Source of the DNA: a virus
Virus record (IMG/VR): IMGVR_UViG_3300048918_000310
Coordinates: 1 to 48,193 of that record
Length of the DNA stretch: 48,193 bases
Direction: 5' to 3' (one strand)
Shown: piece after piece, positions 1 through 48,193 of the stretch
How the letters are laid out: each line of letters begins with the position of its first letter
How positions within the stretch are numbered: the first letter of the stretch is position 1
The notes under the pieces: model-generated
Told to the model about the DNA's origin: nothing
Database searches by the model: none
What the model saw: only the letters and a program-made list of their open reading frames with translations
Made by a program: the position numbers and the translations under genes

Positions 1-127
1 TCCCTGGCGGTATGTGGTACAGAAGCATAAGAAGGGATATAAGGTTTACGAATAAAATCAAGCTTATGATAAAACGCATAGTGTATACAAGCGACATAAA
101 CGTAAAAGTTGGCCAAGAGAAAATTGC
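1..127. repeat. Contig-end direct repeat (copy 1). It is identical to 48067-48193, implying a circular or circularly permuted genome of ~48,066 bp. Bases 1-55 duplicate the 3' end of terL.
   Basis: Read directly: tccctggcggtatgtggtacagaagc...ggccaagagaaaattgc occurs at both ends. The terL stop (taa) falls at 53-55 in the copy. Confidence 0.95.
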
Positions 128-249
128 TAGTGGTCGAGGGTATGTGACTAAAGTATATTTATTCGGCATTTGCGTTTACAAAAGCATTACGCCTTTGGAA
201 TTACGGAAATAACATCAAAAGCTTTCCCGTATAAGTAACGGGCAGCAAC

Positions 250-2058
250 ATGATACTGGATGACCAGCTTTTAAAAGCGATCATTAAACATGATCCGTCA
301 ATTGCGTTATTGGCCGAGGCTCAAAAAGACGCCTCCCTGCTCAACGCCCATATAACCGGTGCGGGGTTGGATACAATTATCCGCAGTGATGATTACTTTG
401 AAGACGAACAGAAAAAGAACCTGCGGCAGAAGTATGCCAGGTCAAACCGGGATCTCTTTGCCCGCATCCACAGGCCCATTGACAAGGTATTTACAGCAAA
501 GGGCGGCAGCACCATCTACAACCTGCCGGAAGCCCAGGCGAAGAGATTAGCCGCATACCTGGCCACCATCCGCAACGGTATGTCATTACGCAGGTGGATC
601 AAGTCTATCGCTCTTCCGGCCTACCAGATCGACCCCATGGGCGTTATATTCATGGAACTCGATGCCCTGCGCCAGCCATATCCCACCTACCGTTCAACTT
701 CAGACATATTCCGGTATAAGCTTAATGGCCGTAAACTGGAATATATCATATTTAAACTGGGCGCCGATGATGTACGTTTGGCCGGTAGAAACATGGGGGT
801 GCCCGATGTAACCCTAAACAGCATATTTGAGAAACTTCCTTCTCTCAATGGAACGCCAAAGTTCCTGCGGGTTGTGGATGATGTATCGGACAAGATATAC
901 CGGTTGGAAGGCGAAGGGCAGTATACCGAAATACCTGAACTGACCCTACCGAATTACTGGATGTACGTTCCGGGTATGATCGTTTCCGACCTGGTTAAGT
1001 ACAACAGCCAATGCTTCCAATCGCCAGATGCTGACATTGTAGAACTGGCAAATGACTTCCTCACTGATTGTTCCGTTTTCAACATCTGGAAAAAATTACA
1101 CGGCTATCCAAAAGCATGGCGTACAAAAACAGCATGCTCTACATGTATGGGTAGCGGTTTGGTCCGTGGCGTTGAATGTCGGGATTGTGGCGGTACCGGT
1201 AATAAGAAAAAGGCAACTGTCCGGGACGAACTGATTGTACCGATCCCCGACGACGGCAAAATGCCTACGACATTTGGCGGCTATATTACACCGGATATTA
1301 CCGGCTGGGAATTGATGCGCAATGAGATGACCACGCTGGAAGATATGATGTTCATGACCAGCTGGGGCACGATCATGAAGCGGCCAACGGATAAAGCGCA
1401 ACCTGAAACTGCCACATCCGAATTCATTAACGCTCAGGCCATCAATGAACGCTTGCCTGACTTCACCTCATGGGGGCAGACAATTGAAACGTTCGTTATT
1501 ACTGCTGTAGGGCAGATCATGTTCAACCAGAACTATCAGGGCCCCAGCGTCAACTATGGCAACCGGTTTATTATAGAGGGGCCGGATGTCCTTTGGAATA
1601 AGTATGCTGATGCCAGGGCCGAAGGGGCGCCACAGGCTGCATTGGATGGCCTGCTGCGTGATTATTACGAATCACGATATGAAGGTTCACCTATGGACCT
1701 CAACAAGGCATTAAAGCTGATGAAAGTTGAGCCCTGGACACATCTTACCATTGACCAGGTACAAGCAGCATCGGCCTTGCAGGTTGATAAGATCGCCAAA
1801 ACATATTTCAGCGAGTGGGTATCAACGAAAACGGATATGGAGATCCTAAGCACTGATGAACAGACACTGCGTGATGATCTGACGGCTTATGCTGAGGCAA
1901 AAAACGAATTATTTAAGGATCAGCAGGCCGAAATGCTTGCCCAGCAGCAGGCGGCTGTCGGTGGTGATGTTTCCCCAGAAGATAAAGCCATCGATAATGG
2001 TAGAAAGGGTATACAGAAAACCCGGATTAAGAAAGGGATGAAGCAAATACAACAATAA
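250..2058 (+). CDS. Putative portal protein with an internal double CxxCxGxG zinc-finger insert
   Basis: 602-aa ORF directly after terL across the circular junction. Size and position are typical of a portal. Contains CSTCMGSG...CRDCGGTG (nt 1135-1200). No portal motif confirmed. Confidence 0.6.
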   Translation: MILDDQLLKAIIKHDPSIALLAEAQKDASLLNAHITGAGLDTIIRSDDYFEDEQKKNLRQKYARSNRDLFARIHRPIDKVFTAKGGSTIYNLPEAQAKRLAAYLATIRNGMSLRRWIKSIALPAYQIDPMGVIFMELDALRQPYPTYRSTSDIFRYKLNGRKLEYIIFKLGADDVRLAGRNMGVPDVTLNSIFEKLPSLNGTPKFLRVVDDVSDKIYRLEGEGQYTEIPELTLPNYWMYVPGMIVSDLVKYNSQCFQSPDADIVELANDFLTDCSVFNIWKKLHGYPKAWRTKTACSTCMGSGLVRGVECRDCGGTGNKKKATVRDELIVPIPDDGKMPTTFGGYITPDITGWELMRNEMTTLEDMMFMTSWGTIMKRPTDKAQPETATSEFINAQAINERLPDFTSWGQTIETFVITAVGQIMFNQNYQGPSVNYGNRFIIEGPDVLWNKYADARAEGAPQAALDGLLRDYYESRYEGSPMDLNKALKLMKVEPWTHLTIDQVQAASALQVDKIAKTYFSEWVSTKTDMEILSTDEQTLRDDLTAYAEAKNELFKDQQAEMLAQQQAAVGGDVSPEDKAIDNGRKGIQKTRIKKGMKQIQQ

Positions 2059-2064
2059 CACGCT

Positions 2065-2268
2065 ATGAGTACTACAGGCAATTACAACCCATTAAAATCG
2101 GTTCAGGCTAAAATAGTTGACGGCGAAATTGTGTTTAAAATTGATGATAATCCATGGTCAGCAACTATCCCAGGCGCTGCGGGGCATGAGGTAATTTTAA
2201 ATCCAATGGAGGTGAAACAAATTAAGATAACCTATGTATTGGAACTTGTGCCTGATTCAACGGATTAA
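2065..2268 (+). CDS. Hypothetical head-module protein (67 aa)
   Basis: Tightly packed co-oriented ORF after the portal. Confidence 0.5.
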   Translation: MSTTGNYNPLKSVQAKIVDGEIVFKIDDNPWSATIPGAAGHEVILNPMEVKQIKITYVLELVPDSTD

Positions 2269-2282
2269 AACAAACACCTCAT

Positions 2283-2537
2283 ATGCCCGAAATCAAAGAT
2301 CACATTGCCGTCGTAAAAGCCGAGATTGACGCGACCGGCAAACGCCTGGAAACCGAAACGCTTACGGCTGACCAACTTATTAACATCGCTAACCGCATGG
2401 TGCAACTCGGAGAAGCACTCTCATGGTTACTTGCAATAGTCGAAATGGAACAAGGCCCGAAGCCAAAGTTGGTTGTGGCAGGCAAAAAATGGAATGAACG
2501 GTTAGCGGAAGAAATTGCAAAACGAAACAGTCATTAA
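2283..2537 (+). CDS. Hypothetical head-module protein (84 aa, helical)
   Basis: ORF in the operon; protein-like composition. Confidence 0.5.
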   Translation: MPEIKDHIAVVKAEIDATGKRLETETLTADQLINIANRMVQLGEALSWLLAIVEMEQGPKPKLVVAGKKWNERLAEEIAKRNSH

Positions 2538-2552
2538 AATCAATCAATTAAT

Positions 2553-3107
2553 ATGGCAATACACCACACCCGCCTTAAAAAGGCCATAACGCTTATTGGG
2601 GAAGAAAAAGAGGTCCCTAAGATCATCCAGTTGCTTTCTCAGGCAGAATTCACCGATGACGAAATTCAGGAGATCCTGCAAAAGACATCCGGTCAGCCTG
2701 GTAAAACCGAAACAATTACCGTGCATGATCCTGCAATAGAAGAATCTAACGGTCCTATTGCTCCAGGGGTGCAATTGCCTGGTGCCAATATACCGCCAGC
2801 CAAAGCCTCAAAGTATGCCGACTTCGATGTGTTCATGGGCAAGGCCATCACCAAAGAATACCGGCATGTATCGGGCGAAATGCGCAACTATATCAGCCAT
2901 TTCCAGCTGAGCGAAAAGGTGCAGACTGTGCGCATTGAACCGACCCTGGCCAAAGACTTTAACCGGTTCGCCATCGGGTTCATCGACAACCCAGGTAAGA
3001 TGTATTTCCCCAAAGGAACCAAACAGGTAGGAGATATACAGACTTACCAGGATGCAACCTACAAGCCTATGAACGAAACCACTGTTACTAACGAATTCAT
3101 GGATTAA
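2553..3107 (+). CDS. Hypothetical head-module protein (184 aa)
   Basis: Co-oriented ORF ending 3 nt before the next start. Confidence 0.55.
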   Translation: MAIHHTRLKKAITLIGEEKEVPKIIQLLSQAEFTDDEIQEILQKTSGQPGKTETITVHDPAIEESNGPIAPGVQLPGANIPPAKASKYADFDVFMGKAITKEYRHVSGEMRNYISHFQLSEKVQTVRIEPTLAKDFNRFAIGFIDNPGKMYFPKGTKQVGDIQTYQDATYKPMNETTVTNEFMD

Positions 3108-3109
3108 TT

Positions 3110-3952
3110 ATGGCTATTAAGAATTTAGAAGCAATAGCAAAAGCATTACGTATTGATCCGGCCAAACTGCTGGAAGCCTCAAAGAGCGATCAGGAAGTCG
3201 AGGTTGAAGTACCTGCAGACCTGGTGGTGATGACGAAAGCCGAACAGGAAACACGGGAAAACAGCCTTAAGTCAACGAACATAGGCATTGGAAAGGAAAT
3301 CATTATTAAAGAGCTCAAGCAAAAGGAAGGGTTAGAATTTGAAGGTAAAGATCCTGAAAAGTTCATCACCGAATATAAAGCCAAAATCCTTAAAGATGCC
3401 AATATCTCGGTTGATGAAAAAGTAAGGGAGCGTGATAAAACTATTGAGGGCCTACGTAAGAACCTGGGCGAACGTGATACTGAGATCACTACTTTAAAGA
3501 CCAAAGCCAGCCAGGCTGAAGCCGATTCAAAGCTGTTGGGGCTGTTGCCAAAGGAACGCGCAAGCATCCTGACCGATCAACAGTACTTAAGCCTGATTAA
3601 GCAGGAATATGAACTTACGGAGCATGAAGGCAAGCCAGCGGTCAAGAATCTTAAAACCGGTGAGATTGAAAAGGATAAAACCACATTGGCTCCGTTGGAC
3701 CCTGCGGTTGTGGTTAAAGGCCATTTCGAAGGAGCCAAATGGATCGCCACACCGGGAGCCGACGACAAAAAAACAGGACCCGGCGGCAGGGGTGCCAGCG
3801 ACTCCACCAATACAGGAGGGATCACCAATATGAAGCAGTTCAAAGACCACGCTAAGGCGCAGGGCTGGAACCTGAACGGCCAGCAGGCGCAGGCAGAGCT
3901 GAATAAAATAACTACCGCCAATCCTAATTTCGATTTCTCTACTGCTGAGTAG
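3110..3952 (+). CDS. Putative scaffolding protein
   Basis: 280 aa, highly charged (K/E-rich) and predicted coiled coil. Located upstream of the capsid gene. Confidence 0.55.
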   Translation: MAIKNLEAIAKALRIDPAKLLEASKSDQEVEVEVPADLVVMTKAEQETRENSLKSTNIGIGKEIIIKELKQKEGLEFEGKDPEKFITEYKAKILKDANISVDEKVRERDKTIEGLRKNLGERDTEITTLKTKASQAEADSKLLGLLPKERASILTDQQYLSLIKQEYELTEHEGKPAVKNLKTGEIEKDKTTLAPLDPAVVVKGHFEGAKWIATPGADDKKTGPGGRGASDSTNTGGITNMKQFKDHAKAQGWNLNGQQAQAELNKITTANPNFDFSTAE

Positions 3953-3979
3953 GGAGGTGTGTTTTGTAGTTGTCATGAA

Positions 3980-4006
3980 AGCCGTCTCAGAAATGGGGCG
4001 GTTTTT
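3980..4006 (+). terminator. Weak hairpin plus T-run after the scaffold gene
   Basis: gccgtctcagaaatggggcgg followed by ttttt. The stem includes a G-U pair. Confidence 0.35.
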
Positions 4007-4018
4007 AAACTTTGTAAA

Positions 4019-4564
4019 ATGAAGATACCATTCAGGCAAAAATCAATCGGCTGGTGCACGGTTTATACACTGGCAAACATTTTTAATGATAAAGGATTTT
4101 TGAAATATTTAGAAGACGATCGATTTAAAGGGTGTAGCAAGGAGGATGTGGAATACATGCTTGCGGACCAAAATACAGGGTTAAAAATCGCAGATGTCAT
4201 TTATGTTAACCAACACTATCAGCATTTACCAAAGCAATTCGTGTACGATTGCCTTTATAACCATAAGGAAGATATTGTCTTTGACAAGCCAACTGCTATA
4301 CCGGTTATCCCATATATGTTGACGGTGCGACTTATTGAGTCAATTTATCATTCTGTGGCTGTATTAATGATCTCGGGCGAGATGTATTACATCGACCCTT
4401 ATAGGGAGAAAGTAATCAAAATAGAGAGTTTCAACCAGTTTAGCGAGCTTTTTATAGACTGCGTTCAAGTTGAAAGGTTTTATCGACCGACCGATGAAAG
4501 TTTTATAATTCTGGATGGCGAAATGCTTGGTTTTAACACGTTAATTGAAGAACAGATAGCTTAA
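4019..4564 (+). CDS. Papain/C39-like cysteine peptidase candidate. The start is taken at the ATG at 4019, not the GTG at 3959.
   Basis: Gln sits 6 residues before Cys (RQKSIGWCTVY). Further on is a His in YHSVAVL, followed by IDPY, resembling the C39 H-x-VV...DP signature. The ORF is visibly more AT-rich than its neighbours. Confidence 0.45.
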   Translation: MKIPFRQKSIGWCTVYTLANIFNDKGFLKYLEDDRFKGCSKEDVEYMLADQNTGLKIADVIYVNQHYQHLPKQFVYDCLYNHKEDIVFDKPTAIPVIPYMLTVRLIESIYHSVAVLMISGEMYYIDPYREKVIKIESFNQFSELFIDCVQVERFYRPTDESFIILDGEMLGFNTLIEEQIA

Positions 4565-4696
4565 TTTTCAGAAATATTTGTAAGTTCAGAATATTTCCTA
4601 CCTTCACATAACCGGGGATGTTCCCCACAAGCAGAAAGGGTCGGTGACCCAAAGCATTCTTACAGGTTGTAAGTCCATTTATTCACACCGAATAAA

Positions 4697-5743
4697 ATGG
4701 CAGATTATGTTTCTTCGGCGTTACTCGCCTTTCAATCAAAAATCAACAAAAAGTACAATCAGGCAGAATTAAGGGAGCAACAGAATCCCATCTTACGTGT
4801 TGGGCTGGCAAATCAGGACTTCACTGTAGCCGATGTAAAGGCTATCAAAGAATCCGACAAACGTGCTGTTAAAGCTTATGCGCTGAAAAAGATCAGTGCT
4901 ACCAATGGCACAGCCCGTTCGTATAACCACACCGGCAGCCAGGGCGATTCTGCTGAAATCTCAATGAGCTGGTCAACCTTCAGTGAAACCACTGGTGTTT
5001 TCATGCAGTCAGGTTATGACAACGTGTTTGACACCCTCACAATGCTGGATAACCAGATTATGCAGAAACAGCGTATTCTGCGTGAGCGCATTGGCGCTTA
5101 TATCCTGGGCCAGGTTCACACCAACCGTTCACAGAACTACGTAGGTACTCCACGTAACGGCACCTGGAATGGTACAAACTTCGCCTTCGAGATCGATGAC
5201 AACGATAAAAACCGGTTCTGGTATAATGCCGCATCAATCATGCGCCAACAGAAGTACTATGATTCGTTTATCGCCATCGCTGACCCCATCACGATGAAGT
5301 TGGCCGATTTCCTGGGCGCACAAGGTCAGGGTAACGCCACCAATCTCAGCTACCAGTTCAAGGACTTCGTTCCCAACGGCATCATGGAACACGCCTTACT
5401 TGGCGATTCAGTTTCCAGTGAGTACGCAAACGGTACCGCGCTGGTAATGCCGCAGTACGCCTTCTCTGTTATCCCATGGATACCAAAGATCAACCGCGAG
5501 GGCGCCGGGGATTACGAAGACTATAACGGTGGATGGGGTACGATCCCTGATGCTACCGGTCTTCCTTTGACCTATGCCGTACATGGCTGGGCTCAACGTG
5601 CTGATGGTTCCAGCAATGGTTCAGTGGTTCAGGATTGGAAGATCGAGCTGGAATTGTCTGTTGATATCGCGTTCAACACCGATTTCCACAGTACCAGCGG
5701 CGAAAGCTCAATCTTCGAGTTTGGTTTAAATAACCTCCCATAA
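4697..5743 (+). CDS. Putative major capsid protein
   Basis: 348-aa ORF after the scaffold, preceded by a long structured leader. Called on position and size; no fold confirmation. Confidence 0.6.
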   Translation: MADYVSSALLAFQSKINKKYNQAELREQQNPILRVGLANQDFTVADVKAIKESDKRAVKAYALKKISATNGTARSYNHTGSQGDSAEISMSWSTFSETTGVFMQSGYDNVFDTLTMLDNQIMQKQRILRERIGAYILGQVHTNRSQNYVGTPRNGTWNGTNFAFEIDDNDKNRFWYNAASIMRQQKYYDSFIAIADPITMKLADFLGAQGQGNATNLSYQFKDFVPNGIMEHALLGDSVSSEYANGTALVMPQYAFSVIPWIPKINREGAGDYEDYNGGWGTIPDATGLPLTYAVHGWAQRADGSSNGSVVQDWKIELELSVDIAFNTDFHSTSGESSIFEFGLNNLP

Positions 5744-5779
5744 TCAACCTATTACTTAACCAGCATTAAAACAAGATCA

Positions 5780-6208
5780 ATGAAAAAGTTCATTATTCTT
5801 TCAATGCTTGCGATGGTAGTAGGAATGGCCACGCAAGCGCAGAGGGCGACTTTGTTCCCGCTTATTGCCGGGGATACTGTTTCCACCAGTTCCAGCCGTG
5901 ATACGGTAACAAAGATCATTACAGCAACTGCCGGGTTCTCAGCATTGGGTATCCAGGTGAATGCTACAAAGATCAGTGGTACCGTTTCAGCCAAGGCTTA
6001 CCTGTACAGTAGCCTGGATGGAACGAATTACAACCTTACCGATTCAAGTGCAGCCTTCGCCAACCAGACTACAAACGTAGTATGGTTCACGAAGACCAGT
6101 ACCCCTTATGTGTATTATAAGGTCACGGTACAGGATCCGATAGGAGGAGCGACGAGTACACAATCGGTTCAGGTTAAGGTTTACTATGTATTAAGACGCT
6201 ATGATTAA
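5780..6208 (+). CDS. Small beta-rich protein with an N-terminal Sec-type signal peptide
   Basis: MKKFIILSMLAMVVGMATQAQ-R: positive N-terminus, hydrophobic core and an AQA-like cleavage site. Confidence 0.6.
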   Translation: MKKFIILSMLAMVVGMATQAQRATLFPLIAGDTVSTSSSRDTVTKIITATAGFSALGIQVNATKISGTVSAKAYLYSSLDGTNYNLTDSSAAFANQTTNVVWFTKTSTPYVYYKVTVQDPIGGATSTQSVQVKVYYVLRRYD

Positions 6209-7574
6209 ACCAATTCCCATAGTAGGCGGTGGTACCGGGCAATTTGATCCGGTCGCAGATGCAACCAGTGTTTACATACCGGTCCTTGCCGGTCAGGACG
6301 CATGGGTTGAGCGATCAGGTTACGGTACGCTCACTCCCAACAATTACCAGATTGTCGGGGATGGGCATATCAATTTGCTTAACGGTTTGAAATTCTCGGC
6401 AAGTGAAGTTTACAACATTCACGCGTCAGGGTTTCAGATCGCCGGTACTCCCGGTAACTACTCGAATGGGTTTAAATCTACAGTAGTTAATGCGTTGCTT
6501 TCCCGGCTGGGGTGGATGCAGCCAACACGTACAGGCTATGCCCTGGATTCGTTCAACACGACTTCAGTAAGCGGCCGGTACTTTAATGATGGCTCGTTCC
6601 ACGCAATTGTAACCCCTGAGAACATCAGGCAGGCACAGGAAGATCCGGAAATAACAGTTGGCGAATTCAATGCTTTCCTTTTGACACTGCAGAAGGCCTC
6701 CATCATGAAGGCCGTCAATGCGGTGTTCAATAAGAACGAGCGGCTTGAACGCACCCTGTTATTCGAGCGATTCGGGCGGAACGATTACAAGTTCACCAAC
6801 ACAGGTGCATTCGTAGGCGTTCTGCTTCGGCCAGGTAGAAAAGAAGGTTTATCGATCCAGGTAAACAGCGTTTCGCTGTACTTCGATTCTGATGTGACAT
6901 TCAACCTTTACCTGTTCCACGAAGCAAAGAAAACGCCTGTCTGGACTCAATCGGTAACGGCAGTAGCTGATGAACAAACGGTCATCAACTTCTCAGAAGT
7001 GATCGTGAATTACCTGGAAAACAATAAATCCGGCAACTTCTACCTGGGATATTTCCAAAGTGATTTGGGAACGGCCAAAGCCTACAACGAGATCGTTGAA
7101 CGGTTTAACCCGACCTACAACTTTGCGATGTATCCGGTAGAAATGGAGGCGTTACCAGGTAATTACATAAACCGGAACAAAATCAGCTATACCTATTCAA
7201 CCCACGGACTGAACGTCGATGTAAGCGCTTTCAGGGATCACACACAAAGGATTATAACTAATCCTTACCTGTTTGATAACCTGATTGGGCTGAACATGGC
7301 AGCCATGGTTATTGAGATAATCAATAACGCTACCCGGGAGAACAAAACGGTGCGCATTACTCAAGATCAATCACAAAAGCTTTATACGGATCTACAGCTT
7401 GCTGGACCTACGGATGACTTCCCCTACATGGCAGGGTTGAAAAACCAAATCGCCAGGGAGGTCAAACGGGTGAAGGAAGAATTCTTCCCCTGTCCGCAGA
7501 TCAGCAATGTAGAACATAACACGAACGATTTGCTGGATTACGGAATGCAGCAGCCAGACTTTTTCAGATACTGA
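6201..7574 (+). CDS. Hypothetical virion structural protein (457 aa)
   Basis: Long ORF in the structural operon with overlapping start and stop. Confidence 0.6.
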   Translation: MIKPIPIVGGGTGQFDPVADATSVYIPVLAGQDAWVERSGYGTLTPNNYQIVGDGHINLLNGLKFSASEVYNIHASGFQIAGTPGNYSNGFKSTVVNALLSRLGWMQPTRTGYALDSFNTTSVSGRYFNDGSFHAIVTPENIRQAQEDPEITVGEFNAFLLTLQKASIMKAVNAVFNKNERLERTLLFERFGRNDYKFTNTGAFVGVLLRPGRKEGLSIQVNSVSLYFDSDVTFNLYLFHEAKKTPVWTQSVTAVADEQTVINFSEVIVNYLENNKSGNFYLGYFQSDLGTAKAYNEIVERFNPTYNFAMYPVEMEALPGNYINRNKISYTYSTHGLNVDVSAFRDHTQRIITNPYLFDNLIGLNMAAMVIEIINNATRENKTVRITQDQSQKLYTDLQLAGPTDDFPYMAGLKNQIAREVKRVKEEFFPCPQISNVEHNTNDLLDYGMQQPDFFRY

Positions 7575-8119
7575 TGAACTACTTGAAAACAAACCCAGTT
7601 GGCCTTGATTGGTACATACAGCAGGCACAAACCCAGCTGTACAATGGCCTTATCACTCAGTGGGGCATGGATGCATCAGCATATTCGAGTTATGGGCGCT
7701 GTTACCGTAATAAAGTTAACGACAGTTATGTAGCGCAGATATACAACGGGATCGAATACAGCGAGGTGTATTGGGACGATAACCTGACTGCAATATCCTT
7801 TTTTGGCATAGGCGAGAAAACAGATATCTACAGCGGTAATAAAGTACCTGTTCACCTGGTGATGTTCGTAAACCTATCAAAAATCAAGGGCACGATACTC
7901 CATCGACCCGATGAAGAAGCAAGGCAGGATGTAGGGTCCGTTATGGGGCAAAACTGCTTCGGCCTGCATTACGTCAGCCAGGAACTGTGGTTAGAAAACG
8001 TACTGCGTGAATATCCCGGATCCCGGCGCGATGAACGGCTAAAATCAGTAGACCAGCATCCTATACACTGCTTCAGGTTCAATTATAATTTATTCTATAA
8101 CCCAAACAAAAATTGTTAA
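7574..8119 (+). CDS. Hypothetical head-tail joining protein (181 aa)
   Basis: The start overlaps the preceding gene's stop codon by one base (TGATG). Called on position. Confidence 0.55.
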   Translation: MNYLKTNPVGLDWYIQQAQTQLYNGLITQWGMDASAYSSYGRCYRNKVNDSYVAQIYNGIEYSEVYWDDNLTAISFFGIGEKTDIYSGNKVPVHLVMFVNLSKIKGTILHRPDEEARQDVGSVMGQNCFGLHYVSQELWLENVLREYPGSRRDERLKSVDQHPIHCFRFNYNLFYNPNKNC

Positions 8120-8123
8120 ACAT

Positions 8124-9074
8124 ATGTCACTCAACCTTTGCGGAGCGATAGGCGACAATACAGGCCCGGTTTCGTGCGATGTTACCAGGGGCGTCCCTAA
8201 GTTTGCTTTTGTTGGTGGAAAAGTATTCCAGCCCAGCGATTATGCGACCGGTACAGCATTCCAAACAGCTTTCAAGGCTGCAGCGAAACTTGCAAAAGGA
8301 GATACTTCAAAATTGTTCCCTTTTCCCGAATTCCAGGGCAATGCAGATAAGACCGACGCCAACAAAGAAGGAACGCTCGGTTACGGTTTCAAGCAAGTGT
8401 TATTGGAAGGCAGGCCAGCGTACGAGTTTGATGTATTAATCGGTCAAACACAGTTCCAAAAACTGCGTAAGTTTAACCGTACCATCGCTCCCGTTTTTAT
8501 CTCCGATGACGCCAATAACATGTGGGGGGTGTACAAGTCGGATGGAACGTTCGTTGGTAATGACGCTTACATCTTTGTTACAGGTAACACTTTTGGCGAT
8601 GGTTCCAAAAATATCGTCGCAAAGATCACTTTCAGCTTTGTATCTGTAAGCGATTTCCATGACAGCAGCGCATACTTCCCGCTGAACTTCAACCCTAACG
8701 AGGTTAAAGGATTGCTGGATGTGGTATTGAGCGAGGCTTCAGCACATTCTACGAATGTTTACCACATCGCTGCTAATGTACTCACTGCAAAACTGGGTAC
8801 ATCGATCAATGTGGCTCAATCTTTTGGTGCAGACCTGGCCAGCGCGGCATTATGGACACTGGTTAAAGATGCAGATGGTACATCAGTTACGATTACCTCT
8901 GTAGCGTTGGCTTCAGGTGGTTTGTACTATGATTTCACAATCGACTCAACCGCATATACGGCGTTGTCATCTGGTGCAAAACTGCGGGTTGGCCTGGCCG
9001 TTCCTGCTACTCTGGATGCAGCTGGCGTAACCGGCGTTGAGGCTCCTGATTATCTCATTATAACTAAACCGTAA
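8124..9074 (+). CDS. Putative major tail protein with a C-terminal Ig-like region
   Basis: 316 aa located upstream of the chaperone-like ORFs and the tape measure. The C-terminus is Ser/Thr/Ala/Val-rich and beta-like. Confidence 0.45.
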   Translation: MSLNLCGAIGDNTGPVSCDVTRGVPKFAFVGGKVFQPSDYATGTAFQTAFKAAAKLAKGDTSKLFPFPEFQGNADKTDANKEGTLGYGFKQVLLEGRPAYEFDVLIGQTQFQKLRKFNRTIAPVFISDDANNMWGVYKSDGTFVGNDAYIFVTGNTFGDGSKNIVAKITFSFVSVSDFHDSSAYFPLNFNPNEVKGLLDVVLSEASAHSTNVYHIAANVLTAKLGTSINVAQSFGADLASAALWTLVKDADGTSVTITSVALASGGLYYDFTIDSTAYTALSSGAKLRVGLAVPATLDAAGVTGVEAPDYLIITKP

Positions 9075-9352
9075 TGAAGTATAAAGGAATAGGCTTTAAC
9101 GGCCCCCACCTGGCAGCAATGCCGTTCGAGCAGTTCAGTAAGGAAGTTGCACACCAGTTGAATGAAGCAGAACAGAAGGACTGTTACAGCCTGTTACAAT
9201 TAAAATATCCGGGAGTAGCGAAAGTTGCTCCCGTTTCCCATGACGATACCATCGCTATATCAGAAGTTACAGACGCTGGAAGCACAGACGGATCAGGTGA
9301 TAACGAGCAGCCTGGAACAAACAAAAGAGGCGCTCGCAAACCTGAACGTTGA
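9074..9352 (+). CDS. Hypothetical protein (92 aa); the 3' part overlaps the next ORF out of frame
   Basis: TAATG coupling to the previous gene. The C-terminal 40 aa may not be real. Confidence 0.4.
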   Translation: MKYKGIGFNGPHLAAMPFEQFSKEVAHQLNEAEQKDCYSLLQLKYPGVAKVAPVSHDDTIAISEVTDAGSTDGSGDNEQPGTNKRGARKPER

Positions 9353-9695
9353 GCAGATGCACAAGGGGCAGGATGCCAACGGTAACCCTATTGGCCAATA
9401 TCAGAACGAGGTATATGCGGAAATGAAACACAGCATGAACCCATTACCTGGTTTTGGGGTGCCAGATTTAAAGCTTACCGGGGCGTTTTACCGTGGTGTA
9501 TCTGTAACGGTTAACAATCAGTCCGTTATAACGGACAGTAGCGATAGTAAGTCAGCCGAATTGCAGGCCAAATATGGGAAAGAAATCTTTGGACTGAATG
9601 GTGTCTATAAAAGGGAATATTTAAATGAAAGTTTAGGTCCGGTTTTCAGGTCGTCAATTACAAGTATAATCGGTTTAAAATTCAACAAGGCATGA
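9225..9695 (+). CDS. Hypothetical tail-completion-like protein. Start is TTG 9225 or ATG 9240.
   Basis: DLKLTGAFYRGVSV resembles the D-TG-L-R-S motif of HK97 gp10-like tail components. This is a weak, by-eye match. Confidence 0.5.
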   Translation: MLPFPMTIPSLYQKLQTLEAQTDQVITSSLEQTKEALANLNVEQMHKGQDANGNPIGQYQNEVYAEMKHSMNPLPGFGVPDLKLTGAFYRGVSVTVNNQSVITDSSDSKSAELQAKYGKEIFGLNGVYKREYLNESLGPVFRSSITSIIGLKFNKA

Positions 9696-9919
9696 GTTGT
9701 GAAGGATGTCATATATTTGCGAATGGCCAGGCTGACGCGATAAGTGCAGTCCGGTCTGCAGCAATAAAGTATGGGCAAGAGCAAAAAGTTTCGGTCGCTA
9801 TTTGGCAAGAAGGATTTGACTGGTTCTACGGGCCAGCCACAACTGCCATTACAACCAGAAAGCCCATCCGCGACATTCTTCCGTTCAATCAGCAACCTGC
9901 CCCTGTTCAAATACCGTGA
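9692..9919 (+). CDS. Hypothetical protein (75 aa); possible tail assembly chaperone partner
   Basis: ATGA overlap with the previous gene. Overlaps the next ORF by 149 nt. Confidence 0.4.
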   Translation: MSCEGCHIFANGQADAISAVRSAAIKYGQEQKVSVAIWQEGFDWFYGPATTAITTRKPIRDILPFNQQPAPVQIP

Positions 9920-10493
9920 ATGCGTTGTAAGAGGCAACCTATCAGCTCTTATTATTACAGGTTTCCCGCCAGAAAGCGAATTACGGTTAGCATGGCTGGA
10001 CATACAGCAGGAGTATGCGGATATTATGGGCGACAGTGAGCAGAAGAACTATGTCAATGCTTTAAAGGAAGTTCACCTGCTTAATTGTACGCTGCAACAA
10101 ATCGCCATCTGTATTGAATGGGTAGGTAAATGTTTACCCATGCTCCCCAACCCTGCGGTGCAGGAATATGTTGATCGGTTTTCCAGTGATCTCAATAACT
10201 TTCTGGATGCGGCTTTCGTTTTTGACTATAACGACCCTGAAAAGTACAAAGACAACCTGGTCAAAGCCGAAAGACGCAGTAAAGGGATAAAATTATCACT
10301 CGATGTCGCAATGGTCAATGAAGAAGCTTTAAGACCTGCATCTGACCAGCAAAAACCGGACGACGCCTACTTTCAAAATATTCTCATCAACCTGTCTGAT
10401 GCGGCAGGTTACTACATAACAGACACCATCACAGTTCTTGAATTCGCACAGCGAATAAAAAGACTGAACGATGGCAGAAGAACTTATAAGTAG
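9771..10493 (+). CDS. Hypothetical protein immediately upstream of the tape measure (chaperone position)
   Basis: 240-aa ORF whose 3' end overlaps the tape measure start by 23 nt. Confidence 0.55.
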   Translation: MGKSKKFRSLFGKKDLTGSTGQPQLPLQPESPSATFFRSISNLPLFKYRECVVRGNLSALIITGFPPESELRLAWLDIQQEYADIMGDSEQKNYVNALKEVHLLNCTLQQIAICIEWVGKCLPMLPNPAVQEYVDRFSSDLNNFLDAAFVFDYNDPEKYKDNLVKAERRSKGIKLSLDVAMVNEEALRPASDQQKPDDAYFQNILINLSDAAGYYITDTITVLEFAQRIKRLNDGRRTYK

Positions 10494-13400
10494 TTATATT
10501 GACCGGGCAGCCATAAAAGCTGACACGGATTTCTTTCTATCCCAAATAAAGACTGTTTTTGAAGCCTATACCAATCTTGGTAACACCAAGACGAATCTGT
10601 CATTTGCTGATGGCGTCAAAAACACTACAAATGGAATCAGTCAGTTAAATGAAGCATTAAAAGAAACTACTACAATATCTAAGGAGGCATCCAAGGCGAC
10701 TGCAGAAGAAGCTAAAATTCTTGCCCTTGCAGCTAAAGCGGCAAAGGATGCAGCAGCAGAAAAGAAACTACTTGCACAGGCGGCTGCAGCAGAGGCAAAA
10801 GCGAGCGCAGAAAATGCTAAGGTAAAAGCTGAGGAAGCTAAAGCGTTAAAGGAGCTTTACAACGCGGAAAAAGCCGAGGCATCATCTTTAAAAGAACTTG
10901 CGCAAGTTGAAAAGCTGGAAGCTCAAACCAGAAAAGAAAACGCTGCAGCGGCTTTAAAAGAACAACAGCTGAGCGGGCGCAAGGAAGATAAATCCACTAA
11001 CGACATTCCCTACACTAATAATCTCGCTGAGTTAGAGGCCGAACAAGCGGCGGCCTTAAAAACCGGAGAGGTTGTTGCTGATTTAGAGAAAGCCCAATTG
11101 GATGCCCAATTGGCCGCATCTGAATGGGCTGCATCCCAGAAAAAAGCATCTGCTGACACAACCGCAGCGAACCAATTAACAAAAAAAGCTGAACTGGATA
11201 ATTATGATCTTCTACTGGATAGAAAGGCTGAATTAAAGAATAACACAGATCAACAAAAAGAGTATGCAAGACAGTTAAAAGAAGGTGAAATAAGCCTAGG
11301 AACTTACAATGAAAAAGTTAAGCAATTAATTATTCAGGAGAAAGAGCTTAAATACTCCATTGGTCAGATAAACGCTGACATTAAGAACCAGACAAAATTA
11401 GATTTTGCGACACCCGGGTCTAAAGCCGAAGCTGAGGCAAATAATATCATTCTCAGAAAAGAACGGGATGCTACTGACGTAAACGATGTTGAACGTATTG
11501 CCGAACTCAATCGCCTTATTGACGAAAACAACAAGTTGATCGATGAGAATAGCGATAAGTTAGGTAGGCAAAAAATAAACATTGGTAACTATCCTACGGC
11601 TTTCGCTGGCGCCTTCAAGTTCCTGAATGATGAACTGGCATCTGTAGAAGGGAAGCTGGCCGGTCCCGGTTTAAGTGGCAAGGAAATTGAAAACCTATCG
11701 GTAAAACAAGAGGCCTTACGGAATGCTACTGCCCTTGTTGGTAAAGAATTCAGTTCAACAACCGCCCAACAAAACGCATTTAAGGAAGCCGCCACACAAA
11801 TCGGTTTAGTCTTTGGAAAGGACAGCGAAACATTTAAACAGTTCAATAGTCAGGTACAAGCCGGTAAAGCTGAATTGGATAGTGTGAAGGGTGCCATGAC
11901 CGGAGCAGAGGCGGCAGGCAACAAGTTCGGCAAGGCATTAGGTGGTATATGGAGTGGTATACGGCAAATTGCTTATGCAATACCTGGAATAGGACTAGCA
12001 GGATTGGTAGGGTTGCTATTAACACCATTAGAAGCAATAGGTAAATCATTTTTCACATTTGCAAGAAATACAGATTCCGCAAAAAAGGCCACAGATGAAT
12101 TTGTAAAATCACTTGAAACAGAAGGAACAATATTCGATGAAGCAAAAGGTAAATACAGTGATGTAGCTGCCAATGTTGCTGAGTTAAAAGAAGATGTTTT
12201 ACTTGCTAAACAAGGCTTTATTGACAAAGACTTGGTAGTAAAGCAGTATAATGAAACAATGGGCAAGACTGTCGGAACCGTTAAAGATCTGGATCAGGTT
12301 GAACAACAGTTGGTACAGAACGGTGAAGCATATATTAAATTCACTCTGTTTAAAGCAGCTGCCCAAGTTGCGTATCAAAAAGCGGCTGAAAAGGCATTTG
12401 AAGCTGAACAAACTAGACGGAAAAAAGAAATAGAATTTCAAAATCTTGGTGACAAGGCCCTTTCTGGTGATGAAGGCTTTTTTTCCTCTGCCGCTCCAAG
12501 TAGATCACAAGTTGAAACACAAAGATATATAACCGAACAGCAGAAAAAGAGACGACAAACACAGGTTGATGCGGCTGAAAAGGAAAAAAAGGAGTTGCAG
12601 GACATTGCTGATAAATTTGAGAAAGACGCTGCTGAGATTTCCAAAAAATTTCACTTTAATTTCTTCGGTAACGGTAAAGAAGATACCGCACTTAAAGAAT
12701 ATTTAAAAAAGTTCTTCGATCAGGAATTAAAAGCACAGCAGGATGCCTATACAAGAATTTCCCAATCGGATACAGTTTACTTGGACACCCGCCTGGAAGC
12801 CAGGAAAAGAGCTTATGAGTTCGAGTTTCAAATCATTGAGGGCCAGAAGAACTATGAACTGGCCGTTGAGAAAAACAAGCTGGATTCTGTTATTAATAAT
12901 GCAAAAGCCACAAAAAACGAAAAAATAAACGCCCGGCGTGAATATGCTACTCGTATTGCTGAGATCGACGAAAGGGTAGATTTTCAGGAAAAAGAAGCTG
13001 CCCGAAAGCTTTCTATTGACCTCGGTGTGATCCGCAGAAAGCAGGTCGATGATGATATTGCACTCATAAAAAAAGAACAGGAAGAAATTGCAGAGCTTGA
13101 CAAAAAGAAGCTGGAAGCCGAATTAAAAGCCGAGCAGGACCGTATTAAACGCCGGCAGGATCAGGATGCTATCAACCAGGACACCGAACTACGTGTACTG
13201 GATTTGGAGTATCAGAAAAAATTAATCAGTGAGGAAGAATATCAGAAGAAAAAGTTTCAGATTGAAAGATACTACTCGCTTAAATCACAGACTGATACCA
13301 TTGCTGACCTTGAAAGGCAGATTCAAAGGGCAAAAAATGACGGTAAAGATACACTGGACCTGGAAAGAAAGATTGCAGATGAGAAAAAGAAAATTGATGA

Positions 13401-14340
13401 TGAGCTTACGAAAAAGCTGATCGACAACCGGGAAAAGTTAATTGCCCGGGAAAAGGAATTCGCGCAAACAGTTATAGGCGCCGTTCAATCTTTGGTGGAT
13501 AACGGCTATGAACGGCAAAAGAACGCCCTGCAGGATCAGATCGATCTTATTGATTCCAAAAAGCAAAAGGAAATCGATGGTGTAAATGCCAGTGTTGCCA
13601 GCGAGCAGGATAAAGCAGCCAAAATTGCAATTATAAACCAGCGGACTGAAGATCAAAAGGCAGAGCTTCAGAAGAAACAGCGCGAACAGGATATAAAGAA
13701 GGCGCAGTTTGATAAGCTCATAGGCATACTGCAGGTTGGGGTATCAACACAAAGAACAATAGCCGATTTGGCTGCAAAAGCGGCAATAGCTAAAGCTGAA
13801 GCATCTGTATTGGCAGCTAACCCAGTAACAGCCGCATATGCTCCAATCGCCTTTGCTTCTGCGGCAGCGATTGCGGCGCAGATCCCATTGGCGCTTGCCC
13901 AGGGTGCCATTCAAGCCGGCCTGATCGCGGCACAACCTATACCCAAATACAGAACAGGTACCGGTTATCACCCAGGCGGCCTGATGTACGCGGGTGATGG
14001 CGGCAAATCTGAAATTGTTATTCCACCTGGCGGTAATGCGTTTACCACCCCGTCAGTTGCCACACTGTACGATATGCCGCGGGGCACTATTGTATTACCG
14101 GACGCTAATCAGGCAATCGAACAATCATTTAACATGATGTATAAACCGGTATTGCCAGCATTGGCAGCCGGTGAAGATCTGCAGGTGAAAATGCTATCCA
14201 AGAAAATGGATGCCGTAATAAACGCTATAAACAATATCCCAGGCACAAAGGTCGTGAACACATGGAGCGGGGTTAACACCTCTTATGAAAATGTTTCACG
14301 CCTATGGGAGTATATTAACAATAACACCCAATCGCGATAA
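10471..14340 (+). CDS. Tail tape measure protein
   Basis: 1289 aa with extensive A/K/E coiled coil. Has an internal hydrophobic segment (IAYAIPGIGLAGLVGLLLTPL) and is the largest ORF in the tail module. Confidence 0.85.
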   Translation: MAEELISSYIDRAAIKADTDFFLSQIKTVFEAYTNLGNTKTNLSFADGVKNTTNGISQLNEALKETTTISKEASKATAEEAKILALAAKAAKDAAAEKKLLAQAAAAEAKASAENAKVKAEEAKALKELYNAEKAEASSLKELAQVEKLEAQTRKENAAAALKEQQLSGRKEDKSTNDIPYTNNLAELEAEQAAALKTGEVVADLEKAQLDAQLAASEWAASQKKASADTTAANQLTKKAELDNYDLLLDRKAELKNNTDQQKEYARQLKEGEISLGTYNEKVKQLIIQEKELKYSIGQINADIKNQTKLDFATPGSKAEAEANNIILRKERDATDVNDVERIAELNRLIDENNKLIDENSDKLGRQKINIGNYPTAFAGAFKFLNDELASVEGKLAGPGLSGKEIENLSVKQEALRNATALVGKEFSSTTAQQNAFKEAATQIGLVFGKDSETFKQFNSQVQAGKAELDSVKGAMTGAEAAGNKFGKALGGIWSGIRQIAYAIPGIGLAGLVGLLLTPLEAIGKSFFTFARNTDSAKKATDEFVKSLETEGTIFDEAKGKYSDVAANVAELKEDVLLAKQGFIDKDLVVKQYNETMGKTVGTVKDLDQVEQQLVQNGEAYIKFTLFKAAAQVAYQKAAEKAFEAEQTRRKKEIEFQNLGDKALSGDEGFFSSAAPSRSQVETQRYITEQQKKRRQTQVDAAEKEKKELQDIADKFEKDAAEISKKFHFNFFGNGKEDTALKEYLKKFFDQELKAQQDAYTRISQSDTVYLDTRLEARKRAYEFEFQIIEGQKNYELAVEKNKLDSVINNAKATKNEKINARREYATRIAEIDERVDFQEKEAARKLSIDLGVIRRKQVDDDIALIKKEQEEIAELDKKKLEAELKAEQDRIKRRQDQDAINQDTELRVLDLEYQKKLISEEEYQKKKFQIERYYSLKSQTDTIADLERQIQRAKNDGKDTLDLERKIADEKKKIDDELTKKLIDNREKLIAREKEFAQTVIGAVQSLVDNGYERQKNALQDQIDLIDSKKQKEIDGVNASVASEQDKAAKIAIINQRTEDQKAELQKKQREQDIKKAQFDKLIGILQVGVSTQRTIADLAAKAAIAKAEASVLAANPVTAAYAPIAFASAAAIAAQIPLALAQGAIQAGLIAAQPIPKYRTGTGYHPGGLMYAGDGGKSEIVIPPGGNAFTTPSVATLYDMPRGTIVLPDANQAIEQSFNMMYKPVLPALAAGEDLQVKMLSKKMDAVINAINNIPGTKVVNTWSGVNTSYENVSRLWEYINNNTQSR

Positions 14341-16526
14341 TGCAAGGGCCTGATTTTTTATATTTTTTGATGAACGATAAGAACCAGTTCTATTACGTAA
14401 ATGGAACGAACGTTTCTACGACTGGTTTACCTAGGCCGCTGACCTACACCCCAGACGGTTGGCAAGATATTTCTATTTTCTTTGAACGTAATAAAAAGTA
14501 CTTCGCTATCGATCGGTCGTTTTCGTACCCTATGAATTTTGTGGAAGATGGCGCCCGGATCCTTAAGTATTTGTTCTACGACCAATTGGGGGTAGAATCT
14601 AAATGTTACTTGTTGATCGCGGAACAGGTACTGGACTTCGACGGTGTTACTTACGGTTTCCGCTACCAGAAAATGTATAAAGGAGAAATTGACTTTAGTA
14701 CATTTTCCCACCAAGGGCCGAAGGTGACCGTTAATATGATGGAAGGTGACCTGGTGAAATTGATAAAAGCCGGGGAGAGTACAGATTTTGAAATACCACT
14801 GGGCGATGATGCAGAGCTAATAGAAATGGATGGTCTGAACCTGCAGGAGAAAGGCAACTTTAACCTGGTAAGTGACTTTGAAATTAAGAAAACAACCTTC
14901 GGCACAAACTGGTTTCTCCCTGTTAATTACTTAGGCAGTGATGGTAAATCAACTGGCATAGCCTTTTCCACTCAGGATGTTAAGAACATGACCGGTAAAA
15001 CATTTACCGATAAATTGAACGATAGCGATTATCTGGGTTTGGGAAGCGATAGTATTACTAGCACAACCACGGCAACCGTTAGCGGCGTAGTCGAGTTTAA
15101 ATGTACTGTAAACGATCCCGGGCTGGGGGTTAGGATGCGCTTTTTAAGGAGCAATCAGAGCATTTCTAATCAGAACGATTACCAGATCCTCCAGAACGGC
15201 AACCCGACACCTGGGCAGACCTATACTTACAATATCAATCTTACCATTCCCCTGCAGGCAGGGGAAAGATTATACCTGGAAGGGATCTATTTTGGTGGGG
15301 TTACCGGCGCCATTGACATAGGCATTTCGTTTACTGATAATTGCTCCTTAAAAATAAAATACAAAAACACTTTCCGGGCTACAAAAACGAAAGCATACCG
15401 CCCATCAGTTTTACTACAAAAAATACTCGATAAAGTTACAGGTGGTGGTTATTCTATTGTAAGCACTCTTCTTACCGGCGATAATGACCTGCGTATGTTG
15501 ACTTCAGGCGATGCCCTGCGCGGTCTATCCGGCGCAGTAATTAAAATAAGCCTATTGAAGTTTTTCCAGTTGTTCGACATGCAACTGGATGCCGCCATGG
15601 GCATCATAAACAATGTGTTGTATTTCGAGAATAAACAGTATTGGTATGCCAATTCGACGGTTATAGATCTTGGCAGCGTAACAAACCTGAAAACCAACCA
15701 GTCTGGCGATTACCTGTTCAATACAGTTTCAATCGGCTATCCGAATCAAAACTATAACCAGGCCCTGGGCGACGTAAACGGCAAATTGGAACCCTGCGTA
15801 ACGCAGTCCTATACGCTGCCAGTTACCTGCGTAAGTAAAGCACTGAGCCTAACAACGGACATACGCGCGGATATGTACGGCATTGAATTTACCCGTATCA
15901 ACCTGGAAGGGAAAACTACTGTTGACAGCAGCAGCGATAACGATACATTCTGCATTAAGGTGGCAGCAAAAGCCACTGGCGCCACGACCTACACACTTGA
16001 CAGATCGCTAAACCCATACGTTTCAATCGTAATTGACCCATCCTATAATATGGATGCTACTACGCAGGCCGATTTGATAAGCGCATATGACCAAGCAAAA
16101 GCGTTCAACCTGTTGTTGACGCCAAAGCAGTGCTTATACAACCATGGGTCTTTCATTCGCGGCTGCCTGCGTAAGCTGGACAGTAAATGGATCCGCTACA
16201 ACGTATCTGATAAGTTCCCTCTGGTAAAGGTTTCACCCCCAGGTGGGAAAGTCATTTATGAGCGCTCCGACGTGCAGGTGGGCGATCTCGCAACGCCTTA
16301 CTTTGACAGTGTACAATTTGATTTTGAAACCAAAACACCGATTAACCTGCAGGATGTATTAGCACAAAATCCCGTTCAGGCTTTCCAGTTTGAATACCAA
16401 GGTGTGATAATGCAAGGGGTGAACATAAAAGTAGGCATGCAGCCAGCCATTCAAAAATCGCAGGTTTGGTCCCTGCTATCTGTACCTACAAACAATCTTT
16501 CAGAACTAATCGAAGTCTGGATATGA
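14340..16526 (+). CDS. Tail tip or distal tail protein (728 aa)
   Basis: The start overlaps the tape measure stop by one base (TAATG). Called on position. Confidence 0.65.
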   Translation: MQGPDFLYFLMNDKNQFYYVNGTNVSTTGLPRPLTYTPDGWQDISIFFERNKKYFAIDRSFSYPMNFVEDGARILKYLFYDQLGVESKCYLLIAEQVLDFDGVTYGFRYQKMYKGEIDFSTFSHQGPKVTVNMMEGDLVKLIKAGESTDFEIPLGDDAELIEMDGLNLQEKGNFNLVSDFEIKKTTFGTNWFLPVNYLGSDGKSTGIAFSTQDVKNMTGKTFTDKLNDSDYLGLGSDSITSTTTATVSGVVEFKCTVNDPGLGVRMRFLRSNQSISNQNDYQILQNGNPTPGQTYTYNINLTIPLQAGERLYLEGIYFGGVTGAIDIGISFTDNCSLKIKYKNTFRATKTKAYRPSVLLQKILDKVTGGGYSIVSTLLTGDNDLRMLTSGDALRGLSGAVIKISLLKFFQLFDMQLDAAMGIINNVLYFENKQYWYANSTVIDLGSVTNLKTNQSGDYLFNTVSIGYPNQNYNQALGDVNGKLEPCVTQSYTLPVTCVSKALSLTTDIRADMYGIEFTRINLEGKTTVDSSSDNDTFCIKVAAKATGATTYTLDRSLNPYVSIVIDPSYNMDATTQADLISAYDQAKAFNLLLTPKQCLYNHGSFIRGCLRKLDSKWIRYNVSDKFPLVKVSPPGGKVIYERSDVQVGDLATPYFDSVQFDFETKTPINLQDVLAQNPVQAFQFEYQGVIMQGVNIKVGMQPAIQKSQVWSLLSVPTNNLSELIEVWI

Positions 16527-17470
16527 GCAGAATATACATACCGCACCTTAATCCGCTGGTGTTTTATGACCCAAATAAAGTGAGGCCGGCACAATATCAG
16601 ACCAGGCATATTAACGAATATGCGTTTGCTGATTCACAACCGGCATGGGTAAATCCCGCTGATTTCTGGCAACCTTGGCAGACTAGTGACACAATCCCGC
16701 TACAATTTACAGCGAACTATAGCGCAATTCAGGTGGATCTGGTAGATGATATTGATTATAGAGGGAATAGTTTGCTTGCATTATCGAGTCTTAATAGCTA
16801 TGCAAATAGGTATCAACCAGGGTTCTATGCATACCAGGCTTTTATGTCGTTGGCAACAGTTGCACATGGATCCTATCGAGTGAGACTAACACTCAACAAT
16901 AATCCCAACAATATCCGTATTTCAGAAAAAATTATAGTTTCAGATAATTTTGAAAATACTGTACTTTTGGAGTACGCAAATAACCGATTCCACGGGGATG
17001 TTTTGTTTGAAACTGGTATCAGATTTTCGTTGCGCGTGCCGGGTGGTATTGATAGTTACGATCCTTTCAGCAAGGATGTGATGTTTGAGGACCAAATACT
17101 TAACCCGACACAACTTTCTTCCAAGCCTTATGCCCAGGCAAAACTTATCCTTGGTGATGCGCAAGGTCTTCCGGATTGGGTGATGTATAAAATGATGTGG
17201 ATCTGGTCCTGCAATGATGTGACTGTTGACGGCAAACCTTTCGCAAAGGCAGACGGTGCAAAGTGGGAGAAAAACGAAAGTGAAGACTGGAAGAAACGAG
17301 GGTGGTCAATGTTACTTAGGGAGGGGATAAACCGAGGTAGTCAGATATTCGATACAACCGGCGACCCTACAAAAAAGTTAGTAGTAGCGTTCAATATAGA
17401 TGGTACGGTGTTCGGGGACATAAGCAGTAATGCAAGCTCGAATATCATTCAAATTCAAAGCGTTGGTTAA
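16523..17470 (+). CDS. Tail tip or baseplate protein (315 aa). The start is taken at the ATGA overlap (MSRIYIPHL).
   Basis: The ATG at 16523 overlaps the stop of the previous gene. The longer track ORF (16466) would overlap by 61 nt. Confidence 0.6.
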   Translation: MSRIYIPHLNPLVFYDPNKVRPAQYQTRHINEYAFADSQPAWVNPADFWQPWQTSDTIPLQFTANYSAIQVDLVDDIDYRGNSLLALSSLNSYANRYQPGFYAYQAFMSLATVAHGSYRVRLTLNNNPNNIRISEKIIVSDNFENTVLLEYANNRFHGDVLFETGIRFSLRVPGGIDSYDPFSKDVMFEDQILNPTQLSSKPYAQAKLILGDAQGLPDWVMYKMMWIWSCNDVTVDGKPFAKADGAKWEKNESEDWKKRGWSMLLREGINRGSQIFDTTGDPTKKLVVAFNIDGTVFGDISSNASSNIIQIQSVG

Positions 17471-18807
17471 TGGCTGATATTAAATTATCATTAGGGCAGG
17501 TTAATATTACGGACTACCTGATTGTAAGGATCAGGGAGGTTGCAGCTCCTACGGCCATTGTTGACCAACAACCTTTCGGGCCAGCGCCATCAGGCGCAAT
17601 CAATGTATTTTTCCCAAACGTAAACCCGGTTACACACTACGTTGATTTTTATGAATCTTCAAACGGGACGGCATTAACTTCCCTGCTGGCGATTTATACG
17701 GTCGATGCCCGGACAAACCAACTGATTTACGAGCGCCGGTTTTACGTCGTTGGAGTTTCGCCATTTGCGGTAGCAGGCCAGCCAAACATTGTTGATCCAT
17801 ATCTGAACGGGAAAACAATCGCCGGGTTTGCGCAGCGGGCTTTTGGAGCAATGATCCCAACAGTTGAATGGAGCTTTTCAGGTTCAACAATTTCCAACTT
17901 GATCGGTCCATTATCCGACGGTGATACTTATTACGTTGATATAACCTATCTACAGCCTGTAACTGCAAACTCCAATAAACAGTTTTTTGCAGGGATAAAA
18001 ACCCTAACAACCAATACTGCCATCGATAACACGTATTACAATAACCGGATACGCGTCAATGGTGGCAATTCGCACACATTGCCAGACGCTGGCACCGTGC
18101 CAGACGGGACAATGTTCTACTTTATCAGCCAACAACTGGGAATACCGCAGGCGAAAATATCATCATCCAGCAACTTTTTGCAGCCTTGGGGAACACTAAA
18201 TGAAGTTTGGTTGGGCAAAGGGGAACATTTATGGCTGGAAAAAGTAACCATTTCAGGTACGCCTTCCTATGAAGTAGTGAGTGGGCATGATAACCTGCAG
18301 CTGGTAGGCCAGCGTTACGCCGGAACGTCTACACAATCGTTGAATGTGCTGGCTGAAGATGACGAAACTTACGATGCAGCAGATTACCCGCGCATGTGGT
18401 GGTGGTTACAACATAAGGCTGATGCCGGTACTGTTGTAGTGGATTCGTCCTTAACCAGGCCTGCAAATATGCAAGGCTTGTTTATTGTCGATAACGTCGG
18501 CATGCGTTTCCGTATGCCTAATACGCAAGGGTTAAGCGAAAAGGGTTTGGCTAATTTTTCATCCTTTGGGGGCGATATCACACGTACATACGATTACCCG
18601 GGAGGCTACCAGGCTGATCAGGTTGGGGAAGTTAGGGTAAGATTGAACAAGGGCAACGGATATGCAGGATCAGGCGCCAATCCGGATTGGTTCGGTCCTG
18701 GCGATCCGGCTCACCCACAAGATGGCGGCTATGATGAAATTACAGCGAATGCTGGTAAGGTAAACACTGTTAAAAACTTTGGCGTGATCTATTATCGCCA
18801 TGTTTAA
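17470..18807 (+). CDS. Tail fibre or baseplate protein with a tail-collar-like C-terminal motif
   Basis: FRMPNTQGLSEKGL...GG resembles the LPDLRGRF motif of the phage tail collar domain (by eye). Confidence 0.55.
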   Translation: MADIKLSLGQVNITDYLIVRIREVAAPTAIVDQQPFGPAPSGAINVFFPNVNPVTHYVDFYESSNGTALTSLLAIYTVDARTNQLIYERRFYVVGVSPFAVAGQPNIVDPYLNGKTIAGFAQRAFGAMIPTVEWSFSGSTISNLIGPLSDGDTYYVDITYLQPVTANSNKQFFAGIKTLTTNTAIDNTYYNNRIRVNGGNSHTLPDAGTVPDGTMFYFISQQLGIPQAKISSSSNFLQPWGTLNEVWLGKGEHLWLEKVTISGTPSYEVVSGHDNLQLVGQRYAGTSTQSLNVLAEDDETYDAADYPRMWWWLQHKADAGTVVVDSSLTRPANMQGLFIVDNVGMRFRMPNTQGLSEKGLANFSSFGGDITRTYDYPGGYQADQVGEVRVRLNKGNGYAGSGANPDWFGPGDPAHPQDGGYDEITANAGKVNTVKNFGVIYYRHV

Positions 18808-18815
18808 ATATTAGT

Positions 18816-21800
18816 ATGAAAAAGCCCATCATAGGGCCAAAACAGCATGCCGCTTTCCGGGATAAATACCTGGCAGCGATCATCGCAGCAGCGGCCCTTC
18901 TTTTAAATTTAACCTCATCAGCTCAAACTTTGGATACATCCAGGGTACGGCAAGGTGTGTTCGCTAATCCGGGATATGATTATATTGGCTTAGGTACATC
19001 GAGGACTTTAAGACCTCCACAGGATACTTTTCCGCAAGCGGCCCGTGACAGTGGCGCAATTAGCGTTAAAAATGGTACTATATATCTGTGGAGAAATGGG
19101 CGCCATATACCGTATAGTAGTGGCGGCGCCGACAACAGTATAACAACCGGCAGTCGAACAGTCAATGGTGACTATATTCAGAATTGGAACCACCACTGGT
19201 TTTATCTCAACAACCTGAGGGCGCTTAATATAAACAGCAATAGACCGGATCCTAATCTGCCACTTAACAACAAGGTATTTAACTTTTGGAGTGATAGCAC
19301 CTATAATTCAACAGCCCTGCAATTGGCCTGGGGCCTGAAGGACCAAAGCAATTCATTTACTGACAGTCTGCACTTTGAGATTAATAGCAATAAGGATTAT
19401 ACGTACTTAACCCATTGGGTTGACAAGCAGCAGAAGTATGTCGAGATGGATCTGTCACCTTATCTATCCGACCCTACTATAAACATATTGGCGGGTGATA
19501 CAAGCAAATTCGGGATGTACCAATTCGGGGCCGGGTATGCATCCTTGCAGCCACAAGATTCATTGCGCGTTAAAGCTGTTCCGGCAACCACTGCACCAAA
19601 AGTATTAGGCTTTCGCTCAATCAGCGGCGATGTGGGAACCGTTGTATATATGGATGCGCCTACAGGCGGAGGCGGTGCTCCATCCGGTCCAGCTGGCGGC
19701 GATCTTACTGGAACATACCCCAATCCAACAATTGCCAATAACGCGGTCACTAATGCAAAGGCTGCCCAGATGGCCGCGCATACGTTCAAAGGTAATAATA
19801 CCGGATCAACAGCTAATGCAAGCGATCTTACTGCAACACAGCTTACTGCCGAATTAAATGTCTTTGGTGCGAGTACAAAAGGGCTTGTGCCGGCTGCGGC
19901 CGCTTCGCCATCGTCTTCTAAGTATCTTTCGGAGGACGGAACTTTCTCAACGCCATCTGGCGGCAGTTCGTCAACTGCGTCTCAGGGGCTTATAGCCTCC
20001 GGAAGTGACATTCGTCTGGGTAATACAGATAGTAGCACTACGGGGCAGATGACACCTAACCGTTACATCATAGGGACGTCGGGAAAGAAATTAGATGTAT
20101 CAGTCAGCTGGTTTGAAAGCGATACAACCCGCAGAAAGATTAATGGGCGTTATAATCTCGACTCGTTGTACTTTCTTGGCGACTCACACACAACCGGTAT
20201 TGGGGCTTCCTCTCCAACGAAAGCTTTCAGTACCCAAACATCTGCTGCGCTTGGGTTCACTGAAAAAAATCTGGGTGTAGGCGGAACTACCATGATAGAT
20301 CACTGTAAGGTTTCAATTGTTCCTAATTATTCGGCTACTACACCTGGTAGCTTTGTTATTATAAACTTCGGAACTAATGATGCACGTAATGCCGCGGCCA
20401 GTGTACCCGGTTATGATACGACTACATTTAAGATTGTATACAATGCAAAGATTGATAGCTTACATAATATAAAAGGCTGGCCGCTCGATCATATAGTGAT
20501 AAAGCAGATGGAATACAGTACGGAAGGTGGTTCATTCACTGAGTTCATAAAATTCAAGAATGCCACTAGAACCGTAGCATTAACAAAAGGAACTTTATTC
20601 GATGCAACCTGGGATAGGATGGCTGCTGATGCAGGACCAGGTTTTGTTGGCGCTGATGGTTATCATCCTAATGATGATGGTTACGCCTTCAGCGCGTACG
20701 GGCTTATGTTCTTATTAAGAAGTCAAATTAAGAACGGGAATCAGGTAATGGCTATTAATGGCGCTACTGAATTTAAAGACCTGTATATAAAGCAAGCTGA
20801 TACATCTGCCACAACTACAATGCCCGCAGGTGTTGATAGTACTGGAAAGCTGGTTAGAATGACGCCAAACTCTTTTATAAGGAACAACGGGAATTCAGCA
20901 CTTCCTAATGCCGGTAACTTTTCTATTAGCGGTAGAGGTTATGCAGCAACAGCGATAACATCATCTAGATTAGAGGTGTATGGAGCTGCATCTGCTCGTG
21001 ACGTGGGAGTTCCAGCATTACAGGGATGGGTTGACGGTTCTAATCAGGCGCACATATGGGCAGTGAATTGGAATACCGGTGGAACAATGCCCCTTTATCT
21101 ACACGAATACGGCGGAACGGTCCAGGTTGGACCAGGAACACTAAACGGGAGTGCCCGGCTATCCATTGGCGGTAATTCAATTGCAACCGGTTCATATCAG
21201 GGGATGGGTGCTTTTGCTGGTAACGCAGCAGGCCCATCTATGCAGTTATATTATGCTTCTGGCGGGTACGGTGGATTGCAGGCTTATGATAATCCCAATT
21301 CACTTGCAAAACCATTGGCCCTACAAGAATTCGGAGGAAATACAATGATCGGCTCCGCTACTGATAACGGGTATAAACTTCAGGTAGATGGCGAGAGCCA
21401 GCTAAAGGACCGAATATTAACCGGTCGCAACAGGACACTTCATAATCAGGGGCTAACTGGGTTGACGCTATCGATTGCAGATGCGACGTATACAGATGAC
21501 AACACAGGCAACGGTGGTACTGTAAGCCACGTTGTGGCGGCTTCAATCGGCCAGCCCACATTAGCCGCAATGGGTACCGGTGTAACCTATACGACCGCAA
21601 GTACGGTTTATCTGAAAGGCGGCCCTGTTGCAGGTTCTAATGTTACAATCAGCAATCCCTATGCATTATACGTTGAATCTGGCAAAGCACGACTGGGAAC
21701 TGTAAATACAGGAAGTAGCTCCGATTCTGTTTTGGTAATGACAGCAGCTCACGAGGTAAAAGCTGTCGCGCAAAGTTCTATAGGTCCGGTTGTATTCAAA

Positions 21801-22049
21801 GGTTCCACATCTTGGGACCCGACTAGTATAGGTGCTAATTCTAGTACATCTATAACCTTTACGGTTACCGGCGTTTCACTCGGCGACCCAGTAACAGTGT
21901 CTAAAGTTTCTGGTTCATATAGCAATGGAGAGGTCTACTTCGCTTATGTGTCCTCGCCAAATTCAGTCACCATTCAATTGCAGAACACTAGCGGCGGATC
22001 TTTCGATATTACTTCCGACACATTTAATGTCATCGTAATTAAATATTAA
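18816..22049 (+). CDS. Tail fibre or tailspike with an internal SGNH/GDSL hydrolase (esterase) domain
   Basis: GDLTGTYPNPTI fibre motif at ~19696-19735. SGNH blocks are FLGDSHT, GVGGTT, INFGTNDA and DGYHPND (~20160-20730). Confidence 0.75.
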   Translation: MKKPIIGPKQHAAFRDKYLAAIIAAAALLLNLTSSAQTLDTSRVRQGVFANPGYDYIGLGTSRTLRPPQDTFPQAARDSGAISVKNGTIYLWRNGRHIPYSSGGADNSITTGSRTVNGDYIQNWNHHWFYLNNLRALNINSNRPDPNLPLNNKVFNFWSDSTYNSTALQLAWGLKDQSNSFTDSLHFEINSNKDYTYLTHWVDKQQKYVEMDLSPYLSDPTINILAGDTSKFGMYQFGAGYASLQPQDSLRVKAVPATTAPKVLGFRSISGDVGTVVYMDAPTGGGGAPSGPAGGDLTGTYPNPTIANNAVTNAKAAQMAAHTFKGNNTGSTANASDLTATQLTAELNVFGASTKGLVPAAAASPSSSKYLSEDGTFSTPSGGSSSTASQGLIASGSDIRLGNTDSSTTGQMTPNRYIIGTSGKKLDVSVSWFESDTTRRKINGRYNLDSLYFLGDSHTTGIGASSPTKAFSTQTSAALGFTEKNLGVGGTTMIDHCKVSIVPNYSATTPGSFVIINFGTNDARNAAASVPGYDTTTFKIVYNAKIDSLHNIKGWPLDHIVIKQMEYSTEGGSFTEFIKFKNATRTVALTKGTLFDATWDRMAADAGPGFVGADGYHPNDDGYAFSAYGLMFLLRSQIKNGNQVMAINGATEFKDLYIKQADTSATTTMPAGVDSTGKLVRMTPNSFIRNNGNSALPNAGNFSISGRGYAATAITSSRLEVYGAASARDVGVPALQGWVDGSNQAHIWAVNWNTGGTMPLYLHEYGGTVQVGPGTLNGSARLSIGGNSIATGSYQGMGAFAGNAAGPSMQLYYASGGYGGLQAYDNPNSLAKPLALQEFGGNTMIGSATDNGYKLQVDGESQLKDRILTGRNRTLHNQGLTGLTLSIADATYTDDNTGNGGTVSHVVAASIGQPTLAAMGTGVTYTTASTVYLKGGPVAGSNVTISNPYALYVESGKARLGTVNTGSSSDSVLVMTAAHEVKAVAQSSIGPVVFKGSTSWDPTSIGANSSTSITFTVTGVSLGDPVTVSKVSGSYSNGEVYFAYVSSPNSVTIQLQNTSGGSFDITSDTFNVIVIKY

Positions 22050-22106
22050 CCAGTTGACCATTAACCTTATCCGCATTCCTAACCGGCCCTTTAAGCCATT
22101 TACACA

Positions 22107-22328
22107 ATGAAAACAATGAGCGTAGACAATAGGTATGCTTTCTTGTGCGGTGTAACAATATATGTCTGGCAAAACCTTCTGCATATACCCACCGATCTGG
22201 TAGTTGGCCTTATTAAGGCAGGGCTTTTTGGTGCTGCTGGTATGGCTGGGAAAGAGCTTTTCACATTTGTAAAGAAAGCAGTAGTAACCTATATACAAAC
22301 TCGTAAATCTAAACGTAGTCGAAAATGA
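22107..22328 (+). CDS. Holin candidate (73 aa)
   Basis: Two hydrophobic segments and a strongly basic C-terminus (TRKSKRSRK). First gene of the lysis block. Confidence 0.5.
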   Translation: MKTMSVDNRYAFLCGVTIYVWQNLLHIPTDLVVGLIKAGLFGAAGMAGKELFTFVKKAVVTYIQTRKSKRSRK

Positions 22329-22711
22329 AAAAATATCCTGATTTCTATAGCGTCCTTGTTGGTCCTTCACCTGGCTTTTTGCTCGGTTACATTGTGATTG
22401 CATTCATATGCGCCGGCGCCATTGTATTGTATGATATCGGCAGGCGTGACGTAAGCAGCCCACGAACACCGGAAAAGCTCAGTTTCAAGTTCTGGCTTGC
22501 TGATAACCTGGCCCGCATAATGGCAAACTTCATATTGATACCAATAGCGATTCGGCTTTGTTACCAATACGTACCACCAGTATGGATGCTTTTGTTGGCA
22601 TGCGGTATTGGCTTTGGGGTTGATGGACTCGGAATGATTGCCAAAAATTCAGGGTTATTGACTACAAACAAACTTGCTCAAAAAATAAAAGACGGGATTG
22701 ACAAAGTATGA
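22325..22711 (+). CDS. Membrane protein (128 aa, ~3 TM)
   Basis: ATGA overlap; hydrophobic segments. Confidence 0.55.
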   Translation: MKKYPDFYSVLVGPSPGFLLGYIVIAFICAGAIVLYDIGRRDVSSPRTPEKLSFKFWLADNLARIMANFILIPIAIRLCYQYVPPVWMLLLACGIGFGVDGLGMIAKNSGLLTTNKLAQKIKDGIDKV

Positions 22712-23337
22712 ATAAGAACTACTTAATTATCGGCTTGCTGGTAGTCTTGGCTGTCTGCCTTTTCTTCCTGCTTCAGCCCGACAAAGACCACGATATACAC
22801 GCCAGCGAACACGCCCAGGTGGTTGCGAACGACGACAGCGTGAAGTCGCATAAGGCCCAATACTTATACATAATCGATAGTCTGAACAAGGACAACGCAC
22901 AGCTCAATGCGCTTGTAAAAGACCTCATGGCTGGTCAGGAGCAGTACAAAGGCGACCTGAACCAAAAGGCTGCAGAGGTTAAAACGCTGGCGGCACAGAT
23001 CAAGGTAATGAATAAGGACACAGCATTGATCGCGAAAGTTGACAGCCTAGTGAACCTGGTTGGTAACCTTAACTACTTTCTCGTACAATACGAGGTTTAT
23101 ACCGATAGCCTGAACCGGGTGAACGCTGCACTTAAGGCCAATTACGAGGCCAAGGATTTAGAGAAAGATAAACATATAGCTGAACTGCAATCAGCCTATG
23201 ATAATCTTTTCAAAGCTTATCAACAGTTGTTTGCAGATAGTCGGGTGATGGCAAAGGATCTGAAGCGGCAGAAGCTGAAAACAAAAATTGTAGCCGTGTT
23301 GGCCGGGGCCGCTGCGGTGTTGGGGTTGGTAAAATAA
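22708..23337 (+). CDS. Membrane-anchored coiled-coil protein (spanin-like topology)
   Basis: N-terminal TM (IIGLLVVLAVCLFFLL), a long coiled coil and a C-terminal TM (IVAVLAGAAAVLGLV). Confidence 0.5.
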   Translation: MNKNYLIIGLLVVLAVCLFFLLQPDKDHDIHASEHAQVVANDDSVKSHKAQYLYIIDSLNKDNAQLNALVKDLMAGQEQYKGDLNQKAAEVKTLAAQIKVMNKDTALIAKVDSLVNLVGNLNYFLVQYEVYTDSLNRVNAALKANYEAKDLEKDKHIAELQSAYDNLFKAYQQLFADSRVMAKDLKRQKLKTKIVAVLAGAAAVLGLVK

Positions 23338-23365
23338 TTCAAGTTTCACTCTTTAAATAAAAATT

Positions 23366-23683
23366 ATGAACACAGTAAAAATGATTCTTAAAATGATATT
23401 GGCCGCGCCATTTGTTATCGGCTTAGATATCATTATTCCCTTTTCAACATTTGCATTGCCGTTTGTGCAGGCGCATGGAAAACTATTGCTTTTTGGTATT
23501 GCCTTATTGAACGCATTCGTTGGCGGCGGTATTTCTGGTGGCTTCCTGGATAAAAGAGTAAAAACCGGTTTTAGCTATTGGGGGAAACCGTTACAGGTGA
23601 ACGGGGAATTAAATCCCACATATGCTTTTGCTGGGATTATTCTGGTAATTAGCATTGCGTGGACCTTATGTATTCAACCTTGA
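23366..23683 (+). CDS. Membrane protein (105 aa)
   Basis: Three hydrophobic helices. Confidence 0.5.
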   Translation: MNTVKMILKMILAAPFVIGLDIIIPFSTFALPFVQAHGKLLLFGIALLNAFVGGGISGGFLDKRVKTGFSYWGKPLQVNGELNPTYAFAGIILVISIAWTLCIQP

Positions 23684-24102
23684 CCTGGGAGGTTGCCATA
23701 TTGATAGTTACCGGCCTCGCTGCACTCATCATCCAGATGGTTTACTTCCTGTTTGATGATCGAGCCGTAAATAATACCGCCAAAGATCGCCGGTTAAAAC
23801 TCATCTGGCATGCGGCTGGAGGTGCAATTCACATCTGGATGGGATACGCTGTCGCCAGGATTGCAAACGACTGGCATGCCGGCTTCTTTATGGGGTCTAT
23901 CACCTGGATGTTGTTCGACGGGTGTATCAACAGCTTTGTTCTCAAACGCGAGTTCTGGTATATCGGAGATACAGCCCAATGGGACATTGCCCAGCGTTGG
24001 GTTGCCGGGCTGCTGCACATCGAGCATAGAGCTTTCAGTGCGACCCTTAAGATCGGTACCCTTGCTTATTCAATTCTTCTTTTAATCCCTAATCTCTTAT
24101 GA
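23659..24102 (+). CDS. Membrane protein (147 aa). Start is GTG 23659 or ATG 23668.
   Basis: Multiple TM segments; ATGA overlap with the endolysin. Confidence 0.5.
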   Translation: MDLMYSTLTWEVAILIVTGLAALIIQMVYFLFDDRAVNNTAKDRRLKLIWHAAGGAIHIWMGYAVARIANDWHAGFFMGSITWMLFDGCINSFVLKREFWYIGDTAQWDIAQRWVAGLLHIEHRAFSATLKIGTLAYSILLLIPNLL

Positions 24103-24662
24103 CAGAACGCGACATATTAAAATGGATCAAGGATAACCTGGGCCCAGCGATCGACCGGGCCCTGATCCATGCCCGTGAAAAGTTTCCGGAGCATCCTTAT
24201 ACCCGGGATTGGGTAGCCGGGATCATAATGCGGGAAACCGGTTTCCTGATCGCCCGCTATGTGAAGGCAGGGACAATGCCGGCAATCATTCACACCCTCA
24301 TGCGCGGTGATTACAGCCAGCGGCCAGGCGAAAAGGAGAAATCATATCATGGGTATGGCTATACTCAGATTGACATCGGCAGTTATCCCGACTTCGTCAA
24401 GTCTGGCGATTGGAAAGACCCTTTCAAAACCATTTGCAAAGCCATTACCGTATTGGAGGAAAAGCGCCTTTACCTGGTGCCCAAGTTTCCAAACCTGCAG
24501 GGCGACAGTCTTCTCAGAGCCATTACAGCGGCATACAACTGCGGTCAAGGGAATGTAGCCAAAGTACTGGCAGCTGGTCAGGACATCGATGCTAGGACCT
24601 ATAACCACGATTACAGCCGGGAGGTATGGCGTTATCGGGAGATATTTAATTCACTTCAATAG
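24099..24662 (+). CDS. Endolysin, lytic transglycosylase (SLT/GH23-like)
   Basis: Has the RETGF catalytic-Glu context, GYGYTQID and AAYNCGQGNV, which resemble the SLT motifs E-S, GLMQ and AYNAG. Confidence 0.7.
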   Translation: MTERDILKWIKDNLGPAIDRALIHAREKFPEHPYTRDWVAGIIMRETGFLIARYVKAGTMPAIIHTLMRGDYSQRPGEKEKSYHGYGYTQIDIGSYPDFVKSGDWKDPFKTICKAITVLEEKRLYLVPKFPNLQGDSLLRAITAAYNCGQGNVAKVLAAGQDIDARTYNHDYSREVWRYREIFNSLQ

Positions 24663-24693
24663 CCGGGGACGGGGTTACCGAACAAATAAACTT

Positions 24694-24963
24694 ATGGGTG
24701 ATTTCAGAATTATAGTAAACGCAATTGGTGGCCATGGCCAAGATCGTAGTAAAAAAGATGGCGAGGTAGTCGATTTTGGAACAAACACGCCTGAAGCAAT
24801 TGCAAAAGAATTCGTAGAAAAATTGAAAGCTTCAGGCGTGATAGTGGAAGATGCTTCTGTAGTTCACTGGCCCATTGATAACTATGGCGGCCAGTTAAAG
24901 AACGGCAGGACAAATCAAATTGTAGATAATTTGGTAACCGGTATACGCACAGGCAGCTTTTAA
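24694..24963 (+). CDS. Hypothetical protein (89 aa; start at MGDFRII)
   Basis: The internal ATG avoids overlap with the endolysin. Confidence 0.45.
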   Translation: MGDFRIIVNAIGGHGQDRSKKDGEVVDFGTNTPEAIAKEFVEKLKASGVIVEDASVVHWPIDNYGGQLKNGRTNQIVDNLVTGIRTGSF

Positions 24964-25148
24964 TGCCCCGCCGCAAACCTAAATATCCTGATAAACCTTA
25001 CGTGCCCAGCGAAGACGCCCGGCGCCGCATTGCGGTCCTTATGGAGCCCGAGAAAGCAAAGGAAATGAAGTTGATTGATAAGTGGGCGCCTAAAGGCGGA
25101 TGGCAATTATGGCGATGGGATGACCTTACCGATGTACTCTTTGATTAA
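24963..25148 (+). CDS. Hypothetical protein (61 aa)
   Basis: TAATG coupling to the previous ORF. Confidence 0.45.
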   Translation: MPRRKPKYPDKPYVPSEDARRRIAVLMEPEKAKEMKLIDKWAPKGGWQLWRWDDLTDVLFD

Positions 25149-25187
25149 CTATACAGCCAGTTTTCTCATAGCAGTTAGTTTTGGTTC

Positions 25188-25213
25188 GGCCCGGTAGTCT
25201 TATCGGGCCTTTT
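25188..25213 (+). terminator. Rho-independent terminator
   Basis: Stem ggcccg / cgggcc with a 10-nt loop, then tttt. Confidence 0.6.
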
Positions 25214-25242
25214 AAAACTCTTTTTAACATCAATAACAAAAC

Positions 25243-25503
25243 ATGAAAGGAAAAGAATTACGGGCGCTATTGACCCCAGAAACCGACGAGTTGGAAGTAA
25301 TGGTGATGGTTGAAAATCATTTAAAGCCTGGCATGTTTGCCTTTGCGCCTGCATGCACATGCAATACAGGTATTTCTGAACTGGGGCCAGCAGAAGACGG
25401 TAAAGGCGGGGGAGAAAATGTATTTCTTGTTTTGCCGCATGGTCCAGGAGTGCCAGAAAATGAAATCGATAATCCTGAAAATACCAGTCCTGAATTAAGT
25501 TAA
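25243..25503 (+). CDS. Hypothetical acidic protein (86 aa)
   Basis: Stand-alone ORF between two terminators (moron-like). Confidence 0.45.
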   Translation: MKGKELRALLTPETDELEVMVMVENHLKPGMFAFAPACTCNTGISELGPAEDGKGGGENVFLVLPHGPGVPENEIDNPENTSPELS

Positions 25504-25558
25504 GTTATTGCGTCGACATTGCAATTATAGAACCAACTGGGGAGTTGGTGAACGGTAG

Positions 25559-25587
25559 CCCCGGCGATAGTCGGGGTTTATTTTTTT
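25559..25587 (+). terminator. Rho-independent terminator ending the long plus-strand late operon
   Basis: Stem ccccg(g) / (t)cgggg followed by tttattttttt. Confidence 0.65.
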
Positions 25588-25673
25588 ATAACCCTCTTAT
25601 AAACTGAATATGCAATAAGGAAAGTTAAAGGTAGTATTGCAGGTAAGAAGCAATTTAATAATTCCCAGTTCAT
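25578..25673 (-). CDS. Possible 31-aa hydrophobic peptide (MNWELLNCFLPAILPLTFLIAYSVYKRVIKK)
   Basis: Translated by hand. One TM-like stretch plus a basic tail. Below the ORF-track threshold. Confidence 0.2.
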   Translation of the reverse strand: MNWELLNCFLPAILPLTFLIAYSVYKRVIKK

Positions 25674-25716
25674 GATTATCGCCGGTTTTGGTTCGTTCCA
25701 CTAATGTAATAATGTT

Positions 25717-25959
25717 TTATTGAACCTGCAAAAGCCCTTTTAGCTTCACCAGCCGGTCGTAGGCTGCTTCGAAAGTCTTTACTCCAGGATAGGCCCGACA
25801 AACAGCGAAACTGTTTTTAAGGAATTGGGGTACATCTATGATTTTTTCTGCTTGGGATAGTTGTATCCCTTTCGGGAGGGGAGCGGATTTAAAATATTGC
25901 TCCAGTTTTGAGGGGAAGCAGTATCGCGGAACATTCAGTGCTGGCGCGGAAGAAATCGC
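25717..25959 (-). pseudogene. 80-codon open frame with no ATG/GTG/TTG start near its 5' end. It is in frame with the upstream 78-aa ORF and separated from it by TGA-4 codons-TAG.
   Basis: Hand translation: AISSAPALNVPRYCFPSKLEQYFKSAPLPKGIQLSQAEKIIDVPQFLKNSFAVCRAYPGVKTFEAAYDRLVKLKGLLQVQ*. Confidence 0.3.
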
Positions 25960-25974
25960 CTAATAAATAGCCAA

Positions 25975-26211
25975 TCATTCATGCCATGCAATAACCACGG
26001 CCACAAAATAATCTACCAGGTGCCCGATCCGCGGTTTATTTTCGTCGAAGTACCATTCATCACCCACTCGGCGCAGCCTGCCCCAATAGAAATTATCTAC
26101 CATCAGATGCCAGTGATTTTGGCCGGCGCCCAACACATCAGGATCTGTACTGCAGAAAGGATGATCTGTATTATTTGAAGTCCTTAAAAAACTCAGCAGG
26201 GGAGATGCCAA
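25975..26211 (-). CDS. Hypothetical protein downstream of the XRE regulator (78 aa; start uncertain)
   Basis: ORF overlaps the XRE gene by 41 nt. Confidence 0.4.
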   Translation of the reverse strand: MASPLLSFLRTSNNTDHPFCSTDPDVLGAGQNHWHLMVDNFYWGRLRRVGDEWYFDENKPRIGHLVDYFVAVVIAWHE

Positions 26212-26431
26212 GGGCTTTAAATGCCTTGTTAAGAGTGCTCAACTTCATATCTATTCCATTCTCCATATTGTACCACTGGCGCCGATCAAAGCCATGTTCG
26301 TAGGCGAAAGCCTCCTGGCTATAACCGGTCTCCTCTCTCAGCATTCTAAATTTATTGCTAATTTTTTGAATGAATTCTTTTGGTTCATCTAAATAAGCAC
26401 TGCCTTTCTTAGAATTCTTTTTAACATTCAT
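26171..26431 (-). CDS. XRE-family helix-turn-helix transcriptional regulator
   Basis: LREETGYSQEAFAYEHGFDRRQWYNMENG is a classic Cro/C1-type HTH. Confidence 0.8.
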   Translation of the reverse strand: MNVKKNSKKGSAYLDEPKEFIQKISNKFRMLREETGYSQEAFAYEHGFDRRQWYNMENGIDMKLSTLNKAFKALGISPAEFFKDFK

Positions 26432-26480
26432 AGGATAAAGTAAACAAAACGCGTAATCCTATACAACGTATTGCATTCCC

Positions 26481-26494
26481 CGTATTATAATACG
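26481..26494. promoter_or_regulatory. Perfect 14-bp palindrome cgtattataatacg upstream of the XRE gene (operator candidate)
   Basis: Read directly. It lies 50 nt upstream of the XRE start codon. Confidence 0.4.
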
Positions 26495-26560
26495 CAGAAA
26501 TATCATAACTTGTTCTTCATAGGATAAGGTTTAATGGTTAATGGTATTTGATTAGTACAA

Positions 26561-26592
26561 GGCCCCGGTTCCTTAACCCCGGGGCTTTTTTA
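26561..26592 (+). terminator. Hairpin plus T6 (terminator-like) with no upstream plus-strand ORF
   Basis: Stem gccccgg / ccggggc, then tttttt. Confidence 0.45.
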
Positions 26593-26770
26593 AATTATTA
26601 GCGTTTTCATATAGCGGATCAACACTCGCCTGTTTTTTACCGTAGGGCGAAATTACACACTGAATCCCTGGCTGAGCAAGGCTGGGGGTTTTTAAAATTA
26701 TTCCGGGATGTAGCAATCTCAGCAGCCTCTCGAAAGGGGGGCTGCTTCACCTTACCCCAGGAAAACGTGT

Positions 26771-26817
26771 AAATAACTGCCACCTGGTTGGGGGGGGGGG
26801 GGCAGTTATTTTTTTAT
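26771..26817 (+). terminator. 10-bp-stem hairpin whose loop holds a 13-nt poly-G tract, followed by T7. It abuts the integrase stop codon.
   Basis: aataactgcc-acctggtt-G13 (partly stem)-ggcagttatt-ttttttt. Confidence 0.5.
26790..26802. repeat. Homopolymeric G13 tract
   Basis: Counted directly from the sequence lines. Confidence 0.9.
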
Positions 26818-26820
26818 GGG

Positions 26821-28200
26821 TTATCCAGCGAACGATGTTTTGAGCCCCTTTACTTTGTTATGCTCTCGTTTATCGTTATCCACATCGTATATCTTCCTCA
26901 CCATGGCGCCCGAGGTATGGGAGTTGTGTTCGGCGGCTGCCATCACAGGGTCAAAGGATAGTTCCGCCTTCAGTTTCTCCAACTCATTTATAACCTCAGT
27001 TGTGTGCAGGTGCTTCAGGTCGTATTGTCGTGAGTCTATTCCGAGTTTCTTTTTTATGTGTACCCGCCACCTACGGCCTACCTGTTCCGGGCGAATAGGT
27101 TTTGGTCCAGGTAAAAGACCTTTGCTGAATACATAGTCATCAGGACCGCAACCGGCCATAATTTCAACCCAATAGGGAAGTGCTACGTCCTTAATGGTTT
27201 TCCAAACCCACACCCATTTCTTTCTTTTTTTGATAAGCACTTTGAACCGCTGGCCGGCCAGGTCCACGTTTTTGCCCTGGACCTTCATGATCTCTTTAAT
27301 GCGGGCCCCCGAGTGGTAGAATATGTTTAGGTATCGTAGGTAGTCGGGGAAGTCGACTATCAGGCTTAAATGTATTTTACGGCGCTCTTCCGGGGTGAGC
27401 ACTTTTCTTTTCACCTGGTCGGGATCTTCTATTGAAGTATCTTTTTTGGAAATCTTTTTGATCGGGTTATATTCTACGATCTCCTGGCGATCCAGTTCGC
27501 TGTAAAGAATGCTGAGGTATTTCTTAAAATTATTAAATTCGTTTTCGTTCCATACTTTCGGGGATACGATTTCGATTTTAACCGGCACCATTTTGCCATT
27601 TACGCAATGCTTTTCTGTCCGCAATTTGCCGGCCACTTCAACCCTTTTGTTTTTAGTCCTGGTAACTGTTAAGTTCTTGCAATTGTCCAGGATTAGCTTT
27701 ATGTCTCTGGCTTTAATTTGAGCCAGGGGTACAGTGTTTTTCTTTAAGAGAATCGCGGATTGTTCTACAAATCTTAATACTTTTTCTATACAACGGCTGG
27801 TATCCCGCTCAAAGGTAAGTTCACTGTATATTGTTTTCAGTGCCTGGATAAATGGGGTGGTGGGCGAAAGGTCTTGTTTGGCGGCATCCAAAACTACCGG
27901 CTCGGGAGGTGCCATATATGCCCCGGTAATCGGGTTGTAGCCCTTCGCGTCGATCTTGTTTTTTTCCCGGTCAATAAAGGCCCTGGTGATTGCCTGACGC
28001 TCTTCAAGCCCGGCAACATGATTCATGCCCAGGATCTTTATTTGTTTCCCTTTTTTTAGTTTGGGATTATTGGCGAATGCAGGATCATAAAAGCGGTAAT
28101 TGATCCGCCAAGGTTTTACAGTACTGGCTTTTTTAGTATTCCAGTTTGCTGGCTTCACCGTGATCTCTGAACGGTAACAGCCATTGAATGTAGTAATCAT
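26821..28200 (-). CDS. int: Tyrosine recombinase (phage integrase)
   Basis: 459 aa. The C-terminal catalytic region has HSGARIKE, DLKHLHTT and HNSHTSGAMVRKIY (Tyr nucleophile context). It is adjacent to a tRNA-fragment attP. Confidence 0.9.
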   Translation of the reverse strand: MITTFNGCYRSEITVKPANWNTKKASTVKPWRINYRFYDPAFANNPKLKKGKQIKILGMNHVAGLEERQAITRAFIDREKNKIDAKGYNPITGAYMAPPEPVVLDAAKQDLSPTTPFIQALKTIYSELTFERDTSRCIEKVLRFVEQSAILLKKNTVPLAQIKARDIKLILDNCKNLTVTRTKNKRVEVAGKLRTEKHCVNGKMVPVKIEIVSPKVWNENEFNNFKKYLSILYSELDRQEIVEYNPIKKISKKDTSIEDPDQVKRKVLTPEERRKIHLSLIVDFPDYLRYLNIFYHSGARIKEIMKVQGKNVDLAGQRFKVLIKKRKKWVWVWKTIKDVALPYWVEIMAGCGPDDYVFSKGLLPGPKPIRPEQVGRRWRVHIKKKLGIDSRQYDLKHLHTTEVINELEKLKAELSFDPVMAAAEHNSHTSGAMVRKIYDVDNDKREHNKVKGLKTSFAG

Positions 28201-28218
28201 TTACAGCAGTTTTAAAAA

Positions 28219-28238
28219 GTGTGACCGAATGTGTGACC
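28219..28238. promoter_or_regulatory. Two direct gtgtgacc repeats (arm-type integrase site candidates, int-proximal arm)
   Basis: gtgtgacc at 28219-28226 and 28231-28238. Confidence 0.45.
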
Positions 28239-28265
28239 ACTTTAAACTGCCGTAAGGCAAAGGCG

Positions 28266-28307
28266 AAAAAAAAGATAACAGATATAGTTGCGTTTCAATC
28301 TGTTATC
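28266..28307 (-). terminator. Terminator that would follow the reconstituted tRNA 3' end
   Basis: Inverted repeat gataacagat / atctgttatc (28274-28283 / 28298-28307), followed on the minus strand by T8. Confidence 0.55.
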
Positions 28308-28310
28308 GTT

Positions 28311-28354
28311 GAGCGGAAGACGAGATTCGAACTCGCGACCTGAGGCTTGGGAAG
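28311..28354 (-). other. attP core candidate: the 3' portion of a tRNA-Gly(CCC), from anticodon loop to discriminator. Not a complete tRNA.
   Basis: Minus strand reads cttcccaagcctcaggtcgcgagttcgaatctcgtcttccgctc. This gives a T-arm gcgag-ttcgaat-ctcgt and an acceptor 3' strand cttccgc. No matching 5' acceptor strand was found nearby. Confidence 0.65.
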
Positions 28355-28445
28355 ATTATACCCTTGCATACTCATTTCATTAAGTAATTGCCTTACAGCA
28401 GATTTAAATATTATTATTAAAGTTTATTTTGGTCGATTCTTCGCG

Positions 28446-28469
28446 CAGTGTGACCGGCAGTGTGACCGG
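28446..28469. promoter_or_regulatory. Perfect tandem 12-bp repeat cagtgtgaccgg x2 (arm-type site candidates, distal arm)
   Basis: Read directly. It has the same gtgtgacc core and orientation as 28219-28238. Confidence 0.45.
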
Positions 28470-28490
28470 ACTGTTGAGGCAGTTATAGGT

Positions 28491-28679
28491 TTATTGTTTA
28501 GTGCATGTCCAACCGTTCTGCGTTTCAATTTTTTTAATGTCATTTTCTGTTTTGCCACATTGTTGTGGTACGTCATCTCCATTATTTACAGTATGGCAAA
28601 CCCAACAGTAATCTTTATTTTTTTTGCAGGATATCAATGAAGAACTGATGATCAGTATAAAAGCAATTCTTTTTATCAT
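28491..28679 (-). CDS. Small Cys-rich lipoprotein (62 aa)
   Basis: Signal peptide with the lipobox-like LISC. The mature part contains a CWVC motif and further Cys residues. Confidence 0.6.
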   Translation of the reverse strand: MIKRIAFILIISSSLISCKKNKDYCWVCHTVNNGDDVPQQCGKTENDIKKIETQNGWTCTKQ

Positions 28680-28689
28680 ATGGTTTGTA

Positions 28690-29178
28690 TTAAAGCCTGG
28701 TCAGAAGTGTTTTGCAAAGATTTGTAATTGCACTTTTATTTTTTGAGCTTGGCTCGAATAATATATCGTTAACCTTAATAGCAACTATTTCGGTAGATGA
28801 AATGTCTTTAAAATCTTCCTCTGAAATGATATAAGTCGAAGATGTATAAAATTTGGATCCGATTGGCATGTCTGCGTTGCCAAACCACTGACCGCGAAAA
28901 ATACGGTCGTTTGCTCCCTTCAACATGCATTCTTTCACTATTGAATCTTTTAGTTGCAACTTTAAACCAGGCGTTGTTTGAATTAAGAAGGATATAAAAA
29001 AGGTTTTGGTAGTATCGCTAATTTTTGCAGAAACACCGGACTGAAGTACGTTAGTTATTGTTGCGTTGCCTATTGAAATGGTTCTCACCTTTGTAAAAGG
29101 ATCTTGTTTATCATATAAAACCTTCTGAGCTTGTATGATTGATGGGAGCATAACTAAAGCTATTAATAAACGATTCAT
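28690..29178 (-). CDS. Secreted protein (162 aa) with a Sec signal peptide
   Basis: MNRLLIALVMLPSIIQAQ-K. AT-rich gene. Confidence 0.6.
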   Translation of the reverse strand: MNRLLIALVMLPSIIQAQKVLYDKQDPFTKVRTISIGNATITNVLQSGVSAKISDTTKTFFISFLIQTTPGLKLQLKDSIVKECMLKGANDRIFRGQWFGNADMPIGSKFYTSSTYIISEEDFKDISSTEIVAIKVNDILFEPSSKNKSAITNLCKTLLTRL

Positions 29179-29317
29179 GGTTAAGTGTGAATAGGTGCCA
29201 AAGCTAACGCTGGCGGTTAATATATTGTTGTTATATTCGATGTGTGATTAGTTCCAATGTATACCAGCCTAAATATTACCCTTATCCATTCTTGGTATTT
29301 TTATTTATTTTAACGTG

Positions 29318-29518
29318 TTAGGACAGGTATTTAACAGATTTTAATGTAGTCGCAACGCAGCTATTCATTAAATTCATATACCCTTTTACGTTAACCCTAA
29401 AACCTGCTTTTCTATGTACCGACTTCATTCTGGATAGTATTTTGATTACTTTTGCGGCCTCATATAACCGGGTATCCCGGTCTATCATATTGGTTATTAT
29501 AGTCAACCTGCGGTTCAA
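29318..29518 (-). CDS. Hypothetical protein (66 aa, TTG start); may be the 3' part of a split gene
   Basis: Overlapping ORF with no canonical ATG. Confidence 0.3.
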   Translation of the reverse strand: MNRRLTIITNMIDRDTRLYEAAKVIKILSRMKSVHRKAGFRVNVKGYMNLMNSCVATTLKSVKYLS

Positions 29519-29681
29519 AACTGGTAATTTTTAACACAACGGGTTCTATAGTGGCGCCGATAAGGCGCGGCGTATAGTTACTGTTGTGTGGCATACCAGT
29601 GCCCGAACCGCGGTAATGAAGGCCGCGCTCTTTTTTGCCTTTTCTTATCCATTCAGACACCAGGTCCCGGCGTAAATACAT
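29460..29681 (-). CDS. Hypothetical protein (73 aa); may be the 5' part of a split gene
   Basis: ORF overlaps the next ORF by 59 nt in another frame. Confidence 0.3.
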   Translation of the reverse strand: MYLRRDLVSEWIRKGKKERGLHYRGSGTGMPHNSNYTPRLIGATIEPVVLKITSFEPQVDYNNQYDRPGYPVI

Positions 29682-29720
29682 TTTAAATTGCCATTGTCAT
29701 GAACTCAAAAATCTCATGCG

Positions 29721-30161
29721 TTAACTGTCCTCACTCCCAAGATTGCCCTGTAAATCATCTGCCTCAAGATTTGCGCCGACAAGCTTGCCCACTTTTTCCA
29801 TTGCTTTTAAAAACTTCTTTTGATCCCATTGAACCGTGTTCGACTCCATTATCTGGTATTGTCCATAACCCCGAATCTCAGCCCGGATATATGCCTGTCC
29901 ATTTTCTATCTTCTGTAACGCCTTGGATATTACCCTTAAACTAGCTGCTATATCATTATTCTCATAGGTTGAATTATTCAACTCTTTGGAATAAACAATT
30001 CTCAATTGATTATAAACCGTCTCCAAATCTTCTCCCTTGCTTAATAATTGAGTGAGGGTTTTTTCTGCATATCCAGCCCCGGACGATATTTCCTGCTGGG
30101 TCTTGCCAGTCTTTTTCTTTATATCCTTGATTAAGTCTTGAAGGTTTTTTTTAGATACCAT
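29721..30161 (-). CDS. CI-like repressor (N-terminal HTH, no S24 peptidase domain)
   Basis: KKTGKTQQEISSGAGYAEKTLTQLLSKGE HTH. Divergent from a Cro-like gene across an operator-rich spacer. Confidence 0.65.
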   Translation of the reverse strand: MVSKKNLQDLIKDIKKKTGKTQQEISSGAGYAEKTLTQLLSKGEDLETVYNQLRIVYSKELNNSTYENNDIAASLRVISKALQKIENGQAYIRAEIRGYGQYQIMESNTVQWDQKKFLKAMEKVGKLVGANLEADDLQGNLGSEDS

Positions 30162-30170
30162 CTAATTAAA

Positions 30171-30235
30171 AGGTTGAAATTTTCAATCTTTTCCAAATCA
30201 TTTAAAGGTTGATAAAAGGTTGAAATATTCAACCT
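30171..30235. promoter_or_regulatory. Operator set: aggttgaaattttcaatct (30171-30189), half-site aggttga (30206-30212) and the near-perfect palindrome aggttgaaatattcaacct (30217-30235)
   Basis: Read directly. A TAnnTTTG -7-like box (tatatttg, 30235-30242) abuts the last operator. Confidence 0.5.
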
Positions 30236-30281
30236 ATATTTGATTCATGAATGATTCACGAACGAATCAAAAGTAAATCAA

Positions 30282-30509
30282 ATGAACAATACAGCAGCAA
30301 ATAACACCACAGAATCAGTGCAACAGCTTTCATGGGAAGTTATTGGAGCTCTGGCCGATGCCTTTAATGTGGATTTTCAGACGATACCACGTTGGATAAA
30401 AAAGAATGATATCAGATTAACAAGTGAGCCTGCAAAAGCGGTTTTCGAGAGATATGGGCTTGCCTGGGATTCGCAAACTGCGACAGCAAATCAGTTGCAA
30501 AGCTTGTAA
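30282..30509 (+). CDS. Cro/excisionase-like small DNA-binding protein
   Basis: 75 aa, first rightward gene. ALADAFNVDFQTIPRWIKKN is HTH-like. Confidence 0.5.
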   Translation: MNNTAANNTTESVQQLSWEVIGALADAFNVDFQTIPRWIKKNDIRLTSEPAKAVFERYGLAWDSQTATANQLQSL

Positions 30510-30546
30510 AAATATTACACATCTGCAATACCCCTTCTCTTACACA

Positions 30547-30765
30547 ATGGCAAAGATCGATACAACCAAACAAATTATAAACGGACTTGACGAACTGGAA
30601 GCAGCAGCGCAGCTGATGGAAGATAAGGCTATCCAGTTAAAAGATATCTGTCGCAAGGCAAAGGCGACAATGGGGGAGGTGTCTACCTCTCCCATTAAAA
30701 AAGACCTTGACAAAATAGTTGCAGATGCCCTGGCCAAAAGTGCAGCCCGCAGAAAGAGAGCTTAA
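30547..30765 (+). CDS. Hypothetical helical protein (72 aa; start at MAKIDTT)
   Basis: The internal ATG avoids overlap with the previous gene. Confidence 0.4.
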   Translation: MAKIDTTKQIINGLDELEAAAQLMEDKAIQLKDICRKAKATMGEVSTSPIKKDLDKIVADALAKSAARRKRA

Positions 30766-31134
30766 CCGAATTGTTGAAAAACCGCCTAATCTACGCCCTA
30801 TGAAAATAAAGTGCTTACCAATGACCACAGAACAGGCAATTGCGGCCTGTAATCGAATTATGAAACTCTTAAATCGTTAATCGTGCAACTGATTAAAAAT
30901 CCCGAACAGACTTCTGAATTGCCAACTGAGGAAAATGAACCTGTAGAAAAAGAAGTCATCGAATCAACACCCTGCTTGTATGGTAACGAGCACGTTCATC
31001 CCGTTTTCCAAAAAATTTTACACGCATTTATAACGCATTAATTGGCGGTTTCATCAGGACAGCGCCTGCCAGGTAAATCCGTACCACCAGGCGCACTTTT
31101 AACCTCCTTTAAAAAACAACTAAATCAGGATATC

Positions 31135-31509
31135 ATGAACCCTACTTTCTACATCCATGTAGCGATTAGTACTGTCATTATCATCGTGTTTGCTTTACTA
31201 CTCGGTACTCATTCTTTCAAACGGAAGAAACGCCTCAGTTTAGCTTTTGAACAACCATCACCAATGTGGTACGCATCTGAGTGCTTCATGTTTCTGAAGG
31301 CGACCATCCTTACCTGCAATACTCCCGATGAACTTAAAAAATGCAGGGGACAGGTGGAAATATTTTACGACCGGGAGTTTCGTGCGCCCATTACAAAATG
31401 TGAACGTAAAAAATATTACTCAAGGTTGCTGAAAGCTATAGTCGCAAAAGAAGACTCGTGGAATGCAAAGGTGCTTGACCCAAGCACAGAAGCTTTCTAC
31501 CACATGTAA
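31135..31509 (+). CDS. Small membrane protein (124 aa; start at MNPTFYI)
   Basis: N-terminal TM (VAISTVIIIVFALLLG). Confidence 0.45.
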   Translation: MNPTFYIHVAISTVIIIVFALLLGTHSFKRKKRLSLAFEQPSPMWYASECFMFLKATILTCNTPDELKKCRGQVEIFYDREFRAPITKCERKKYYSRLLKAIVAKEDSWNAKVLDPSTEAFYHM

Positions 31510-31654
31510 TTACTAGTTAAAGGGTACGATCAATAATAACCGCCCTGTTTCCACAGGTCGGTTTCTTAAAAAGTTATTTAGGGTTATGGAGGGATCGCCG
31601 GTGGCGCCATGCTGCCGGCACTTTTTACCGGAATCAAAACTCAACAATAAAGAA

Positions 31655-32110
31655 ATGAAACAACTACAGATCAGCGACACGCTGGCCCGGAAACTCTATC
31701 CCGCTGCGGATAGTGAATTTAGACAATTGCTGGAAGAAAACTTTGGCAAACCGTTTTTCTACGGAAAAATCACCGACCGGATCAAAACCTTCAAGGACGC
31801 TTGCGAGGTGGTGGGCCTTCAACCGACTGAAATTACCTGCTCATATGACTCCGCAGATGATCAGGCGTATAAAAAATTAAAGGTAGTTATTGCTGCCCTT
31901 AATGAGGGTTGGACACCTGACTGGAAGAATGACGATCAACCCAAGTATTACCCCTGGTTTGATATGAGTAATGGCTTCCGTCTCGTCAGCGTGGGTTACA
32001 GCTGCGCCCTCTCGAACGTCGGCTCCCGCCTTTGCTTCAAATCGCGCGAACTGGCTCAATACGCGGCCACGCAATTTGCAGATCTGTACAAAGATTTTTT
32101 CACCCTCTAA
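31655..32110 (+). CDS. DGR target protein 1 (151 aa; start at MKQLQIS) carrying VR1 near the C-terminus
   Basis: Paralogue of target 2, sharing NEGW-PDW-DD-KYYPWFD...GFRL...VGSRLCFKSR. Contains VR1. Confidence 0.8.
   Translation: MKQLQISDTLARKLYPAADSEFRQLLEENFGKPFFYGKITDRIKTFKDACEVVGLQPTEITCSYDSADDQAYKKLKVVIAALNEGWTPDWKNDDQPKYYPWFDMSNGFRLVSVGYSCALSNVGSRLCFKSRELAQYAATQFADLYKDFFTL
31972..32033 (+). repeat. DGR variable repeat 1 (VR1)
   Basis: 62-bp alignment to the TR with 12 mismatches, all at TR adenines. Confidence 0.85.
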
Positions 32111-32125
32111 CCTTCACCATTGACA

Positions 32126-32500
32126 ATGGAACAAATTAAAACATTTGAAGACGCTTGCAAGGTTCTGAACCTTGACCCTGTAAAGGTATTGCCTGATGTA
32201 TCTGCTTTTCCTCCAACGCACCAGGCCGCTTTGACTGCAGCCGGTAAATTGTTCATCATCGCTGATGCACTGAATGAAGGTTGGAAACCTGATTGGAACG
32301 ATGACGATGAATATAAGTATTACCCCTGGTTCGATCTGGAGAAAGACAAGAATAACCCGTCTGGCTTCCGTCTCTTCGGCGTGTTTTGCAACTGCACCGA
32401 CTCGAGCGTCGGCTCCCGCCTTTGCTTCAAAAGCCGGGATATAGCCGAGTACGCAGGTACTCAGTTCGTTGATCTGTATCGTGACCTGATGGTCATATAA
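32126..32500 (+). CDS. DGR target protein 2 (124 aa from ATG 32126) carrying VR2
   Basis: Tandem paralogue of target 1. Contains VR2. Confidence 0.8.
   Translation: MEQIKTFEDACKVLNLDPVKVLPDVSAFPPTHQAALTAAGKLFIIADALNEGWKPDWNDDDEYKYYPWFDLEKDKNNPSGFRLFGVFCNCTDSSVGSRLCFKSRDIAEYAGTQFVDLYRDLMVI
32359..32423 (+). repeat. DGR variable repeat 2 (VR2)
   Basis: 65-bp alignment to the TR with 12 mismatches, all at TR adenines. Confidence 0.85.
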
Positions 32501-32541
32501 CATAAACTGGTTGTGCATTGCGCCGACTGCCGTTTGTCCGT

Positions 32542-32606
32542 GTCTGGCTTCCGTCTCAACAACGTGAATTACAACTACACCAACTCGAACGTCAGCTCCC
32601 ACCTTT
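32542..32606 (+). repeat. DGR template repeat (TR), non-coding, rich in AAC/AAT/TAC codons
   Basis: gtctggcttccgtctcaacaacgtgaattacaactacaccaactcgaacgtcagctcccaccttt. It lies between target 2 and the RT. Confidence 0.85.
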
Positions 32607-32707
32607 CCTAACATAGTGATGCAGACCATGGCTCTTGCCAAAAAATGATTCTTAAAAAACGGAGCGCTGGTACCTACGGGGAACGCGATCCGTCGAAGCA
32701 AAGGCAT

Positions 32708-33679
32708 ATGAAACGAATTAATAACCTGTACGAACAAATTATAAGCGTAGACAACCTGATGCTGGCCGACAAAAAGGCCCGTAAACGGAAGTCTGCCCAG
32801 TACGGTATACAGGTTCATGACCGCTATCGGGAAAAAAACATTGATAGGTTACACAATATGCTTTTGAACAAGACCTACCAAACATCACCCTACCACATAT
32901 TCAAGATTTACGAACCCAAAGAACGTGAAGTCTACCGCTTACCCTATTTCCCGGACCGGATTACGCACCATGCGATATTGAACGTATTGGAGCCCGTTTT
33001 TATGTCCGTATTCACCGCAGATACATATAGCTGCATAAAAAAAAGAGGCATTCACGGCGCGGCTAATGCGGTTAAAAAAGCATTGAAAGATCAGGAAGGG
33101 ACAAAATATTGCCTGAAACTGGACATTAAAAAATTCTACCCTTCTATAGATCACGATGTACTGAAAGCACTATTGCGCAGGAAATTCAAAGATCAGGATC
33201 TCCTGTGGCTAATGGATGAAATTATCGACAGTGCATCCGGCCTCCCCATTGGAAACTACCTGAGTCAGTACCTGGCCAATTATTACCTCTCGTTCTTCGA
33301 TCATTGGCTGAAAGAAGTAAAGCTGGTAAGGTATTATTTCCGCTATGCCGATGACCTGGTGATCCTGTCAGCTAACAAGGGCGACCTGCATAGATTGTTG
33401 AAGGATATTCAATGGTATCTGCAAAGTCATTTAAAACTCAGTATAAAAGGCAATTACCAGGTGTTTCCGGTTGCCTCCCGTAGCATTGACTTTGTTGGTT
33501 ATCGACTTTATCATACGCATACACTTTTGCGAAAATCGATCAAAAAACGCTTTGCCCGCAAAATGGCAAAGAGCCCTAACGGTAAAAGTCTTGCCTCCTA
33601 TTGGGGCTGGGCAAAACACTGTAATAGCAATCATTTACTCAATAAACTACTTAAAAAACCTGCAGGGGGTATAAGGTAA
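32708..33679 (+). CDS. DGR-type reverse transcriptase (start at MKRINNLYEQI)
   Basis: RT motifs: LDIKKFYPSIDH (A), GLPIGNYLSQYLANYYL (B, with the DGR-typical [ILV]GxxxSQ) and FRYADDLVIL (C, YADD). About 323 aa, typical of DGR RTs. Confidence 0.9.
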   Translation: MKRINNLYEQIISVDNLMLADKKARKRKSAQYGIQVHDRYREKNIDRLHNMLLNKTYQTSPYHIFKIYEPKEREVYRLPYFPDRITHHAILNVLEPVFMSVFTADTYSCIKKRGIHGAANAVKKALKDQEGTKYCLKLDIKKFYPSIDHDVLKALLRRKFKDQDLLWLMDEIIDSASGLPIGNYLSQYLANYYLSFFDHWLKEVKLVRYYFRYADDLVILSANKGDLHRLLKDIQWYLQSHLKLSIKGNYQVFPVASRSIDFVGYRLYHTHTLLRKSIKKRFARKMAKSPNGKSLASYWGWAKHCNSNHLLNKLLKKPAGGIR

Positions 33680-33694
33680 CCTGCAATACTTTTT

Positions 33695-34102
33695 ATGGAT
33701 ATAAATGTAAAAGTTACAATCGATGCCGCCCCTGCATTCATGGCACTATTGCAGGGTTTATTATCCGCCGTACCAGCACCAGGTACGCCAACGCCTGCAC
33801 CGGTTAACAAACTTAAAAAGGCAGAAAAGCCTGCCGAGAAAGTTGCCGATCAGATGTCGGCACCTGCCGCTGAAACGCCAGCTGAACAAGCGTTGGAAGA
33901 CTTTCAGAAAGAACTGGATGCCGCAGTAGTTCCTTCTGTTACCATTGAACAGATCCGCGCTGAAATTCCCGGAGCTAAAGCAAAGGTAGGCGCCGATAAG
34001 GTGAAGGCATTGCTTACCAAATATGGTACGGCCAATGTAACCAACTTGCCCCTGGTCAATTACGATGCCTTTTACAATGAACTCAAAACCCTTGCAGCAT
34101 GA
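33695..34102 (+). CDS. Hypothetical protein with a Pro/Ala/Lys-rich linker (135 aa)
   Basis: ORF coupled by ATGA to the next gene. Confidence 0.5.
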   Translation: MDINVKVTIDAAPAFMALLQGLLSAVPAPGTPTPAPVNKLKKAEKPAEKVADQMSAPAAETPAEQALEDFQKELDAAVVPSVTIEQIRAEIPGAKAKVGADKVKALLTKYGTANVTNLPLVNYDAFYNELKTLAA

Positions 34103-35265
34103 GTCACGCAGTCTTATCACCCAGTGGCGCCGAGCGGTGGCTTAACTGTACTCCATCTGTCCGGTTGGAACAGCAGTTCCCGGATAACGCTGGTGTAGCA
34201 GCTGCCGAAGGTACACTGGCGCACAGTCTCGGGGAGTTATTGCTTCGCTATGCGCTTAAACAAATAAAAAAGTTTAAGTATGAACAGCAGCTGGCTGAGA
34301 TCAAAGCCAGCGAGTTATACGATAACTCAATGATGGATCACTGCGAGAACTATCGGGATTTCGTACTTGAACGCCTATACGATGCCAAAGCGCGCACTAA
34401 AGATGCCGTGATCGCCCTGGAACAACGCATTGATCTTACAGAGTTTGTTCCTGAAGGCTATGGCACTACCGATTCCAACATCATCGCGGATCATATACTG
34501 GATGTGGTTGACCTTAAATATGGTAAAGGTGTACCGGTATCAGCTGAAAAGAATAAGCAGATGATGCTTTATGGCCTTGGTGCCCTCAACGCCTTTGATC
34601 TCATGTACGACATCCACACCGTTCGTATGACCATTTATCAGCCTCGTATTGACAATGTGAGCACCTGGGAAATATCGGTCAAGGATCTGCGGCATTGGGC
34701 TGAAACGGAGTTACGCCCTCTGGCAAAGCTGGCCTTTGATGGTGCCGGTGAATTTGTAGCTGGTAAACATTGCCGGTTCTGTAAGGCTCGTGGCGCCTGC
34801 AAAGCAAATGCTGATTACAACCTGGTGCTGGCAAAGTATGAGTTCAAGGAAGCGGATCTCTTAAAGGATGAAGAGATCAGCGAGATCCTTGACCGGGCAA
34901 AGACTTTTACAGATTGGCTGAACGGTGTAACAGATTATGCACTCGACCAGGCGGTGAACCATGGTAAAAAATGGCCAGGTTATAAAGTGGTCGAAGGTCG
35001 CAGCAACCGGAAGTACACCAGCGAAGATGCAGTAGCCACCTTGTTAATTGAGAAAGGGTACAAGGAAGAAGTGATTTACGAGAAGTCAATCCTTGGAATT
35101 GGTAAAATGGAAAAGGCCATCGGCAAGGATATGTTTGCGGCTCTACTTACTCCGCTAATTATTAAACCAGCTGGCAAACCAGCTCTTGCGCCTCTCAGCG
35201 ACAAACGGGCGGAATATCACAGTAACGAGGCAGCTGCCATCGAATTTGCCGAGGTGGACATTTAA
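34099..35265 (+). CDS. PD-(D/E)xK nuclease, DUF2800/Cas4-like
   Basis: N-terminal MSHAVLSPSGAERWLNCTPS and a C-terminal Cys cluster CRFCKARGACK. Sits in the usual DUF2800-DUF2815-PolA order. Confidence 0.75.
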   Translation: MSHAVLSPSGAERWLNCTPSVRLEQQFPDNAGVAAAEGTLAHSLGELLLRYALKQIKKFKYEQQLAEIKASELYDNSMMDHCENYRDFVLERLYDAKARTKDAVIALEQRIDLTEFVPEGYGTTDSNIIADHILDVVDLKYGKGVPVSAEKNKQMMLYGLGALNAFDLMYDIHTVRMTIYQPRIDNVSTWEISVKDLRHWAETELRPLAKLAFDGAGEFVAGKHCRFCKARGACKANADYNLVLAKYEFKEADLLKDEEISEILDRAKTFTDWLNGVTDYALDQAVNHGKKWPGYKVVEGRSNRKYTSEDAVATLLIEKGYKEEVIYEKSILGIGKMEKAIGKDMFAALLTPLIIKPAGKPALAPLSDKRAEYHSNEAAAIEFAEVDI

Positions 35266-35306
35266 CAATTATTCATTCACAACCAATTTAAAAATTCATT
35301 TAAACT

Positions 35307-35876
35307 ATGAGTACTACAACAGCTCAGGAGCAATCAACAAAAATCGTAATTGGCCCCGTACGGCTCAGTTACCTGCACGTGTGGGAACCTTCTGCAATGG
35401 AAGGCCAGACGGAAAAGAAGTATTCTGCTTCTTTAATCATTCCCAAAAAAGATAAAGCGACGGTAGCCAAAATCAATGCGGCTATGGATGCCGCAAAAGA
35501 ACAGGGTAAACACAGTAAATGGGGTGGCAAAATTCCTAAAAACCTATGGAATCCGCTTCAGGACGGCGACGATGAAAAGCGTTCAGAAGATGAAGCTTAT
35601 GCCGACAGCTGGTACATATCAGCAAAAGCCGCTACCAAACCTGGTATTGTTGACAAAAACCGTAATCCCATTCTGGCGCAGGATGAAGTATATAGCGGCT
35701 GTTATGGTTATGTGAGTGTGACCTTCTATGCGTTCAATAAGAACGGTAACTCTGGTATAGCTGCAGGTCTTAATCACATTATGAAGGTGAAAGACGGTGA
35801 GCCCTTGGGCGGCCGTAGTTCAGCTGAAAATGACTTCGCTGACATTCAACTGGAAGATGACGACGACTTAATGTAA
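35307..35876 (+). CDS. DUF2815-type ssDNA-binding-like protein
   Basis: VRLSYLHVWEP N-terminus and an acidic C-terminal tail (LEDDDDLM). Supported by gene order. Confidence 0.7.
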   Translation: MSTTTAQEQSTKIVIGPVRLSYLHVWEPSAMEGQTEKKYSASLIIPKKDKATVAKINAAMDAAKEQGKHSKWGGKIPKNLWNPLQDGDDEKRSEDEAYADSWYISAKAATKPGIVDKNRNPILAQDEVYSGCYGYVSVTFYAFNKNGNSGIAAGLNHIMKVKDGEPLGGRSSAENDFADIQLEDDDDLM

Positions 35877-35883
35877 ACCAGTA

Positions 35884-35915
35884 GGGAGTGCCTTATTGGT
35901 ACTCCCTTTCTTTTT
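35884..35915 (+). terminator. Rho-independent terminator
   Basis: gggagtgcc-ttatt-ggtactccc (one mismatch), followed by tttcttttt. Confidence 0.7.
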
Positions 35916-35935
35916 CAACCCTCAAATCGTTTAAA

Positions 35936-36301
35936 ATGTCTTTGACCTTTAAACAACTCCGTAACGCTAACATATCCCGCTTGCCGACATTTAAGAACAA
36001 GCATGGGGAACCGGCGCACAGTGAACCAGATGGTTCAGATTGGTCCCCTGCTCAATGGTTGCAGGCGCTTGCAGGAGAGGTTGGTGAATATGCCAATATT
36101 CGGAAAAAATATGAACGTGGTGATATTGATGAATTAACCTTTCACAAAGAAGCCAGGAAAGAACTTGCAGACATTCAAATCTATCTCGATTTACTGGCTT
36201 TCCGTTTAGGCATTGACTTGGGAGATGCCACCATCCAAAAGTTCAATGAAGTCAGCAAAAGAATTAACAGCCCTGTTAAATTAAACCCCATCAGACTGTA
36301 A
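35936..36301 (+). CDS. MazG-like nucleotide pyrophosphohydrolase (start at MSLTFKQ)
   Basis: LAGEVGEYANIRKK and ELADIQIYLDLLA resemble the MazG EXXE and EXXD helices. Confidence 0.65.
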   Translation: MSLTFKQLRNANISRLPTFKNKHGEPAHSEPDGSDWSPAQWLQALAGEVGEYANIRKKYERGDIDELTFHKEARKELADIQIYLDLLAFRLGIDLGDATIQKFNEVSKRINSPVKLNPIRL

Positions 36302-36303
36302 CC

Positions 36304-38250
36304 ATGCACACCCTCGCCATCGATATAGAAACCTACAGCTCGGTTGACATCGGCAAATGCGGTATGTATAAATACCTGGAAAGCCCTGATTTTGAAATTA
36401 TGCTTTTCGCTTATTCATTTAACAATGAACCCGTGCAGGTGGTTGACCTCACTGACCTGGAAGAATTACCGGTAAAGATCAAAGATGCCCTGAACAATGA
36501 CGATGTTTTGAAAACTGCCTGGAATGCCCAGTTTGAACGCCGATGTATTGAGAAGTTTTTTAAAATCCATTTGCCAATACAACAATGGGAATGTACGATG
36601 GTAAAAGCTTCTATGTTGGGGCTTCCGCTTTCCCTCGATGCTGCCAGCAAAGCCCTGCAGTTGGAAAATGGTAAGATGGCTGACGGTAAAGCATTGATCC
36701 GTTATTTCTGCATCCCTTGTAAGCCCACTAAAGCAAACGAACAGAGAACCCGGAACTATCCATTGCATGCGCCCGACAAGTGGCAACGCTTCAAGGAATA
36801 CTGTGCGCATGACGTGGTAACAGAACGCACCATTGGAAGTAAAATAGCTTTCTTCCAGGTACCTAAAATGGAAAAACAGCTATATACACTCGATCAACAA
36901 ATCAACGATCGCGGTATTATGATCGACCCGCAGCTGGTTAAGAACGCGATCCGCATTGACATCGAGCACCGCGACCGGTTAACCAAGGAAGCGATCAACC
37001 TGACAGGCCTGGACAACCCTAATAGCGTTGCCCAGCTGAAAACGTGGATAAGCCAGGAAATGGAGGAAGAAGTTGAAAGTCTGAATAAAAAGGATATTCC
37101 CGCGATCCTTGCAAAAACAGATAATACCATCGTTCAGAAAGTATTAGAGCTGCGGCAGGAAATGTCAAAGACGTCTGTTAAGAAGTATGTGGCCATGTAT
37201 AACGCTGCAGGAAAGGATGACCGTGTGCGTGGGCTCCTGCAGATGTATGGCGCCAATCGTACCGGCAGATGGGCCGGCCGCCTGGTGCAGGTTCAGAACC
37301 TGCCCCGTAATGAAATGAAGGATCTGGAACTTGCCCGGACCATCGTACGCAGTGGTGACCTGGAATGTCTGGAACTGATGTATAACAGTGTTTCGGATGT
37401 GCTGAAACAGCTTATTCGTACTGCTTTTATCGCGCCGGAAGGTCGCCGGTTAATTGCTGCAGACTTCTCAGCCATCGAGGCCCGGGTAATCGCATGGTTA
37501 GCCGGTGAGAAATGGCGCCTGGATGTATTCAATACCCACGGTAAAATTTATGAGGCTTCAGCCGCCCAGATGTTTAAGGTGTCCATTGATCTTATCACAA
37601 AAGGATCTGACCTGCGTCAGCGGGGGAAGGTGTCTGAACTGGCACTGGGTTACCAGGGCGCAGTAAACGCCCTGCTTAAAATGGGCGCCCTTGAAATGGG
37701 ATTGAAGGAAAATGAGCTGCCGGCACTTGTTGCCATGTGGCGCCAGGCCAACCCCATGATTGTTAAATTTTGGAATACCTGTCAGCAGGCAGCACATGAG
37801 GCAGTCGAATATCGCACAACAGTAAGTATCCAGCACGGCATAAAATTCTTCATGGAAAAGGGTATTCTATTTATTCAGTTGCCATCCGGTCGTAGACTTT
37901 CTTACCTCCGACCAAAATTCAAACAAGGTAAATACGGCCCTATACTCACTTACGAGGGCATGGACCAAACCACAAAGAAGTGGGGTGAACAGGAAACCTA
38001 CGGCGGCAAACTGGTCGAAAATATCGTACAGGCCACTGCCAGGGACGTGCTGGCTGATTCTATGTTACGTCTGGAAAACAAGTCATACCTGATCGTTATG
38101 CATGTACATGATGAGGTTGTAATGGATATGGCCAGGTCAAAAGGAAGTGTTGAACAGGTAAATGAGATCATGGGTGAGTCAATACCCTGGGCAAAAGGTC
38201 TGCCTTTAAAAGCTGAGTCATACGAAACAATGTTCTATAAAAAGGATTAG
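36304..38250 (+). CDS. Family A DNA polymerase with a 3'-5' exonuclease domain
   Basis: Exo I motif AIDIETYS, Pol motifs RQRGKVSELALGYQGA and HVHDEVVMD. 648 aa. Confidence 0.9.
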   Translation: MHTLAIDIETYSSVDIGKCGMYKYLESPDFEIMLFAYSFNNEPVQVVDLTDLEELPVKIKDALNNDDVLKTAWNAQFERRCIEKFFKIHLPIQQWECTMVKASMLGLPLSLDAASKALQLENGKMADGKALIRYFCIPCKPTKANEQRTRNYPLHAPDKWQRFKEYCAHDVVTERTIGSKIAFFQVPKMEKQLYTLDQQINDRGIMIDPQLVKNAIRIDIEHRDRLTKEAINLTGLDNPNSVAQLKTWISQEMEEEVESLNKKDIPAILAKTDNTIVQKVLELRQEMSKTSVKKYVAMYNAAGKDDRVRGLLQMYGANRTGRWAGRLVQVQNLPRNEMKDLELARTIVRSGDLECLELMYNSVSDVLKQLIRTAFIAPEGRRLIAADFSAIEARVIAWLAGEKWRLDVFNTHGKIYEASAAQMFKVSIDLITKGSDLRQRGKVSELALGYQGAVNALLKMGALEMGLKENELPALVAMWRQANPMIVKFWNTCQQAAHEAVEYRTTVSIQHGIKFFMEKGILFIQLPSGRRLSYLRPKFKQGKYGPILTYEGMDQTTKKWGEQETYGGKLVENIVQATARDVLADSMLRLENKSYLIVMHVHDEVVMDMARSKGSVEQVNEIMGESIPWAKGLPLKAESYETMFYKKD

Positions 38251-38253
38251 GCA

Positions 38254-38994
38254 ATGAATAATAGACGCTACAGAACTGACGAGAATGGAAATTTAACCAT
38301 GTGCACACCGGCACAGGACGTAATTATAAAACGTGACTTTTTGCTGGTCCCTGTTAAAAGGCTTGCAGAAAGTCTGAAAATGAGTCACACCCGTTTAAAA
38401 AAGCGTATGGCTCAGTTAGGCCTGGTCATACCTGCCGAGTTAGCAGCAAAGCGCAAATTTGAAAACCAAATGAAAGCGGGTGTAACTCCATGGAATAAGG
38501 GAAAGAAACTACCTGCGCATGTGTACAATGCGATTAAGAAGTCAATGTTCAAAAAAGGCCATCTGCCTCATAATGCAGTTGGTTTTAAGGATGGTGATCT
38601 GAGCTTCAGAAAGGATACCAAAACAGGGATATTGTATGTATACATCAGGTTGACCCTGGGTAAGTGGTACCCATTACACCAATATGCCTGGGAGTGCACA
38701 CACGGTAAAGTCTCAAAAGGTTATTGCATCAGTTTTAAGGACGGCGATTCCATGAACTGTACTGTTGAGAATTTGGAATTAATTACCAGGGGCAACAATA
38801 TGAAACGTAATTCCTGTTCTGTTCGCTTAACTGACAGTTATGTGGCCCAAACCCTTGCACGCAAAAAAGGTGGTGTCGGATTGGTCGATTTCCAGCTAAA
38901 GGAAACCATCATGCAAAACAAACCTCTTATCGAGTTGAAACGCAAATCGCTAATTCTAAAAAGAACCATCGATGAACGCCAAAAAGCTAAATAA
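38254..38994 (+). CDS. HNH homing-type endonuclease
   Basis: HQYAWECTHGKVSKGYCISFKDGDSMNCTVENLELITRGNNMKRN resembles the HNH_3 pattern. Confidence 0.7.
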   Translation: MNNRRYRTDENGNLTMCTPAQDVIIKRDFLLVPVKRLAESLKMSHTRLKKRMAQLGLVIPAELAAKRKFENQMKAGVTPWNKGKKLPAHVYNAIKKSMFKKGHLPHNAVGFKDGDLSFRKDTKTGILYVYIRLTLGKWYPLHQYAWECTHGKVSKGYCISFKDGDSMNCTVENLELITRGNNMKRNSCSVRLTDSYVAQTLARKKGGVGLVDFQLKETIMQNKPLIELKRKSLILKRTIDERQKAK

Positions 38995-39391
38995 CCTCCT
39001 TCAAAATATGAAGGGTAAGCCATATCAGTATGGCAATCAATTGCATATTATACAGGGGTTTGCCTTAGACGATGATAAGTTCACTATAACAACGAACCAG
39101 AGTATTTACTCCCGCAAACTGGAAGCCGCTGAAACCTTTTTGAAATACTGGCAACCGGTTACCGGTACCGAATTGAGTCCGGTTAATGAAGATCAACAGT
39201 TAGCCATATTTGTTGAGAAAGAACAATCGAAAGCCGATAAGCTTATCGAAATTCTGGAAGATAACATCACAAAGGTTCAGAACGACGCCGGTTATATCGC
39301 CCAAGCCCAGGCCATAAACAATAACATTAACAGCATCATTAACATTCAGAAGATGAAAATGGATGTAATGAAGCAAATGTGGCAAAAATGA
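38972..39391 (+). CDS. Hypothetical protein (139 aa)
   Basis: Co-oriented ORF. Confidence 0.45.
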   Translation: MNAKKLNNLLQNMKGKPYQYGNQLHIIQGFALDDDKFTITTNQSIYSRKLEAAETFLKYWQPVTGTELSPVNEDQQLAIFVEKEQSKADKLIEILEDNITKVQNDAGYIAQAQAINNNINSIINIQKMKMDVMKQMWQK

Positions 39392-39819
39392 AACCCCTGA
39401 CCTATAAAAAGAACCCAAAGCCCGGCCAGTGTATCGCCGCCCGCTGCACCAACAGGACGAAGGGAAGGCGAATGTGTAACACCTGCAGGTCGCGTAAATG
39501 CCGCCAGGCGGACCCGGTAAGGTATGCGTTCAACAACCTGGTTCACCATGCAAAGGAACGTGGTATTATCTGCACCATCACGCTGGATCAGTTCAGGGTA
39601 TGGTGCCGGAAAGTGAAGTACATCGGTTTTACCGGCCGGTCTGCTGACAGCTACACCATTGACCGCCGGCATTGTGATGTTGGTTACCACATTGATAATA
39701 TTCAGGTAATGACCAACATCAATAACGTGAAGAAGTTTTTTACCTATGACTGGCGTACAAAAACCGTCGTCAGCTGGGCCACAAACACTCAAGAAGTAAC
39801 CGAAGATTTACCATTTTAA
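39379..39819 (+). CDS. Zn-finger / HNH-like nuclease candidate
   Basis: CIAARCTNRTKGRRMCNTCRSRKC Cys cluster and YTIDRRHCDVGYHIDNIQVMTNINNVKK, which is HNH-like. Confidence 0.45.
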   Translation: MAKMKPLTYKKNPKPGQCIAARCTNRTKGRRMCNTCRSRKCRQADPVRYAFNNLVHHAKERGIICTITLDQFRVWCRKVKYIGFTGRSADSYTIDRRHCDVGYHIDNIQVMTNINNVKKFFTYDWRTKTVVSWATNTQEVTEDLPF

Positions 39820-39823
39820 AGCT

Positions 39824-40540
39824 ATGCGCAAAAACTTGCATGATAGGCCGCTGGCGGCAAAAGGGCTAATCTCATATAGGGCTAAAGGTAGATATGGATA
39901 TATTATGATCGGAGCTAAAGATGATAGTGATGCGTGGAACGAAGCAAAGCGATCAACGGATAGCCCAACCGAATTAGAAGTATGGAACGGGGAAAGATAC
40001 ATCTCGGTTGAACATAATTACATGGGAGCGTTCGATGTGAATAAAAATAAAAAAAAGGAAACTATGCCAAGAAAGAAAATAACGCCTATAGTAAAAATGG
40101 AAGATCCAAAGCAGTTGGGGAAAATTGGAGTCATTCAAGAAATACTGAAACTGGTTGAAGCTCATAACGGCGTTGTCAATGCCATTCTTAACGATTACCT
40201 GGTTACCGATGGTGCTGAACTCGAGATCGGGGCCGCAGGGAACAATCTCTGGAAGGATATTGAACAATTATTGTTTACGGATAATCCGGAAGAAGATTTT
40301 GACACTTTATTTAAGAAGCTCAAAGATATCGAAGACGATCTGGGCATTAATCATTTAAAAAAACTATCAACACTTTTTACAAATTCGGAAGAAAGGGAAT
40401 TCATGGAAGAGTTGGCTTCGGAAAAAAAATTTGCACTTATTAAAGTGGACAACATTGAACAACAGGAAAAGCTACGTGCTTTTGCTGAAACAGAAATCTG
40501 GCCGCATTTTAATCAACAACGTGTAAACATACTTATATGA
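39824..40540 (+). CDS. Hypothetical protein (238 aa; could be two genes)
   Basis: AT-rich ORF with an internal ATG at MPRKKITP. Confidence 0.4.
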   Translation: MRKNLHDRPLAAKGLISYRAKGRYGYIMIGAKDDSDAWNEAKRSTDSPTELEVWNGERYISVEHNYMGAFDVNKNKKKETMPRKKITPIVKMEDPKQLGKIGVIQEILKLVEAHNGVVNAILNDYLVTDGAELEIGAAGNNLWKDIEQLLFTDNPEEDFDTLFKKLKDIEDDLGINHLKKLSTLFTNSEEREFMEELASEKKFALIKVDNIEQQEKLRAFAETEIWPHFNQQRVNILI

Positions 40541-40707
40541 GAGATGCACTACATGAAATTAGGGGCTTTGTTCGGGAGTTTTGGTATGTTCTACTACTTT
40601 ATTTGATAGCATGTGTTGCGTTTGCATTTATTGCACCTTCCTTATTTAGAAAGATAGACCAGGGATTACAAAAAGTAGAAACGGTAAAATGCCCATGTAA
40701 AAACTGA
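40537..40707 (+). CDS. Small membrane protein (56 aa), below the ORF-track cutoff
   Basis: ATGA overlap with the previous stop. Hand translation: MRDALHEIRGFVREFWYVLLLYLIACVAFAFIAPSLFRKIDQGLQKVETVKCPCKN. Confidence 0.35.
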   Translation: MRDALHEIRGFVREFWYVLLLYLIACVAFAFIAPSLFRKIDQGLQKVETVKCPCKN

Positions 40708-40749
40708 TTCCGAAACCCAATTACCTCAATTCCTTGATAGACCTGACTA

Positions 40750-43224
40750 ATGTTAAAAATCCAACATAACGGAAGCGTTGAAATTGCTACAGGCCGTAGC
40801 CGCAGAGAACTCAATTGGAAAAACAAAGAACTGCAATGGTCCGACTTGTTGACCAAACTGTCAACCACTCACCGTACCCCTGAAACATATAATGAGTACA
40901 TCACATCAAAGAAGCCGCGCCAGGATGAAATTAAAGACATTGGTGGCTTTGTAGGTGGTTACCTGACCGGTGGGCGCCGCAAGGCAGGAAGCGTTATGCA
41001 TCGCCAGCTGATAACCCTGGACATCGATGCCGGTGAACCCGGTCTTTGGGATGACTTCACTTTAATGTACGACTGCGCCGCAGTCATTTACTCAACACAC
41101 AAACACTCTGTTGATGCACCCCGCATCCGGCTTATAATACCGCTGGATAGAGTGGTTATGCCGGATGAATATGTAGCTATAGGCAGACGCATTGCCGGTG
41201 AGATGGGCATTGAGATGTTTGACAATACCGGTTTCCAGCCAGAACGCCTGATGTACTGGCCATCGACCAGTAAAGACGGTGTTTATGAATTCCAGTATCA
41301 GGACGGTCCCTGGCTTTCTGCTGATAAAGTACTGGCCAGTTACCGGGATTGGAAGGACAGCAGCGAATGGCCGGTAAGTGAACGCGTACACGGACAGGTG
41401 CAACGAGCAATTAAGAAGCAGGGCGACCCATTGGAAAAGCCCGGTATCGTTGGCGCCTTCTGCCGTACGTATAACATCCATGAAGCCATTGAAGCCTACC
41501 TCGGCGATGTGTATGAAGAATGTGACGTTGATGGCCGGTACAGTTATAAGGAGGGCAGCACTGCAGCGGGCCTCATTACCTACGATGATAAGTTTGCATT
41601 TAGCCATCATGGCACGGATCCGGTAAGCGGGAAGTTGTGCAATGCCTTTGACCTGGTGCGCCTGCACCTGTTCGGATTAAAGGATGAAGACGCCCGGGAA
41701 GATACCCCAATCAATAAAATGCCTTCTTACCTGGCGATGGAAGAACACGCCATGAAAGACAGGCGGGTAAGAAAGCAAAGAGGCGAAGAAAAGTTGCAGG
41801 ATGCCAAAGTTGATTTCGCAGACGTGGATGTTGCGGATCAGGACCAGCCAGTGGAAGCGGATTTATCCTGGATGGAAGATCTTGAAATGGACCGCAAGGG
41901 CAATTACTATAACACCATCGATAACCTGGTCCTGATATTGGAGAACGACCCGCATTTAAAAGGCAATCTCGTTTATGACCAGTTGGAACAACGCCCCATT
42001 GCCCGGAGAAATTTGCCATGGCGTAAAGTGACAAATGACACCCGGTATCTCGCGGACCGCGATGACGATAACCTGGAACACTACCTGGAAAAGGTATATA
42101 AGATTGGCGGCACGAAACTGGAAGTTGCAATGAACGTAATATTTGAAAAACACCAGTTTCACCCCATTCGGGATTTTCTTAACAAACAACGTTGGGATTG
42201 GCAGCCCCGTTTAGATACATTACTGATCGACTACCTGGGCGCTGAAGATTCAGATTATACCCGCGCGGTTACCCGTAAATCCTTGGTTGCAGCTGTTGCC
42301 AGGGTGTTTAATCCGGGTGTAAAGTTTGACCATGTCCTAACTGTAATTGGTCAACAGGGGAAAGGTAAAAGTACACTGCTGCGAAAATTAGGTGGTGGTT
42401 GGTTTTCTGACAACTTCCATTTGTCCATGCTGCAGGGAAAAGAAGCCGTTGAACAGATAAGGGGCGTATGGCTAGTTGAAATTGGAGAAATGGCAGGAAT
42501 GGCCAAGGCAGATATAGAACGTATTAAAGGGTTTATAGCAACGCAGGTTGACAGGTTCCGGCAAGCTTATGGCAGAAGGGTAGAGAATTATCCCCGGCAA
42601 TGTATCTTCTTTGGAACTACCAACAAAAGTGATTTTTTAAGGGACCAGACTGGTAACCGTAGGTTTTGGCCGGTCGAAATAGGAGTAAGCGAAGCGGCGG
42701 GCGATGTTTTTAACGATCTCACTGAATCGGAAGTGAACCAGATATGGGCTGAAGCCTTGTATTATTACCACAAAGGTGAAGAATTATTTCTGCCTGAAAG
42801 ATTGCAACCTGCAGCCGAAGAAGTTCAAAAAGACCACACAGAAGAACATCCATGGACTGGCCTGATCCAGCAATTCATTGATACGAGGTTGCCGGACAAC
42901 TGGGCTAAAATGAACCGGTATGAAAGGATTGCTTATATCCATCATCCGGATGAGCTACAGCCTACTGGTACCGAGACACGAACCAAGGTTTGTGCACTGG
43001 AAGTTTGGTATGAAGGTTTAAATATGAAATTGACAATTGATGATAAAAGTGCTTCTATCATTAAAACTATCATGCGTAGCATGGCTGGTTGGAAAGAGGA
43101 AAAAAAGCCTGTTCGTTTTGGGCAATATGGGCTTCAAAGAAACGGTTTTGTACGCGTTACAACTACCGTTACAACCCCCGAAAAATCCGCTTTGCAAATG
43201 ACGCAAAATGTAACGGGGTTGTAA
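40750..43224 (+). CDS. Primase/helicase of the VirE (virulence-associated protein E) type
   Basis: Walker A GQQGKGKSTLLRKLG and an N-terminal primase-like region (ITLDIDAG...IRLIIPLD). 824 aa. Confidence 0.8.
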   Translation: MLKIQHNGSVEIATGRSRRELNWKNKELQWSDLLTKLSTTHRTPETYNEYITSKKPRQDEIKDIGGFVGGYLTGGRRKAGSVMHRQLITLDIDAGEPGLWDDFTLMYDCAAVIYSTHKHSVDAPRIRLIIPLDRVVMPDEYVAIGRRIAGEMGIEMFDNTGFQPERLMYWPSTSKDGVYEFQYQDGPWLSADKVLASYRDWKDSSEWPVSERVHGQVQRAIKKQGDPLEKPGIVGAFCRTYNIHEAIEAYLGDVYEECDVDGRYSYKEGSTAAGLITYDDKFAFSHHGTDPVSGKLCNAFDLVRLHLFGLKDEDAREDTPINKMPSYLAMEEHAMKDRRVRKQRGEEKLQDAKVDFADVDVADQDQPVEADLSWMEDLEMDRKGNYYNTIDNLVLILENDPHLKGNLVYDQLEQRPIARRNLPWRKVTNDTRYLADRDDDNLEHYLEKVYKIGGTKLEVAMNVIFEKHQFHPIRDFLNKQRWDWQPRLDTLLIDYLGAEDSDYTRAVTRKSLVAAVARVFNPGVKFDHVLTVIGQQGKGKSTLLRKLGGGWFSDNFHLSMLQGKEAVEQIRGVWLVEIGEMAGMAKADIERIKGFIATQVDRFRQAYGRRVENYPRQCIFFGTTNKSDFLRDQTGNRRFWPVEIGVSEAAGDVFNDLTESEVNQIWAEALYYYHKGEELFLPERLQPAAEEVQKDHTEEHPWTGLIQQFIDTRLPDNWAKMNRYERIAYIHHPDELQPTGTETRTKVCALEVWYEGLNMKLTIDDKSASIIKTIMRSMAGWKEEKKPVRFGQYGLQRNGFVRVTTTVTTPEKSALQMTQNVTGL

Positions 43225-43309
43225 CAAGTTTGTAACGGCAATTGTAACACATAATTAATTACTATATACTGTTTTATACTAATTATTATTAAATGTTACA
43301 ATAGTTACA
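43209..43309. promoter_or_regulatory. Iteron-like array with an AT-rich spacer: four direct TGTAAC and two inverted GTTACA
   Basis: Direct TGTAAC at 43209, 43220, 43231 and 43243 (spacing 11, 11, 12). Inverted GTTACA at 43295 and 43304. Confidence 0.5.
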
Positions 43310-43430
43310 TAGTAAAGAAGATAAAAGGAGAATAAACAAAAACAGGCAGTATATAGATATAATACACGCCTAATCGCATACACTACATACGCGCGTACGC
43401 GCGTAACGTAACCGGAAAAATCTAAAACGA

Positions 43431-43739
43431 ATGAAAGAGAAAACAATTGAAGAACGATTTCGCGACAAGATCAAAGAAATGAAAGGGCTAGCCCTAAAAT
43501 TCTTTTGTGTATCATTTACTGGTGTGCCAGATAGATTGGTTTTGATGCCTGGAGGACGAATTTGGTTCGTGGAGTTAAAAGCCCCCGGTAAAAAAACTAA
43601 GTTTCAAAAGGGCCTAACCACTATACCTGAAACAAGACAGGATCTTGTCATCAAACAGCTGAGAGGTTTGGGGTTAAATGTTTTCATAATTGATTCACAC
43701 CAGGAGGTTGATGAATTTTTAAACCTAATAGCAAAATGA
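43431..43739 (+). CDS. VRR-NUC domain nuclease
   Basis: GVPDRLVLMPGGRIWFVELKAPGKK matches the D...ELK motif. Confidence 0.75.
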   Translation: MKEKTIEERFRDKIKEMKGLALKFFCVSFTGVPDRLVLMPGGRIWFVELKAPGKKTKFQKGLTTIPETRQDLVIKQLRGLGLNVFIIDSHQEVDEFLNLIAK

Positions 43740-45112
43740 AATATAATCCGTTTCCATACCAGGACCATGCCACAGAGCATATCATCCAGAATACAGGCAA
43801 CGGCCTGTTTCTTGAAATGGGCCTGGGTAAAACAGTATCAACCCTGACAGCGATAGACCGACTAATTTACGATTACCTGGAAGTGAACAAGGTTCTGGTG
43901 ATAGCACCAAAGCGGGTAGCTGAAGATACCTGGACCACAGAATGTGAAAAGTGGGACCACATCAGGCATTTACGGATCTCCCGGGTGTTGGGCGATGAAC
44001 GTAAACGAATTTCAGCTTTAAGGCAGAAAGCCGATATCTATGTCATCAATCGGGAAAACGTGTCGTGGCTGCAGTCTCATTATGCTGGCGCATGGCCATT
44101 TGATATGGTTGTCATTGATGAATCATCGTCTTTCAAATCTCACAAGGCTATCCGGTTCAAATCGATGAAGCTTATCAGGGCGTTTATCAAAAGGATTGTG
44201 ATCCTTACAGGTACGCCGGCGCCAAATGGATTACTGGATATATGGGCACCCATTTGGCTGCTTGACCGTGGCGCCAGGCTGGGCGAAAAGTTTGAAGGTT
44301 ATAGGGCGAGGTACTTTGAAAAGAATCAGTGGGAGCGTCGGTATACGATCAAAAAGCATGAGTCCTACGAGCAGGGGATCTACAACAAGATCGGGGATAT
44401 CGTCATCAGCATGAAGGCGGCCGATTACCTGGATTTACCCGAACGGATTGACCGGATCGTAAATGTGAAACTACCGGAAGAAGTGAAAAAAGCTTACAAC
44501 GACTTTGAGCGTAAGCAGGTGTTAGCCCTTTCTGAAGAAGATCAGATCACAGCGATCAATGCGGCCGCCCTGACAACAAAACTCCTGCAGTTTGCCAATG
44601 GCGCTGTTTACGATGAAAATCGGGTGTGGCATGAAATGCACCGGGAGAAACTGGAAGCCCTGGGCGAAATAATAGAAGCTGCCAACGAGAAACCGGTTTT
44701 GGTTTTCTACTGGTACAAACATGATCTGGAACGCATTCAGCGATATGCAAAGGATCATGACTGGAAACCTATAGAACTGAAAGGCCAGGCTGACATTAAG
44801 CACTGGAACGAAGGAAAGATCCAGGTCCTGCTGGCGCATCCGGCAAGTGCCGGGCATGGATTAAACCTGCAGGCTGGTGGAAACATCATTGTTTGGTTTG
44901 GGCTTACCTGGTCGCTGGAATTGTACATGCAGGCCAACGCCCGCCTGCACCGGTTAGGGCAGCAACAGGCTGTTATTATCCATCATCTGGTATCAACGGG
45001 CACCATGGATGAAGATGTAATGGAAGCACTTGAAAAGAAGTTCCACGGGCAGGAAGCGTTGATGCAGGCGGTTAAGGCCCGCATTGAGAAATATCAAAAA
45101 CTGGTAGCATGA
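43736..45112 (+). CDS. SNF2-family (DEAD-like) helicase
   Basis: GLGKT (motif I), VIDESSSFKS (motif II), LTGTP, and the C-terminal GLNLQ and QANARLHRLGQ. Confidence 0.85.
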   Translation: MKYNPFPYQDHATEHIIQNTGNGLFLEMGLGKTVSTLTAIDRLIYDYLEVNKVLVIAPKRVAEDTWTTECEKWDHIRHLRISRVLGDERKRISALRQKADIYVINRENVSWLQSHYAGAWPFDMVVIDESSSFKSHKAIRFKSMKLIRAFIKRIVILTGTPAPNGLLDIWAPIWLLDRGARLGEKFEGYRARYFEKNQWERRYTIKKHESYEQGIYNKIGDIVISMKAADYLDLPERIDRIVNVKLPEEVKKAYNDFERKQVLALSEEDQITAINAAALTTKLLQFANGAVYDENRVWHEMHREKLEALGEIIEAANEKPVLVFYWYKHDLERIQRYAKDHDWKPIELKGQADIKHWNEGKIQVLLAHPASAGHGLNLQAGGNIIVWFGLTWSLELYMQANARLHRLGQQQAVIIHHLVSTGTMDEDVMEALEKKFHGQEALMQAVKARIEKYQKLVA

Positions 45113-45546
45113 ACCAATTACCTTACCGCTGTAGCATGAATGCGTTAGTGGCAATAGCGTTGTATGATAAACATGAAAGGGACCGCATTGTAGCGGAAGA
45201 GATGGAAAAGGAGAAGTACATCAGGGAAATCCGGGAAATAGGGCTGTACCCAATTTTAACGGATGTTTGTAGTGTCTTTGGTTACGATATTTTGAAGGTA
45301 AAAAGCAAACGTCGTGCTGCCGGATTAGTACTCTGTAAACGTTTGTACTGCTATCTTTCTTGTTTAAAGACAAAATTCTCCCTGTCTGAGATAGCGAATG
45401 AAGTGGGCTTTGATGACCACACCACCGTGATCTACCACCGTGATGTGGTCAAAAAATTGACAACCGAACAAGATCCTGAGTTTATCGCTAACTGGCGTTA
45501 TTACCTACATAATTCAAAGCTTTTTACAGAAATCGATTTTCAATAA
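45109..45546 (+). CDS. DnaA domain IV-like (Bac_DnaA_C) DNA-binding protein
   Basis: KSKRRAAGLVLCKRLYCYLSCLKTKFSLSEIANEVGFDDHTTVIYHRDVVKKL matches the DnaA C-terminal HTH pattern (R...aR...myL...sl.eIg..fg.rdHsTV.ha). Confidence 0.6.
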   Translation: MNQLPYRCSMNALVAIALYDKHERDRIVAEEMEKEKYIREIREIGLYPILTDVCSVFGYDILKVKSKRRAAGLVLCKRLYCYLSCLKTKFSLSEIANEVGFDDHTTVIYHRDVVKKLTTEQDPEFIANWRYYLHNSKLFTEIDFQ

Positions 45547-45557
45547 ACTTCGTTGTT

Positions 45558-45752
45558 ATGAAAGACCAATCAAATGAACAGCAAATAATCGAATTGATAC
45601 GCCAGGGCAAAGCGAATAAAGAAATTGCAGCGGAAATGTTTAAATCTCTACCAACTATCAAAGCGAGCGTATCCAGGTTAATGAAAAAGTATAATTGCAA
45701 AAACAGGGTACAGCTGGCACTTATGGCTTTCCAAAAAGTAAATAACCCATGA
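45558..45752 (+). CDS. LuxR/GerE-type HTH regulator (64 aa)
   Basis: QQIIELIRQGKANKEIAAEMFKSLPTIKASVSRLMKKYNCKNRVQL. Confidence 0.7.
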   Translation: MKDQSNEQQIIELIRQGKANKEIAAEMFKSLPTIKASVSRLMKKYNCKNRVQLALMAFQKVNNP

Positions 45753-46037
45753 TTATAGCGTATGAAAAACCAAAATCCAGTACTAATCCTTGGCAACCTC
45801 GGTCTGCAGACTTCCTTTCGTTTCCCACGTCGGAAAACTACTTATCGCACGATTACCTATGGGCCGAGTTTTGCCAGACCGAATTACGGTACCCGGGCCT
45901 GTTTGAATGTGAAAACCGGAAAAGTGAAACTGTTGGCTTGCGGGCTTACCGTTGAGAAAACATGAAAATTTCAGTATTTATTGAAATTTCAGAAAAATCA
46001 ATAACTTTACTTTTGATAAATCCTGATTTTTAGCGTT

Positions 46038-46790
46038 TTGACCAAAAAGAAAAACCCCATATCGAAGAAACCTAAAGCTGAGATCCCGGCTCTGAATGAT
46101 AAACAGAAACAGTTTTGTCTGGAGTACCTGGTTGATTTCAATGCGACCCAGGCCGCAATACGGGCTGGTTATTCACAACGATCTGCATACGCCATTGGAT
46201 GGACTAACTTACGAATGCCCCAAATTCGCAAACACATAGATACCTTGCTCGAAGAACGATCACTCGGGAAACACGAGGTGTTAAAACTGCTGTCAGATAT
46301 CGCCCAGGGATCATTAAACGACTATTTCACTACTACAACAAAGGTTTATACCCCCCAGGTAAAAAAGGGACTTAAAGAGCTTATAAAAGGGCTTCGCGAA
46401 AAGATCGAGGACCAGCGTAAGCTGATCGCCAGGGCGAAGATTACCGATTCTGACCGCCTGAAAGGATTAGCCAGCCAGGAAATGTTCTGGCTCGAACAGA
46501 TTGCCGCTTACGAAATTGAACTGGAAAGAAACCCCCGGGCAAATAGGATTGTGGATGGCGAAGCCCAGTTGGTTGAAACTACCGAACTGGATATGGTAAA
46601 ATTGGTGAGGGATAAAGAAAAGGGCAGGATCAAAACACTGGTTCCGAACGAATACGGTTATAAGGTAGAGTTATACCCTGCTGATGCAGCATTACGTGAC
46701 CTGGGGCGCTACCATGGTATTTTTGAAAAGGATAATGAACAGGGAAAGCCGAATTTCAACATTGAGGGGCAGCAAATTGTGTTCAAATGA
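46038..46790 (+). CDS. terS: Terminase small subunit (TTG start)
   Basis: LNDKQKQFCLEYLVDFNATQAAIRAGYS matches the Terminase_2 N-terminal HTH. ATGA overlap with terL. Confidence 0.8.
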   Translation: MTKKKNPISKKPKAEIPALNDKQKQFCLEYLVDFNATQAAIRAGYSQRSAYAIGWTNLRMPQIRKHIDTLLEERSLGKHEVLKLLSDIAQGSLNDYFTTTTKVYTPQVKKGLKELIKGLREKIEDQRKLIARAKITDSDRLKGLASQEMFWLEQIAAYEIELERNPRANRIVDGEAQLVETTELDMVKLVRDKEKGRIKTLVPNEYGYKVELYPADAALRDLGRYHGIFEKDNEQGKPNFNIEGQQIVFK

Positions 46791-48121
46791 TCGAGGTCCA
46801 GGCGTTAGATCCGTTCAAAGTACTTTACAACCTTCCTCCTGATGTAAACATCGTAGTAGCGATAGGAGGAAGGGGAGGGGCAAAAACCTACGAGGTAAGC
46901 AAGTACATAGCTTTCAGTGCTACGATCAAAAAGAAGCGGTGTGTTGTACTGCGCGATGAAAAGGAGCTGGTGCGTGAATCGATCCTGAATGAGGTGCTAT
47001 TACGGTATGACACAGCCAATGAATCAGGCGCTTTATCTGGCCATTATGATCGCCTGGACACTGGGATCAAGGAAAAGCAAACCGGCGAAATGCTGGTCTT
47101 TACAAAAGGTTTCCGGGCCAGCGACAGCACGAAGAAAGCAAACCTTAAATCCATATCCAACATCGATATAGCGGTGGTTGAGGAAGCAGAGGACATACGC
47201 GATGAAGAAAAGTTCAACACCTTCGCCGATTCAATCCGTAAGGAGGGCTCTTTGATAATCATTATCCTGAACACGCCGGATATTCAGCACTGGATCATTA
47301 AAAGGTATTTCAATCTGAAGCCGGTAGTGATTAACGGGAAAGTGAAGGATGGGTTTTTTGAAATAACGCCGAAGCAGATTAAAGGGTTTCTGTGCATTCA
47401 GACCAGCTTTGAAGATAACCCACATCTGCCGAAACATATCGTTGACAACTATCGCGGATATGGTGACCCTAACAGCCACCTGTACAAAGAGTTTTACTAC
47501 CTGACTGCGATTAAGGGATATGCAAGTACGGGCAGGAAAGGGCAAATATTGACAAAGTGCAAACCTATAAAGCTGGCTGACTACCTAAAGTTGCCGTTTA
47601 AAGAGTACTACGGCCAGGATTTCGGTACCGCTTCCCCGGCCGGCATGGTTGGGGTAAAGTTCGACAAGAACCGGGTTTATGCCCGGCAGCTGAATTATAA
47701 GCCGCTGAGTACACTGGACATTGCCAGGATGTATTGTACGATGCGGTTAACGGACAGTGACGAGATAGTTGCCGATAGTGCGGAGCCGAAAAGTATCAGC
47801 AAGCTGAAGAATGGTTACCGGGGGGAGGAACTGGCAACGGAAGACTTTATCAAGTTTACCCGCCTGGCAGTAGGGTTCAATGTCAAAGCGGCTGATAAGG
47901 GGCAGGACAGCGTGAGGAACGGGCTCGATCTGTTAGATTCACTGGATCTTTATGTGGTTGAAGAGTCAACGGACTTCTGGAATGAGATATACAACTACAT
48001 CTGGGAAGTGGACAAGAACGGCAATCCGACTGGTGAACCGATAGACGAATTTAACCACCTTATTGATCCCTGGCGGTATGTGGTACAGAAGCATAAGAAG
48101 GGATATAAGGTTTACGAATAA
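46787..48121 (+). CDS. terL: Terminase large subunit
   Basis: Walker A-like VAIGGRGGAKTYE, Walker B VVEEAED, and a C-terminal nuclease region. 444 aa. Confidence 0.9.
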   Translation: MIEVQALDPFKVLYNLPPDVNIVVAIGGRGGAKTYEVSKYIAFSATIKKKRCVVLRDEKELVRESILNEVLLRYDTANESGALSGHYDRLDTGIKEKQTGEMLVFTKGFRASDSTKKANLKSISNIDIAVVEEAEDIRDEEKFNTFADSIRKEGSLIIIILNTPDIQHWIIKRYFNLKPVVINGKVKDGFFEITPKQIKGFLCIQTSFEDNPHLPKHIVDNYRGYGDPNSHLYKEFYYLTAIKGYASTGRKGQILTKCKPIKLADYLKLPFKEYYGQDFGTASPAGMVGVKFDKNRVYARQLNYKPLSTLDIARMYCTMRLTDSDEIVADSAEPKSISKLKNGYRGEELATEDFIKFTRLAVGFNVKAADKGQDSVRNGLDLLDSLDLYVVEESTDFWNEIYNYIWEVDKNGNPTGEPIDEFNHLIDPWRYVVQKHKKGYKVYE

Positions 48122-48193
48122 AATCAAGCTTATGATAAAACGCATAGTGTATACAAGCGACATAAACGTAAAAGTTGGCCAAGAGAAAATTGC
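48067..48193. repeat. Contig-end direct repeat (copy 2)
   Basis: Exact 127-bp match to 1-127. Confidence 0.95.

What the first reader, a model, noticed from the sequence alone, without database searches (positions are those of the whole stretch)
31972..33679. Complete DGR: one template repeat, two adenine-mutagenised variable repeats and a DGR-type reverse transcriptase
I aligned TR 32545-32606 by hand against VR1 31972-32033 and VR2 32362-32423.

- The 62-bp block of the TR contains 17 adenines.
- VR1 and VR2 each differ from the TR at 12 positions. All 24 differences fall on TR adenines.
- All 45 non-adenine columns are identical in the three copies.
- VR1 and VR2 differ from each other only in TR-adenine columns, so each has been rewritten independently.
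- In the VR reading frame the TR reads SGFRL-NNVNYNYTNSNVS, i.e. AAC/AAT/TAC codons, which is the usual DGR design.
- Homology ends at a G/C-rich IMH-like element. Both VRs read ggctcccgcctttgc and the TR reads agctcccacctttcc. The first non-adenine mismatch is at TR 32607.
- About 100 nt downstream an RT gene begins, with the DGR-typical motif IGNYLSQ and a YADD catalytic box.
Basis: partly seen in the sequence, partly recalled or inferred. Interest (0 to 1): 0.9.

Follow-up and report, generated by a model that had tools for sequence, protein, structure and literature searches.

The report
Phage DGR diversifying two small proteins
This is a genuine, intact-looking diversity-generating retroelement in a complete 48-kb Bacteroidota phage genome that rewrites a 9-codon patch in two small early-gene proteins; the element type is already catalogued, so it is a good example rather than a discovery, although what the two diversified proteins do is still unknown.

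Summary
TR 32545-32606 has 17 adenines. VR1 and VR2 each differ from it at 12 positions, all 24 on TR adenines, and the 45 other columns are identical (P about 3e-9 per VR).

- **RT:** the RT (32708-33679) is 70% identical to a curated reference DGR RT. Its best solved relative is the Bordetella phage BPP-1 DGR RT.
- **Spacer:** the 101-nt TR-RT spacer is a structured RNA of the Rfam RT-17 type, with strong covariation support.
- **No Avd:** none is found, which matches this lineage.
- **Targets:** two tandem paralogues of 151 and 124 aa, acidic, without signal peptide, sitting among early and replication genes. The VR is internal.
- **Already catalogued:** the targets are Roux 2021 cluster PC_00007 ("Phage_other", DGR clade 1). 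Wu 2018 references t120/t121 are the same type.
- **Related loci:** in 161 loci, 276 TR/VR pairs show 3,219 adenine mismatches against 34 others.
- **Fold:** AlphaFold models of both targets match no solved structure, C-type lectin DGR proteins included.

Verdict: a real DGR and a new member of a known kind. Target function, and whether the element is active now, remain open.

The parts
31597..31619 (+). Terminator-like G+C-rich hairpin followed by a T-run, just upstream of target 1. It may separate the cassette from the upstream genes.
   Evidence: Consensus scan only. It lies inside the longest ORF call (31586-), which argues for the 31655 start of target 1.
31655..32110 (+). Target gene 1 (T1, 151 aa from ATG 31655; the longest ORF starts at 31586). 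PC_00007-family protein with an N-terminal helical extension.
   Evidence: ORF. phrog_11581, E=4e-28. 52% identical to T2. Homologues start MK.LQIS. AF2 model pLDDT 84.
31972..32033 (+). VR1: variable repeat inside T1, encoding NGFRLVSVGYSCALSNVGSRL.
   Evidence: 12 differences from the TR, all at TR adenines, and none at 45 other columns.
32021..32035 (+). IMH of VR1 (GGCTCCCGCCTTTGC), lying within coding sequence (GSRLC).
   Evidence: Differs from the TR's IMH* at 32594, 32601 and 32607 equivalents. The same G-for-A pattern occurs in all related loci inspected.
32126..32500 (+). Target gene 2 (T2, 124 aa, pI 4.6). PC_00007-family protein.
   Evidence: ORF. phrog_11581, E=2.5e-29. 1,628 homologue clusters. 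AF2 model pLDDT 93.7. 44% identical to the Wu t121 target.
32362..32423 (+). VR2: variable repeat inside T2 (homology to the TR starts at 32359), encoding SGFRLFGVFCNCTDSSVGSRL.
   Evidence: 12 differences from the TR, all at TR adenines. It differs from VR1 at 10 TR-A columns.
32411..32425 (+). IMH of VR2 (GGCTCCCGCCTTTGC).
   Evidence: This IMH can pair with 32433-32445 in a DNA hairpin (z=-2.6), but no equivalent exists at VR1.
32545..32606 (+). Template repeat (TR), intergenic. It has 15 mutable adenines in six AAY, two TAC and one ACC codons. Homology to VR2 starts at 32542.
   Evidence: In the VR frame it ends in a stop codon, so it is not part of a gene.
32594..32608 (+). IMH* of the TR (AGCTCCCACCTTTCC).
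32624..32711 (+). [quoted passage not shown] P1 is 32629-32632/32637-32640. P2 is 32661-32663/32689-32691 plus 32666-32667/32685-32686. P3 is 32673-32674/32679-32680.
   Evidence: RF03020 scores 29.5 bits here, below the gathering score of 40.4. It scores 41.6-44 bits at the same place in L012, L022 and L083. All 11 pairs have compensatory changes; 95.3% of cells are paired against 72.5% in shuffles and 35-47% with slid partners.
32708..33679 (+). DGR reverse transcriptase (323 aa). IGNYLSQ is at 33248-33268 and YADD at 33344-33355.
   Evidence: PF00078 and phrog_1423, E=5e-127. BPP-1 bRT 8ub7, E=2e-43. 70% identity to Wu reference DGR RT t121.

Best explanation
A diversity-generating retroelement of the Avd-less Bacteroidota-phage lineage, sitting in the early/replication region of a complete circular 48,066-bp temperate phage genome.

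**Shown**
- One 62-65 nt template repeat, two variable repeats in two tandem paralogous genes, a non-identical IMH/IMH* pair, a conserved structured RNA between TR and RT, and an intact DGR-clade RT.
- The cassette order (targets, TR, RT) is conserved in relatives.
- Variation across the family is confined to codons that carry adenines in the TR.

**Inferred by analogy with the Bordetella phage BPP-1 system**
- The TR plus spacer is transcribed.
- The RT binds the structured spacer, primes cDNA synthesis there, and copies the TR while misincorporating opposite adenines.
- The cDNA replaces the VR in either target gene, with the IMH setting the 3' boundary and 13-16 nt of A-free homology setting the 5' boundary.

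Each event rewrites nine codons (6 AAY, 2 TAC, 1 ACC). That allows about 7.3e8 protein variants per target on an otherwise conserved small acidic protein. The targets are not tail fibres. They are most likely soluble early proteins that act as a pair, with an unknown binding partner.
For: - **A-only TR/VR differences:**
- **RT identity:**
- **Cassette conservation:** 119 of 149 related loci with enough flank have the RT on the same strand, at 54-74% identity. The median gap from last target to RT is 223 nt.
- **Related loci:** 276 TR/VR pairs give 3,219 mismatches at TR-A (67% of A sites) against 34 at 12,300 non-A sites. The modal layout, two targets plus TR plus RT, occurs in 94 loci.
- **IMH/IMH* pattern** is conserved in all loci inspected.
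- **Spacer RNA covariation:**. RT-17 matches. Weinberg 2017 places the analogous RT-10 motif in the BPP-1 spacer.
- **Focal hypervariation:** identity at the nine mutable codons is 15% against 67% elsewhere, and 0-22% against 90-92% for the closest relatives.
- **Recency:** zero non-A differences at 90 non-A sites in the two VRs, an intact RT ORF, and undecayed AAY codons in the TR.
- **Early-gene context:**
- **No tail protein carries the VR or the GSRLCF motif:**
- **Natural fused two-domain proteins:**
Against: - No direct evidence of current activity. No near-identical genome or read set was available.
- No Avd, which is essential in the only biochemically studied DGR. The priming and fidelity details borrowed from BPP-1 may therefore not transfer.
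- avd genes are poorly conserved, so Pfam could miss one. The tight 200-285 nt gap in 110 of 119 loci excludes it only from its usual position.
- The window's own RT-17 match is below Rfam's gathering score.
- A hairpin 3' of the IMH is seen at VR2 only.
- The filter (at most 2 non-A mismatches) inflates the A-bias figure.
Confidence: 0.9

Rival explanations
1. A fossil DGR. The element diversified the two VRs in the past but is no longer active, for lack of an accessory factor or of expression.
For: - No Avd anywhere in the window.
- No population data were obtainable.
- Related phages exist that have lost exactly the TR-RT block yet keep diversified targets, so loss does occur.
Against: - The RT ORF is intact with all catalytic motifs, and the start codon and spacer RNA are conserved.
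- The TR keeps all AAY codons.
- The VRs show 0 substitutions at 90 non-A sites, which a decaying element would accumulate.
- Avd-less cassettes of this layout are the norm in 119 loci whose VRs are all A-diversified.
Confidence: 0.08
2. No retroelement is involved. The TR is a decayed fragment of a third paralogue, and the A-only pattern arises from chance or from ordinary divergence between paralogues.
For: T1 and T2 are paralogues (52% identity), so repeated sequence in this region is expected.
Against: - P is about 3e-9 per VR for an A-only pattern.
- Identity outside the 62-nt block drops abruptly.
- The same pattern recurs in 276 pairs from diverged loci.
- In another lineage, a TR predicted only from 'variable column = A' was found verbatim next to an RT.
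Confidence: 0.005
3. The RT belongs to another retroelement class (group II intron, retron or defence-associated RT), and its proximity to the repeats is coincidental.
For: Generic RT models from these classes match the shared RT domain.
Against: - Scores are far below the curated cut-offs. Group II scores 117 bits against 300, and the retron and Drt models fall further short.
- The BPP-1 DGR RT is the best solved relative by 23 orders of magnitude in E-value.
- 70% identity to a curated DGR RT.
- No group II or retron RNA family in the region at E up to 1.
- The fixed target-TR-RT synteny.
Confidence: 0.005

Closest known systems
Wu et al. 2018 (NAR, PMC5758913) reference DGRs t121 (AKZJ01000008.1) and t120 (NZ_AMSG01000002.1): VR class 'CLec3', cassettes without accessory genes (Architecture A, Lineage 3)
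   Same: - The RT is 70% identical to t121.
- The target is 44% identical over its full length.
- The same VR frame, GF..(about 11 variable residues)..VGSRL(C/V)F followed by a C-terminal helix.
- Tandem small targets, and no avd.
   Different: - A different phage and host lineage, with 30% RT divergence.
- The 'CLec3' label implies a C-type lectin fold. That could not be confirmed here for either paralogue.
Roux et al. 2021 (Nat Commun, PMC8144416): target protein cluster PC_00007, type 'Phage_other', DGR clade 1, viral, FCB-group hosts
   Same: - Members listed there (for example IMG genes 2595682133/34 and 2611844238/39) are the same family, with the same paired arrangement.
- The relative VR position there is 0.65-0.8.
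- In the window, the VR lies at about 0.7 of T2.
   Different: None of substance; the window is a further member. That paper gives no function or fold for the cluster, and it expects uncharacterised VR domains to be new C-type lectin variants.
Bordetella phage BPP-1 DGR (mtd-avd-TR-brt)
   Same: - Adenine-specific TR-to-VR transfer.
- IMH/IMH* logic.
- A structured spacer RNA between TR and RT (RT-10 there, RT-17-like here).
- RT homology, 8ub7 at E=2e-43.
   Different: - No Avd.
- The TR is 62-65 nt rather than 134 nt.
- Two targets instead of one.
- The targets are small early-region proteins, not a tail-fibre tip.
- The VR is internal, so the IMH is under coding constraint.
- There is no consistent inverted repeat after the IMH.
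- The target is not detectably a C-type lectin fold.
Quimbyvirus DGR (Benler et al. 2021, Microbiome, PMC8008677)
   Same: A Bacteroidota phage DGR with a hypervariable target outside the structural module. The authors interpret it as a non-structural protein involved in phage-host conflict.
   Different: - Quimbyvirus has one tail-associated and one remote target, and a frameshifted RT.
- Here both targets are non-structural, adjacent to the TR-RT, and the RT is a single ORF.
- Homology between the Quimbyvirus remote target and T1/T2 was not tested.
Rfam RF03020 RT-17 RNA motif (Weinberg et al. 2017, PMC5737381)
   Same: It matches the TR-RT spacer at or above the gathering score in three relatives and below threshold in the window, always at the same position and strand.
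   Different: The motif was published as 'near RT genes' without an assigned element. Here it is placed in a DGR spacer. The window copy scores 29.5 bits against the gathering score of 40.4.

Membership tests
Diversity-generating retroelement (DGR) | A TR/VR repeat pair whose differences fall on adenines of the TR | tested here: met
   24 of 24 differences fall on TR-A and 0 of 90 non-A sites differ. P=2.9e-9 per VR.
Diversity-generating retroelement (DGR) | An RT of the DGR clade with the (I/L)GxxxSQ motif and a YxDD box | tested here: met
   IGNYLSQ and YADD are present. 70% identity to curated DGR RT t121. The best PDB relative is BPP-1 bRT. No full phylogeny was built.
Diversity-generating retroelement (DGR) | The VR lies inside a protein-coding target gene, with adenines concentrated in AAY-type codons of the TR | tested here: met
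   Both VRs are in frame in T1 and T2. The TR has 6 AAY, 2 TAC and 1 ACC codons.
Diversity-generating retroelement (DGR) | An IMH at the 3' end of the VR with a non-identical IMH* in the TR | tested here: met
   GGCTCCCGCCTTTGC against AGCTCCCACCTTTCC. The same G/A pattern holds across loci. Its function in homing is not testable here.
Diversity-generating retroelement (DGR) | Demonstrated mutagenic retrohoming (VR change over time, or within a population) | not testable with these tools
   No reads are available and no near-identical genomes were found. In a related lineage, genomes at least 99% identical differ only in the VRs.
BPP-1-type DGR (canonical architecture) | An Avd accessory protein (PF05635-like four-helix bundle, basic) encoded between target and TR | tested here: not met
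   - No Pfam or NCBIfam match in any small ORF of the window.
- The TR starts 42-45 nt after the T2 stop.
- The target-to-RT gap is 200-285 nt in 110 of 119 relatives.
- The ORF after the RT is acidic and travels with DUF2800 rather than with the cassette.
BPP-1-type DGR (canonical architecture) | A target with a C-type lectin fold carrying the VR at its C-terminus | tested here: not met
   - About 25 residues follow the VR in both targets.
- The AF2 models (pLDDT 93.7 and 84.4) have no PDB hit at E up to 0.001; the best E-values are 3.3 and 0.8.
- The profile against PDB sequences gives nothing below E=0.28.
- Only Foldseek was used, so a very reduced C-type lectin relative cannot be excluded.
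Wu 2018 CLec3 / Lineage 3 and Roux 2021 clade 1 with PC_00007 targets | RT and target homologous to the catalogued references; VR ends in VGSRLCF; no avd | tested here: met
Group II intron | An RT/maturase reaching the family cut-off, plus intron RNA domains flanking the ORF | tested here: not met
   TIGR04416 scores 117.5 bits against a cut-off of 300. No group II RNA family in 31400-33000 at E up to 1.
Retron or defence-associated RT (Drt/UG) | An RT reaching the family cut-off, with msr/msd RNA or effector partners | tested here: not met
   All retron and Drt models score far below their cut-offs. PADLOC gives only generic RT-domain matches and nothing for the neighbouring genes.

The most novel reading that the evidence does not exclude
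The PC_00007 targets are not C-type lectin proteins. They would be a distinct small alpha/beta scaffold: a pair of acidic, cytoplasmic, early-expressed phage proteins, occasionally fused into one chain, that a DGR reprograms as an intracellular binder. Its purpose would be to neutralise variable host defence proteins or competing-phage proteins. This would extend DGR biology from receptor recognition on the outside of the cell to conflict inside it. It would also break the rule that DGR variable regions sit on C-type lectin folds.
Probability: 0.2. Interest if true: 0.75.

Novelty: new member of a known kind. Interest (0 to 1): 0.33.

Why it matters
As a DGR it adds one more clean example to a lineage that two large surveys have already catalogued. 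Its value is as a compact model, about 2 kb holding two targets, a TR, a spacer RNA and an RT with no accessory gene, for three open questions.

- How Avd-less DGRs prime and mutagenise.
- What the widespread PC_00007 phage proteins do. The profile search found about 4,300 representatives at 50% clustering.
- Whether DGR variable regions can sit on a scaffold other than the C-type lectin fold.

None of these is answered here. The evidence only sharpens them.

Tried and rejected
- **My own error.** The RT query was frame-shifted by one base (ATG is 32708, not 32709). Its RT counts (108 of 161, 28-42% identity) are wrong. One search exposed this and one search replaced the counts. The 'RT' flags are likewise superseded.
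- **Same phage with other VR content.** Three searches of the viral and metagenome collections, using an exact-flank pattern, the exact TR, and the A-masked core, found nothing. Current activity therefore could not be tested.
- **Function of the targets.** Pfam, NCBIfam, PADLOC and a profile search of PDB sequences gave no match. PHROGs gave only phrog_11581, 'unknown function'. Longer family members carry no extra Pfam domain; they are two-domain fusions.
- **C-type lectin relation.** hhalign against the C-terminus of a CLec3 tail-fibre target aligned only 14 residues around VGSRLCF. Foldseek found nothing for either paralogue.
- **Cruciform or hairpin after the IMH.** It is significant at VR2 only (z=-2.6) and absent at VR1 (z=+0.6), so I do not claim it as a feature.
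- **Conserved flanking genes as a functional clue.** The neighbours are not conserved across loci. Only the general early/replication context recurs.
- **'Family members without a DGR'.** I first read the RT-less loci as DGR-independent homologues and rejected that. Their VRs differ only at TR-A columns, and they are exact TR-RT deletion variants of DGR-bearing phages.
- **No further VR** of this TR exists elsewhere in the window, the tail genes included.
Full report
**1.

- VR1 (31972-32033) and VR2 (32362-32423) each differ from it at 12 positions. All 24 differences are at TR adenines and all 45 other columns are identical.
- An independent repeat finder returns the same three-copy family.
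- A pattern with N at the TR-adenine columns finds only these three copies in the 48-kb window and none in shuffles.
- The probability that 12 differences all fall on the 17 A of 62 positions is 2.9e-9 per VR.
- VR1 and VR2 differ from each other at 10 columns, all TR-A columns, so they were written independently.

I make three small corrections.
- Homology with VR2 begins 3 nt earlier (32542).
- The differences at TR 32594 and 32601 are A>G in both VRs and in every related locus inspected (TR GTCAGCTCNCACC against VR GTCGGCTCNCGCC). They therefore belong to the IMH/IMH* distinction, or encode obligate Gly and Arg. That leaves 15 mutable adenines, of which 10 are changed in each VR.
- The RT starts at ATG 32708, which is conserved as ATGAAA(A/C)G in 60 of 60 relatives. 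It does not start at the upstream in-frame ATG 32645.

**2. The reverse transcriptase is a DGR RT**

- It matches PF00078 and the phage RT family phrog_1423 at E=5e-127.
- Among solved structures, the Bordetella phage BPP-1 DGR RT is the best hit (8ub7, E=2e-43). Group II intron and retron RTs follow at about 1e-20.
- In NCBIfam it stays far below the curated cut-offs of the group II (117 bits against 300), retron and Drt models.
- It is 70% identical over 315 residues to reference DGR RT t121 of Wu et al. 2018. I took that sequence from the supplement of Roux et al. 2021.
- IGNYLSQ and YADD are present.

**3. The element sits in a complete phage genome**

- The first 127 nt of the window are repeated at its end, so the contig is a circular assembly of 48,066 bp.
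- It encodes small and large terminase, portal, capsid-type proteins, a tape-measure protein and large tail proteins.
- On the minus strand it encodes an integrase (26821-28200) and HTH regulators.
- A plus-strand early/replication block holds a DUF2800 PD-(D/E)XK exonuclease, an Enc34-type ssDNA-binding protein, a family-A DNA polymerase, a VapE-type primase and an SNF2 helicase.
- The DGR cassette lies at the head of that block. No tail gene carries the VR or the GSRLCF motif.

**4. The targets**

- T1 (31655-32110, 151 aa) and T2 (32126-32500, 124 aa) are paralogues at 52% identity.
- They have no Pfam, NCBIfam or PADLOC match. Their only family hit is phrog_11581, of unknown function.
- They are acidic: T2 has pI 4.6 and the family median is 4.9. 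They have no signal-peptide-like N-terminus.
- The family is large: 1,628 clusters at 90% identity and 4,278 representatives at 50%.
- In an alignment of 52 members the scaffold is conserved (F7, C11, K41, W57, K64, W68, R98 and L99 are invariant). Variability is concentrated between SGFR(L) and VGSRLCF.
- At the nine codons that carry mutable adenines, identity to T2 is 15%, against 67% elsewhere. For the closest relatives it is 0-22% against 90-92%.
- The VR is internal, with about 25 residues forming a C-terminal helix after it. The IMH therefore lies in coding sequence (GSRLC).
- Nine mutable codons (6 AAY, 2 TAC, 1 ACC) allow 15^6 x 4^3 = 7.3e8 protein variants per target.

**5. Fold**

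- AlphaFold2 with the family alignment gives a confident model of T2 (pLDDT 93.7, pTM 0.88). It has two N-terminal helices, a two-stranded beta element (64-70 and 82-89) whose second strand and following loop carry the VR, and a C-terminal helical pair.
- T1 gives the same core plus N-terminal helices (pLDDT 84.4).
- Neither model has any PDB match at E up to 0.001. The best E-values are 3.3 and 0.8, with TM-scores at or below 0.28.
- In BFVD the T2 model matches only uncharacterised phage proteins, including proteins of crAss-like viruses.
- A profile search of PDB sequences is empty.
- hhalign against the C-terminus of a CLec3 tail-fibre target aligns only the 14 residues around VGSRLCF.
- The C-type lectin fold, which the literature expects for DGR variable regions and which the 'CLec3' label implies, is therefore not detectable here. 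Foldseek is the only structural test I could run, so a strongly reduced lectin derivative is not excluded.

**6. Related loci**

I fetched 80 loci from Bacteroidota genomes (Niastella, Elizabethkingia, Flavobacterium, Pedobacter, Dyadobacter, Apibacter and others) and 80 from IMG/VR. My first RT scan used a frame-shifted query and is void. The corrected scan shows the following.
- The RT is present in 125 of 161 loci, and in 119 of the 149 with at least 1.5 kb downstream.
- It is always on the target strand, at 54-74% identity.
- The median gap between the last target and the RT is 223 nt, and it is 200-285 nt in 110 of 119 loci.

The gap holds the TR and the spacer and leaves no room for avd. 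Two tandem targets plus TR plus RT is the modal layout (94 loci). In 276 TR/VR pairs there are 3,219 mismatches at TR adenines (67% of A sites) and 34 at 12,300 other sites. The filter allowed at most 2 non-A mismatches, so the contrast is somewhat inflated.

Gene contexts from four further genomes place the cassette among early or replication genes in different backbones: between the SSB and PolA genes in a prophage, and after Mu Gam in a Mu-like phage. No PF05635 gene appears nearby.

**7. The TR-RT spacer is a structured RNA**

- Rfam RT-17 (RF03020) matches 32624-32711 at 29.5 bits, below the gathering score of 40.4. It matches the homologous spacer of L012, L022 and L083 at 41.6-44 bits.
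- On an alignment of 60 spacers, RNAalifold predicts three helices. All 11 pairs have compensatory changes.
- 95.3% of cells are paired, against 72.5% in shuffles (0 of 500 reach it) and 35-47% with slid partners.
- Weinberg et al. 2017 placed the RT-10 motif in the BPP-1 TR-RT spacer and guessed that other RT motifs serve other DGRs. RT-17 appears to be the one for this lineage.

**8. No accessory gene**

- No ORF of the window matches the Avd family.
- The ORF after the RT (33695-34102) is acidic and accompanies DUF2800 in relatives whose DGR cassette lies elsewhere.
- This agrees with Wu et al. 2018: 29% of DGRs lack accessory genes, and Lineage 3 'notably lacks avd'.

**9. Already known**

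- Searching the supplement of Roux et al. 2021 for the motif GSRLCF retrieved paired small proteins of this family. They are listed as DGR targets of cluster PC_00007, type 'Phage_other', DGR clade 1, viral, FCB hosts, with relative VR position 0.65-0.8.
- Wu's references t120 and t121 carry the same targets, labelled CLec3. T2 is 44% identical to the t121 target.
- Benler et al. 2021 had already drawn attention to a non-structural DGR target in a Bacteroidota phage.
- The window is therefore a new member of a described kind.

**10. Mechanism, with steps marked**

- **Shown:** the parts, their order, the adenine-restricted variation, the conserved RNA structure and the intact RT.
- **Inferred from BPP-1 biochemistry (Handa et al. 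2018, cited; own knowledge):** transcription of the TR plus spacer, RT binding and priming within the spacer, misincorporation opposite adenines, and cDNA replacement of the VR bounded by the IMH at the 3' end and by 13-16 nt of homology at the 5' end.
- **Unknown:** how the reaction proceeds without Avd, and what T1 and T2 bind.

The pairing of paralogues and the natural two-domain fusions suggest that T1 and T2 act together.

**11. Limits**

- There is no read data and no near-identical genome, so present-day activity is untested.
- No full RT phylogeny was built.
- The fold comparison used Foldseek only.
- Avd detection was by profile only.

Noticed in passing
L108 5927-7573 versus L130 5926/5927 (also L111 and L168-L174 versus L138, L139, L144, L149/L154, L151, L158): In a related phage lineage, genomes about 99% identical differ by presence or absence of a 1,647-nt block that holds exactly the TR and the RT. 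The RT-less genomes keep both target genes, and their VRs still differ from one another only at TR-adenine columns. A TR predicted from 'variable column = A' was found verbatim in 7 viral contigs next to an RT. Possible explanations are repeated loss after diversification, diversification in trans by a co-resident phage, or recombination.
   Followed up: partly
window 1-127 and 48067-48193: The first 127 nt are identical to the last 127 nt. The contig is therefore a circular assembly of a complete 48,066-bp phage genome, with the terminase genes at the window end continuing into the portal gene at its start.
   Followed up: yes
P0121, P0127, P0129 (proteins): Proteins of 250-350 aa contain two copies of the target domain, each with its own VR-like stretch. 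They are natural fusions of a T1-like and a T2-like unit. This hints that the tandem paralogues function together, although gene-calling read-through is not excluded.
   Followed up: partly
window 32645 versus 32708: The longest RT ORF starts at ATG 32645, but that codon lies inside the conserved spacer RNA just after helix P1. All relatives start at the conserved ATGAAA(A/C)G, equivalent to 32708. Automatic annotation would overextend the RT by 21 codons.
   Followed up: yes
window 32405-32445: The IMH of VR2 can pair with downstream coding sequence (GGCTCCCG...CGGGATATAGCC) in a DNA hairpin that is more stable than shuffles (z=-2.6). VR1 has no equivalent (z=+0.6).
   Followed up: partly
window 31597-31619: A strong terminator-like hairpin (10 pairs, 7 G-C, followed by a T-run) sits between the upstream membrane-protein gene (31135-31509) and T1, inside the longest T1 ORF call. 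The scan does not cover Bacteroidota-type promoters, so the cassette's promoter was not located.
   Followed up: no
window 38254-38994: An HNH endonuclease gene (PF13392) lies directly after the family-A DNA polymerase gene in the replication module. It may be a homing-endonuclease insertion.
   Followed up: no
BFVD hits A0A8S5QTH9, A0A8S5V6N7, A0A7M1S2L6: The T2 fold recurs as a domain of longer (190-300 aa) uncharacterised proteins of crAss-like phages. I did not check whether those copies are DGR targets.
   Followed up: no

Follow-up and report, generated by a model that had tools for sequence, protein, structure and literature searches.

Positions 1 to 48,193 of IMG/VR virus record IMGVR_UViG_3300048918_000310 (the window, i.e. 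the whole 48,193-nt stretch that was analysed and to which all coordinates refer) come from a temperate Bacteroidota phage. In its early region, two tandem paralogous genes, a long one (T1) and a short one (T2), each containing one variable repeat (VR), are followed by the template repeat (TR) and the reverse transcriptase (RT) gene of a diversity-generating retroelement (DGR). The features of the locus are as follows.

31597..31619, + strand: terminator-like GC-rich hairpin with a T run (10-bp stem, 7 GC pairs; pattern match only)
31655..32110, + strand: T1, the long paralogue and DGR target 1 (151 aa; PC_00007 / phrog_11581 member, E 4e-28)
31969..32036, + strand: VR1, within T1, repeat family D1, encoding SNGFRLVSVGYSCALSNVGSRLC
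31985-32016: adenine-templated variable stretch of VR1
32018-32035: conserved 3' boundary of VR1, IMH-like (IMH, initiation-of-mutagenic-homing element), GTCGGCTCCCGCCTTTGC
32126..32500, + strand: T2, the short paralogue and DGR target 2 (124 aa; phrog_11581, E 2.5e-29)
32359..32426, + strand: VR2, within T2, encoding PSGFRLFGVFCNCTDSSVGSRLC
32375-32406: variable stretch of VR2
32408-32425: IMH-like 3' boundary of VR2
32542..32609, + strand: TR, non-coding, between T2 and the RT
32591-32608: 3' end of TR, IMH*-like, GTCAGCTCCCACCTTTCC, differing from both VRs at A52, A59 and C65
32645..33679, + strand: DGR reverse transcriptase (RVT_1 PF00078, E 3e-19; phrog_1423, E 5e-127)

The DGR cassette and its surroundings

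VR1, VR2 and TR are the three copies of a 68-nt direct repeat. Within its 61-nt core, all differences from TR fall on TR adenines, both in VR1 (12/12) and in VR2 (12/12); 17 positions of the core are TR adenines, and the remaining 44/44 are identical in all three copies. For one VR, an adenine-only pattern of this kind would arise by chance with P ~3.6e-9 (hypergeometric). The TR is rich in AAC/AAT codons (AAC AAC GTG AAT TAC AAC TAC ACC AAC TCG AAC), and the variable stretch, in frame within each target, consists of six AAY, two TAC and one ACC codons; the 15 TR adenines of the mutagenised stretch correspond to ~1.07e9 DNA or 7.3e8 peptide variants per target. At the 3' boundary, VR1 and VR2 have GTCGGCTCCCGCCTTTGCTTCAAA in common whereas TR reads GTCAGCTCCCACCTTTCCTAACAT, a difference that would be compatible with an IMH. 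The conserved 3' end of TR/VR encodes the end motif VGSRLCF, and, in the family alignment, the Gly and Arg within VGSRL show little or no variation. When the window was scanned with the TR pattern bearing N at each adenine, exactly three sites matched, with 0 expected from shuffles, and no further VR was seen in the tail fibre or elsewhere in the 48,193 nt. Because the pattern matches only VR1, VR2 and TR, the tail-fibre ORF (18816-22049) is without a VR. Thus, the proposal made from the sequence alone, that two small paralogues of 151 and 124 aa are the targets of the DGR and the tail fibre is not, agrees both with the adenine-only VR/TR differences and with the pattern scan. Among structural RNA features, a search downstream of VR1 and VR2 gave no inverted repeat or BPP-1-like hairpin, the RNA from TR to the RT start folded no more stably than shuffled controls (z = 0.62), and an Rfam scan of the whole window returned no family.

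The RT, which probably starts at the ATG at 32708 (MKRINNLYEQI...), has an intact translation that carries the DGR-typical IGNYLSQ and the catalytic YADD, corresponding to the (I/L)GxxxSQ and YxDD motifs by which the DGR clade of RTs is recognized. It is 55-58 % identical to annotated DGR RTs of crAss-like phages, and its N-terminus, MKRINNLYE, resembles those of the reference RTs t121 and t122 of Wu 2018, that of t121 beginning MKRINNLYEKI. The cassette is a compact DGR with the order target-target-TR-RT and no accessory gene, i.e. architecture A1 of Wu 2018, as is also the case for t120 and t121. The ORFs flanking the cassette gave no Avd-like Pfam match, and the gap between T2 and the RT contains TR only. 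Although Avd is essential in BPP-1 and is present in 74 % of DGRs, its absence does not disqualify the cassette, because architecture A, which accounts for 29 % of DGRs (Wu 2018), has no accessory genes. A 135-aa ORF that follows the RT was considered as an accessory gene and rejected, since it accompanies DUF2800 where the DGR sits elsewhere. In 68 related loci, the RT is followed by an ORF of ~100 aa (phrog_19665).

In mechanism, the cassette belongs to the same class as the Bordetella BPP-1 DGR (mtd-avd-TR-brt), with a TR, an adenine-mutagenic RT and VR replacement; as in BPP-1, the TR is also rich in AAC codons, and the candidate 3' boundary element reads differently in VR and TR. By this mechanism, TR RNA is reverse-transcribed with misincorporation opposite adenines, after which the cDNA takes the place of the homologous ~32-nt stretch in either tandem paralogue, and nine codons are rewritten. 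However, BPP-1 requires Avd and diversifies a single target, the 381-aa trimeric C-type-lectin (CLec) tip of the tail fibre, whose gene closes the tail module, whereas the window DGR has neither avd nor another accessory gene, two small targets, an early-region location and internal VRs. The VRs lie at ~0.77 (T1) and ~0.72 (T2) of protein length and are each followed by ~25 further target codons.

Upstream of T1 and T2 are a divergently transcribed repressor-like gene (29721-30161, - strand) and a Cro-like gene (30282-30509), and downstream are genes for a DUF2800 protein, a ssDNA-binding protein, a MazG-like protein, DNA polymerase A and a primase-helicase. The pair is thus confirmed to lie, as first read, between the Cro-like gene and the replication module, 9.6 kb from the end of the tail-fibre ORF, with an integrase gene (26821-28200, - strand) in between; the putative lysis module gave no family matches. 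The immediate neighbours of the cassette in the window are replication genes and unknown small ORFs, with no recognizable anti-defence gene, and megablast of positions 29000-37000 against GenBank phages gave no close relative. The contig has also been assembled from SRR35925602. Judging from its position, the pair is probably expressed early. However, read-through from an early promoter into T1 is not assured, given the terminator-like hairpins upstream; the one at 31597..31619, within the 145-nt gap before T1, could as a pattern match insulate the cassette from upstream early transcription, and the region contains 11 terminator-like sites compared to 5.5 +/- 2.8 expected. A sigma-70 promoter scan (9 sites vs 8.7 expected) was uninformative; Bacteroidota promoters also fall outside this consensus.

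The target family and its relatives

T1 and T2 are 53 % identical and have in common the core IKTF.DAC, ALNEGW.PDW, KYYPWFD and VGSRLCFKS; the core that had been noted earlier (IKTF-DAC, NEGW-PDW, KYYPWFD) is thus seen in their alignment, and T2 has the same core without the ~40-aa N-terminal helical extension of T1. Both are predicted to be small, soluble, mildly acidic proteins. As had been claimed, they are devoid of a hydrophobic N-terminus or TM-like segment by Kyte-Doolittle analysis, the maximum 15-residue means being 1.05 for T1 and 1.58 for T2, the latter within an internal core helix. Comparisons of T1 and T2 with Pfam, PADLOC and PDB sequences gave nothing significant, and there was no tail-related Pfam or PHROG match.

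The family to which they belong, PC_00007 / phrog_11581, is large, with >5,000 cluster representatives at 50 % identity (n=5005), and its best homologues reach E 1e-98. T1 homologues of ~150 aa (n=1199) and T2 homologues of ~125 aa (n=1628) are both numerous, and T1 and T2 are homologous to the family over their full length, including the family motifs IKTFEDAC, ALNEGW.PDW, KYYPWF and VGSRLCFKS..YA..QF..LY. The family nearly always takes the form of a long and a short paralogue, sometimes as one fused chain; among the best 150 of 5005 representatives, natural long-short fusions are 247-353 aa in length, and a search for informative domain fusions gave only tandem duplications of the family itself, without Pfam domains. 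In Roux et al. 2021 (Nat Commun 12:3076; PMC8144416), the family is DGR target cluster PC_00007, placed under 'Phage_other' and non-structural/unknown. Entries of that catalogue (IMG 2576065990/91 and 2585424986/87) are tandem long and short pairs followed by an RT, as in the window, with the LNEGW, YYPWF and GSRLCFKS motifs, a VR at 0.70-0.82 of protein length, and assignment to DGR clade 1, viral origin and host group FCB. However, PC_00007 is only clustered and labelled there, with no genomic position, long/short pairing, fold or function described. The window holds a new, non-identical PC_00007 member from another metagenome. In the papers searched, no expression, localization or interaction results were found for any family member.

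Across related loci with sufficient downstream sequence, the same cassette is present in 75/81, and in 65 of the 75 RT-bearing loci the order is long-short. The neighbouring genes are always early, replication or DNA-modification genes, as seen in the lambda-like window, L001 and L085, in the Mu-like L084 and in L086, where the cassette is flanked by a DNA methylase and DUF5131/PAPS reductase. In at least 75 loci, representing four backbones, the cassette never adjoins tail genes. The early-region placement that was first read in the window also holds in four different phage backbones elsewhere.

In keeping with adenine-templated diversification, 93 distinct VRs in related loci have 1234 mismatches at TR adenines and 17 elsewhere. 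Moreover, near-identical contigs differ at TR adenines only (6/6 differences for L036/L037 and 9/9 for L076/L077, with 0 elsewhere in ~2.1 kb in both pairs), and L005/L007 likewise exhibit heterogeneity limited to the VR; such VR-only, adenine-templated differences between near-identical contigs imply that these cassettes are active in nature. AAY-templated codons show ~2-fold enrichment for each of Tyr, Gly and Asp and hardly any Pro, a binding-site-like composition, although the skew could come partly from the misincorporation spectrum of the RT rather than from selection. The survey of relatives with and without a DGR, which the sequence-only reading had suggested, also uncovered family members that have no RT or TR (L003, L027 and L035) or in which the RT is deleted (L018, L075 and L078), and in view of these the function of the family outlasts the DGR. 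It is very improbable that the repeats of the window are a decayed or chance feature and that T1 and T2 are ordinary early proteins whose diversification has ended. RT-less relatives do exist, and the sole second contig of the window phage that was found is identical over 1375 nt; but the adenine-only pattern has a chance of ~4e-9 per VR, the RT retains an intact ORF and intact motifs, and related cassettes have VR-only, adenine-only differences between otherwise identical contigs.

Family members are also carried as DGR targets by cultured temperate Bacteroides/Phocaeicola phages (BI-TP1, PV4-TP1 and LoVEphage isolates); no virion proteomics was found in the literature for BI-TP1 or PV4-TP1. 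Distant members in LoVEphage-like (BI-TP1) and crAss-like phages serve tail-fibre DGRs as remote second targets. In BI-TP1, gp84 can be aligned with the family over the entire core and is hypermutated at adenine-templated positions. Lying ~56 kb from the RT, it is the second target of a DGR that primarily diversifies a tail protein, and its neighbours include several DNA methyltransferases, PAPS reductase, radical-SAM proteins and a tRNA ligase, not structural genes. As a single-copy protein of 194 aa with a VR of ~40 aa that matches the full CLec3-type VR, gp84 differs from the window, where the DGR is dedicated to the family, the VR is ~22 aa, the targets are a tandem pair and there is no tail target. 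For Quimbyvirus/LoVEphage, a distal non-structural DGR target near counter-defence genes has been described and proposed to act in phage-host conflict, possibly in counter-defence (Benler et al. 2021, PMC8008677; Nature 2025, PMC12629997). Given the matching neighbourhood and the citation of Benler for LoVEphage in Nature 2025, we infer that the BI-TP1 target is the Quimbyvirus distal target. The earlier view that the window represents an unusual use of a DGR goes too far, since the family is large and catalogued (PC_00007 of Roux 2021), two of its members are in the Wu 2018 set, and distal targets were noted in Benler 2021 and Nature 2025.

Scaffold and variable region

AlphaFold2 models of T1 and T2 had pLDDT values of 91.9 and 87.7, respectively, and place the nine variable codons on the second strand of a predicted beta-hairpin and the loop after it. 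With the check for a minimal CLec or FGE-like fold thus carried out by AlphaFold and Foldseek, neither model matches a solved structure: against the PDB, Foldseek returned nothing at E <= 0.001 for either model (best E 1.0 and 1.7), with no CLec or DGR protein among the matches listed, and against BFVD it gave only uncharacterized phage proteins. A family profile compared with all PDB sequences gave 0 matches at E <= 10, and no FGE-sulfatase, DUF1566 or Mtd domain of Pfam was found in T1 or T2. The likeness to a GFR[CL]-type CLec/FGE variable region that had been pointed out is not supported; GFRL begins the VR here and does not end it. Within the sensitivity of Foldseek, a CLec fold of the Mtd, TvpA, TaqVP or AvpA type is not supported by the predicted models for T1 or T2, though their scaffold may be a strongly reduced CLec derivative.

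The VR itself is another matter. It shares the end motif 'VGSRL[CAT][FY]' with the CLec3 VR class of Wu 2018, and an hhalign comparison with CLec3 tail proteins reached 90 % probability across 28 columns, all of them VR columns; the profile-profile similarity to these proteins is limited to 13-28 VR columns. In that set, the targets of t120 (123 aa) and t121 (131 aa), both of VR class 'CLec3', belong to the family as short paralogues; however, the label comes from VR alignment, the small proteins t120 and t121 are not discussed, and the CLec assignment was not reproduced here for the scaffold. Two other candidate affiliations were considered and rejected, namely the Ig2 class of Wu, in which the VR is also internal, since Ig1/Ig2 targets map to PC_00003/00008 and not PC_00007, and the tentaclins, whose N-terminal CLec domain plus Ig domains are a different architecture.

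This VR homology to CLec3-class tail targets raises the question of whether T1 and T2 are unrecognized virion parts, i.e. small adhesins or receptor-binding accessories on the tail or head that serve classical tropism switching. In both the crAss-like cr52_1 and BI-TP1, one TR diversifies a tail protein as well as a family member, structural proteins likewise have no signal peptides, a location outside the structural module is no proof that a protein is missing from virions, and Roux 2021 (PMC8144416) cautioned that unannotated target clusters may be uncharacterized structural proteins. Nevertheless, we give this reading little credence, for the likeness to tail targets ends at the 28 TR-templated columns, there is no similarity to solved tail or fibre structures, only 1.6 % of PC_00007 is predicted structural (Roux 2021, PMC8144416), and the cassette is nowhere beside tail genes in the at least 75 loci and four backbones.

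Possible functions of the pair

On the balance of these data, the likeliest reading, which we consider an even call, is that T1 and T2 are intracellular hypervariable binders that act after genome entry and are not part of the virion, a function proposed by inference. The long and short proteins would be made from the genome on its entry or induction, along with the products of the replication and DNA-modification genes, and within the host cell they would cooperate as a module for hypervariable binding; that they form a T1-T2 heterodimer may be suggested by gene order and the natural fusions. Their partner would be a variable intracellular factor, most likely a host defence factor or another host factor that differs between strains. 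If the partner varies between strains, diversification would widen or restore productive infection after DNA entry, as a post-entry counterpart of tail-fibre tropism switching. Since each genome would express its own variant in the cell that it infects, the link between genotype and phenotype would be kept and selection would be direct. What points to anti-defence, exclusion or takeover, as the sequence-only reading had it, is a gene-neighbourhood association in relatives, and these roles stay putative.

A more specific version of intracellular action, which we hold to be rather unlikely, posits a non-CLec scaffold bearing a VR graft from a tail DGR, with the pair acting as an intracellular 'antibody-like' heterodimer against strain-specific host immunity proteins. 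Here, the TR-templated VR module of a tail-fibre DGR would have been inserted into an unrelated small alpha/beta protein, and selection would act on ~7e8 variants per subunit from one infection to the next.

Gene neighbourhoods also bear on whether the pair is instead an adaptor for replication or host takeover, binding a host-variable replication, recombination or transcription protein that it would recruit or inhibit; diversification would then tune the fit to different host machineries and not serve counter-defence. The cassette lies directly beside the DUF2800, ssDNA-binding and DNA polymerase A genes in the window, L001 and L005-L007, and in L004 and L085 it separates the ssDNA-binding gene from the polymerase gene. 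However, in the Mu-like loci, in L086 and in BI-TP1, genes other than those for replication are the neighbours, and core host replication proteins, being conserved, would be odd partners for a library of ~1e9 variants, making an adaptor role distinctly unlikely.

It is unlikely, too, that the pair is a prophage surveillance or exclusion module, in which hypervariable sensors of competing phages or mobile elements would protect the lysogen. The genes are near the immunity region, the terminator-like hairpins upstream of T1 might set the cassette apart as its own transcription unit, and family members are kept in prophages that have lost the RT. There is also a bacterial precedent, as DGR-diversified 'antigen sensors' of multicellular bacteria reportedly have a conflict role inside the cell and not on a surface (PNAS 2024, PMC10907252). 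Those sensors are cellular, large, multidomain conflict-system proteins, whereas each window target is encoded by a phage, measures 124-151 aa and consists of a single domain that is not an effector. No effector domain (NTPase, nuclease, protease or toxin) is fused to the pair or conserved beside it, PADLOC gave no match, and the genes run in the direction of the lytic early operon, with the Cro-like gene between them and the repressor. Family members are found in crAss-like phages as well, a group in which lysogeny has yet to be established.

Textbook descriptions of phage DGRs deal mainly with receptor-binding tail proteins built on a C-type-lectin fold. The window offers a clean case of an abundant, unstudied alternative, in which a DGR is wholly devoted to a small, putatively soluble pair. 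Should the graft reading be true, the pair would represent a further structural solution for DGR hypervariation, and a naturally minimal (124-aa) diversifiable scaffold might become available for protein engineering if intracellular action is confirmed. If T1 and T2 do act inside the cell against variable host factors, then targeted hypermutation would serve phages after entry as well as in adsorption, and, by the antibody-like reading, post-entry host range would be evolvable in the way that adsorption is via tail-fibre DGRs. Intracellular action of this kind would change how the evolution of host range and counter-defence is viewed in Bacteroidota and gut phages.

Composition of the cassette and its place in the genome

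The diversity-generating retroelement (DGR) of this temperate Bacteroidota phage is an adenine-mutagenic retrohoming cassette with two in-frame targets, the long (T1) and short (T2) tandem paralogues, which are followed by the template repeat (TR) and the reverse transcriptase (RT) gene. This TR-RT layout, which lacks an accessory gene, corresponds to architecture A of Wu et al. 2018, which accounts for 29% of DGRs.

Main features of the window
250-2058: portal, followed by capsid
10471-14340: tape measure
18816-22049 (+): fibre with a GDSL esterase domain, followed by small genes without annotation
26821-28200 (-): integrase
29721-30161 (-): repressor-like HTH
30282-30509: Cro-like HTH
31042-31509: TM protein, among the small ORFs before the cassette
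31544-31557 and 31597-31619 (+): terminator-like hairpins with T runs
31655-32110 (+): T1, 151 aa by ORF translation
32126-32500 (+): T2, 124 aa by ORF translation, same orientation as T1
32542-32609: TR
32645-33679: RT (RVT_1), with the DGR-typical IGNYLSQ and catalytic YADD motifs
Replication module: 135-aa ORF, DUF2800 nuclease, Gp2.5-like ssDNA-binding protein, MazG-like protein, DNA polymerase A, HNH, primase-helicase, SNF2 helicase, DnaA_C-like protein
46038-46790: small terminase
46787-48121: large terminase

A 68-nt direct repeat is present in T1 (31969-32036), in T2 (32359-32426) and, as the AAC/AAT-rich TR, in the non-coding gap 3' of T2, immediately 5' of the RT gene. Each variable repeat (VR1 in T1, VR2 in T2) has 12 internal differences from the TR, and all 24 fall at TR adenines; across the 61-nt core, 44 of 44 non-adenine positions are the same in the three copies, and the chance probability of the adenine-only pattern is ~3.6e-9 per VR. 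The mutagenized stretch contains 15 adenines across nine codons, giving each target protein a capacity of ~1.07e9 DNA variants or 7.3e8 peptide variants. Near the TR 3' end, two more adenines and one cytosine are changed identically in both VRs, at positions encoding the near-invariant VGSRLCF motif, and this end is read as a putative directionality boundary resembling an initiation-of-mutagenic-homing element.

When the 48-kb window was searched with N at each TR adenine, only the three known copies matched, so the fibre ORF is not a DGR target, in agreement with the sequence-only reading that the targets are the two small paralogues. Three further points of that reading also held: its shared core motifs occur in the T1/T2 alignment (53% identity), the gene map places the pair past the switch genes and ahead of the replication module, at a distance of 9.6 kb from the fibre, and neither protein carries export signals. 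The genes that the same reading took for a lysis module gave no family match. Both are predicted to be soluble and mildly acidic (pI 5.5 for T1 and 4.6 for T2). The fibre ORF itself combines a GDSL/SGNH lipase-acylhydrolase domain (PF13472, E 5e-12) with a DUF5907 repeat, pointing to an esterase-type fibre that modifies its receptor, possibly by polysaccharide deacetylation.

Since the contig has its terminase genes at the right-hand end and its portal gene on the left, it is probably a complete, circularly permuted siphovirus genome; no difference from a 48,096-nt Logan contig (SRR35925602) was seen across the 1375 nt compared. Gene position suggests early expression of the cassette. With two terminator-like hairpins upstream of T1, in the 145-nt gap after the TM-protein ORF, the cassette may be transcribed separately or depend on antitermination.

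A widespread family of paired targets

T1 and T2 match no Pfam domain and fall in phrog_11581, to which no function is assigned. By word-indexed search T1 has 1199 relatives and T2 has 1628, nearly all of 120-160 aa; a full HMM scan gave 5005 cluster representatives at 50% identity, and at least 552 IMG/VR stretches encode the family. In the catalogue of Roux et al. 2021 (PMC8144416), two tandem pairs with an RT behind them (IMG 2576065990/91 and 2585424986/87) bear the same motifs and are assigned to target cluster PC_00007 ('Phage_other', DGR clade 1). Targets t120 (123 aa) and t121 (131 aa) of Wu et al. 2018, labelled VR class CLec3, are short-paralogue members of the family. Additionally, the acidic 160-169 aa 'CH1' accessory protein of that study, found only in DGRs without avd, might be an unrecognized family member, as its size and pI are close to those of the long paralogue.

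Among the related loci compared (L001-L086), 81 had at least 1.4 kb downstream of the last target gene. An RT lay within 900 nt in 75 of these, and the long paralogue preceded the short one in 65 of the 75, a figure subject to ascertainment bias as loci were picked by a long-paralogue query. Nearly every paralogue has a VR matching the local TR, and 93 distinct VRs show 1234 mismatches at TR adenines against 17 elsewhere. Closely related loci differ by six (L036/L037) or nine (L076/L077) positions, in each case within one VR and always at a TR adenine, the rest of the ~2.1 kb being identical, and L005/L007 differ within VR1 only; cassettes of the window type are therefore active in nature, and both kinds of paralogue are affected. 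A few family members stand alone, lacking TR and RT (L003, a Paraflavitalea prophage; L027; L035), and three loci (L018, ~2046; L075, ~6915; L078, ~6908) retain the target pair plus a TR, whole or remnant, with no RT detectable downstream, and look like RT-deleted, 'frozen' versions. The proteins are thus retained after diversification ends. That the pair is simply part of a decayed element, as such RT-less loci might be taken to indicate, is highly improbable beside the activity seen in cassettes of its type.

Single natural chains of 247-353 aa fuse two family copies, each with a VGSRL motif (P0241-P0247, P0257 and others); together with the conserved pairing, these suggest that long and short paralogues act together in physical cooperation. 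In L046, a third short-paralogue gene (1254-1604) precedes the main cassette by ~5 kb. Its VR still matches the cassette TR, with seven adenine mismatches and no others, and the gene is therefore a remote target inside the early region. In 68 related loci (range L008-L086; an RT lies beside the targets in 75 loci), a same-strand ORF of ~100 aa starts -22 to +36 nt from the RT end. This ORF (e.g. L011:8004-8306) begins MKKFSELGISVQIKSF..., has no Pfam match, belongs to phrog_19665 (unknown function) and is absent from the window and its subclade (DUF2800/SSB/PolA replication module). Its presence in several phage backbones makes it a candidate accessory protein, or fourth component, for DGRs of this type.

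Distant homologues (~30% identity) occur in the cultured Bacteroides/Phocaeicola temperate phages BI-TP1, PV4-TP1 and LoVEphage, and in several crAss-like phages. BI-TP1 gp84 has a longer VR (~40 aa) that shows adenine-only differences from a TR beside a tail protein and RT ~56 kb away. Its neighbours encode several DNA methyltransferases, a PAPS reductase, radical-SAM proteins, an HNH nuclease and a tRNA ligase, matching the 'defence-related island' at the second Quimbyvirus target (Benler et al. 2021, PMC8008677), a study cited for LoVEphage in a 2025 Nature paper (PMC12629997). Gp91 (134 aa) of crAss-like cr52_1 is likewise a remote target of a tail-protein DGR. The family thus recurs as a non-structural DGR target in two arrangements: as the object of a dedicated cassette, as in the window, or as a remote additional target of a DGR that serves a tail fibre. 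The BI-TP1 RT CDS (L091:4713-6256, gp9-gp11, minus strand) is only 271 aa, followed by short overlapping ORFs, as with the Quimbyvirus RT split over three frames (Benler et al. 2021, PMC8008677); despite this, the differences in the distal and tail VRs are still confined to adenines. The annotated CDS of the cr52_1 tail protein gp18 (L090:2618-3859) has two in-frame stops under genetic code 11, which fits stop-codon recoding in that lineage.

Predicted fold

Confident AlphaFold2 models built with family alignments (pLDDT 91.9 and pTM 0.83 for T1; 87.7 and 0.84 for T2) share a predicted core of two helices, one short and one long, followed by a two-stranded beta-hairpin and a C-terminal helix pair, with extra N-terminal helices in T1. 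The variable codons map, in the models, to hairpin strand 2 and the loop after it. At AAY-templated codons Tyr, Gly and Asp are ~2-fold enriched and Pro is nearly absent, a suggestive fit to a binding surface on strand and loop to which the RT error spectrum may contribute.

A minimal C-type lectin (CLec)/FGE-like scaffold, as suggested by the sequence-only reading, is not supported. Foldseek matched neither model in the PDB (best E 1.0 and 1.7), listing no CLec or DGR variable protein, and in BFVD returned only uncharacterized proteins of uncultured phages; the family profile hit no PDB sequence at E <= 10. Profile-profile comparison with CLec3-class tail proteins aligned only 13-28 columns, namely the TR-templated VR and VGSRL end, so it is their common TR and RT lineage that imposes the likeness.

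Genomic placement and a proposed role

The cassette lies directly 5' of the DUF2800, ssDNA-binding and DNA polymerase A genes in window-like backbones (L001, L005-L007), between the ssDNA-binding and polymerase genes in lambda-like phages (L004, L085), in the early region of Mu-like phages with transposase, MuB-like ATPase, DUF3164 and DUF4494 (L084 and ~30 IMG/VR loci), and between DNA methylase and DUF5131/PAPS reductase in a phage with GpA-type terminase (L086). It never adjoined tail genes among the placements examined. RT cluster t122 covers PC_00007 as well as the structural cluster PC_00002 (Roux et al. 2021, PMC8144416); this RT lineage also serves tail-fibre targets elsewhere, and cassette location therefore follows the target rather than the RT.

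Based on these placements, in several lineages, beside early genes and genes for replication, DNA modification and anti-restriction, and because the family is not predicted to be structural and a variant made from an incoming genome would be selected directly in the same infected cell, we infer with about even confidence that the pair is an intracellular hypervariable binder. It would work within the infected cell on a partner that varies between strains, the most plausible candidate being a target in host defence or host takeover. A virion adhesin is distinctly improbable: PC_00007 is classed as non-structural/unknown, with 1.6% predicted structural (Roux et al. 2021, Supplementary Note 8, PMC8144416), and the same authors caution that such clusters might yet be unrecognized structural proteins. 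An adaptor for replication or host factors, to which the neighbouring replication genes could point, is improbable beside placements next to methylase and PAPS reductase genes, and a sensor protecting the lysogen, for which the nearby switch genes might speak, is unlikely for genes that run in the orientation of the lytic early operon.

The literature searched held no account of the family's fold, pairing, position or function. New here are the lack of support for a CLec scaffold, the assignment of the pair to PC_00007 and its connection with the distal targets of Quimbyvirus/LoVEphage and crAss-like phages, as well as the activity in nature and the conserved long-short pairing, fusions and early-region placement consistent across backbones. 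The underlying observation is real; what had been seen as an unusual use of a DGR belongs to a very common, already catalogued and functionally unexplored class, for whose distal-target relatives a role in phage-host conflict is already in print.
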